A DNA stretch of 32,000 nt from Delftia acidovorans NBRC 14950 (GTDB lineage Bacteria > Pseudomonadota > Gammaproteobacteria > Burkholderiales > Burkholderiaceae_C): positions 300,001 through 332,000 of the forward strand of contig NZ_BCZP01000005.1 of the NCBI RefSeq assembly GCF_001598795.1. The letters run 5' to 3'. This document shows, piece after piece, positions 1 to 32,000 of this stretch (the stretch's first letter is position 1; each line of letters opens with the position of its first letter). The notes under the pieces are model-generated. The model was not told the origin of the DNA. It worked only from the letters and a program-made list of their open reading frames with translations, and did not search any database. The position numbers and the translations under genes were made by a program.

Positions 1-1122
1 CCCAACCCCACGCTGGCTCTGGGCCGCATGGTCAACAGCGACGAGCGCGAGATCGAGCGCCAGCTGAGCTTTGGCCTGGTCAGCCTGATCACCCTGCCCT
101 GGCGCAGCCGCTGGCAGGGCATGCAGATGGAACAGGCCACCCTGACCGCCGCGCAGGATGTGCTGCGGCTGGCCGCCGACACGCGCCGCGCCTGGCTGCG
201 CGCCGTGGCCGCACGCCAGCAACTGGCGTCCAGCGAGCGCATGCACGAAGCGGCCGAGGCCGGGGCCGAGCTGGCGCGCCGCATGGCCCGCGTGGGCAAC
301 TTCAGCCGGCTGCAGCAGGCACGCGAGCTCAGCATCCAGCAGGACACCGCAGCCCAGCTGGCACGTGCGCGCCTTGCCGCCACGGCCGAGCATGAGCAAC
401 TGGCCCGCCTGATGGGCCTGTGGGGACGGCGCATCGATTTCAAGCTGCCCGACCAGCTGCCCGCCATCCCGCAGGCCGCCACGCAGTTGCGCGCCGGGGA
501 CGATGCCGAAGCCACCGCGCTGCGCGAGCGCCTGGACCTGCGCGCACTGCGCCGCGACCTGGACCAGTTGGCCGAGCGCCGTGGCTGGGCACGCCTGGGC
601 GCCATGTTCGGCGACATCGGCCTGGGCTACAACCGCAACACCGCCACGGACCGGGCCACCGGCCACAGCGATGTGACACGCGGCTGGGAGATCGACCTGC
701 CCCTGCCGCTGTTCGACTGGGGTGGCGCCGCCAGCGGCCGCGCACGTGCCGAGGTCCAGCGCAGCGCGGCCCAACTGCAGCAAGGCGCCATCCAGGCGCG
801 GGCCGAGGCGCGCAGCAGCTGGATGCGCTACCGCACGGCCTGGGACCTGGCCCACCAGCAGCAGGCCGAGGTGCTGCCGCTGCGCCGCTTCATCCAGGAC
901 GAAACCATGCTTCGCTACAACGGCATGTTCGTCAGCGTCTGGGAGTTGCTGGCCGAGGCCCGCAACAGCGCCCAGGCCGTGGCCACCGCCACCGACGCCC
1001 AGCGCGACTTCTGGCTGGCCGACACCGACCTGCAGCTGGCTCTGGCCGGAACCTCGCCAGGCACGGTCGAGGCCGCATCCAGCGCCGCCGCACCCACTCC
1101 CACGAACACAGCGAGCCACTGA
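1..1122 (+). CDS. TolC/OprM-family outer-membrane efflux channel, C-terminal part (5' end lies upstream of the window)
   Basis: Frame 1 is open from base 1 to TGA 1120-1122. The protein has Ala/Leu/Arg/Gln-rich helical repeats plus a Gly/aromatic beta segment (GDIGLGYNRN...GWEIDLPLPLFDWGG), as in OEP-family proteins. Its stop is 1 nt from the ATG of the downstream copper oxidase, so the two are in the same operon. Confidence 0.6.
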   Translation, partial: PNPTLALGRMVNSDEREIERQLSFGLVSLITLPWRSRWQGMQMEQATLTAAQDVLRLAADTRRAWLRAVAARQQLASSERMHEAAEAGAELARRMARVGNFSRLQQARELSIQQDTAAQLARARLAATAEHEQLARLMGLWGRRIDFKLPDQLPAIPQAATQLRAGDDAEATALRERLDLRALRRDLDQLAERRGWARLGAMFGDIGLGYNRNTATDRATGHSDVTRGWEIDLPLPLFDWGGAASGRARAEVQRSAAQLQQGAIQARAEARSSWMRYRTAWDLAHQQQAEVLPLRRFIQDETMLRYNGMFVSVWELLAEARNSAQAVATATDAQRDFWLADTDLQLALAGTSPGTVEAASSAAAPTPTNTASH

Positions 1123-1123
1123 C

Positions 1124-2506
1124 ATGAACCGCCGCAACTTCTTCACCGGCGCGGCCGTGGCCGCTGTCTCCAGCGCCGCCGTCAGCCGCGTGGCCCTGGC
1201 CGCCCTGCCCGAGGCAGCGACCCAGTCCTCGGCCGAAACCGCCGCCCCGCTGGCACCGCCCAACGGCCGCCCCTACCGCCCCGTGGTCACGCTCAACGGC
1301 TGGACCACGCCCTGGCGCATGAACGCAGGCGTCAAGGAATTCCACCTGGTGGCCGAGCCCGTGGTGCGCGAGGTGGCACCGGGCTTCTTCGTCAACATGT
1401 GGGGCTACAACGGCCAGAGCCCCGGCCCCACCATCGAGGTCGTGGAAGGCGACAAGGTCCGCATCTTCGTGACCAACCGCCTGCCCGAGCACACCACCGT
1501 GCACTGGCACGGCCAGCGCCTGCCCAACGGCATGGACGGCGTGGGCGGCGTGACCCAGCCGCACATCCCGCCCGGCAAGACCTTTGTCTACGAGTTCACG
1601 GCGCGCCGTCCCGGCACCTTCATGTACCACCCGCATGCCGACGAGATGGTGCAGATGGCCATGGGCATGATGGGGCTGTGGATCACGCATCCGAAGGCGG
1701 CCCACCCGCAGATCGCCGAGGTCCAGCGCGACTACGCCTTCCTGCTGTCGGCCTACGACGTGGAGCCCGGCTCCATGACGCCGCGCGTGGCCGAGATGAC
1801 GGACTTCAACATCTGGACCTTCAACAGCCGGGTGTTCCCCGCCATCAGCCCCGTCGTCGCCAGGCGCGGCGACCGGGTGCGCCTGCGCGTGGGCAACCTG
1901 ACCATGACCAACCACCCCATCCACGTTCACGGCCACGAATTCGAGGTCACGGGCACCGACGGCGGCCCCGTGCCCCGGTCCGCGCGCTGGCCCGAGGTGA
2001 CCACCGACGTGGCCGTGGGCCAGATGCGCCAGGTGGAGTTCATCGCCGACGAGCTGGGCGACTGGGCCCTGCACTGCCACAAGAGCCACCACACCATGGG
2101 CGCCATGGGTCATGACACGCCAACCATGATCGGCGTGGACCACCGGGGCCTGGTCGGCAAGATCCAGAAGATCGTGCCCGACTACATGGTCATGGGCGAG
2201 CGCGGCATGGGCGACATGGCCTCCATGGAAATGCCCCTGCCCGACAACACCTTCCCGATGATGACCGGCACGGGCCCCTTCGGCCCCATCGAGATGGGCG
2301 GCATGTTCACCACCCTCAAGGTGCGCGAGCAGCTGGGCGCCAACGACTACGGCGACCCGGGCTGGTTCACCCACCCCAAGGGCAGCGTGGCCTATGAATG
2401 GAAGGGGCCCGCGGCCGAAGCCTCCGCACCGCGCCAGACCACGCCCGGCCAGTCCCCCGGCGCACCCAGCGTGCGCAAGCCCGGTGCGGGCCATGAGCAC
2501 CACTGA
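1124..2506 (+). CDS. Tat-exported multicopper oxidase (CopA/PcoA-like copper oxidase)
   Basis: Twin-arginine signal MNRRNFFTGAAVAAV. Copper-ligand motifs TVHWHGQRLP, HPHADEM, HPIHVHGHEFEV and HCHKSHHTMGAM. Met-rich loop MGERGMGDMASMEMPLPDNTFPMMTG. The ORF-track start at 722 is rejected in favour of ATG 1124, which sits directly before the Tat signal. Confidence 0.9.
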   Translation: MNRRNFFTGAAVAAVSSAAVSRVALAALPEAATQSSAETAAPLAPPNGRPYRPVVTLNGWTTPWRMNAGVKEFHLVAEPVVREVAPGFFVNMWGYNGQSPGPTIEVVEGDKVRIFVTNRLPEHTTVHWHGQRLPNGMDGVGGVTQPHIPPGKTFVYEFTARRPGTFMYHPHADEMVQMAMGMMGLWITHPKAAHPQIAEVQRDYAFLLSAYDVEPGSMTPRVAEMTDFNIWTFNSRVFPAISPVVARRGDRVRLRVGNLTMTNHPIHVHGHEFEVTGTDGGPVPRSARWPEVTTDVAVGQMRQVEFIADELGDWALHCHKSHHTMGAMGHDTPTMIGVDHRGLVGKIQKIVPDYMVMGERGMGDMASMEMPLPDNTFPMMTGTGPFGPIEMGGMFTTLKVREQLGANDYGDPGWFTHPKGSVAYEWKGPAAEASAPRQTTPGQSPGAPSVRKPGAGHEHH

Positions 2507-2526
2507 TGCCATCCAAGGAGTCCCTC

Positions 2527-3018
2527 ATGAACACCTTTGCCCTCCTCCTCGCCACCGCACTGCTTGCCGGCCCCGCTGCCGTCTTCGCCCATGGCAGCGA
2601 AGCCCACGATGACGCTCCCAAGGCCGCCGCGGTCAAGGAGCAAAAGCCCTGGGGCATTGCCGGCGATGCCTCGGCCGCCCGGCGCACCATCACCCTGGAC
2701 ATGAGCGACAACATGCGCTTCACGCCAGAGCGCATCAGCGTCAAGCGCGGCGAGACGGTGCGCCTGCGCGTGGCCAACAAGGGCCAGGTCATGCACGAGA
2801 TCGTGCTGGGCACGCCGGCCTCGCTGGACGAGCACGCGCAGATGATGCTCAAGTTCCCCACCATGGAGCACGGCGAGCCCTACATGGCCCATGTCTCGCC
2901 CGGCAAATCCGGCGACCTGGTCTGGAATTTCAACCGCGAAGGCAGCTTCGACTTTGCCTGCCTCATCCCCGGCCACTACCAGGCCGGCATGCGCGGAACC
3001 ATCACGGTGACGCAATGA
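2527..3018 (+). CDS. Periplasmic cupredoxin (blue-copper, CopI/plastocyanin-like) protein
   Basis: AGGAG at 2516-2520, 6 nt before ATG 2527. Signal peptide MNTFALLLATALLAGPAAVFA. Type-1 Cu ligand pattern H...C-x4-H-x4-M (VMHEIV ... FACLIPGHYQAGM). Confidence 0.8.
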   Translation: MNTFALLLATALLAGPAAVFAHGSEAHDDAPKAAAVKEQKPWGIAGDASAARRTITLDMSDNMRFTPERISVKRGETVRLRVANKGQVMHEIVLGTPASLDEHAQMMLKFPTMEHGEPYMAHVSPGKSGDLVWNFNREGSFDFACLIPGHYQAGMRGTITVTQ

Positions 3019-3053
3019 GCGCGCCACTTCTTCCCCCCTTTCAGGAGCACCCC

Positions 3054-3581
3054 ATGAAACATGAACGCATGGCATCCGCCCACCCGCGCCGCAGTGCGCT
3101 GCGCCGCATGGCCCTGGCCTGCACGGCATTCGCCGCCCCTTCGCTGTGGGCGGCGGCACCCACGACGCCCAAAGCACCCAGCACCGGCATCCCCGTCGAG
3201 GTCTGGAAGGACCCCAACTGCGGCTGCTGCCAGGACTGGGTGGTGCACATGGAGCAAAACGGCTTTGCCGTCACCGTGCACGACACCGGCAACAGCGCCG
3301 TGCGCGCCAAGCTGGGCATTCCGGCGCGCCTGGGCTCCTGCCACACGGCCCTGGTCGAAGGCTATGCGCTCGAAGGCCATGTGCCTGCGGCCGACGTGCA
3401 CAAGCTGCTCAAGCAAAAGCCCAAGGCGGTGGGCATTGCCGTGCCCGGCATGCCCGTGGGCAGCCCTGGCATGGACGGCCCCGAGTACGGCGGCCGCAAG
3501 GACCCCTACGAGGTGCTGCTCATCACCAAGAACCTCATGAACAGCGACGTTTCCACCCGCACCTTCACCAGCTACCGCTGA
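3054..3581 (+). CDS. copG: DUF411/CopG-family periplasmic metal-binding protein
   Basis: AGGAG at 3043-3047, 6 nt before ATG 3054. Signal-like N-terminus. Hallmark CxCC motif (DPNCGCCQDW) and the conserved block GSCHTALVEGYALEGHVPA...GIAVPGMPVGSPGM typical of DUF411. Confidence 0.8.
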   Translation: MKHERMASAHPRRSALRRMALACTAFAAPSLWAAAPTTPKAPSTGIPVEVWKDPNCGCCQDWVVHMEQNGFAVTVHDTGNSAVRAKLGIPARLGSCHTALVEGYALEGHVPAADVHKLLKQKPKAVGIAVPGMPVGSPGMDGPEYGGRKDPYEVLLITKNLMNSDVSTRTFTSYR

Positions 3582-3596
3582 ACCCCGGAGCACACC

Positions 3597-3989
3597 ATGC
3601 ACAACACAGCCCTCCTTGTTTCCCGTACGTCCCGTACCGCCCTTGCCGTGCGCCTGGCCCTTGCCGCCGCGCTGATCCCGGCCTGGGTCTGTGCCCAGGC
3701 CACGGCCCACGACCATGCGGCGCATAGCGCGCAATCTACCGAAACCGCACCCGCCGCCGCCAGCCAGGACCTCAGCGAAGGCGAGGTCACGCGCTGGGAT
3801 GCACGCACCAGCAAGGTCACGCTGCGCCACGGCGAACTCAAGAACCTGGGCATGCCGCCCATGACCATGGTCTTCCAGCTGCGCGTGGCTGCACCCGAGC
3901 CCGCCCTCAAAGCCGGCGACAAGGTGCGCTTTCGCGCCGAGCAGGACCAGGGCGCCTTCGTGGTCACGCAGCTGGAAGTGCTGCGCTGA
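3597..3989 (+). CDS. cusF: CusF-like periplasmic Cu(I)/Ag(I)-binding protein
   Basis: Signal peptide, then the CusF-type segment GEVTRWDARTSKVTLRHGELKNLGMPPMTMVFQL, with the Met-rich metal site and a C-terminal GDKVRF...G.FVVT strand pattern. Confidence 0.75.
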   Translation: MHNTALLVSRTSRTALAVRLALAAALIPAWVCAQATAHDHAAHSAQSTETAPAAASQDLSEGEVTRWDARTSKVTLRHGELKNLGMPPMTMVFQLRVAAPEPALKAGDKVRFRAEQDQGAFVVTQLEVLR

Positions 3990-4055
3990 AGAGCGGGTGC
4001 AGGGCTGCCGTTTCGGCTAAGGTGAAGGCCTGTCCATCACCGAGCAGAGCAGCGC

Positions 4056-5066
4056 ATGCCAAGCACCGACTCAGACCCCGGCTCCATCACCCGCGTACAG
4101 GGCATCGAGGTAGGCCACCACACCGATGCCCGCCGGCCCACGGGCTGCACCGTCGTGCTGGCGCGCGGCGGCGCCGTGGGGGGCTGCGATGTGCGTGGCG
4201 CCGCCCCCGGCACGCGCGAGACCGACCTGCTGCATCCTTCCAACCTGGTGCAGCAGGTGCATGCCGTCATGCTCTCGGGCGGCAGCGCATGGGGGCTGGA
4301 CGCTGCCAGCGGCGCCATGCGCTGGCTGGATGAGCAGGGCATAGGGCTGGATGTGGGCGTGGGCCGCGTGCCCATCGTGCCGGCCGCCGTGCTGTTCGAC
4401 CTGGCGGTGGGCGACAGCCGCATCCGCCCGGGTGCCGATGCCGGCCATGCGGCCTGCCAGGCCGCCAGCGCCGCGCGGCCTGCCGAGGGCAATGTGGGCG
4501 CCGGCATGGGCGCCTGCGTGGGCAAGGTCTTCGGCATGGATCGCGCCATGAAGGGTGGCATTGGCACGGCCTCGCTCACCGTGCATGGCGTCACCGTGGG
4601 CGCGCTGATCGCCTGCAATGCCGTGGGCGATGTGGTCGACCCCCACAGCGGCGCGCTGCTGGCCGGCGCGCGCAGCCCCGATGGCCGCCAGCTGCACGAC
4701 ACCTGCCGTGCCCTGCTGCGCGGCGAAGAGCCCCGGCCGCTGCTGGCAGGCACCAACACCACCATCGGCGTGATTGCCACCGATGCACGCATCACCAAGG
4801 TCCAGGCCCAGCGCCTGGCCGTGGTGTCCCATGACGGCCTGGCACGCGCCATACGCCCCGTGCACACCATGAGCGATGGCGACACATTGTTCGCCCTGGG
4901 CACGGGTCTGGCCGAGCACTCGCTGGGCATGCTGACCCTGTCTGCCATGGCCGCTGAGGCCGTGGCCCTGGCCACGGTGCGTGCCGTGCTGGCCGCGCAG
5001 TCGCTGACCACGGCCGAAGGGCTGGAGCTGCCCTGTGCCAGGGAGCTGGCCGCCTGCCGGCCCTGA
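4056..5066 (+). CDS. P1 (S58/DmpA) family aminopeptidase
   Basis: VQGIEVGHHTD...TGCTVVL, GGCDVRGAAPGTRETDLL, and the autoproteolytic GTNTTIGVIATDA block followed by SHDGLARAIRPVHTMSDGDTLFAL. These motifs are typical of DmpA/ornithine acetyltransferase-fold peptidases. Confidence 0.8.
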   Translation: MPSTDSDPGSITRVQGIEVGHHTDARRPTGCTVVLARGGAVGGCDVRGAAPGTRETDLLHPSNLVQQVHAVMLSGGSAWGLDAASGAMRWLDEQGIGLDVGVGRVPIVPAAVLFDLAVGDSRIRPGADAGHAACQAASAARPAEGNVGAGMGACVGKVFGMDRAMKGGIGTASLTVHGVTVGALIACNAVGDVVDPHSGALLAGARSPDGRQLHDTCRALLRGEEPRPLLAGTNTTIGVIATDARITKVQAQRLAVVSHDGLARAIRPVHTMSDGDTLFALGTGLAEHSLGMLTLSAMAAEAVALATVRAVLAAQSLTTAEGLELPCARELAACRP

Positions 5067-5072
5067 CCGGGC

Positions 5073-6218
5073 TCAGGCCTGCAGCGCAACCGCCCAGGCG
5101 TCGTAGCCGTAGACGCCATCGGCATTGCCACCGGCGCGCAGCCAGTTGTTGCCGCGCGAGCCGATCTGAATCTCGCTGGTGCGCTGCATGCGCATGGCCT
5201 GGTAGCGCGCCAGGACCTCGGGCACCTGCTGCGGACCCGGGGCGGCATCCAGGTTGCGGGCCAGCACCACGGCGTCTTCGATGGCCATGCCTGCGCCCTG
5301 GGCCATGAAGGGCATCATCGGGTGGCAGGCATCGCCCAGCAGCGTGATGCGGTCCTGCGACCAGGCCGGCAGGGGATCGCGCTCGTACAGCGCGGTCTTG
5401 AGCACGCCATCGCAGGCGTCGAGCAGCGCCCGGGCGTCGGGATGGAAATCGGCGTAGAAGCCGCGCAACTCCTCGACGCTGCCGGGCGTGGTCCACGATT
5501 CCTCGTGCCAGGAATCCTGGGCCGTGGTGGCGAAGATGAAGGTGTCGCGCCCCTGGTTCAGCGGAAAGGTCACGATCTGGCTTTGCGGCGTGGCGCCCCA
5601 CCATTTGGTGAAGGCCTGGATGTCGGGCACATGGCGCACGCGCTCGGTGGGCACCACCGCGCGGAAGGCCACCACACCCGTGAAGCGCGGGCTCTCGGCA
5701 CCGAACAGGGCCGCGCGCACCACGGAGTGGATGCCGTCCGCGCCAATGAGTGCGTCCAGCCCGGCCACTTCGCTGCCATCGGTGAAGGCGATGTCCACGC
5801 CGTGCCCCGTCTGCGTGATCTGGCTGGCACGCTTGCCCAACTGCACCTGGTCCAGCGGAAAGGCATCGGCCAGCGCGGCCAGCAGATCGGCGCGGTGGAT
5901 GGTCAACTGCGGGGCGCCGTACTTGCGCTCGGCCTCGTCACCCATGGTCAGGCGCGAGGTTTCCTCGCCCGTGTCCCAGTTGCGGCTGATGCGGTGCGTG
6001 GGCCGGGCGGCGCTGGCGCGCACGGCGGCGGCAATGTCGGCGCCCAGGCCATCGAGGGCGCGCACGGCATTGGGCGTGAGGTTGATGTCCGCGCCCACGC
6101 GCAGAAACTGCCGGCTTTGCTCGAACACCAATACTTCATGCCCTGCCTGGTGCAGCGCATTGGCTGCCGCCAGTCCGCCAATGCCTGCTCCGACGATGCC
6201 TATCCTCAAACGCGCCAT
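5073..6218 (-). CDS. FAD-dependent aromatic-ring monooxygenase (salicylate / 3-hydroxybenzoate hydroxylase-like)
   Basis: N-terminal GxGxxG fold RIGIVGAGIGGLAAANAL and the FAD/substrate motif GDACHPMMPFMAQGAGMAIEDA. I chose the start at MARLRIG (6218), which is preceded by AGGAGA, rather than the ORF-track ATG at 6278. Confidence 0.85.
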   Translation of the reverse strand: MARLRIGIVGAGIGGLAAANALHQAGHEVLVFEQSRQFLRVGADINLTPNAVRALDGLGADIAAAVRASAARPTHRISRNWDTGEETSRLTMGDEAERKYGAPQLTIHRADLLAALADAFPLDQVQLGKRASQITQTGHGVDIAFTDGSEVAGLDALIGADGIHSVVRAALFGAESPRFTGVVAFRAVVPTERVRHVPDIQAFTKWWGATPQSQIVTFPLNQGRDTFIFATTAQDSWHEESWTTPGSVEELRGFYADFHPDARALLDACDGVLKTALYERDPLPAWSQDRITLLGDACHPMMPFMAQGAGMAIEDAVVLARNLDAAPGPQQVPEVLARYQAMRMQRTSEIQIGSRGNNWLRAGGNADGVYGYDAWAVALQA

Positions 6219-6385
6219 GATTCCTGTCTCCTGCTGGTGGGGTCTATTCGGTGATGCGCCCCGTGATCCGGAGCGCACCGATGCAGGACATTGTCTTTTT
6301 GACAGGCCTCAGGCCTCAACCTCCGCAAGGCCCGAATTGGGCACGATTCGTCCCCATCGGCGCCGGCACATGTGCGGCAGGCGCC

Positions 6386-8989
6386 TCAGTCCACGCGCCG
6401 CAGTTGCCCTTGCGCCAGCAGCTTGTCGCGCATGCGGCGCGTCATGGACTGGGTGCTGCCGTCGGTGGCCGTGAACAGGAACAGCGTCTGCTGCGGGCTG
6501 ACCCAGGTCAGCTGGGTGCGGATGCACTGCCGGGCGTTGGACAGTTCCACCCAGGTGCCCAGTGCCCAGTCTTCGGACACCACGGGAACCACCGGCGGCG
6601 GTGGCTCCAGGGGCAGCGCGGGCTCGGCAGGCATCGGGGCGGCTTCGCCACCGGCCAACGCAGCCTGCCCCGCAAGCCCAGCAAAGGCCTGCGGCGCTTG
6701 TGCAGCCGGGGTGGCCGGCAGCTCATCCTGCAGCGCCTCGGGCAGTTCCAGGTCCTGCTCGGTCAGCGCGCCGATATCGTCCGCCATCGGCTGCCGCACA
6801 TCGAGCGGCACCGGCAGGGAGGCCGCCACGCCAAACAAAGACTGCGGCAGACGGCCCGCCAGGGAGCCGGGCGTTGTCTGGCCAAGCGTTGCCGCACCAT
6901 TGGAGGAAGACAGGGACGCCAGCACCGAGTCCGACCCGTAGATGGTCGGCGGTATGGAGTCCAGATAAATGTCCACGCTCTCTATGGGCTGGCGGACCAC
7001 ACCGGCATCCAGCGCGTCCTGGTGCAGGCCGGCCAGGCGCGCGGCAAAGGCCTGGATTTCCTCTTCCGTACGCCCCACGCTGCGCAGGCCGGCGCGCAGC
7101 CGGGCCTGCAGCCGGGGTGCCAGCGCCACCAAGCGGTCGGTATCACGGCCCGCATGTGCCGACACGCTCCACAGCAGGCTGGGCACCAAGGCCAGATAGC
7201 CGCCGGGGTCCCGAGCCTCGCTGCCGTCCACGGGTTCCTGAACGCTGGCGATCACTTCGGCCCAGGGTCCCGTGGCGAATTCCAGAATGTCATCGGGCAC
7301 GCCCTGGGCGCTGGGCAGGCGCCGGATGGCGGCTGCAATCTGCTCGGCCCTGGGCATGGCGGTTTCGGGCCAGCGCGGGTCCACGCCCCGCCTTTCCACA
7401 TGCCTGAGCGCAGCCGAGACAGGCCCGGTCACCGTGCCGCCTTCCGGCATTTCGCCAGGACCCACGGGCTGCATGCCGCTGCCGCCCCAACCGTCGCGCA
7501 GTTGCTGCAGCACCGTGGCAAAGGCCGACGCATCGGCACGCTGCAGGGCCGCCAGCCGCATGGCGGCGGAATCGGCCACCTGCAGGAATTGACCGTAGCC
7601 CGGCGCGGATTCACTGTCGAACCACAGGCTGCGCGCCGTCAGCTCATCCAGCAGTTGGCGCGCGGGGTGGCTGCGGTCTTCAAAAAAGCGTGCGTCCTGG
7701 ACCACCAGCTGCTGCAGCAGCGGCTCCAGACGGCCCACGGTGCGCTGCACGGAAGGCAGCAGGCGCGTGTCGGCCGCCATGAAACGCATCATGCGCTGCA
7801 GGGTGTGCAGCGCGGCGCCGTCGTCGGCGCGCACGCCGGGTGCGGGCTCCTGCTGCTCGGGCGGCTGCAGCGCCTGCATCAGTTGCTCCAGCTGGGCCGA
7901 GTGGTGCTGCACGGACTCCAGTGCCATGCAGCTCAGCGAAGTCCAGCCTTCGGGCAGCGCCGCCAGCACGGTGGGTGCCGTCTCGCTGCCCTGCCAGGCG
8001 GTGGTCTGCAGGCGGCTTGCGCCGTCCATGGCCGGCGCAAACTGCCCGGGCACGGAATAGGCGGATGTGTGGGCCAGCGCCAACATGGAAGAAGGCGCCG
8101 CAGCGGGCGCCTCGCGGTGCGAATCCATCCAGCGTGGATCGGACAGCAGGGCCGCCACCAGGCGCCGCGTCAGCTCATCTTCCTGGGCCTGCTGGCCAAA
8201 GGAGCCATAGGCGCGGCTCTGGGCCACGGCATCGCCATAGTGGGAAGGTGCCCGCCAGCGGCTTTGCCCCGGCAGGTCGGAATGGCGGCGTCCCGCGTCG
8301 GGCGAAGGGGCCTGTACCGGCGCCAGGCCATAGGCCGCAGGCTGCACCCCCTTGTCACGCAGGGATTGGGCGATATGGCCGTACTCGGACACCAGCAGCG
8401 CACCCAGGTGCTCGCGCATGAAGCCCAGCCAGCAGGCGGCGGAGCCGGGGTCCACCCCGGTGTCGTCGATCACGCGCTGCAGCGCCTGCACATAGCTGTG
8501 GGGCCGCAGCGGATTGCGTTCGGGCTGGACACGGTCCAGGCCCTGGACGGCGCTGACCAGGGCATCGAGCTCGGCCAGCGCGATCTCCACCTGCGGCGCC
8601 ACATGCTGCAGCAGGCGCTGGTGGGCCAGCTGCGACTGCAGCACGGAGTCGTCCAGGAGGGAGAGGGAGGCGAAATCGGTGGTGCCGGGCACACCGGACG
8701 CACCGGACATGCCAGGCACAGGGGGCCAGGCAGCAGCGCCGCCGGATTGACCAAAGCATTCCAGCAGCGCCCGCCCATAGCCCTTGAGCATGGGCGCCCG
8801 GTGGCGGGCCAGCAGCTCCAGCGCCTCGGGGATTTCAGCGCGGCGCGGCAGGCCGGAGCCCGGCTGGTCGGCCTGCTCCATGGCATGCGCCGTGCGCTGC
8901 AGCAGCCGCAGGATCAGCGCCTCCGAGCCGCGAACAGCCTGCACCAGGCAGGCTTGCAACGCGGCAACAGAAACGGGTGGAGGATTCAT
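6386..8989 (-). CDS. Large (867 aa) Ala/Leu/Gln-rich protein of unknown function, probably DUF1631 family
   Basis: Long ORF with normal amino-acid composition, whereas the antisense 931-aa ORF is Arg/Gly/His-rich. The C-terminal block GTWVELSNARQCIRTQLTWVSPQQTLFLFTATDGSTQSMTRRMRDKLLAQGQL resembles the conserved DUF1631 C-terminus as I remember it. The family call is not verified. Confidence 0.7.
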   Translation of the reverse strand: MNPPPVSVAALQACLVQAVRGSEALILRLLQRTAHAMEQADQPGSGLPRRAEIPEALELLARHRAPMLKGYGRALLECFGQSGGAAAWPPVPGMSGASGVPGTTDFASLSLLDDSVLQSQLAHQRLLQHVAPQVEIALAELDALVSAVQGLDRVQPERNPLRPHSYVQALQRVIDDTGVDPGSAACWLGFMREHLGALLVSEYGHIAQSLRDKGVQPAAYGLAPVQAPSPDAGRRHSDLPGQSRWRAPSHYGDAVAQSRAYGSFGQQAQEDELTRRLVAALLSDPRWMDSHREAPAAAPSSMLALAHTSAYSVPGQFAPAMDGASRLQTTAWQGSETAPTVLAALPEGWTSLSCMALESVQHHSAQLEQLMQALQPPEQQEPAPGVRADDGAALHTLQRMMRFMAADTRLLPSVQRTVGRLEPLLQQLVVQDARFFEDRSHPARQLLDELTARSLWFDSESAPGYGQFLQVADSAAMRLAALQRADASAFATVLQQLRDGWGGSGMQPVGPGEMPEGGTVTGPVSAALRHVERRGVDPRWPETAMPRAEQIAAAIRRLPSAQGVPDDILEFATGPWAEVIASVQEPVDGSEARDPGGYLALVPSLLWSVSAHAGRDTDRLVALAPRLQARLRAGLRSVGRTEEEIQAFAARLAGLHQDALDAGVVRQPIESVDIYLDSIPPTIYGSDSVLASLSSSNGAATLGQTTPGSLAGRLPQSLFGVAASLPVPLDVRQPMADDIGALTEQDLELPEALQDELPATPAAQAPQAFAGLAGQAALAGGEAAPMPAEPALPLEPPPPVVPVVSEDWALGTWVELSNARQCIRTQLTWVSPQQTLFLFTATDGSTQSMTRRMRDKLLAQGQLRRVD

Positions 8990-9049
8990 GGCCCGAAGAA
9001 TACAGGCTCCAGCCCGTGCCGGAGGCGCTTTGAGGCTTGCCTTTGATGC

Positions 9050-10711
9050 TTACTTCAGTGCCTTGTAGCGCATGCGCTTGGGCTTGGCACCCTCCTCGCC
9101 CAGACGCTTTTTCTTATCGGCTTCGTACTCCTGGTAGTTGCCGTCGAAGTACACCCATTGCGAATCGCCTTCGGCCGCCAGGATGTGCGTGGCGATACGG
9201 TCGAGGAACCAGCGATCGTGGGAGATCACCAGCACCGTGCCCGCGTACTCCAGCAGCGCATCTTCCAGCGCGCGCAGGGTTTCCACGTCCAGGTCGTTGG
9301 AGGGCTCGTCCAGCAGCAGCACGTTGCCGCCCTGGATCAGCGTCTTGGCCAGGTGCAGGCGGCCGCGCTCGCCGCCGGAGAGGTTGCCGACCTTCTTTTG
9401 CTGGTCCTGGCCGTTGAAGTTGAAGCGGCCCGCGTAGGCACGCGACGCCATCTGGAACTTGCCGACGTTGATGATGTCCAGCCCGCCCGAGATGTCTTCC
9501 CACACCGTCTTGTCGTTGGCCAGCGCGTCACGCGTCTGCTCCACATAGGCCATCTTGACCGTCTGGCCCACGATGACTTCGCCGGAGTCGGCCTGCTCGC
9601 GCCCCGCGATCAGCTTGAACAGCGTGGACTTGCCGGCACCGTTGGGGCCGATGATGCCGACGATGGCGCCAGCGGGGATGTTCATGGTCAGGTTGTCGAT
9701 GAGCACGCGGTCACCAAAGCTCTTGGTGACGTTGTTGAACTCGATGACCTGGGTGCCCAGGCGCTCGGCCACAGGAATGAAGATTTCCTGGGTTTCGTTG
9801 CGCTTTTGGTATTCGAAATCGCTCAGCTCCTCGAAGCGCGCGATACGGGCCTTGGACTTGGTCTGGCGGCCCTTGGCATTCTGGCGAACCCACTCCAGTT
9901 CCTTCTTCAGGGCCTTGGCGCGGGCTTCCTCGCCCTTTTGCTCGGACTCCAGGCGGCTTTGCTTCTGGAACAGCCATTCGGAATAGTTGCCCTTGTAGGG
10001 AATGCCGTGGCCACGGTCCAGTTCCAGAATCCACTCGGCAGCGTTGTCCAGGAAGTAGCGATCGTGGGTGATGGCCACCACGGTGCCGGTGAAGCGGTGC
10101 AGGAACTGCTCCAGCCATTCCACGGACTCGGCATCCAAGTGGTTGGTGGGTTCGTCAAGCAGCAGCATGTCGGGCTTGGACAGCAGCAGCTTGCACAGGG
10201 CCACGCGGCGCTTTTCGCCACCGGACAGCTTGCCGATCACGGCATCCCAGGCCGGCAGGCGCAGGGCGTCGGCAGCAATCTCCAGCTGGTGCTCGGAGTC
10301 GGTGCCGGCAGCGGCGATCTTGGCTTCGAGCTCGCCTTGCTCGGCGGCCAGCGCGTCGAAGTCGGCATCGGGCTCGGCATAGGCGGCGTAGATTTCATCG
10401 AGGCGCGAACGGGCCGCGTTGACTTCGGCCATGGCCTCTTCCACGGCCTGGCGCACGGTGTGCTCCGCATTGAGCTGCGGCTCCTGCGGCAGGTAGCCGA
10501 TGGACAGGCCCTGCATGGGCAGCGCCTCGCCTTCGAATTCCTTGTCCACCCCAGCCATGATCTTGAGCAGCGAGGACTTGCCCGAGCCGTTCAGACCCAG
10601 CACGCCGATCTTGGCGCCCGGGAAAAAGCTGAGAGAGATGTCCTTCAAGATCTGCCGCTTGGGCGGCACGGTCTTGGTGAGGTGGTTCATCGAGAAAACG
10701 TATTGAGCCAT
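9050..10711 (-). CDS. ettA: Energy-dependent translational throttle ABC-F ATPase EttA
   Basis: MAQYVFSMNHLTKTVPPKRQILKDISLSFFPGAKIGVLGLNGSGKSSLLKIMAG, two Walker A/B plus LSGGE signature sets, and 553 aa, as for EttA. The start is taken at MAQY (10711), not the ORF-track ATG at 10801. Confidence 0.95.
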   Translation of the reverse strand: MAQYVFSMNHLTKTVPPKRQILKDISLSFFPGAKIGVLGLNGSGKSSLLKIMAGVDKEFEGEALPMQGLSIGYLPQEPQLNAEHTVRQAVEEAMAEVNAARSRLDEIYAAYAEPDADFDALAAEQGELEAKIAAAGTDSEHQLEIAADALRLPAWDAVIGKLSGGEKRRVALCKLLLSKPDMLLLDEPTNHLDAESVEWLEQFLHRFTGTVVAITHDRYFLDNAAEWILELDRGHGIPYKGNYSEWLFQKQSRLESEQKGEEARAKALKKELEWVRQNAKGRQTKSKARIARFEELSDFEYQKRNETQEIFIPVAERLGTQVIEFNNVTKSFGDRVLIDNLTMNIPAGAIVGIIGPNGAGKSTLFKLIAGREQADSGEVIVGQTVKMAYVEQTRDALANDKTVWEDISGGLDIINVGKFQMASRAYAGRFNFNGQDQQKKVGNLSGGERGRLHLAKTLIQGGNVLLLDEPSNDLDVETLRALEDALLEYAGTVLVISHDRWFLDRIATHILAAEGDSQWVYFDGNYQEYEADKKKRLGEEGAKPKRMRYKALK

Positions 10712-10978
10712 TCTGGTCCGAGTACTTGAATCGTTGATTTCTGCAAAAACCGGGCAACAAATCGGTTGCACGCCAGCCGTGATTATCGGCGCATGCGACA
10801 ATACCCTGCGTCACGGGTTCCAGTTGCCCGTGACATCAGCATTCCAGCTGGGGACGATGGACGCTGTTTTCCAGGCTCCCGACATTGAACTACATCCGCC
10901 TACGACTGGTCCGGCAACCGCCCTGGTTGCCTCGACAGGCAGATACCCAGCGCCCCGGACGGGCGCATCTTTGATCAC

Positions 10979-12784
10979 ATGACATTTGAAGAACTGAATC
11001 TGGCTCCCGCCATTCTGAAGGCCGTGCTTGAGGAGGGTTACGAGAACCCGACTCCCATCCAGGCACAGGCCATCCCTGCGGTGCTCGCCGGCCACGACCT
11101 GCTGGCAGGTGCCCAGACCGGCACCGGCAAGACCGCTGCCTTCACCCTGCCCATGCTGCAACGCCTCTCGCAAGGCCAGGTGCCGCGCAACAAGTTCGGC
11201 GGCAAGGGCATCCGCGCCCTGGTGCTGACGCCCACGCGTGAACTCGCCGCACAGGTCGAGGAATCGGTGCGCAGCTATGCCAAGTACCTGGACATCAACT
11301 CCACCGTCATCTTCGGCGGCGTGGGCATGAAGCCCCAGATCGACCGCATCAAGAAGGGCGTGGACATCCTGGTCGCCACGCCGGGCCGCCTGCTGGATCT
11401 GCAGCAGCAAGGCTTCATGGACCTGTCCACCGTCGAAGTCCTGGTGCTCGACGAGGCCGACCGCATGCTGGACATGGGCTTCATCCATGACGTCAAGAAG
11501 GTGCTGGCCCTGGTGCCCAAGGACAAGCAAAGCCTGCTGTTCTCGGCCACCTTCAGCGACGAGATCCGCGACCTGGCCAACGGCCTGCTGCGCAACCCGC
11601 AGTCCATCCAGGTCACGCCCAGCAACACCACCGTGCAGCGCATCACCCAGGTGATCCACCCCGTGGGCCGCGGCAAGAAAAAGCAGGTGCTGCTGCACAT
11701 CATCAACGAGAACAACTGGAGCCAGGTTCTGGTGTTCACGCGCACCAAGTTCGGCGCCAACAACGTTGCCGAATTCCTGACCAAGAACAACATCAGCGCC
11801 ATGGCGCTGCACGGCAACAAGAGCCAGAGCGCCCGCACCCAGGCCCTGGCCGGCTTCAAGACCGGCGAGCTGCGCGCCCTGGTCGCCACCGACATCGCTG
11901 CACGCGGCATCGATATCGATGAGCTGCCGCACGTCGTGAACTACGAGATCCCCAACGTGTCCGAGGACTACGTGCACCGCATCGGCCGCACGGGCCGTGC
12001 CGGTCGCGAAGGCCACGCCGTCAGCCTGGTCTGCATGGACGAAGAAGGCTTCATGATGGACATCGAGCGCTTCACCAAGCAGGAAATCCCTGTGCAGGTG
12101 CTCGAAGGCTTCGGCCCCGAAGAGGACGAAGTGGCCGAACCCATCGCCATGGGCCGCCAGACCATCTGGGGCGGTGCGGGCAAGCCGCCCAGCCGTGACG
12201 TCATGCAGGCCGCCGCCAAGGCTGCGCGCCAGGAAATGATGGACCGCATCCGCACCACCAAGGCCACCCAGCCCGACCGTGGCGGCCGCGCAGGTGGCCG
12301 TGGTCAGGCTCCCAAGGCCGGCTCGGACGAAGGCCGATCCGAAGGCAACGCCGGCGGCCAGGGCCGTGGCCGCAACCACGCCGGTGCAAGCGCCAACAAC
12401 AAGCCGCGCCGCGATCGCTTCGATGGTCCGGGCAATGGCTCCGGCGCCGCCCACCGTCCCAAGGCAGCCCCCCAGAACGCCCCCAGGCGCGGCCCGCGCC
12501 CTGACGGCGAAGGCGGCGGCGGCGGTGTCCGTCGCTTCGATGACCAACCCCCGCGCGCTGATGCCCACCTGGGCACGCAGCTGGGCCATGCACGCAGCAG
12601 CGGCCCCCGTGGCAGCGCAGGTGGCGGCCAGCCCGATCCGATGCGCACCAGCGTGGACACCATGGCCGAACGCGGCCGCCGTGGCGGCTTCAACCGCGGC
12701 GGCAATGGTGGCGGCGGTGGTGGTGGTGGCGGCTTCGGCGGCGGTGGCCGCGGCGGCCCCTCGCGCGGCGGCTACGGTCGCTGA
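10979..12784 (+). CDS. rhlE: DEAD-box ATP-dependent RNA helicase (RhlE-like) with a long Arg/Gly-rich C-terminal tail
   Basis: Q-motif region, [27 protein letters not shown] and [10 protein letters not shown]. The last ~200 aa are low-complexity RGG/poly-Gly sequence. Confidence 0.9.
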
Positions 12785-12843
12785 CCTGCACCACGGCTCC
12801 TTGGCATGCCCTGCGGCAAGCCGAGGAATCCGCCAGCAAAAAA

Positions 12844-12875
12844 AGGGCTGCATCTCCCCGGGGCTGCAGCCCTTT
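12844..12875 (+). terminator. Rho-independent terminator after rhlE (A-run upstream, so potentially bidirectional)
   Basis: GGGCTGCA (12844-12851) pairs with TGCAGCCC (12864-12871) and is followed by TTTT (12872-12875). It is preceded by AAAAAA. Confidence 0.6.
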
Positions 12876-13026
12876 TCACATGGCGCAGATTGCGCATTCA
12901 GCCGACAGCGCGCCGCAAGCCTGCATGGCTATCATCCCGATAGCATTGCGGCCTGCGGCGATTGAAGGCCGCGCCCTTTTCCCGGATTTCCAAAGACTCC
13001 CCCGACTGGTTCCTCAAGGCCACGCC

Positions 13027-14784
13027 ATGACACTGCAGACCCCACACGCCACCCCCTCCAGCCAGCGCCCCGATTCGGAGCTGCCACAGGACAGGTTGCG
13101 GTGGTCGGCCCTGGCGTGCGCAGCCCTGCTTTCCGCCTGCGCCAGCACCCCGCTGCCGCCATGGCCCACCACCTCCAAGCCCCAGGCGCCCGCCCCCACC
13201 CGGCCGGCCCCGGCCACCCCGGTGGTGCCCCAGGCGACCACGCAGCCCATCGCGCCGGCCAACAACCTGGTCCCCCTGCCCTACAACGCGGCCGTGGCTG
13301 CGCGCTTTCCCGATCCAGCCACCCGCTACGACACACCGGGCCTGGCACCGCAGCGCAACCAGTTCACCACGGCCAGCGAACTGTCTTCCTGGCTGAACAG
13401 CCAGGCCAGCAAATCCCTGGGCCGCGACACGCGCCTGGGTATCGTGCAGCCCGGCAGCTCGCAGCGCGGCAGCCCCATCCAGGCACTGGTGGCCACGCGC
13501 GCACCCGGCATTCAGCCGTCGGCGCTCTATGACAGCCGCCGCCCCACGGTCATGCTCGTGGCCGGCCAGCACGGCGACGAACCTGCGGGTACGGAGGCCT
13601 TGCTCATCATCGCCCGCGAGCTCGCTCCCGGCGGCCTGCTGGAGCCGCTGCTGCAGCAGATCAACGTGATCCTCGTGCCGCGCGCCAACCCCGACGCCGT
13701 GGAAGCCGGCACGCGCAATGCAGCCGATGGCACCGACATCGCCCATGACCACCTGCTCCTGAACACGCCGGAGGCCAAGGCCCTGGCCACGCTGGCGCGC
13801 GACTACCGCCCCGTCGCCGTGGTGGACCTGCAGGAATTCCCCGCCGCCAGCATCTTCCTGCAGAAGTACCAGGCCATACAGCGCTACGACGCCCTGCTGC
13901 AGTACTCGGCCGCGGCCAACCAGAATGAATTCGTGACCAAGGCTGCGCGCGAGTGGTACACGGCGCCGCTGCGCACCGCGCTGTCGCAGGCCGGGCTGAG
14001 CAGCGACTGGTACTACACCACCAGCCAGGATCTGCAGGACAAGTCCATCTCCATGGGCAGCCTCGCGCCCGATTCGCTGCGCAACGTCAGCGGGCTCAAG
14101 AACTCGGTGGGCTACCTGGTCAGCAGCCGTGGCTCGGACCTGGGCCGCGCCCACATCCAGCGGCGCGTGCATACCCTGGTCACCGCGTCCACACGCATGC
14201 TGCATTCCAGCGCCGAGCGCGCCAAGGACCTCACCCAGGTGCAGGCCTTCGTGGCGCGCGAGACCGCCTCCCTTGCCTGCCACCAGCAACTGGCCGTACT
14301 GGCCGAGCAGACCCCCGAGCAGCGCACCCTCACCATGATCCAGCCCGACACGGGCGCCGACCAGCAGGTGCGCGTGGACTGGAACGCTTCGCTGCAGCCG
14401 CGCACCACGCTGTCGCGCCCGCGCTCCTGCGGCTACTGGCTGTCCGCCAGCGCCCAGCCCGCCGTGGACAGGCTGCGCCTGCTGGGCCTGCAGGTGCTCA
14501 AGGTGGCCGAGCCCGGCCAGCTGCTGGCCGACTCGTACAACGAAGCCCGCTCGGCCACGCCCGCCAGCGGCGCCTATGCGCTCACGCGCGGCGCTGTCGA
14601 AGCGCCCGTGGGCAGCTACTACCTGACGATGAACCAGCCCATGGCCAATCTTGCCGCTGCGGCGCTGGAGCCGGACACGCCCTACAGCTACCTTGCACGC
14701 GGCCTGGTACCCACGATGACCGACATGGCGCGCGTGATGGCGCCTCCTTCGGTGGTTTTCGAGGAAGAAGACGACGCCGAATGA
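13027..14784 (+). CDS. M14-family zinc carboxypeptidase-like lipoprotein
   Basis: Lipobox LLSAC after MTLQTPH... (ATG 13027). Pro/Ala-rich linker. Zn-binding HxxE context VMLVAGQHGDEPAGTEALL, then ILVPRANPDA. Confidence 0.7.
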   Translation: MTLQTPHATPSSQRPDSELPQDRLRWSALACAALLSACASTPLPPWPTTSKPQAPAPTRPAPATPVVPQATTQPIAPANNLVPLPYNAAVAARFPDPATRYDTPGLAPQRNQFTTASELSSWLNSQASKSLGRDTRLGIVQPGSSQRGSPIQALVATRAPGIQPSALYDSRRPTVMLVAGQHGDEPAGTEALLIIARELAPGGLLEPLLQQINVILVPRANPDAVEAGTRNAADGTDIAHDHLLLNTPEAKALATLARDYRPVAVVDLQEFPAASIFLQKYQAIQRYDALLQYSAAANQNEFVTKAAREWYTAPLRTALSQAGLSSDWYYTTSQDLQDKSISMGSLAPDSLRNVSGLKNSVGYLVSSRGSDLGRAHIQRRVHTLVTASTRMLHSSAERAKDLTQVQAFVARETASLACHQQLAVLAEQTPEQRTLTMIQPDTGADQQVRVDWNASLQPRTTLSRPRSCGYWLSASAQPAVDRLRLLGLQVLKVAEPGQLLADSYNEARSATPASGAYALTRGAVEAPVGSYYLTMNQPMANLAAAALEPDTPYSYLARGLVPTMTDMARVMAPPSVVFEEEDDAE

Positions 14785-14869
14785 CGGCCAGGGCGCCAGG
14801 GCACGCCGCCAAGCCCTGAGCGCCCGCCCATTGCGGGTATGATCCGCGCTGGCCCGTCAGCGGCCATAC

Positions 14870-14946
14870 CTGCCCGTAGCTCAACCGGATAGAGCAATTG
14901 CCTTCTAAGCAATAGGTCGGGGGTTCGAGTCCCTCCGGGCAGGCCA
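14870..14946 (+). tRNA. tRNA-Arg (anticodon UCU)
   Basis: Hand-folded cloverleaf of 77 nt: acceptor CTGCCCG/CGGGCAG, D arm GCTC-AACCGGATA-GAGC, anticodon arm ATTGC-CTTCTAA-GCAAT, T arm GGGGG-TTCGAGT-CCCTC, discriminator G, encoded CCA. Confidence 0.95.
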
Positions 14947-15374
14947 TCCTGGCATCCCAAGAAATCCCAATGCGTCCAAAGAAGTCCAAGGGCCCGCACT
15001 GGTCTCGGGCTTCAGGTACACCTAGCTTTCGATGTCGTCCAACGGCGCCCCGGTGGCGCGATACACGCGTGACGTGATGCCATCCGGCGTGGGTTCGACG
15101 TGCCTGACTACGTGCCTGACTAACGGCAAGCACCGGGACATTGCCGTGCTCTACGGGCAGGATCGATGGCGCACAAGAGCTGTCTCCTGGCGTCCGCTCG
15201 GCGCAGATGCAACACGACAGCCGCGTGATCGCACGGTCCCGACTGATTGAAAATCTGGTCGCTCTGGAAAAGCAGCTTCCGGAGGTGGAAGACATCCAGG
15301 CACCCGGCCGGATCGTTCATTTGTCAACGATGAAGACGGAGCTCCGGGTGGTAGCCAGTCGGCTTCCCGGCAGC

Positions 15375-16277
15375 TCAGTCTTCGTCCAGCGCCTCAAACC
15401 GCTCTGCCAGGAAATCCAGCAGCGCCCGCACGGCCGGCAGCAGCCCGCGCCGCGAGGCGAACACCGCATGGATGATCTCGCGCCGTGGCGCCCAGCCCGG
15501 GATGACGTGGACCAGTTCACCGCGCGCGATCTGCTCGCGCACCATCATCGAGGGCAGTTGCACCACGCCCACCCCCGCCAAGGCCGCCGCGCGCAGCGCC
15601 AGCATGCCGCGCGTGACCAGGCGCGGCCGGTGGCGGATGGCCGCCTGCGTGCCGTCCGGGCCGATCAGGTGCCACACATGCTCGTGCTGCGGCAGGCCCA
15701 GGTCCATGCTCGGCAGGCCTGCCAGGTCGGCGGGCACCTGGGGGATGCCGCCTGTCAACAGCTGCGGGCAGGCCACCAGACATTGCCCGCGCTCGGCGAG
15801 CATGCGCATCACCAGGTCGCTGTCCTCCAGCGGCGGCGGGCGCACGCGGATGGCAACGTCGATTCCTTCGCCCACCACGTCCACGCGGCGGTTGGTTTCC
15901 TCGAGGTGGATCTCCACGCGCGGGTACGCGGCCATGAAGGCCGCCAGCATGTCGGCGATGCGCGCATCGAGCAGCGCCACCGGGCAGGTCATGCGCACGA
16001 TGCCACGCGGCTCGGCGTGGGTCAGCGCGATGGCCTCGTCGGCGGCGTCGGCCTCCACCAGCATCGCCTTGCAGTGGCCATAGTAGGTCTGGCCGGTCTC
16101 GGTGACGGCAAATCGCCGCGTGGAGCGCTGGATCAGGCGCGTGCCGAGACGCTCCTCCAGCTGCGCAATGCGACGGCTCAGCTTGGATTTGGGCATCCCC
16201 AGCGCGCGGCCCGCGGGCGCAAAGCCGCCGTGGTCCACCACCTGCACGTAGTAGTAGAGGTCGTTCAGGTCTTTCAT
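15375..16277 (-). CDS. LysR-family transcriptional regulator
   Basis: N-terminal wHTH MKDLNDLYYYVQVVDHGGFAPAGRALGMPKSKLSRRIAQLEERLGTRLIQRSTRRFAVTETG and a typical LTTR effector domain. It is divergent from the hydrolase pair. Confidence 0.9.
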   Translation of the reverse strand: MKDLNDLYYYVQVVDHGGFAPAGRALGMPKSKLSRRIAQLEERLGTRLIQRSTRRFAVTETGQTYYGHCKAMLVEADAADEAIALTHAEPRGIVRMTCPVALLDARIADMLAAFMAAYPRVEIHLEETNRRVDVVGEGIDVAIRVRPPPLEDSDLVMRMLAERGQCLVACPQLLTGGIPQVPADLAGLPSMDLGLPQHEHVWHLIGPDGTQAAIRHRPRLVTRGMLALRAAALAGVGVVQLPSMMVREQIARGELVHVIPGWAPRREIIHAVFASRRGLLPAVRALLDFLAERFEALDED

Positions 16278-16409
16278 TGCACACCGTCTCCATCGTTCCT
16301 CAGATAAGACTCTGATGGCAATTATTAACGACTACCGCGTTCATCGTTCGAATTCTATTCTCTATCCGTCAGCCAAGACCTTTGTCTCGGCGACCCAAGG
16401 AGATTCACC

Positions 16410-17036
16410 ATGACCAAGCCCTACGTCCGCCTGGACAAGGACAACGCCGCCGTGCTGCTGGTAGACCACCAGACCGGCCTGCTATCCCTTGTACGCGACA
16501 TCGACCCGGACAAGTTCAAGAACAACGTGCTGGCGCTGGCCGACATCGCCAGCTATTTCAAGCTGCCCACCATCCTGACGACCAGCTTCGAGAACGGCCC
16601 CAACGGACCGCTGGTGCCGGAGCTCAAGAGCCAGTTTCCCCAGGCGCCCTACATCGCCCGGCCCGGCAACATCAACGCCTGGGACAACGAGGACTTCGTC
16701 AAGGCCGTGAAGGCCACGGGCAAGAAGCAACTCATCATCGCCGGCGTGGTGACCGAGGTGTGCGTGGCCTTCCCCGCACTGTCGGCCATCGAGGAGGGCT
16801 TCGACGTCTTCGTGATCACTGACGCCTCCGGCACCTTCAACCCCATCACCCGCGATGCGGCGTGGAATCGCATGTCGCAGGCCGGCGTGCAACTGATGAG
16901 CTGGTTCGGCGCTGCCTGCGAACTGCACCGCGACTGGCGCAACGACGTGCAGGGGCTGGGCACTCTGTTTTCCAACCACATCCCCGACTACCGCAACCTG
17001 ATCACGAGCCACACCATGCTCACCCAGGGCAATTGA
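16410..17036 (+). CDS. Isochorismatase-family (YcaC-like) cysteine hydrolase
   Basis: AAVLLVDHQTGL (catalytic Asp context) and INAWDNEDFVKAVKATGKKQLIIAGVVTEVCVAFPALSA (Lys and nucleophile Cys). AAGGAG lies upstream of ATG 16410. Confidence 0.85.
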   Translation: MTKPYVRLDKDNAAVLLVDHQTGLLSLVRDIDPDKFKNNVLALADIASYFKLPTILTTSFENGPNGPLVPELKSQFPQAPYIARPGNINAWDNEDFVKAVKATGKKQLIIAGVVTEVCVAFPALSAIEEGFDVFVITDASGTFNPITRDAAWNRMSQAGVQLMSWFGAACELHRDWRNDVQGLGTLFSNHIPDYRNLITSHTMLTQGN

Positions 17037-17046
17037 GGAGAAGACC

Positions 17047-17736
17047 GTGAGCACACCCCAAACCATCGCCAACTTCAACGGCGCCCGCCCGGTCATCGAT
17101 CCCGACAATGTGGCAATGCTGCTGATCGACCATCAAAGCGGCCTGTTCCAGACCATCAAGGACATGCCCTTCACCGAGGTGCGTGCCAATGCCACCACAC
17201 TCGCCAAGGTAGCGACACTGGCGAAGATCCCTGTCATCACCACCGCATCGGTGCCGCAGGGTCCGAACGGCCCCTTGATCCCCGAGATCCACCAGTACGC
17301 CCCGCATGCCCGGTACGTTGCGCGCAAGGGCGAGATCAACGCCTGGGACAACCCGGAGTTCGTCGCTGCCGTCAAGGCCACTGGGCGCAGGCAGCTCATC
17401 ATCGCGGGGACGATCACCAGCGTCTGCATGGCCTTTCCCAGCATCGCCGCAGTGCACGAGGGCTACCAGGTCTTCGCGGTGATCGACGCCTCGGGGACCT
17501 ACTCGAAAATGGCGCAGGAGATCACGCTGGCGCGCATCGTGCAGGCTGGTGTCGTGCCGATGGACACGGCGGCGGTGTGCTCGGAGGTGCAAAAGACCTG
17601 GAACCGTGAGGACGCGTTGCAGTGGGCGCAGGCCTACAGCGCAGTCTTCCCGCCGTACCAGTTGCTGATCGAAAGCTACTCCAAGGCGCAGGAAGTGGCC
17701 AGGAACGGTGAGCAGCTGGATTCGCAACGCACCTGA
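17047..17736 (+). CDS. Isochorismatase-family (YcaC-like) cysteine hydrolase, paralog of the upstream gene
   Basis: GTG start at 17047, preceded by GAGGAGAAG. VAMLLIDHQSGLF and INAWDNPEFVAAVKATGRRQLIIAGTITSVCMAFPSIAA. It lies 10 nt after the stop of the previous gene. Confidence 0.85.
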   Translation: MSTPQTIANFNGARPVIDPDNVAMLLIDHQSGLFQTIKDMPFTEVRANATTLAKVATLAKIPVITTASVPQGPNGPLIPEIHQYAPHARYVARKGEINAWDNPEFVAAVKATGRRQLIIAGTITSVCMAFPSIAAVHEGYQVFAVIDASGTYSKMAQEITLARIVQAGVVPMDTAAVCSEVQKTWNREDALQWAQAYSAVFPPYQLLIESYSKAQEVARNGEQLDSQRT

Positions 17737-17770
17737 CTGCGGTAGCACGGCACGGGTACGAGGCCGCTTG

Positions 17771-18057
17771 CCCAGGCCAGGGGCAGAAGTCATTACACTT
17801 GTCGCCAAGCCGAAAGGCCCGGTGTGTCGAAGCACCTTACCAGTAGCGTTTGCGACCCCCAACGTCAAGCGGGGTTCTGTCATGCCCGAATTCCTGAGGC
17901 GGACGTGCCTGTGCACGCCCCTTCCAACGGTTTTGGGCGGGATGGGGCTCTCCGTGAGGACGCCCGCACGGCTACTGACGTGCTTCGAACATCCCGTCCA
18001 CCCGTCTCGTGTCGAAGCGGTGCGGGTGGCTTCCTTGAATCCAGTAGGAGCCAAGCG
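17771..18057 (+). promoter_or_regulatory. Candidate structured 5' leader / cis-regulatory RNA, copy 1
   Basis: An invariant 59-nt block containing a GCC-GAAA-GGC hairpin (17809-17818). Conserved hairpins at 17854-17876, 17898-17923 and 17998-18029. A TTCCT/AGGAG helix (18031-18050) that sequesters the SD. No reading frame is conserved between the two copies. Confidence 0.45.
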
Positions 18058-18498
18058 ATGACCGCATCTTCACCCGCTTCCCAACCACCCCCTTCCCTCA
18101 CCACTCGCCAAGCGGGAAAAGCCAAGGCTTGCCGCAGGCATCGCAGGACCCACTGCACCATGCAGACCGCGCTGGCCTTCATGCAGCGATCCCTGGAATT
18201 CCTGGTGCGCGTGGCAGGCGAACACGACAACGCCAACTACGACGACGACGGCACCGATGCCGATGTGGAACTGGCCGTGGAACTGGCGCTGGAGCACATC
18301 AGGCGCCTGCGCGCAGCGGAGCCCATGGAGCGCGAGGCCTTCGCCCAACACTGGAACATGGCGGCGGCCGCTATCCGGCTGGGGGCGCTTGCCTACGGCC
18401 GCACCGACAGCACCTACTACCGCATGCTGAGCTTTGTGCAGCAGCAGTTCGACGTATCGGCGGCCATGGTGGAATTTGTGGATGAGGCGCAGGACTGA
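18058..18498 (+). CDS. Hypothetical small protein (146 aa; basic Cys/His N-terminus plus acidic helical body), copy 1
   Basis: AGGAG 7 nt before ATG 18058. High GC3 from codon ~35 onward. Near-identical paralog 880 nt downstream. I recognise no family. Confidence 0.7.
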   Translation: MTASSPASQPPPSLTTRQAGKAKACRRHRRTHCTMQTALAFMQRSLEFLVRVAGEHDNANYDDDGTDADVELAVELALEHIRRLRAAEPMEREAFAQHWNMAAAAIRLGALAYGRTDSTYYRMLSFVQQQFDVSAAMVEFVDEAQD

Positions 18499-18519
18499 GA
18501 CCCCGGCCCCGGGTGGCGC

Positions 18520-18672
18520 TCAGCGCCAGCAGTCCTCCACCGTTCCCAAGGGCGAGGGCGAGATGCCTTCCTGCTTGAAGCCGCATGTCCAGGGCCGGAT
18601 GGCGCGCCGGCACCTCGCGAGTGTGTCAGCCGGACTGCAGGCTTGCGGCGTCTCCCAGGCCAGGGGCAGAAG
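18520..18672 (-). pseudogene. Fossil 3' end of a pilE-like pilin gene (no start codon, no N-terminal pilin domain)
   Basis: The minus-strand frame reads ...CGFKQEGISPSPLGTVEDCWR*, versus the intact PilE C-terminus ...LGVKGISPLGTVGDCWR*. The frame is open for only 50 codons, contains no Met, and is closed upstream by a stop at 18673-18675. Confidence 0.6.
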
Positions 18673-18937
18673 TCATTACACTTGTCGCCAAGCCGAAAGG
18701 CCCGGTGTGTCGTAACACCTATCTGGAGAGGTTGCAGCCCCCACCTTCAAGCGGGGTTTTGTCATGCCCAAATTTAAGAGGCTGGTGCGCCCGTGCGCGC
18801 CAGCCTGCATGGTTTCGGGCGAGATGGGCCTACCCGCGAGGATGGCCGCACGGCTCCGGACGTGTTACGAACATCTCGTCCACCCGTCGCCCTTCGTAAG
18901 GCAGCGTGTGGTGCTCAATGAGCCCGGAGCAAGAACC
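18654..18937 (+). promoter_or_regulatory. Candidate structured 5' leader / cis-regulatory RNA, copy 2
   Basis: Same 59-nt block (18654-18712). Hairpins at 18736-18758, 18780-18805 (11 bp) and 18880-18911. A TGCTC/GAGCA helix (18912-18931) that sequesters the GGAG SD. Confidence 0.45.
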
Positions 18938-19378
18938 ATGACCGCATCTTCACCCGCTTCCCGACCACCCCCTTCCCTCACCACTCGCCAAGCGGGAAAA
19001 GCCAAGGCTTGCCGCAGGCATCGCAGGACCCACTGCACCATGCGGACCGCGCTGGCCTTCATGCAGCGATCCCTGGAATTCCTGGTGCGCGTGGCAGGCG
19101 AACACGACAACGCCAACTACGACGACGACGGCACCGATGCCGATGTGGAGCTGGCCGTGGAACTGGCGCTGGAGCACATCAGGCGCCTGCGCGCAGCGGG
19201 GCCCATGGAGCGCGAGGCCTTCACCCAACACTGGAGCATGGCGGCGGCCGCCATTCGGCTGGGGGCGCTTGCCTACGGCCGCACCGACAGCACCTACTAC
19301 CGCATGCTGGGCTTTGTGCAGCAGCAGTTCGAGGTGTCGGCGGCCATGGTGGAATTTGTGGATGAGGCGCAGGACTGA
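18938..19378 (+). CDS. Hypothetical small protein (146 aa), copy 2
   Basis: GGAG 8 nt before ATG 18938. It has 7 amino-acid differences from copy 1. It is convergent with pilE, with a 20-nt gap between the two stops. Confidence 0.7.
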   Translation: MTASSPASRPPPSLTTRQAGKAKACRRHRRTHCTMRTALAFMQRSLEFLVRVAGEHDNANYDDDGTDADVELAVELALEHIRRLRAAGPMEREAFTQHWSMAAAAIRLGALAYGRTDSTYYRMLGFVQQQFEVSAAMVEFVDEAQD

Positions 19379-19398
19379 GACCCCGGCCCCGGTGGCGC

Positions 19399-19812
19399 TC
19401 AGCGCCAGCAGTCCCCCACCGTTCCCAGGGGCGAGATGCCCTTCACGCCCAGGGCGTTCAGGGTGTAGTCGCCGCAGCGCCTGTCCGATGCCTGGCGGCC
19501 TGTGCGCGTGGCCTTGAGCGTGTAGCCGCCGTCATTGGCGGTCGTGGCCATCGTCAGGGTGTAGTGGCCGTTCTCGGACTTGTCTCCCCAGGGCAGCCTG
19601 AGGTTGGCGACGGAGCTTGTGTAGCCGCCGTTCTGGGCCCGCCAGCGCTCCTGCCGGGCGGCGGCCTCGCCCAGCAGGCTTTGCGCTTCCACGCGCCGCG
19701 ATCGCAGCACGTATTCCTGGTAGGAGGGGTAGGCGATCGCCGAAAGAATGGCGACCACCGCCACCGTGATCATCAGCTCGATCAGCGTGAATCCATGTAG
19801 CTTGCTGCGCAC
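19399..19812 (-). CDS. pilE: Type IV minor pilin PilE
   Basis: GTG start at 19812, preceded by AAGGAG. Prepilin N-terminus (V)RSKLHGFTLIELMITVAVVAILSAIAYPSYQEYVLRSRRVEAQ...AAARQERW closely parallels P. aeruginosa PilE. C-terminal Cys pair. Confidence 0.9.
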   Translation of the reverse strand: MRSKLHGFTLIELMITVAVVAILSAIAYPSYQEYVLRSRRVEAQSLLGEAAARQERWRAQNGGYTSSVANLRLPWGDKSENGHYTLTMATTANDGGYTLKATRTGRQASDRRCGDYTLNALGVKGISPLGTVGDCWR

Positions 19813-19892
19813 GCATTTCTCCTTGGGGGCCCGCAGGGCCAGCCAGACGGCCGGGGCCGGCAGGCCCCTGTGTGTAGTGGATGGGATGGCGG

Positions 19893-22800
19893 TCACGGGT
19901 TCGCTGGCTGGCGGCGCCAGCTCTGTCGCCCCCGGTCCACTCCGCTGTTGATATCGTCGCCCCCGGTCTTGACTGGGTCTCCCGCCCCGCTTTGCTTTCC
20001 GCTGGAGTCGAAGATCTTCGCGCCGCTGATGGTGGGCCTGCCCGGCCCCACCTCGCGGCCGTTGACCTGCTGGCCTGCCAGGTTGTCGGAGGCGTTGAAG
20101 ATGCCGTCGCCGTTCACATCGAAGGCGACATAGTCGGTCTTGCCCCCGGTGTCGGGATCGATGGCGTAGATCGTGCTGGCCAGGCCTGCGGAGCAGGGGT
20201 CGCCCAGCGGTGGCCGGATGGAGGTGAACACCAGACCCCGCCCGTACAGGCTCATGTCGTAGACCAGTCTTTCTCCATCGCGCGGCAGATCGACGTACCA
20301 GCCCCAGCTGTGCACATTGGAGTCGGCGGTGCTGGTGGCGTCCTTGTACCAGGTGACCGGGTTGGCCGACAGGGCGAACTTGCCCGGAAAGCCGCTCACC
20401 TGGGTGAACTGCTGGGCCTGCAGATCCCCGCGCCCCTTGCCGGCGGTAGGCAGCGGCTGCGGCGCAGTCGTGGCGGGTGTGCCGTAGCGATCCCAGATAC
20501 CGAACACCGATTGCCGGCGCATGTCCAGCTTGTCGTCATCCGTCATGAAGCGGCCCGTGCCGAAGGCCACCACATCGCCCTTGCCGCTGGAGTGCCGCAC
20601 CACGTAGGGTGCGGTGGTGATGGACAGCCGCTTGCCGCCGCTGCGTTCGGACTCACGTGCCACAAAGAACAGTTGCGCATTCCATGAGCCGCTGGCACCA
20701 CTGGCCAGGTCTACGCGCCATACATTGCCCGCAAGATCACCGGCATAGGCCACGTCCACCTTGCCATCGCCGTTGTTGTCCACCACGGCGGCGCGCGACA
20801 GGCCGTTTTTCGGCGCAGGCAGCGCGCTCAGCTCTGCGGCCGTCATGCCTGCCGCGAAATCAAAGCGCCGGATGACCTCGCCACTGGAGACATCCAGCAC
20901 AAACAGGCTGGACTCGCCGGAGGCGCTGTTCGACGCCTGGTAGCCATTGGACAGGAATACCACCCACCTGCCCTTGGACCGGCCGGCATCGTTGAGCCGC
21001 GCAACGACAGGCGCGGGCATCGAGTAACCCATGCGTTCGTCCTGTTCAACCCCGAACTCCCACAGCAACCGGGGGGAGGTGGGGTCCGTGACGTCCAGCG
21101 CAAAGACCTGCCGCCCGCCCGCACCCAGGCTGCCGACCAGCACCCTGTGCCAGGCGTTGCCGAAGTAGACATCCGAGACCACGGGCGTCCCGTCCACGAA
21201 GTAGCGGTGGGGAGCGCCGCCCGCGCCATACCGGGACGCCAGGACATTGAGCGAATCCTTCACGCCCGATGGAATGAAGGCGAACTCCTCCTTGCCCGAT
21301 GCCGCGTCGAAGGCGTGCAGCATGCCGTCGTTGGCGCCCACATACAGCATCTCCTTGGTCGCCTGTTTCGCGGCAAAGGCGGCATAGGTGGTGCTGCCCT
21401 CCAGCTTGTCCGCGGCAGAGGCGCGGTACAGGCCGCCCTTGACCCGTACCAGCGAGGAATTGACGATATCGCCCAGCACATTGGGCTTTCCACTGTCCAG
21501 GGGCTTGCGCACGCGCAAGTCATCGCGCACCTCGCCACGCAGGAACTCGATGCGCTTTTTTGCCTGGCCATCGGCGGAGTTCGTGGCCGGGTCCGTGTTG
21601 AGCACGGCCAGCCAGGACGCATCGGAGCGCTGCCCGCTGAGACTGGAGTACGTGAAAGGGCTCAGCGACACGGCACTGCCGGTCCTGCTGGGATAGTAGA
21701 TCTTGCGGTCATCGGCGGACCGCGCCGACAGGAGTTCCGCCGCGCTCCACACCAGCGTTCTGTCGCTGGTGGTGAGCTTCTCGCGGATGACATCGCCGCT
21801 CCAGTACTGGACCTCGAACGTGGTCCGGTACAGGTCGGCGCCTTCGCCCAGTGTCGCAGTGGGCATGTCCACGCTGACCGCCGTCACGGAACTGATGCTC
21901 TGCAGGATGTCGTTGAACGCCTTGGTCAATTGGTCCTTGAGCGTGCCGGCATTGGTCACCAGAAAATAGTTGTCCGGATCTCCCGTGATCTTGGAGGGGT
22001 CGCGGTCCGGCACACCGTACTTGGCGGCATACCACAGCGGTCCCTTCAGGAAGCTGCCCGCGTCGGTCGCATTGCCGGGAGTGAAGCTGCGGGTGGCCGT
22101 GAGTCCCAGGTTCGTGCATTCCGTGCGCTGCTGGGCCGAGATGCTGCCCCGGCAGTAGCCCGGATCGCGATTGGGTGGCGTGTTGTAGGCGTAGTAGGCC
22201 GAGGCCGTGTCCTTGTCACGCACCTCCAGGTACATGCCGTCCTTGGTGGTGCCCGAGATCACATAGCCCATGTGCTGTCCCAGGCCGCCAGCGGCGTATT
22301 CGGACACCATGTCGATCTTCACCTTGCCATCGGCCTGCAGCGCGACCGTGTAGCGCGCGATGGCGTCCATGTCATGGTCGGCGCCCTGCTCCACGTCCTC
22401 GTAGTTGATGCGGAACTCCGCATAGGGCCGCCCGCCATTGACCGAGGCATCGATGTCCGCCTTGCCCGTGTTGGCAATGTTGACCACGTAGTAGTCGACG
22501 ATCTGGTTGGTCGGCGTGAAGACCGCATTGTTCACGGTGCTGCCGCCGGCACTGCCGGAGACGGTCTTGGCAAACGGCGCAATGGTCACAAAGCGTTTGC
22601 CGCCGATCGGAAAGCGTATTTCCGGCAGCGGTGACGCAATGGCCACGGAGTAGGTCCTCAGCGCATTCTTGCCCTGGCTGTTGCCGAACATGGCATTCCT
22701 GGCGCCGAAACGGGCCACACCGGCGGCATAGTAGGTGCCTTCCTTGCTGGGCTCCTCGGGAGACAGGCCGCGCGCCCAGGACAGGTCTGCAATGGTCTTG

Positions 22801-24398
22801 ACCGAAGGAGCCTGGTCGGCATTGGCCGACGTTGACTGGCCGATGAAGAAGTTCTTCCCGTCTATGCGCTCGGCCGAGCCGATGGCCGCCACCTCGTCAG
22901 AGACATTGAAGCCATTGAGGGCGCTGGCACTGACGCTCGCGTAGCGGCTGCCGGGCAGCTTGCCGTCGTAGGAGGGATTGATGTCGCTGAGCACCGTCAT
23001 GACGGGACGGGAGCAGTACTGGTAGCCGCCCCCGCCTTCGGCCTTGGCCCTGTAGGGCGTTTCCCAGGCGGGCTTGGACAGACCCAGGGACGCATCCTTG
23101 GAGGAGCCGCCGGCGTAGTCATAGATGCCGAGGGCCTGGGATGCGCCGCCGAAATAGCGCATGGTCTCGAACATCATCTCGCTGATGGGGTTGCCCCACA
23201 TGGCGCACTTCGAAGGCTTGTCCAGCGAACTGATGGGGCCGGACGTGATCCAGCCGCATTCCACGTATTTGCCGCCGGTGTAGCCTATCAGGCGCTGGCG
23301 GTCTATGTTGGCGACCACGCCATTGACACCCGTCCTGAACTGGCCCGTCTGAGGGTCGACTTCGTCTGCGAAATTGCTGATATTGCGGCGCAGCACGCCG
23401 CCGGCGATGTTTTTCTCGTACGAGCCTGTGAGCAGGCCGAAGTACATCTTCCCGTTCTCTCCGAAGTCGTGCAGCAGCCCCGTGGGCTTGTAGATGGTCT
23501 TGCCGCCGTTGGGATAGGCCTTGCAGCTGGCCTCGAGCAACTGGACATTGCTGCTGGAGCAGGCCTCCACAAGCAGGTTGTAGTCGGTGATCCTGCTGCT
23601 GCCTCGCGCGCACGAATTGCCGCCTGCACAGTTGCTCTGCCCTGCAAAGCCCTCCTGGGACACCCAATCCCAGATCTGGAACGAGGAGTCATTGAGCACG
23701 CGCAACTGGGTGATGACGCCAGCGGCCTCCCCCAGCGTGGTGACGGCAAACAGATGGCGCGTGCCGACCGCCGGCGAGCGCAGCGGCGCATAGTCCGAAA
23801 TGCTGTAGACCTTGGCATCCCGCGCAGGGTCATAGGCCTTGCCCCAGCTGTGCGCATCCCTGGGAATGTAGGCGGTCTGCAAAACGGTGCGCGAAGCCGT
23901 GTCCTCCGCACGCATGCCGCCATAGAGTACGCGGCGTATGGCGTCCATGCGCGATGTGCCCAGATAGTTCAGGAAGTCGCCGCTCCAGTTGTTCGAGCAC
24001 TTTTTCCTGTTGCTTCCGGTCGCTGCCTGCGAGGGCACGAAAACACCCTTGGAATAGCTGTAGCAGACGTTGTTGTTGAAGTAGCCGTAGTAGTCGATCT
24101 GGTCCGGCTTGTACCCGACATCGATCACACCGTCGCCGTTGAGGTCGGAGGCATCGTTGTAGGCCTCGTAGTACAGCTTGTGGTCACGCCCCATCACCAG
24201 CATGTTCAAGGGCGCCAGCGCCTGGTTCACGAACAGCGGCATCTGGGACAGCACGGTGTCCGCACGCCCCTGGGCATGCGCCGGCGTACTGGCCAGTGCC
24301 AGTGCGCACGTCCACAGCGCCAGGGCCGGCCACGCGCGTGCCCGGCCCTGGCGCGCCCTCGGGCCATGCATGGTTTTCCAACTTGCAATGCGAGCCAT
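19893..24398 (-). CDS. pilY1: PilY1/PilC-family type IV pilus tip adhesin / biogenesis factor (1501 aa)
   Basis: GGGAGGGAG SD 5 nt before ATG 24398. Signal peptide ...ALALASTPAHA. C-terminal propeller region with the family calcium site VVDNNGDGKVDVAYAGDLAGNVWRVDL and a second EF-hand-like loop DVNGDGIFNASD. Its position between pilX and pilE fits the family. Confidence 0.9.
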   Translation of the reverse strand: MARIASWKTMHGPRARQGRARAWPALALWTCALALASTPAHAQGRADTVLSQMPLFVNQALAPLNMLVMGRDHKLYYEAYNDASDLNGDGVIDVGYKPDQIDYYGYFNNNVCYSYSKGVFVPSQAATGSNRKKCSNNWSGDFLNYLGTSRMDAIRRVLYGGMRAEDTASRTVLQTAYIPRDAHSWGKAYDPARDAKVYSISDYAPLRSPAVGTRHLFAVTTLGEAAGVITQLRVLNDSSFQIWDWVSQEGFAGQSNCAGGNSCARGSSRITDYNLLVEACSSSNVQLLEASCKAYPNGGKTIYKPTGLLHDFGENGKMYFGLLTGSYEKNIAGGVLRRNISNFADEVDPQTGQFRTGVNGVVANIDRQRLIGYTGGKYVECGWITSGPISSLDKPSKCAMWGNPISEMMFETMRYFGGASQALGIYDYAGGSSKDASLGLSKPAWETPYRAKAEGGGGYQYCSRPVMTVLSDINPSYDGKLPGSRYASVSASALNGFNVSDEVAAIGSAERIDGKNFFIGQSTSANADQAPSVKTIADLSWARGLSPEEPSKEGTYYAAGVARFGARNAMFGNSQGKNALRTYSVAIASPLPEIRFPIGGKRFVTIAPFAKTVSGSAGGSTVNNAVFTPTNQIVDYYVVNIANTGKADIDASVNGGRPYAEFRINYEDVEQGADHDMDAIARYTVALQADGKVKIDMVSEYAAGGLGQHMGYVISGTTKDGMYLEVRDKDTASAYYAYNTPPNRDPGYCRGSISAQQRTECTNLGLTATRSFTPGNATDAGSFLKGPLWYAAKYGVPDRDPSKITGDPDNYFLVTNAGTLKDQLTKAFNDILQSISSVTAVSVDMPTATLGEGADLYRTTFEVQYWSGDVIREKLTTSDRTLVWSAAELLSARSADDRKIYYPSRTGSAVSLSPFTYSSLSGQRSDASWLAVLNTDPATNSADGQAKKRIEFLRGEVRDDLRVRKPLDSGKPNVLGDIVNSSLVRVKGGLYRASAADKLEGSTTYAAFAAKQATKEMLYVGANDGMLHAFDAASGKEEFAFIPSGVKDSLNVLASRYGAGGAPHRYFVDGTPVVSDVYFGNAWHRVLVGSLGAGGRQVFALDVTDPTSPRLLWEFGVEQDERMGYSMPAPVVARLNDAGRSKGRWVVFLSNGYQASNSASGESSLFVLDVSSGEVIRRFDFAAGMTAAELSALPAPKNGLSRAAVVDNNGDGKVDVAYAGDLAGNVWRVDLASGASGSWNAQLFFVARESERSGGKRLSITTAPYVVRHSSGKGDVVAFGTGRFMTDDDKLDMRRQSVFGIWDRYGTPATTAPQPLPTAGKGRGDLQAQQFTQVSGFPGKFALSANPVTWYKDATSTADSNVHSWGWYVDLPRDGERLVYDMSLYGRGLVFTSIRPPLGDPCSAGLASTIYAIDPDTGGKTDYVAFDVNGDGIFNASDNLAGQQVNGREVGPGRPTISGAKIFDSSGKQSGAGDPVKTGGDDINSGVDRGRQSWRRQPANP

Positions 24399-24417
24399 TG
24401 AAGCTCCCTCCCCCTGC

Positions 24418-25011
24418 TTACTTTATGAACATGTTGACGCTGGACCGCAGGCACAGCGCATCCGCTCCGCAGGCCTGGGCCTGCGACTTTTCCGTGGCCT
24501 GGGCATTGACCTCATAGAAGTCCGTGCAGCCGGTGGCGGGTGCATCCAGCGCGGACGTCGCACTACCCGACTTGGGACAGGCGGTCGTGATGTATCGGGG
24601 ATACCAGTACCCATCGGGCTTCTGAAACCCGGCCGCCTTGGCCTTGGTCGTACGAAAATCCGTACCGAGCCCGATGGAGTCCGTACGCACGTCGGACACC
24701 GAGCAGGGAATGCCGCTGCCCTCGGCCACCGGAGTGCCGGCGCCATTGCAGGGCTTGAGTGCGACGGCATGCTCCAGCAGCTTGCGCTCGCCTTCTCGCA
24801 GCGTGCCATCCGCGGTTTCATACAGCCGCTGGCTATCCACCATGTTGGCAGCGATGCGCGCCTCCAGCGTGGCCACGCGCATGCCGACCACCGCCAGCAA
24901 CAACACAAGCAGCAGCATGATCATGGACACCAGCAAGGCATTGCCGCGCTGGCGCCCGTGCAGGACACAGGACATGCAGCGGCGGCTCCGGGCTCCGATC
25001 AGCGCGGTCAT
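24418..25011 (-). CDS. pilX: Type IV pilus minor pilin PilX
   Basis: HGRQRGNALLVSMIMLLLVLLLAVVGMRVATLEARIAANM matches the PilX N-terminal domain. ATG 25011 overlaps the pilW stop (ATGA). An alternative start at 24975 (MSCVLHGRQRG) would give a shorter leader. Confidence 0.8.
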   Translation of the reverse strand: MTALIGARSRRCMSCVLHGRQRGNALLVSMIMLLLVLLLAVVGMRVATLEARIAANMVDSQRLYETADGTLREGERKLLEHAVALKPCNGAGTPVAEGSGIPCSVSDVRTDSIGLGTDFRTTKAKAAGFQKPDGYWYPRYITTACPKSGSATSALDAPATGCTDFYEVNAQATEKSQAQACGADALCLRSSVNMFIK

Positions 25012-25802
25012 GGCATCAGATTCCTCAGGGTAAGCGTGCTGGTGGCCAGTTGCAGCAGGGGGCCGGCATTCGCATCGCATCGGGCCGCGGCGCCGCCCAG
25101 TTGCGCCCAACGCTCGCAGACGGTGGAGGCCATGCCCTGCGTCACCTTGCCGGAGCTTTCCAGCAAGAGGGCAAGGCGCAGGGAACGGATGGTTTCCTGC
25201 TGCCCGGGCAACGTGGCCGCGAAGGCATCGACCCTGCGTATCGCGCCGGGCGCTGTCTGCCGATCGATGCCGAACTCGAAATGCACCGCCCGCACGCCAT
25301 CGGCGAGCGGCACAACCTCCTGCGCTGCCCGGCAGACCAGCACACCACTTTCAACGGTGTATTTCTCCGCGAACATGCCGGTCGCCGGCGCCGGAGCGTC
25401 ATAGGGGCCGGCGGCTCCCAGGTTCGCGGGCGTGCCCGCACAATCGGTTTCCGCAGCGTCCCGGGGCTGGAAGCGAAGGCAGATGCTCTGCGCGTCAGCC
25501 GCGTAGAGCGCCTGTCCCTGGGCGAACTGGCAGCCGTTGGGATGGGGCGAGGAATCGGCAGGAAATGCGTCGAACATCGCCTGCGAAGGGTCTCTCCTGT
25601 AGCCTGCCTTGGAGAACTCGGAGTCCAGCACGGCCAGCGCCAGCCGGCTGTTGCCGAGGTTCTCGCTCTGCCCCACGCGAAAACCGAAGCTCGACAGCCC
25701 CTGCATGTAGATGGTGGTGGCAATCAGCACGAGGAACAGGCCGATGGCCAGCGCCACCATAATCTCCACCAGGGACATGCCCGCCTGTGACGGCATGCGC
25801 AT
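25008..25802 (-). CDS. pilW: Type IV pilus minor pilin PilW
   Basis: Short leader plus hydrophobic segment: MRMPSQAG/MSLVEIMVALAIGLFLVLIATTIYMQ. Operon position fits. The start is uncertain; upstream in-frame ATGs at 25868 and 25880 would overlap pilV. Confidence 0.75.
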   Translation of the reverse strand: MRMPSQAGMSLVEIMVALAIGLFLVLIATTIYMQGLSSFGFRVGQSENLGNSRLALAVLDSEFSKAGYRRDPSQAMFDAFPADSSPHPNGCQFAQGQALYAADAQSICLRFQPRDAAETDCAGTPANLGAAGPYDAPAPATGMFAEKYTVESGVLVCRAAQEVVPLADGVRAVHFEFGIDRQTAPGAIRRVDAFAATLPGQQETIRSLRLALLLESSGKVTQGMASTVCERWAQLGGAAARCDANAGPLLQLATSTLTLRNLMP

Positions 25803-25830
25803 GCGGCACGCCCGTGCGTCCGGCCCGTGC

Positions 25831-26352
25831 TCAAAGCCGCGACCGCAGCGTGAATGTGCAAAATTCATTGTCGCTTCCATCCAGACATTGGCCTTTCTTG
25901 ACCGGCCAGGCCACCGTCACGGACACCAGGCCATCGGCATCGGCGCTCACGGCGAAGGAGGTGTCGATGTGGTCCGCGGTGAGATCGGGCACCAGCTTGC
26001 GGGCCCGCTCGCCCCAGCAGGCCAGGCGCTGCGCCCGCGGCTGCGGCAAAGGCTGGCAGGCCGCAGGGGCCGCGGGCATCGCGGCCCCCTGCAGCTTCTG
26101 ATAGCCGGCCAGTTCCTCCACGGGCACACCCTTCGCGTCCAGGACCGTGGCCGTATCCCCCCGCAGGGTCTCCAGCAGTTCGGAAGCCAGCATGGATGCC
26201 ATCTGGCGCCGCTCGGTATCCACGGTGTATTCAATGGCACGCACATGGATGCGCACGGCGCCCAGCAGCCCCACGGCCACCAGCAGCACGGCGACGAGTA
26301 CCTCGATAAGGCCTGCGCCGCGTTGCCTGCGAGAAGAAAAAGGAATGGACAT
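25831..26352 (-). CDS. pilV: Type IV pilus minor pilin / modification protein PilV
   Basis: MSIPFSSRRQRG/AGLIEVLVAVLLVAVGLLG...IEYTVDTERRQMASMLASELLETLR parallels P. aeruginosa PilV. An alternative start at 26376 would overlap the upstream stop (TGATG). Confidence 0.8.
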   Translation of the reverse strand: MSIPFSSRRQRGAGLIEVLVAVLLVAVGLLGAVRIHVRAIEYTVDTERRQMASMLASELLETLRGDTATVLDAKGVPVEELAGYQKLQGAAMPAAPAACQPLPQPRAQRLACWGERARKLVPDLTADHIDTSFAVSADADGLVSVTVAWPVKKGQCLDGSDNEFCTFTLRSRL

Positions 26353-26375
26353 GTTGCAGACCCGTTGCATGCGCA

Positions 26376-26888
26376 TCAGCAACTGCCGCCGGCAGGCAGC
26401 CGCTGCTGGCGCACAAGCCCGGCGCGAGTCACTCTCAGGCAGTGCATGCGCGTGGCATGGCGAGCCGTGACGGTCAGCGTGTACAGCGTGCTGGCGCCGG
26501 AGAACTGCCTGGCGGTCCCCGTGGTTTCGAACAGGACGCCCTGGGAAGAATCACCGGAGGGCGACACGGTCACGGCATCAGGCACCCAGGCCTCGCGCAC
26601 CAGTTGCCCCCCCGACTTGGCGGACCATGTCTGCCCCGTGCCCACGAAGCTGCTTTCCACCCGTTTGTAGACCGCTTCGGAGCGAGCCAGCTGCAGCAAC
26701 GACTGCAACTCGAGCGCAGCCGAGCTGACGCGCTGGTTGGCTATTTGGACGATGAAGGAAGGAGCGGCCAGAGCGGCCAGAATCGCGATCAGCGCCACCA
26801 CGACCATCATCTCGATGAGGGTGAAGCCACGGGGCCGTTGCCACCTGCCACCTGGACAGCCGTTGCGTGTGTAACCGGGATTTTTCAT
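26376..26888 (-). CDS. GspH/FimT(FimU)-family minor pseudopilin, first gene of the minor-pilin operon
   Basis: ...RPRG/FTLIEMMVVVALIAILAALAAPSF...ELQSLLQLARSEAV is characteristic of the FimT/FimU N-terminal region. Confidence 0.8.
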   Translation of the reverse strand: MKNPGYTRNGCPGGRWQRPRGFTLIEMMVVVALIAILAALAAPSFIVQIANQRVSSAALELQSLLQLARSEAVYKRVESSFVGTGQTWSAKSGGQLVREAWVPDAVTVSPSGDSSQGVLFETTGTARQFSGASTLYTLTVTARHATRMHCLRVTRAGLVRQQRLPAGGSC

Positions 26889-27296
26889 GCAAGCGTGCTT
26901 CTCGTTGGCGGGGGACCATGCGACAGGCCTGAAAGCCCTGCGCCATTGCTCTTGATTGATGTTTGCAATCGTAATTCAATGGCAATGCAAAACACCTATT
27001 GACACAGGTCATGGGACAAATATAGGACTTGTCTTATAAAAACCTGCGCAGAGCGCAACACCCCATCCAGCAAGCCCGGCCCGCCGTCCGCGCACGCAAG
27101 CTCGGCGGAACGGCCCGCGCGACGGGCATGGCCACGGTGGCGATACGGCAGATCCCGAAGTCAGGCAGGCAGGCCTCGCATCAAGCGCCTGAAAATCCAC
27201 GGCAGCATGAGCGGCCGCAATCCAGCCGCAGCGCGATTGGCCATGCGAATATCCCGTCTGCTTGCAGCCCGAGGAAGAAAAAGTTTTCGCCCAAAG

Positions 27297-27335
27297 CAAA
27301 AATCCCCAGAGCATTTCTGCTCTGGGGATCTTTTT
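27297..27335 (-). terminator. Intrinsic terminator of tRNA-His copy 1 (bidirectional architecture)
   Basis: ATCCCCAGAGC (27302-27312) pairs with GCTCTGGGGAT (27319-27329) around a 6-nt loop. It is flanked by an A-run on one side and a T-run on the other. Confidence 0.8.
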
Positions 27336-27338
27336 ATT

Positions 27339-27415
27339 TGGGGTGGCTGATGGGGCTCGAACCCACGACAACAGGAATCACAATCCTGGACTCTACCAAC
27401 TGAGCTACAGCCACC
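27339..27415 (-). tRNA. tRNA-His (anticodon GUG), copy 1
   Basis: The reverse complement folds as G(-1)+GTGGCTG acceptor, D arm GCTC-AGTTGGTA-GAGT, anticodon arm CAGGA-TTGTGAT-TCCTG, T arm GTGGG-TTCGAGC-CCCAT (G.U at the outer pair), discriminator C and CCA. TATAAT (27429-27434 on the minus strand) lies 13 nt upstream. Confidence 0.95.
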
Positions 27416-27627
27416 GTTGAAGCATTCGATTATATGCCAAAAACCAGCAGGCAAATGCTTTGGAACAGGCGTTACGTGACGGATCGGGAGCAGCAGGAAC
27501 AAAGGCGCATCGGGGGACGCGGGCAACGGGCATGATGCCGCCATCCTCCATGCAGCCGCAGCCGGCAGGAACCTTGCCCGGCGTCCCTGGAGCTTTCGGG
27601 GACAACCAGTCCCCCTGCCGCCCAAAG

Positions 27628-27666
27628 CAAAAATCCCCAGAGCATTTCTGCTCTGGGGATCTTTTT
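27628..27666 (-). terminator. Intrinsic terminator of tRNA-His copy 2
   Basis: Identical hairpin at 27633-27660 with flanking A and T runs. Confidence 0.8.
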
Positions 27667-27669
27667 ATT

Positions 27670-27746
27670 TGGGGTGGCTGATGGGGCTCGAACCCACGAC
27701 AACAGGAATCACAATCCTGGACTCTACCAACTGAGCTACAGCCACC
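27670..27746 (-). tRNA. tRNA-His (anticodon GUG), copy 2
   Basis: Sequence identical to copy 1. TAGAAT (27760-27765 on the minus strand) lies 13 nt upstream. Confidence 0.95.
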
Positions 27747-27819
27747 GTAGAAGAACGCTATTCTATTCCAAAAAACTGCTTGATTTCTGAAATTTCTGTT
27801 TTGCTAGAAATTTCTCTCA

Positions 27820-29715
27820 TCAGGGGCGCGGGACCTTGATCTGCACCTTGAGCTGTTTCTTGAGAAGCTCGTAGTATGCCATAGCTTCTGCGACCGCAGA
27901 GCTTCGCAGGAAGTCCTGCTTCTGCGCGGCAGCAGCCTGTGCATCATCGGCCGGGCGCTCGACGATGCGGTTGATCTTGACCACGGCATAGCCTTGGGCA
28001 CCCATGTCAACACCAGTCCAGGCAGGCAGCTGAGCGGTCGGTGCGCGCAGGGCGGCATCCACCACTTCGCGCGACAGGCCTTCGGGCTGGTCACGGCTGA
28101 TCACCTTGGCGGCAGGCAGTTGCGCCGCATCAGGCTTGGCCTTCCATGCGGCGAGCTTGGCCTCGCCATCGGCCTTGGCCAGTTCGGCGGACTTTTGCGC
28201 CACGTACAGGGTGCGCAGCTTGTCGCCGACCTCGGCCATGGGCAGCGTGCGGGCAGGCGTGTACTCCACCACACGGCCGGCCACCAACTGGTTGGAACCC
28301 AGCTCCACCGCATCGGTGTTGCGCTTGTTGTTCAGCGAATCGCTGGAGAACAACGCTTCCAGGAAGCGTGGATTGGCCAGGGGGCCCTTGACGTTGGGGC
28401 CGGGCTGGCGCGTCACATGGTCTGCCTTTTGCACGGTGAGCTTGAACTTCTCGGCCACGGGCTGCAGGCTGTCCGACTGTTCGTAGACGGCATTGGAGAA
28501 ACCTTCCGCCAGTTCGGCGAACTTGCGCTGGGCCTGCTGCTGCTTGAGTTCGGCTTCCAGCTTGGGACGCATCTGCTCGAAGCTCGGAGCCTTGGGCTTC
28601 TTGATGTCCACCAGCGAGATGATGTGGTAGCCGAAGTCGCTGTGCACCACGTCGCTGATGTCGCCGACCTTCATGCCGAAGGCTGCGTCCTCGAAGGGCT
28701 TGACCATGGCACCGCGGCCGAAGTAGCCCAGATCGCCACCCGATGCAGCGGAGCCACCGTCCTGCGAATTGGCCTTGGCCAGTTCGGCGAAGCGCTTGGG
28801 GTCCTTGCGCAGCTCGGCCAGCAGTTCCTCGGCCTTGGCCTTGGCTTTTTCCTGCTCGGCAGCAGGCGCATCCTTGCTTGCATTGATCAGGATGTGGCTG
28901 GCACGGCGCTCTTCGGGGCCGGCCAGGCGCTCGGCGTTCTGGTTGTAGTAGGAACGCACATCGTCTTCGCTCAGCGTGATGCCGGCCTCGATGCTGGGAA
29001 CGTCCAGCAGCAGGTATTCCACCTTGGCCTGCTCCGATTGCTGGAACTGGCTGGTGTGGGCATCGTAGTAGGCCTTGAGGTCTGCCTCGGTGGGCTGGAC
29101 CTTGCTGGCGTAGGCGCTGGCTTCAAAGCGGGCCACCTGCACTTCGCGGCGCTGGTACAGCGCATCGATAGCCTGCTTGACCTGGGTGTCGGTCGCAAAG
29201 GCCGTACCCGTCACGCCACCCATCACCTGGTTCATGGACAGCTCGCGGCGCAGGTTGGCCTCGAAGCCTTCAGGCGTCAGGCCCTGAGATCCGACCAGGG
29301 CACGGTAGGCCTCGGCATCCATCGAGCCGTCAGGCTTCTTGAGCGCGGCAATCGCGGGGATCTCCTGCAGCGTGCGCACCAGTTGCGCATCGGACGCTGC
29401 CAGGTGCATCTTCTGCACGGCGGCGGCCAGCACCTGGTCACGCACCATCTTCTCCAGCGTGGCGTAGCGCGCCTGCGGTGAGTCCAGCAGCTTGGGGTCG
29501 ATGTTGGGGTTCTCGGCGCGCAGGCGATCACTCTCCATGCGGTGCGCGTTCTCCCAGTCGGCCTGCTTGATCTCATGACCATCGACACGTGCGACGATGA
29601 CGCTGGACTCTGTGAAGTAGTTCTGGTTCACACCCACGAAGATGAACGAGGGAATGATCAGCAAGAACAACAAGATCATCACGAACTTGGAATGCTTGCG
29701 GATGGATTCGAACAT
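27820..29715 (-). CDS. ppiD: Periplasmic chaperone / peptidyl-prolyl isomerase PpiD
   Basis: [29 protein letters not shown]-terminal anchor, SurA-like N domain, and a parvulin segment (RRASHILI...[21 protein letters not shown]). The start is taken at 29715, not the ORF-track 29835, which would read through a tRNA fragment. Confidence 0.9.
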
Positions 29716-29744
29716 GGTCTGTCGTCTTTCAATGGCAGAAATAG

Positions 29745-29770
29745 AAAAGGCGAACTTTCGTTCGCCTTTT
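29745..29770 (-). terminator. Intrinsic terminator downstream of the tRNA-Val fragment
   Basis: AGGCGAAC (29748-29755) pairs with GTTCGCCT (29760-29767) around a TTTC loop, with A and T runs on either side. Confidence 0.7.
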
Positions 29771-29775
29771 GTTCT

Positions 29776-29822
29776 TGGTGGGTGCTGACGGGGTCGAACC
29801 GCCGACCTACGCCTTGTAAGGG
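29776..29822 (-). pseudogene. 3' fragment (anticodon loop to CCA, 47 nt) of tRNA-Val(UAC); probable att-site repeat
   Basis: The reverse complement reads CC-CTTACAA-GGCGT-AGGTC-GGCGG-TTCGACC-CCGTC-AGCACCC-A-CCA. No upstream sequence can pair with the acceptor strand or the anticodon-stem 3' strand. Confidence 0.75.
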
Positions 29823-29993
29823 AAAATTCCACCATTACAAATCAATAGCTTACAGCGTCTACCAACTTCGTCCCACCAGCTTTAAGAGGTCGAAGCGAAA
29901 CATTCTACTTTCTCCAGCACATCAGCCTCCCGGTTCGCCGGGTCATATACGCCACAGCGCGGGAACGCGCTGACTTGAGGGGATCGCCGGTTA

Positions 29994-30009
29994 CTGTATA
30001 TTTATACAG
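29994..30009 (+). promoter_or_regulatory. LexA (SOS) box upstream of umuD
   Basis: CTGT-ATATTTAT-ACAG is a perfect CTGT-N8-ACAG palindrome. It lies 17 nt upstream of ATG 30026, inside an AT-rich promoter-like stretch. Confidence 0.85.
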
Positions 30010-30025
30010 CACAAGGAATTCGGCC

Positions 30026-30469
30026 ATGCCCCACCTCATCACCTCCTCACAACCAGTTGCGGTCACCATGCCGCTAACACCGCTGCCGGCCCCCAACAGC
30101 CCAGTGCGCGCTGGCTTTCCCAGCCCCGCCGAAGACTTCAGTTGTGCGCGCATCGATCTGGCCAAAATCATGGTCAAGCATCCCCAGTGCACGTTCCTGC
30201 TGCGCGTCCGCGGCGACTCGATGATTGGGGCAGGGATCTTCGACGGCGACCTGTTGGTGGTGGACAAGTACTTGCGCCCCCAGCATGGCGACATCGTTGT
30301 GGCTGAAGTTGATGGCGACTTCACATGCAAAAGATTCTGGGCCAGGTATGACCAGGTGATGCTCCGCGCCGAGAACCCCACATACCCAGACATCCGTGCG
30401 AAAGAAGGCCAACAGCTGGAGATCTGGGGCGTGGTGACGTGCGCCGTCAAGTCGTTCCGCTCATTGTGA
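30026..30469 (+). CDS. umuD: Translesion polymerase V accessory subunit UmuD (S24 LexA-like peptidase)
   Basis: AAGGAA RBS. Cleavage-site context VRAGFPSPAEDF (E. coli has QCGFPSPAADY), catalytic Ser in RGDSMIGAGI, and Lys in DFTCKRF. Confidence 0.9.
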   Translation: MPHLITSSQPVAVTMPLTPLPAPNSPVRAGFPSPAEDFSCARIDLAKIMVKHPQCTFLLRVRGDSMIGAGIFDGDLLVVDKYLRPQHGDIVVAEVDGDFTCKRFWARYDQVMLRAENPTYPDIRAKEGQQLEIWGVVTCAVKSFRSL

Positions 30470-30478
30470 GATCAGGCC

Positions 30479-31765
30479 ATGTTCGCGCTGCTGGACGGCA
30501 ACAATTTCTACGTGAGCTGCGAGCGCGTGTTCCGCCCGGCGCTCAAGGGCCTGCCTGTAATTGTCCTGAGCAACAACGACGGCTGCGCCATTGCCCGGTC
30601 GGAGGAAGCCAAGGCCCTCGGGATCAAGATGGGCGAGCCATTCTTTCAGATCAAGCACCGCATCCACCAAGGCCTTGTCGCCCTGTCCGCAAATTTCGTG
30701 CTGTACGGAGACATGAGCGACCGCATGATGTCCCTTGCCGCAGGCCTAGGGCCAGAACAAGAGATTTACAGCATCGACGAATGCTTTATCGGCCTTGCTG
30801 GCGTGCACGACGTGACACGCAGATCATGGGCAATCCGTGATCGCATCTTGCGGGGCGTGGGCATCCCCACGTGCATCGGCATCGGCCCCACGAAGACTCT
30901 GGCGAAACTTGCCAATCATGTGGCCAAGGACGCGGAGCGCAAGCCGGGCAGCTACCCGAAGGAGCTGGCTCAGGTGTGCAACCTCACTGAGCTACCAACT
31001 GCACAGCTTCGAGAATTGCTGGAAAGCACGCCTGTGGGTGATGTCTGGGGCGTTGGCCGACGAATCAAGATGCGCCTCTTGGATCACCAGATTTATACGG
31101 CATGGGATCTCGCTCAGGCACCACAGGCCCTGGTGCGCTCACACTTCGGCGTGGTCCTTGAGCGCACGGCGCGGGAGCTTCAAGGCACTTCATGCTTGGG
31201 TCTTGAGCACGAGCCGCCGCCAAAGCAGCAAATTGCATGCACGCGCTCATTCGGCAGACCAGTCACTGACCTCGCCCCGCTGATTGAGGCCGTATCGACA
31301 TTCGCGCAGCGGGCTGCCGAGAAACTGCGTGCGCAGAACAGCAGGGCCGGCGCCGTGCATGTTTTCGCGCATACCAGCCCATTTCGTGACGGACCACGGT
31401 TTGCCCGCAGCACCACCATCCAACTCCCACAGCCCAGCAGCGACACGGCGCTGCTGGTGCGTGCTGCAGCGCGCGGGATCGCCAAGATCTACGAGCCCGG
31501 CTATCAGCTCTCGAAGGCCGGCGTGATGCTGCTGGATCTCACCCCTGTTTCGATACAGCAAGCCTCATTGCTCGATGAGCCTAACGTCTATGCACGCGAC
31601 CACAGCCCCCTCATGGAGGCCATGGACCGACTCAACGAGCGCTATGGCAAGGGCACGTTGGGAGTGGCCAGCGCATTGCAGGTGGCCGGCTGGGGCATGC
31701 GCCAGGACCGCCGCACCCCCCGATACACCACGGACCTGCACGACATCCCCATCGCACGAACCTGA
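30479..31765 (+). CDS. umuC: Y-family DNA polymerase V catalytic subunit UmuC
   Basis: MFALLDGNNFYVSCERVFRPALKGLPVIVLSNNDGCAIARSEEAKALGIKMGEPFF is nearly collinear with the E. coli UmuC N-terminus. The start is 9 nt after the umuD stop. Confidence 0.9.
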   Translation: MFALLDGNNFYVSCERVFRPALKGLPVIVLSNNDGCAIARSEEAKALGIKMGEPFFQIKHRIHQGLVALSANFVLYGDMSDRMMSLAAGLGPEQEIYSIDECFIGLAGVHDVTRRSWAIRDRILRGVGIPTCIGIGPTKTLAKLANHVAKDAERKPGSYPKELAQVCNLTELPTAQLRELLESTPVGDVWGVGRRIKMRLLDHQIYTAWDLAQAPQALVRSHFGVVLERTARELQGTSCLGLEHEPPPKQQIACTRSFGRPVTDLAPLIEAVSTFAQRAAEKLRAQNSRAGAVHVFAHTSPFRDGPRFARSTTIQLPQPSSDTALLVRAAARGIAKIYEPGYQLSKAGVMLLDLTPVSIQQASLLDEPNVYARDHSPLMEAMDRLNERYGKGTLGVASALQVAGWGMRQDRRTPRYTTDLHDIPIART

Positions 31766-31778
31766 CCTGGAGATCGTT

Positions 31779-31994
31779 ATGAAAATGTCTCTCGAAGTTG
31801 AGCTTTATCCCACTTTGCTCACAATACCCCGTTGGTTCGGAACGCCAGAAGTGCAGATCCTGCCCGGCCTGCCTGAGCATTACTTCATAAATGAAGTGGA
31901 GCCCGGATGGTTTGTTGTGAGGGATCTAGACAATGACCTGATTTACAGCGGTCTCGGGCCAGTGTCTGTAGAACGTTCGCGAGCACCATTTTAA
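31779..31994 (+). CDS. Hypothetical small protein (71 aa), low-GC
   Basis: GGAG 6 nt before ATG 31779, and 13 nt after the umuC stop. Composition is normal (MKMSLEVELYPTLLTIPRWFGTPEVQILPGLPEHYFINEVEPGWFVVRDLDNDLIYSG...). I recognise no family. Confidence 0.5.
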   Translation: MKMSLEVELYPTLLTIPRWFGTPEVQILPGLPEHYFINEVEPGWFVVRDLDNDLIYSGLGPVSVERSRAPF

Positions 31995-32000
31995 GATGCA

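Follow-up and report, generated by a model that had tools for sequence, protein, structure and literature searches.

Two small genes in a 32,000-nucleotide stretch of DNA from Delftia acidovorans NBRC 14950 (contig NZ_BCZP01000005.1, positions 300,001 to 332,000; hereafter the window) are each preceded by a conserved structured RNA, and it is probable that each of these leaders regulates its own small operon through an internal antisense RNA, in the manner of the immunity leaders of satellite phage P4 and phage P1. The kind is thus one already known and not a new riboswitch; the window carries two tandem copies of it, with largely different specificities. The most variable positions of the leader form two short boxes that covary with two distant targets, and these boxes are therefore read as determinants of antisense specificity and not as a ligand pocket.

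An initial annotation, made from the sequence alone, had presented the region as a candidate novel leader of the riboswitch, RNA thermometer, or sRNA-targeted type. The last of these options comes closest, and nothing indicates a riboswitch or thermometer. Its novelty stands insofar as no Rfam family matches at the gathering score, but it does not extend to a new class because the order of the parts matches that of the P4 and, reportedly, the P1 immunity leaders. That annotation had overlooked the central three-way junction, as well as the fact that this element is complementary to two sets of target boxes.

Two Tandem Leaders With a Fixed Order of Parts

The leaders share a stretch of 59 bases, the identity of which was verified and which ends exactly at either edge (Table 1). 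Overall, they are 71.5% identical, versus 95% for the ORF-B proteins encoded downstream, and both fold more stably than shuffled sequence (z = -2.9 and -3.5). Each consists of the same parts in the same order: a -10 box, a GNRA hairpin, a hairpin presenting target box b1, target box a1, a pseudoknot with a U-run, a dispensable GC-rich hairpin, a three-way junction of ~70 nt, a hairpin presenting target box b2, target box a2 at the Shine-Dalgarno (SD) sequence, and the small ORF. The data support a non-coding, structured region in which selection acts at the RNA level and structure is kept despite sequence change.

Table 1. Features of the two leaders and their ORFs (positions within the window)
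Feature	Copy 1	Copy 2	Strand	Remarks
Leader	17771–18057 (287 nt)	18654–18937 (284 nt)	+	same parts in both copies
Invariant 59-mer	17771–17829	18654–18712	+	promoter DNA (~35 nt, including the -10 box), then the first ~24 nt of RNA
-10 box	17794–17799 (TACACT)	18677–18682	+	predicted RNA 5′ end ~17806–17808 in copy 1 (inferred start)
H1, GNRA hairpin	17809–17818 (GCC-GAAA-GGC)	18692–18701	+	
H2, GGUG..CACC	17821–17836	18704–18719	+	loop is target box b1 (UCGAAG in copy 1)
Target box a1	17840–17848 (CCAGUAGCG)	18722–18731	+	complementary to the a′ loop
Pseudoknot with terminator-like end	17848–17881	18730–18763	+	
GC-rich hairpin	17898–17923	18780–18805	+	variable, dispensable
Three-way-junction antisense RNA (predicted)	17935–18003	18817–18885	+	
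a′ box	17971–17978 (GCUACUGA)	18853–18860 (GCUCCGGA)	+	loop of hairpin 2
b′ box	17983–17989 (CUUCGAA)	18865–18871 (UUACGAA)	+	in the junction
H5, CCACC..GGUGG and inner stem	17998–18029	18880–18911	+	loop is target box b2 (UCGAAG in copy 1)
a2 box continuing into the SD	18041–18050 (CCAGUAGGAG)	18923–18931	+	
ORF-B	18058–18498 (146 aa)	18938–19378 (146 aa)	+	basic N-terminal tail, predicted four-helix bundle

Relatives of the Leader

A total of 94 distinct relatives were assembled from Malikia, Comamonas, Simplicispira, and Delftia (all Comamonadaceae), an alphaproteobacterial Bosea MAG, and metagenomes. Because they were gathered with patterns taken from the 5′ module, part of the conservation seen there was built in by the search. 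Three candidates were dropped as chance matches, namely L006 and L012 (two of the eight genome matches) and the metagenomic L083. BLASTN searches with the leader and ORF against 72,556 plasmids gave no match, and viral contigs yielded none with the 5′ hairpin pattern and a single contig (L013) with the pseudoknot pattern. Each of 100 related loci scanned for tandem arrays held a single copy of the leader. Downstream of the leader, the relatives carry a small ORF, after which come integrative-element replication genes (PriCT_2-Toprim-DUF927, Phage_GPA, DUF3987, and DnaB); in L010, a tRNA and an int-alpA RNA lie upstream of the leader.

Promoter and 5′ Module

Across 87 relatives, a (TGn)TAnAnT motif lies 5–6 nt upstream of a conserved CAAGCC, with its A, A, and T positions kept in 66, 67, and 72 of the 87, respectively, and the upstream G in 61. 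Simple promoter and terminator scans of 17600–19600 returned no calls. Conservation across the family starts only at CAAGCC (17806 in copy 1), and the RNA part of the 59-mer comprises hairpin H1 and the 5′ half of H2.

The helices of the initial annotation all recur where it had placed them, including H1, the CCCC/GGGG helix (17854–17876 and 18736–18758), the GC-rich hairpin, and the CCACCCG/CGGGTGG helix of H5 (arms at 17998 and 18023 in copy 1; in copy 2, CGTGTGG at 18905). Lengthening of H1 by CGCC/GGTG and ACA/TGT pairs, as had been suggested, finds no support: the ACA lies in or beside the -10 box, and GGUG pairs with a downstream CACC. In the family, H1 changes on both sides at four of four pairs (variants GAUC/GAUC, UGCA/UGCA, GGC/GCC, and CCCC/GGGG), and the H2 stem is maintained through variants such as GACG/CGUC and GAUG/CAUC. 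Within the loop of the CCCC/GGGG helix, ACCN pairs with NGGU to form a pseudoknot, 3′ of which lies a U-rich run. The pseudoknot covaries (alignment columns 50–70 hold CG in 50 relatives, AU in 30, and UA in 3; columns 54–68 hold GC in 87 and UA in 6), and CCCC/GGGG is invariant, but this helix belonged to the search pattern. This element was not called by the simple terminator scan and is not a canonical intrinsic terminator. The GC-rich hairpin is free to vary in length and sequence, being missing in L020, L034, and L081 and doubled in L015, L044, and L085.

A Three-Way Junction With Two Antisense Boxes

The junction of copy 1 is built from a closing stem (GGGCGGGAUG/CAUCCCGUCC), a hairpin 1 with a GNRA loop, a hairpin 2 presenting the a′ box, and a 3′ tail CACCC. 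A covariance model of our own with 22 base pairs (R1) scores 85.7 bits at 17933–18004 in copy 1 and 84.2 bits at 18815–18886 in copy 2. Changes on both sides occur in six of the nine closing-stem pairs and in every pair of hairpin 1. The shape resembles that of an RNase P substrate, with a stem of 9–10 bp followed by ACC, each position of which is kept in at least 85 of the 94 relatives. The copy 2 junction is 100% identical to those of L002 and L003, yet the ORFs differ at 41% of synonymous sites.

The a′ and b′ boxes covary with both sets of targets. At the 5′ boxes (a′-a1 and b′-b1), pairing holds in 91.9% of cells, with a covariation score of 0.713 compared with 0.174 for shuffles and at most 0.16 for slid alignments; at the 3′ boxes (a′-a2 and b′-b2), 92.5% of cells are paired, with a score of 0.732 versus 0.175 for shuffles. 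Taken singly, the four helices are paired in 95.5% (b′-b1), 89.3% (a′-a1), 90.2% (b′-b2), and 95% (a′-a2) of cells, with changes on both sides in seven of eight a′-a1 pairs and five of six a′-a2 pairs, and most of the variable box positions show four or five pair types. The parts, their order, their structure, and this three-way covariation are direct observations. The structure formed in cis is likewise kept across sequence change, as had been proposed from the two copies alone: 85.8% of its cells are paired, and its covariation of 0.225 versus 0.101 was equaled by none of 500 shuffles. G-U pairs are frequent (41 of 94 at one closing-stem pair), which, together with the GNRA loops, indicates an RNA transcribed from the + strand.

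The box repertoire comprises 42 a′ variants and 30 b′ variants in 76 combinations, and boxes shuffle as modules, 16 of the 42 a′ variants having more than one b′ partner. Mean predicted duplex energies are -20.8 kcal/mol for cognate versus -8.8 kcal/mol for non-cognate pairs at the 5′ boxes, and -17.4 versus -10.8 kcal/mol at the 3′ boxes. The two copies in the window carry different boxes and are therefore largely orthogonal; for instance, the a′-a1 duplex of copy 1 is predicted at -12.2 kcal/mol, versus -2.0 kcal/mol when a′ of copy 1 meets a1 of copy 2. Specificity is looser at the SD box than at the 5′ boxes, and the a′ loop of copy 2, which contains CUCC, has the copy 1 SD as a further predicted partner (-14.1 kcal/mol).

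The Ribosome-Binding Site as a Target

The inner stem of H5, which presents b2, has changed on both sides at six of six pairs. Immediately downstream, the a′-a2 helix covers the A and first G of AGGAG in most members of the family and the entire GGAG in copy 2. The data support the ribosome-binding site as a target of RNA pairing. The local hairpins that had been proposed to occlude it (TTCCT..AGGAG at 18031–18050 and TGCTC..GAGCA at 18912–18931) are real in the two copies, but family-wide they rise only weakly above background, with a mean SD-paired probability of 0.87 versus 0.73 in the control.

A Proposed Mechanism

Processing of the junction, its action in trans, and the direction of regulation are inferred. 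Transcription would begin ~7 nt past the -10 box, within the 59-mer, and the first ~75 nt would carry b1 in a hairpin loop, the adjacent a1, and then the pseudoknot and U-run. The junction, of ~70 nt, would expose a′ in a loop and b′ in the junction itself and end in an acceptor-like stem and ACC, a shape like that of the RNase P substrates CI and c4. It is probably excised and accumulates. Pairing of this RNA with a2/b2 would block translation of the ORF, and pairing with a1/b1 on the nascent transcript may favor early termination; alternatively, a1/b1 may serve as a decoy for the junction RNA. Specificity would be set by the variable boxes.

ORF-B and Its Genomic Setting

The two ORF-B copies differ by seven non-synonymous and four synonymous changes. 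N-terminal indels among homologs are multiples of three, and dN/dS is 0.3–0.4. A protein search returned four clusters of homologs, both named ones from Delftia, and all sequences are Delftia-like. In deposited homologs, the annotated start lies 34 codons too far downstream. ORF-B matches no Pfam or PHROG family, the AlphaFold2 model is a generic four-helix bundle (pLDDT 80), and Foldseek searches with this model against PDB and BFVD found nothing with E < 0.001. For annotation, a conserved stretch 5′ of this poorly annotated orphan gene finds an explanation in the leader.

The setting is chromosomal: the leaders precede only ORF-B, with isochorismatase-family genes on one side and a pilin gene on the other. 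The window has neither replication nor integrase genes, and the context is not that of a mobile element. The module has been retained at the same locus in several Delftia-like sequences. An integron attC site was dropped on reading the sequence, with no integrase among the flanking genes checked, as was a diversity-generating retroelement, with no reverse transcriptase among those genes and copy differences not limited to adenines.

The tandem pair could be a host-kept array of orthogonal immunity RNAs and not a decayed remnant of a mobile element, although we hold this to be doubtful. The junction RNAs would then silence, in trans, the early or replication operons of incoming elements or satellites with matching boxes, a form of RNA-based exclusion in which ORF-B would be a reporter-like or effector passenger. 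In line with such a role, the predicted binding energy of the a′/b′ boxes of copy 2 is -28.9 kcal/mol on the SD region of the Malikia element L005, versus -22.6 kcal/mol on their own target. Tandem sRNA-Xcc1 homologs, five in number, are reported in a Xylella island (PMC12189769), and earlier work has proposed that IsrK-C4-like systems serve in defence (PMC3632133).

Alternative Explanations

One rival is a switch acting purely in cis, in which a′/b′ would pair either with a1/b1, leaving the SD free, or with a2/b2, blocking it, with no processed trans RNA and with the balance set by a ligand, temperature, or a protein as in a riboswitch or thermometer. Indeed, a′/b′ are complementary to both box sets of one transcript, the minimum-energy fold pairs them with a1/b1 (in copy 2, the b1/a1 stretch with the a′/b′ stretch), the 5′ pseudoknot core is nearly invariant, and the long isoform of IsrK is known to refold in cis (PMC4825925). 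A ligand pocket would, however, leave the 42 by 30 module-shuffling box variants unexplained, as it would the recombinants L072 and L106, whose 5′ boxes mismatch their own a′/b′; moreover, CI and c4, which RNase P excises, are shaped like the junction (PMC5499578), and no Rfam riboswitch matches. We therefore regard a switch of this sort as unlikely. Slightly less probable still is an addiction module resembling a type I toxin-antitoxin system, with ORF-B as the harmful product and the junction RNA as its antitoxin. The toxic genes icd and kil lie downstream of the P1 c4 and P4 CI RNAs, respectively, an arrangement that speaks for such a module. It could also account for chromosomal retention away from a mobile element, at one locus in several Delftia-like sequences, and in Xanthomonas cassettes the toxin gene symE has sRNA-Xcc1 upstream of it (bioRxiv 10.1101/2025.06.18.660453). 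Yet L001 has lost the whole junction (~165 nt) and keeps an intact ORF-B, which resembled no known toxin in the Pfam, PHROG, and Foldseek searches and looks like a soluble four-helix bundle.

Two further readings have very little to commend them. The middle part might encode a small protein: in this pair, a frame from ATG 17882 / 18764 is common to both copies over ~170 nt, most of the region, contrary to the earlier statement that no frame is shared, and it ends in an ATGA overlap with ORF-B in copy 1 and enters ORF-B in copy 2. In the relatives, this frame is not conserved: the start is ACG in 53 of 94, the frame stays open in only 21 of 94, distances to the ORF start fall into all three classes modulo 3 (41/30/23), a 1-nt indel in L003 and L008 shifts the frame while the downstream nucleotides stay identical, and Pfam gives no match; coding is accordingly most improbable. 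Nor is it any more credible that the conserved element is a single-stranded DNA structure, be it an origin, a priming signal, or a mobile-element promoter of the single-strand type. Although relatives adjoin primase and replication genes, the frequent G-U pairs on this strand would be C-A mismatches on the other, and the GNRA tetraloops, the -10 box at a constant upstream distance, and a target box adjoining or overlapping the SD sequence of the following ORF all speak for a transcribed RNA.

Comparison With Known Antisense Leaders

For self-regulation by an internal antisense RNA, the closest counterpart is the P4 immunity leader (seqA/IsrK, CI/C4 RNA, and seqC), whose parts and order are those of the Delftia leader. 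Reading P4 directly, b1/seqA lies in a hairpin loop and is followed by a1 and a terminator; the CI RNA is a three-way junction with a′ in the loop of hairpin 2 and b′/seqB in the junction; and b2/seqC lies in a hairpin loop followed by a2 over the SD, an order that is the same in Delftia. The P4 duplex energies, -9 to -13.5 kcal/mol, are similar, and the primase/helicase gene (alpha) follows the leader, as replication genes do in the relatives. The two differ in their stop element (a pseudoknot with a U-run in Delftia and a clean terminator hairpin in P4), in an extra variable hairpin in the Delftia family, and in their hosts (Burkholderiales versus Enterobacterales).

For P1, the immI region is said to have been described by Citron and Schuster in 1990 as encoding a two-box c4 antisense RNA, co-transcribed with and placed between two target copies (a1b1 and a2b2). 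The first small ORF reportedly has the downstream copy at its ribosome-binding site. The Delftia leader would be arranged alike, although the window lacks a downstream antirepressor gene. The P1/P7 c4 family has been described (PMC2864571; PMC3632133), and the mechanism of P4, IsrK, and c4 has been published (PMC4825925; PMC3632133; PMC5499578); RNAs of the C4/CI type are excised from the leader, with RNase P making the 5′ end (PMC5499578).

Several C4-type traits occur here: a three-way junction with a CCaCC tail, a tetraloop hairpin, a second hairpin with a large loop, a single-stranded 3′ junction, boxes complementary to upstream and downstream target sets, and, for the first ORF, a ribosome-binding site at which the downstream target lies. 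The replication-operon setting is seen in the relatives and absent from the window. The consensus structures of Rfam C4 and sRNA-Xcc1 share the architecture and the CaCCC tail with the Delftia junction, but the closing stem has 9–10 bp in the Delftia family versus 17 bp in the C4 consensus. The C4 model (RF01695; gathering score 45 bits), which gives 74.9 bits on P4 in the same search, had no match in the window region at E up to 10 or in eight related loci at E up to 1; the isrK (RF01394) and c4-a1b1 (RF03163) models had none at E up to 10, and model R1 does not detect P4 CI. As no score-based match exists in either direction, homology to P4 and P1 rests on architecture.

The Delftia 5′ module has a functional analogue in IsrK of the Gifsy-1 prophage, with target-like boxes and a stop signal. 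IsrK is a short 5′ RNA ending at that signal, and a read-through isoform carries the downstream genes (PMC4825925). In the Delftia leader, the simple scan found no intrinsic terminator; what it does have is analogous boxes and a pseudoknot with a U-run. The short RNA of Gifsy-1 activates translation; thus, the direction of regulation in Delftia is not to be assumed.

The findings extend P4/P1-type antisense immunity leaders to mobile elements of Burkholderiales hosts. The family is common in metagenomes, yet current Rfam models miss it at their gathering scores. Its natural set of at least 76 orthogonal two-box combinations offers material for work on the evolution of RNA-RNA specificity and could supply orthogonal regulators.

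The sole Rfam family matching the junction is sRNA-Xcc1 (RF02221), in register over the whole model, with 30.3 bits for copy 1 (17936–18006), 34.6 for L009, and 31.7 for L011, against a gathering score of 53; copy 2 gave no match to this model. The closing stem of sRNA-Xcc1 is followed by CaCCC and a U-run, whereas in the Delftia leader H5, and not a U-run, follows CACCC. Known as an RNA of 88 nt (PMC2996969), sRNA-Xcc1 is found in five tandem homologs in a Xylella island (PMC12189769) and lies upstream of a small gene in the same direction, either symE or, in APSE phages, one for an ORF6N protein (PMC12189769; bioRxiv 10.1101/2025.06.18.660453; 10.1101/2020.03.17.996009). The literature regards it as a trans-acting virulence sRNA and not as a c4-type regulator. 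The comparison suggests that sRNA-Xcc1 belongs to the same kind as the Delftia leader; if so, it probably controls the gene directly downstream.

Architecture of the duplicated leader

A tandem repeat of ~883 bp occupies 17771-18653 and 18654 to about 19430, with each unit consisting of a 284-287-nt non-coding stretch followed by a 146-codon gene, ORF-B (ATG at 18058 and 18938). The leaders of copies 1 and 2 share 71.5% identity, and their ORF-B proteins share 95%. Both leaders had been proposed to open with an invariant 59-mer; its identity ends exactly at both edges, and the helices described in the initial annotation were all found in place. Both leaders outperform shuffled controls in folding (z = -2.9 and -3.5). 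Upstream of the leader RNA lies a conserved -10 box, (TGn)TAnAnT; judging from sequence, the RNA appears to start ~7 nt 3' of this box; from the box position, the 59-mer would combine about 35 nt of promoter with the first 24 nt of RNA. The copies are alike in their flanks and unlike in the middle because the middle holds specificity boxes and their partners, namely the antisense boxes a' and b', their 5' targets (a1, b1), and their Shine-Dalgarno (SD)-side targets (a2, b2).

Parts of the leader and coordinates of neighboring features
Feature	Position	Strand	Description
-10 box	17794-17799; 18677-18682	+	TACACT
Part 1			H1, GNRA hairpin, already noted in the initial annotation
Part 2			H2, GGUG..CACC; loop is box b1
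Part 3			Box a1
Part 4			Pseudoknot, NGGU with ACCN inside CCCC/GGGG helix loop, then U-run; two pairs covary
Part 5			GC-rich hairpin of free sequence; missing in three members, doubled in others
Part 6			Three-way junction: 9-10 bp closing stem, GNRA-capped hairpin, hairpin GCACG..CGUG with 8-nt a' loop
Part 6, 3' side			Single-stranded junction containing b'; tail CACCC
Part 7			H5, CCACC..GGUGG plus inner stem; loop is b2
Part 8			Box a2, abutting or overlapping SD
Part 9			ATG of small ORF
Copy 1 boxes			a' GCUACUGA, b' CUUCGAA; a1, b1, a2, b2 all match
Copy 2 boxes			a' GCUCCGGA, b' UUACGAA; partner boxes all match
ORF-B 5' of annotated Met35	18058-18159; 18938-19039	+	Indels upstream of Met are multiples of 3
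tRNA-Arg(TCT)	14870-14946	+	~2.8 kb 5' of module
LysR-type regulator	15375-16277	-	Divergent from isochorismatase-family genes
Isochorismatase-family genes, adjoining	16410-17036; 17047-17736	+	Upstream of module
ComP/PilE-type pilin	19399-19896	opposite	Convergent, downstream of module
PilY1-like		opposite	Downstream of module
tRNA-His(GTG), two	27339-27414; 27670-27745	-	331 nt apart
L010 tRNA gene; int-alpA RNA	2736-2822; 4280-4360		Simplicispira locus

Rfam gave zero matches in the region at gathering score. At relaxed thresholds, the sole meaningful match was to sRNA-Xcc1 (17936-18006; 30.3 bits, gathering score 53), which aligned over its full length as a three-way junction.

Relatives on mobile elements

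Searching with a 21-base pattern taken from the 5' hairpins recovered the leader over its full ~250 nt in Malikia, Comamonas, Simplicispira, Delftia, a Bosea MAG, and a Pseudomonadota MAG, each time followed by a different small ORF, and a search with the pseudoknot pattern returned 110 stretches of metagenome sequence plus a single viral contig. From the family collected with patterns drawn from the 5' module, 94 distinct leaders were kept once duplicates and chance matches had been dropped. The first ORF in these relatives is small, with 72 of 100 complete first ORFs belonging to one family, and replication genes then follow (PriCT_2-Toprim-DUF927, Phage_GPA, DUF3987, or DnaB). At the Simplicispira locus (L010), the leader is preceded at ~2 kb by a tRNA gene and an int-alpA RNA (RF02996, 43.3 bits), an arrangement that usually forms the left end of an integrative island. 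The leader-bearing relatives are integrative mobile elements. Each of 100 related loci carries one leader, and the window carries two with differing boxes. The chromosomal setting of both copies holds no replication or integrase genes; the tRNA-Arg(TCT) gene upstream of the module is a possible old integration site.

Putative antisense boxes and their targets

The initial annotation held that structure is kept through sequence change. Indeed, on a MAFFT alignment of the 94 leaders, unfitted to any structure, the cis helices were 85.8% paired, with a covariation of 0.225 versus 0.101 in shuffled controls and at most 0.07 with the 3' partners slid. The SD-occluding hairpin proposed at the same time is present in both copies, but family-wide it is just slightly commoner than in controls.

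Within the junction, boxes a' and b' vary most, and each of them covaries with two distant sites. For a'-a1 and b'-b1, 91.9% of cells are paired (covariation 0.713 versus 0.174 shuffled); for a'-a2 and b'-b2, 92.5% are paired (0.732 versus 0.175). Because the sequences are kin, shuffled controls overstate significance, and slid controls (at most 0.16) are fairer, leaving the signal still clear; four or five pair types occur at the majority of the variable positions. The predicted duplexes average -20.8 kcal/mol with own boxes versus -8.8 with other box types at the 5' site, and -17.4 versus -10.8 at the 3' site. Across the family, 42 versions of a' and 30 of b' occur in 76 combinations, and the two boxes reassort. 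In two recombinant leaders (L072 369-617 and L106 1100-1356), a1/b1 are of another specificity than the leader's own a'/b', while a2/b2 match; thus, the 5' boxes need not match in cis.

The two Delftia copies are predicted to cross-pair weakly through the 5' boxes; at the SD the separation is less clean, because the copy 2 a' includes the anti-SD CUCC. For this a' loop (GGCUCCGGA, 18853-18860), the predicted duplex with the copy 1 SD region (18041-18050) has -14.1 kcal/mol. Taken together, the two copy 2 boxes give a better predicted duplex with the SD region of the Malikia element (L005) than with their own target (-28.9 versus -22.6 kcal/mol).

That the middle region instead encodes a small protein is excluded, as 53 of the 94 relatives have ACG in place of the start codon and lengths are spread over all three frames. 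Formation of the structure by single-stranded DNA is unlikely, since G-U pairs, GNRA loops, and the fixed promoter and SD target speak for RNA. A purely cis-acting switch is a less likely alternative, and it leaves the modular box diversity unexplained. Against a strict toxin-antitoxin pair of junction RNA and ORF-B speaks L001, a Delftia-like locus without the junction that still keeps ORF-B. At this locus (5807-5910), ~165 nt of leader comprising the variable hairpin, three-way junction, and H5 are gone, and the 5' module, SD, and intact ORF-B are retained; it combines copy-2-type 5' boxes with a copy-1-type box on the SD side.

ORF-B and the history of the pair

Protein relatives of ORF-B form four clusters only, two of which are named Delftia proteins. 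Deposited homologs (106-116 aa) are annotated from an internal Met (Met35), 34 codons late; sequence suggests that the gene really begins at the ATG immediately 3' of the a'-targeted SD. The in-frame N-terminal indels and a dN/dS of 0.3-0.4 mark the long ORF-B as a real gene. ORF-B is Delftia-restricted and predicted to be a four-helix bundle, for which no informative structural neighbor was found; its relatives adjoin pilin genes in other Delftia-like contigs too.

Four loci encoding ORF-B homologs (L001-L004) carry a nearly unchanged copy-2-type leader, although the ORF is merely 68% identical. L002 and L003 share 100% of the copy 2 junction sequence, although 41% of synonymous sites differ between the ORFs; copy 1 has its closest distinct relative in another locus, L103. 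The two copies thus form a mosaic from recombination or gene conversion. The spacer 3' of the first ORF-B holds a fragment (18520-18567, - strand) that, when reverse-complemented, reads GISPSPLGTVEDCWR* and is similar to the C-terminus (GISPLGTVGDCWR*) of the pilin encoded at 19399-19896; thus, the duplicated unit took in the 3' end of the pilin gene.

Comparison with P4, c4, and sRNA-Xcc1

In phage P4, the CI RNA is processed out of an untranslated leader and pairs with seqA and seqC, leading to premature termination (PMC4825925). This IsrK-C4 immunity system has similar counterparts in P1, P7, and N15 (PMC3632133), and RNase P substrates include CI and c4 (PMC5499578). In Gifsy-1, unlike P4, a short 5' RNA activates translation (PMC4825925).

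Read directly, the P4 genome matches the Delftia leader in its parts and in their order. SeqA lies in a hairpin loop, where the Rfam isrK and c4-a1b1 models match, and is followed by a second box, UUCACAGGC, and a terminator. The CI RNA is a three-way junction (Rfam C4, 74.9 bits) with seqB in its 3' junction, and the loop of its hairpin 2, UAUCCUGUGAA, is complementary to UUCACAGGAGG at the SD as well as to the second box; in the 3' part, seqC lies in a hairpin loop, followed by the SD and ATG. Besides seqA/B/C, P4 contains a second complementary set, in which the CI hairpin-2 loop pairs with UUCACAGG at two sites, one upstream, following seqA, and one at the first ORF's SD. The predicted duplexes reach -11.3 (upstream) and -13.5 kcal/mol (SD) (L124, the P4 genome, 8651-8643, 8471-8450, and 8384-8374).

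The element fails the score test of each of the Rfam C4, isrK, c4-a1b1, and sRNA-Xcc1 models, and R1, a covariance model of the junction built here, does not find P4 CI. The consensus structures of C4, sRNA-Xcc1, and the Delftia-type leader share a common architecture with the tail CaCCC. Like architecture combined with failed score tests makes the element a diverged member of the c4/CI kind, outside those four families. It is built like a c4/CI leader and, by analogy, would work like one, with a direction of regulation carried over from P4 and P1.

Follow-up and report, generated by a model that had tools for sequence, protein, structure and literature searches.

The question raised by this locus is how two tandem copies of one module can be identical in one part, almost identical in another and clearly different in between. 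The module lies in a stretch of 32,000 nucleotides from Delftia acidovorans NBRC 14950 (hereafter the window), in which the repeat finder and a MAFFT alignment delineated two head-to-tail units at 17771-18566 and 18654-19446 (Table 1). The period is 883 for the 59-mer, which is repeated letter for letter, and 880 for the ATGs at 18058 and 18938. Both periods agreed with the initial annotation, as did the mosaic, non-uniform character of the divergence: identity between the units is 100% in the 59-mer, ~70-76% in the leader, 97-99% in the ORF and ~96% in the tail. By segment, the leader (17830-18057, 228 nt) reaches 69% in the segment alignment, a value that rises to 76-77% when the ungapped blocks D2/D3 of the repeat finder are taken; the N-terminal 102 nt of the ORF reach 99%, the core CDS 97.1% and the 58-nt tail 96.5%, with decay beyond it. 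The recount of the ORF pair gave the same 11 substitutions (4 synonymous and 7 non-synonymous) and 0 indels.

The unit junction contains a fragment of the flanking pilin gene, as in a tandem segmental duplication, and this 3' remnant appears to have been brought along by the duplication. Since only 48 nt of the pilin 3' end were duplicated, a pilS-like antigenic-variation cassette was rejected. A 77-nt copy of the inter-unit spacer (91% identical) is also present upstream of unit 1 in two related loci, L001 and L006, and 55 nt of that copy have been lost from the window. The covariance model of the leader recognized exactly two copies in the window.

Table 1. Coordinates of the predicted features of the tandem module and its flank in the window.
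Feature	Position	Strand	Remarks
59-mer of unit 1	17771..17829	+	strain-specific promoter-proximal part, -10-like TACACT, predicted RNA 5' end CAAGCCGAAAGGCCCGGTGTGTCG
Structured leader RNA, unit 1, helices P1-P7	17806..18029	+	covariance-model match 17788-18063, 257 bits; z = -3.2
Box A, unit 1 (CAGTAGC)	17841..17847	+	5' strand of long-range helix P3
Y-shaped 3' domain, unit 1	17935..17999	+	closing stem 17935-17943 with 17991-17999; GNRA hairpin; box-B hairpin
Box B, unit 1 (GCTACTGA; RNA GCUACUGA)	17971..17978	+	hypervariable 8-nt, between invariant CCGCACG and CGTG
Box C, unit 1 (CAGTAG, 18042-18047)	18042..18050	+	overlaps Shine-Dalgarno AGGAG 18046-18050
ORF 1, 146 aa	18058..18498	+	NCBI calls last 112 codons only
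Pilin gene 3'-end remnant (GISPSPLGTVEDCWR-stop)	18520..18567	-	6-nt GGCGAG insertion
Inter-unit spacer	18567..18653	+	
59-mer of unit 2	18654..18712	+	-10-like TACACT 18677-18682; P1 hairpin 18692-18701
Structured leader RNA, unit 2	18689..18911	+	covariance-model match 18671-18943, 294 bits; z = -3.9
Box A, unit 2 (TCTGGAG)	18722..18728	+	
Y-shaped domain, unit 2	18817-18881	+	contains box B of unit 2
Box B, unit 2 (GCTCCGGA; RNA GCUCCGGA)	18853..18860	+	inside the Y-shaped domain
Box C, unit 2 (CCGGAGC)	18924..18930	+	contains Shine-Dalgarno GGAG 18926-18929
ORF 2, 146 aa	18938..19378	+	CDS largely converted to unit-1 type in window strain
ComP_DUS-type minor pilin gene	19399..19896	-	convergent with module; its last 48 nt are the repeat tail

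The ORF is a real gene: its dN/dS is 0.3-0.5, and homologues were found in 67 clusters, across which the N-terminal extension is also homologous. The confident AF2 model of the 146-aa protein (pLDDT 87) predicts a four-helix bundle. No match to it was found in Pfam, NCBIfam or PHROGs, nor in a profile search of PDB, and Foldseek searches against PDB and BFVD returned generic four-helix bundles only, none of them at E<=0.001. A protein scan of genome contigs with strict patterns revealed only one further species-level locus (L007).

According to our analysis, the leader belongs to a family of RNAs with ~225 structured nucleotides, represented by 12 sequence variants. In an alignment of 10-12 sequences collected by similarity, the consensus fold comprises 62 base pairs, 20 of them with compensatory changes, and 96.8% of the cells are paired, vs. 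86.6% in shuffles (0/500 reach the observed value) and ~40% with the partners slid. An alternative, Y-shaped fold is 99% paired, with 3 compensatory pairs in its closing stem (0/500), and the MFE shape of the isolated domain was the Y, i.e., a closing stem with two hairpins, in 5/5 variants. We therefore describe the leader as having two predicted, mutually exclusive folds, each of which is supported by covariation. Many G-U pairs occur on the + strand, and therefore the RNA strand is that of the ORF. In the box-B hairpin of unit 1, the predicted stem pairs 17966-17970 with 17979-17983 and places box B in the loop.

At the 5' end of the leader of unit 1, a -10-like TACACT (17794-17799) precedes the P1 hairpin GCC-GAAA-GGC (17809-17818). 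The last 24 nt of the 59-mer are invariant in most members of the family, YAnAnT is conserved 6-7 nt 5' of CAAGCC, and TGn occurs in 6 variants. Because consensus scans for sigma-70 promoters and intrinsic terminators gave zero sites in 17650-19500, the positions of the -10 element and the TSS are predicted from this family conservation. A protein-coding reading of the leader was rejected, since indels that are not multiples of three change the frames between the units and among the homologues. At gathering thresholds, Rfam returned three tRNAs only and no match for the leader; it matched none of the Rfam riboswitch models, and blastn against phage and plasmid collections gave no match. Matches to a 16-mer in 15 viral contigs and a match with 1 mismatch at 13329-13344 of the window were attributed to chance, as the covariance model rejects them. 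The leader RNA family is thus new in the sense that it is absent from Rfam 15.

The initial annotation left the leader either free or driven to diverge. The first of these options is contradicted by the covariation-supported fold, by a conservation between species that exceeds that of the CDS and by invariance among strains. The leader of unit 2 shows an identity of 92% with that of L003 and of 87% with that of L007, whereas the core CDSs of these loci are only 77-78% identical (dS about 0.5-0.6); furthermore, both leader types are 100% identical among strains that differ by 2-3% in the CDS and flanks. The second option is plausible for unit 1, the changes being largely compensatory and the A/B/C boxes completely switched. 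Despite the divergence between the units, no other part of the module appears to be as well conserved and as functional as the leader, in which a variable loop of 8 bases matches the region where ribosomes would bind ahead of the small gene.

This match involves three short boxes. Box B has complements in box A, 5' of it, and in box C; in every variant, box C either adjoins the Shine-Dalgarno sequence or shares nucleotides with it. The sets differ between the units (CAGUAGC / GCUACUGA / CAGUAG in unit 1 and UCUGGAG / GCUCCGGA / CCGGAGC in unit 2), and the 12 variants have 12 different B boxes; A, B and C are hypervariable within invariant flanks. Across these 12 specificities, the longest B-C complement averages 6.25 nt for cognate pairs vs. 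3.62 nt for non-cognate ones, with duplex energies of -9.1 vs. -4.6 kcal/mol. The cognate target was the best one in 11/12 rows for B-C (permutation P<=5e-6) and in 12/12 rows for B-A; the C box of L009 fits the B box of unit 2 better than that of L009 itself.

Recombination between the units can be traced from the coding sequences. In L001 and L006, the two units have fixed differences at 12 CDS sites, and unit 2 of the window has the unit-1 state at 10/12 of these diagnostic sites, which documents gene conversion, one of the two explanations offered in the initial annotation; the tract starts between 18937 and 18956, i.e., at the ATG. The survey of related genomes revealed a variable copy number among strains (1 or 2). 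The single-copy loci L010 and L015 combine a unit-1 leader with a core CDS of the unit-2 type and the pilin flank, and are products of crossover. The history of the locus probably began with an orphan cassette beside the minor-pilin operon, which was tandemly duplicated in D. acidovorans together with 48 nt of the pilin gene. Homologous recombination would hold the promoter/5' end and the CDS near-identical between the copies and would collapse the array in some strains. The leaders may be kept apart by their divergence of 25-30%, which would block recombination, and/or by a partial conversion breaking the three-way match. Homogenization would then stop exactly at a functional RNA with co-varying parts, hence the sharp mosaic profile. 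Conversion tracts and unequal crossover between direct repeats of ~0.9 kb are features that the locus shares with tandem paralogues under concerted evolution; it differs from them in that homogenization halts at an RNA whose parts must co-vary.

In other loci, the leader heads the early/replication operon of integrative islands with a P4-type integrase, AlpA and primase, and a location at the head of an early/replication or antirepressor operon of a phage, satellite or island was found in L009, L013, L014, L008, L031 and L033-L036. In such contexts, the leader is followed by small genes, among them those of ~75-85 aa, and then by primase/helicase or HTH replication genes. The island of L009 includes a tmRNA, a P4-type integrase, an int-alpA RNA and AlpA, and ANT/ORF6N and Rha genes occur near the leader in L033/L034. 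Homologues of the window ORF are the second gene after the leader in L008 and L033-L036. The leader is always located directly 5' of a start codon, and the downstream genes differ between elements. The cassettes in the window are orphans: a domain scan of the window ORFs revealed no island genes nearby and no recognizable island.

The initial annotation could not assign the module to any known system, and this view is superseded: by analogy, the module is built like the antisense leader cassettes of the c4/CI type from integrative islands. The leader contains an antisense box complementary to one upstream and one downstream site in the same transcript, and the family is placed at the head of the early/replication operon of an island. 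In phage P4, an integrative element of the satellite type, the CI RNA lies in the untranslated leader of the operon for replication (primase) and pairs with seqA upstream and seqC downstream (PMC4825925). The order of the boxes A-B-C is identical to that of seqA/seqB/seqC, and the elements that host the leader family carry a P4-type integrase, AlpA and primase. However, P4 CI causes premature transcription termination, whereas the downstream site of the Delftia type overlaps the Shine-Dalgarno sequence, which suggests translational masking. The Delftia-type RNA is also much larger (a structure of ~225 nt), and neither its sequence nor a covariance model relates it to C4 and isrK, the P4-related families of Rfam: the C4 (RF01695) and isrK (RF01394) models gave no match at E<=10 in 17700-19500 and none at E<=5 in nine related loci.

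The immI system of phages P1/P7 offers a second parallel. Citron & Schuster reportedly found in 1990 that c4 is cut from the leader of the operon that it controls, that the loops of c4 bind a target in which the ribosome-binding site of the first gene is included, and that this target occurs a second time upstream; matched changes between P1 and P7 are said to result in heteroimmunity. The c4 icd/ant layout has its counterparts in the A/B/C boxes and in the two Delftia units of different specificity. The Delftia leader differs in having one 8-nt box instead of the two short boxes of c4, the Rfam C4 model of the P1/P7 RNA does not recognize it, and the gene after the leader is not icd/ant. In the IsrK-orf45-anrP system of Salmonella Gifsy-1, a prophage leader RNA likewise has short and long isoforms, and alternative pairing governs the access of the ribosome to the first small ORF (PMC4825925); IsrK, however, activates translation in trans, and the isrK model does not match the Delftia leader.

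A weak match to sRNA-Xcc1 (RF02221) was obtained in unit 1 (17936-18006; 30.3 bits, below the gathering score of 53) and at the homologous position in L011 (26.8 bits, also below the gathering score); for unit 2 this model reported nothing. Both RNAs have the Y-shaped fold of a closing stem and two hairpins, followed by CCACCC, and both precede a small gene of mobile DNA in the same orientation. The Delftia domain is embedded in a leader of ~225 nt, whereas sRNA-Xcc1 is a free-standing RNA of 88 nt with a U-tail, and no U-tail follows the Y domain in the window. sRNA-Xcc1 occurs upstream of an ORF6N protein in APSE phages, ahead of symE and in the orientation of this gene in integron cassettes (bioRxiv 10.1101/2025.06.18.660453), and as a 5-copy tandem array in a Xylella island (PMC12189769).

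Overall, we consider it probable that each ~880-bp unit is a self-contained regulatory cassette of the antisense-leader type, tandemly duplicated in Delftia. The cassette would consist of a promoter, a structured leader RNA of ~225 nt, a Shine-Dalgarno sequence and the small ORF (146 aa); cassettes of this type would normally be found at the start of the early/replication operon in P4-type integrative islands. Its invariant arms could display box B in the hairpin loop of the Y-shaped, sRNA-Xcc1-like domain, and pairing of B with A would form the long-range helix P3. We infer that B-C pairing masks the ribosome-binding site and that A competes with C for B in cis; a short, processed or terminated RNA carrying B may also have a trans effect on transcripts with the same specificity. 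This scheme, in which the trans action and the biological role of the RNA are putative, would be that of P4 CI (seqA/seqB/seqC) and P1 c4.

Several other explanations of how the two units arose were considered. An assembly artefact, i.e., a collapsed or expanded repeat, was the objection foreseen in the initial annotation, and its probability is negligible: beyond the generic risk for repeats of ~0.9 kb nothing speaks for it, whereas two independent NCBI assemblies (GCA_016405945.1, L001, and GCA_002193035.1, L006) share the two units with their unit-specific differences, including the leaders, and the single-copy strains have recombinant CDSs, as real arrays predict. It is also very improbable that a hypothetical gene was simply duplicated in tandem not long ago, with a non-functional intergenic leader decaying neutrally; the head-to-tail geometry and the flanking-gene fragment at the junction fit such a history, but the compensatory substitutions in the leader, its conservation between species above that of the CDS and its invariance among strains do not. 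An allele replacement, in which the leader of one unit was imported from another Delftia lineage or island by recombination, with homology arms provided by the invariant 5' 24-mer and by the CDS, is less likely than not to have occurred, though it deserves some weight. It would account for the sharp breaks of identity at both ends of the leader, for the 92% identity of the unit-2 leader with that of L003 next to a CDS identity of only 78%, and for the hybrid leader of L002, with a 5' part of the unit-2 type and an SD region of the unit-1 type. Nevertheless, the conserved block is exactly the RNA, and purifying selection is a sufficient explanation for this even in the absence of transfer; furthermore, the unit-1 leader is nearer to that of unit 2 than to any other family member found, and the right-hand homology arm (ACCATGACC) is very short. 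Such a replacement concerns the origin only and is compatible with the functional model.

Regarding function, an integron-type gene-cassette array was considered because sRNA-Xcc1 has been described in integron cassettes. The weak match to this RNA and the repeated units of an ORF with a conserved element agree with such an array, but there is no integrase domain among the large ORFs of the window that were scanned, the junction is a pilin-gene fragment and not attC, and both units contain the same ORF; this explanation has hardly any probability. The leader could also be a purely cis-acting attenuator or riboswitch-like element, in which a ligand, temperature or translation toggles B between pairing with A, which leaves the ribosome-binding site free, and pairing with C, which masks it; there would be neither a trans RNA nor a role in immunity. 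Such a switch fits the A/B/C pattern equally well; two mutually exclusive folds with covariation support and the constant position directly upstream of a start codon also speak for the switch, and the conserved multi-helix core with GNRA loops could make a binding pocket. On the other hand, a cis switch does not need hypervariable A/B/C boxes in invariant flanks, a pattern that typically marks determinants of specificity; moreover, different elements precede different genes, the element is found in early operons of mobile elements and the B-loop domain resembles a family of trans-acting sRNAs. We therefore regard a purely cis-acting element as rather doubtful.

Overall, our analysis turns an unexplained repeat into a testable regulatory device with a statistically supported three-way A/B/C "address code," which changes between otherwise similar elements. 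Under the antisense model, the public annotation could be corrected, as the leader is now translated as spurious ORFs and the 146-aa gene is shortened to 112 aa. If this model is true, the locus would be a natural case in which co-adapted RNA boxes under selection set the boundaries of gene conversion, and a mechanism would be at hand for the enigmatic sRNA-Xcc1 family and its tandem arrays. RNA immunity of the P4 CI and P1 c4 kind would then extend to a large group of betaproteobacterial integrative islands. More speculatively, and in our opinion improbably, the leaders of P4-type integrative islands in Burkholderiales and their relatives may form a new family of antisense "immunity" RNAs with a programmable specificity, and Delftia would have domesticated two hetero-specific copies as a chromosomal array that silences matching incoming islands or satellites in trans. 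The scaffold of ~225 nt would then present an 8-nt specificity loop matched to two target boxes, the Delftia array would be an RNA-based exclusion system against early operons of matching specificity, and the sRNA-Xcc1 arrays of Xanthomonas and Xylella would be systems of this kind, too.

According to our analysis, the initial description of the module as two units of mosaic identity was accurate with respect to repeat detection, alignments and substitution counts. Direct-repeat detection and pairwise alignment show that a perfect 59-mer (17771-17829 and 18654-18712, period 883; coordinates verified) is followed by a 228-nt leader in which identity is low (69% by multi-sequence alignment, 76-77% in ungapped repeat blocks), and that identity returns right at the ATG (18058 and 18938, period 880). 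Over the 441-nt ORF the units differ by 11 substitutions (4 synonymous, 7 non-synonymous) and no indels; about 96% identity extends across 58 nt beyond the stop codon and then decays. Both units also occur in L001 (GCA_016405945.1) and L006 (GCA_002193035.1), which are independent NCBI assemblies of strains resembling Delftia acidovorans, with the neighbours seen in the window: a pair of isochorismatase genes, and a minor pilin gene of ComP_DUS type followed by PilY1. The duplication is therefore not an assembly artefact.

Judging from its sequence, the repeat arose in situ. Its tail is the final 48 nt of the convergent pilin gene, and the pilin remnant in unit 1 still reads GISPSPLGTVEDCWR up to a stop, where the intact gene reads VKGISPLGTVGDCWR up to a stop. 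This remnant also carries a 6-nt GGCGAG tandem insertion relative to the intact gene (18556-18562), which adds Ser-Pro to the reading. In L001 and L006 a copy of the 77-nt spacer also lies 5' of unit 1, so the duplicated segment there comprises about 882 nt; in the window, 55 nt of the spacer preceding unit 1 have been lost between short CCCAGG repeats. The duplication seems to be old, judging from the more distantly related L002. One unit there has lost 151 nt of leader, including box B and the Y-domain (see below), and an inserted 340-aa gene separates this unit from a second copy, which is partial and decayed and adjoins the pilin gene.

One idea had been that the leader is free to diverge; this is refuted by its covarying RNA structure and by a conservation exceeding that of the CDS. 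Between-species, between-strain and coding-potential comparisons all show slower evolution in the leader than in the gene that follows it. The leader of unit 2 shares 92% identity with that of L003 (a metagenome contig with the module also beside a pilin gene) and 87% with that of L007 (Delftia MMO-42); the CDS core of these relatives is 77-78% identical to unit 2 and the N-terminal part about 60%, with dS of 0.5-0.6. Between strains the leader types are invariant (unit 1, 100% in five genomes; unit 2, 100% in three) and the CDS and flanks differ by 2-3%. Almost the whole family has an identical sequence in the last (3') 24 nt of the 59-mer. A protein-coding leader was rejected, since indels of lengths other than multiples of three separate the homologues.

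Scanning metagenomes and viral contigs with a DNA pattern, and examining the contexts of distant protein homologues, added further family members: L008, L009, L011-L014, L033-L036 and the IMG/VR contigs L031 and L032. An 11-sequence alignment yielded an RNAalifold consensus of 62 pairs, with 96.8% of cells paired vs 86.6% in column shuffles (0/500 as high) and about 40% with the partners slid; compensatory double changes occur at 20 of the consensus pairs. Folded singly, the two window leaders have z-scores of -3.9 and -3.2. Frequent G-U pairs indicate that the RNA lies on the ORF strand. Between the units, two-sided changes keep pairing at 7 pairs of the consensus fold and 2 of an alternative fold, only 4 pairs are broken in one unit, and differences are twice as frequent in unpaired as in paired columns. 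In the consensus fold a long-range helix, P2/P3, links the 5' third of the leader to the 3' third. In the alternative fold the 3' third alone forms a Y-shaped domain with a closing stem, a GNRA hairpin and a hairpin that displays an 8-nt loop on an invariant 5-bp stem (GCACG/CGUGY). This Y fold is 99% paired, has three compensatory pairs in its closing stem, is matched by 0/500 shuffles, and is the predicted minimum-free-energy structure of the isolated domain in 5/5 variants. A U-run follows hairpin P7 in some variants. Our covariance model of the leader, R1, finds exactly two copies in the window (257 and 294 bits).

The 8-nt loop, box B, differs in 12/12 distinct family members, and its flanks are invariant. 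Each leader holds its complement twice, in the 5' strand of P3 (box A) and just before or overlapping the Shine-Dalgarno sequence (SD; box C). Over all 12 specificities, cognate B-C pairs have a mean longest complement of 6.25 nt and non-cognate pairs one of 3.62 nt, with duplex energies of -9.1 vs -4.6 kcal/mol; the cognate C is the best or joint best for B in 11/12 rows (permutation P<=5e-6), and the cognate A is the best in 12/12. In the lone exception, L009, the leader is on the minus strand (2198-1931), and its box C (CCCGGAG), ahead of the SD, misfits its own box B, GCGGAATC, and fits the unit-2 box B of the window (7 nt, -15.1 kcal/mol). This could reflect a recombinant leader or cross-targeting.

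Coordinates of the leader boxes and related features
Feature	Sequence	Position	Remark
Unit 1 box A	CAGTAGC	17841-17847	coordinates verified
Unit 1 box B	GCTACTGA	17971-17978	coordinates verified
Unit 1 box C	CAGTAG	18042-18047	SD AGGAG 18046-18050; coordinates verified
Unit 2 box A	TCTGGAG	18722-18728	coordinates verified
Unit 2 box B	GCTCCGGA	18853-18860	coordinates verified
Unit 2 box C	CCGGAGC	18924-18930	SD GGAG 18926-18929; coordinates verified
N-terminal part omitted by NCBI		18058-18159 / 18938-19039	
Unit remains in L002		5772-5907 and 7689-7909	

The mechanism that we infer is proposed because the A-B-C order, with C at the ribosome-binding site, matches the design of the P4 CI and P1/P7 c4 immunity RNAs: pairing of B with C would mask the SD, A would sequester B within the full-length leader, and the Y-domain, freed by processing or partial termination, could act in trans on transcripts that share its specificity. 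The c4 RNA of P1/P7 is reportedly a phage immunity RNA of A-B-C design with C at the ribosome-binding site. In P4, the CI RNA is processed out of the replication operon's untranslated leader and pairs with seqA upstream and seqC downstream (PMC4825925). The main rival to this antisense mechanism is that the leader is a purely cis-acting switch. Rfam 15 holds no family for the leader RNA; its sole signals are sub-threshold matches to sRNA-Xcc1 (30.3 bits in unit 1 and 26.8 bits in L011, gathering score 53), which share one alignment position, and the Y-shaped domain is the part of the leader that resembles sRNA-Xcc1. In Xanthomonas integron cassettes that RNA precedes symE in the same orientation (bioRxiv 10.1101/2025.06.18.660453), in APSE phages it precedes an ORF6N protein, and in a Xylella genomic island it forms a five-copy tandem array with a period of about 382 bp (PMC12189769); this literature fits a c4/CI-type leader class. 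The A/B/C architecture thus makes the module, which the initial annotation could not assign to any known system, a candidate antisense leader cassette of the c4/CI class, with expression, processing and trans action predicted; the leader would be a structurally new, uncatalogued c4/CI variant distantly related to sRNA-Xcc1.

The gene conversion that had been suggested is supported by diagnostic sites and by recombinant single-copy strains. Of 12 CDS sites fixed between the units in L001 and L006, unit 2 of the window has the unit-1 state at 10, and conversion begins at the ATG, between 18937 and 18956. Two single-copy strains are recombinants: L010 joins a unit-1 leader and N-terminus to a unit-2-type core CDS (99.7%) and tail (100%), with the crossover between 18141 and 18164, and L015 shows a similar collapse from a window-like array. 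The two units of L001 and L006 diverge by 6-9% where constraint is weaker (identity 91% in the spacer, 94% in the N-terminus and 93% in the tail; dS 0.08-0.095), and have 100% identity in the 59-mer and about 69% in the leader. From this mosaic profile we infer three forces: strong purifying selection on the RNA, recombinational homogenisation of the promoter and CDS, and a conversion barrier within the leader, whose basis could be mechanical, given 25-30% divergence, or selective, given that a partial tract would break the A/B/C match, or both. The unit-1 leader may have diverged in place or may have been imported. Its closest relative among the members found is the unit-2 leader; recombination among leader types does occur, as shown by the L002 leader, which is a hybrid (5' part of unit-2 type, SD region of unit-1 type), in an order that no simple deletion between the units can produce.

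The 146-codon ORF is evidently a real gene. Its SD (AGGAG or GGAG) lies 7-8 nt 5' of the ATG, the frame, including the N-terminal 34 codons, is preserved in the divergent homologues L003 and L007, and dN/dS is 0.3-0.5. The NCBI gene call starts at Met35 and so shortens the product from 146 to 112 aa by dropping these 34 codons. Distant homologues have AREAVKAKPCRK-type motifs that align with the basic motif RQAGKAKACRR at the N-terminus. Public calls around the element also look wrong elsewhere, e.g., in L033 (3062-3997) and L036 (1242-1754), where the structured leader is translated inside 311-aa and 170-aa "proteins," respectively, probably in-frame extensions of a ~72-aa gene. An exhaustive profile search gave 67 clusters of relatives of 125-170 aa; neither the window protein nor its relatives had a match in Pfam, NCBIfam, PHROGs or PDB sequences. 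AlphaFold2 (44-sequence alignment) confidently predicts a four-helix bundle (pLDDT 87), for which Foldseek returned generic bundles only. The second ORF and the pilin gene are convergent, with stop codons 20 nt apart (19378-19399) and no terminator-like hairpin found; transcription of the module may run into the pilin gene in antisense.

Elsewhere in the window, the isochorismatase-family paralogues directly upstream of the module (16410-17036 and 17047-17736, plus strand; ~72% nucleotide identity over a 173-nt core) are an older tandem duplication. A tandem tRNA duplication at 27339-27414 and 27670-27745 (minus strand) comprises two equally scoring tRNA-His(GTG) genes separated by 331 bp; in L007 the same pair lies 2.2 kb from the module and the pilus operon is absent. 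Three large high-GC3 ORFs, 4037-5245 (-), 6251-9043 (+) and 25711-26667 (+), of 402, 931 and 319 aa, had no Pfam match at E<=0.001. A tRNA-Arg(TCT) gene (14870-14946, plus strand) lies just upstream of the LysR/isochorismatase/module block; no integrase adjoins it, and therefore there is no sign that the block is an island integrated there.

Gene contexts show that the leader family heads the early/replication operon of integrative, satellite-like elements. The island of L009 has the order tmRNA, P4-type integrase, int-alpA RNA, AlpA, leader, 79-aa gene, 124-aa gene, Toprim primase and AAA-type helicase-like ORF; in L013 and L014 the leader precedes an 82-85-aa gene and an HTH_36 protein; in L008, L033-L035 and L036 it precedes a ~72-78-aa gene and then a homologue of the window ORF, which in L008 is followed by a DnaG zinc ribbon. 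ANT/ORF6N and Rha genes lie upstream in L033 and L034, and the IMG/VR contig L031 has AlpA. The int-alpA RNA (RF02996) scored above the gathering score in L009 (3751-3816, minus strand; 38.2 bits) and below it in L013 (4653-4724, minus strand; 29.6 bits); counting the new leader, these islands therefore contain two or more structured RNAs. The Delftia module lacks the ~75-aa gene and has the leader fused straight to the four-helix-bundle gene, and no island genes lie near it in the window. The Delftia copies are an orphan cassette, apparently domesticated and kept at this locus across species.
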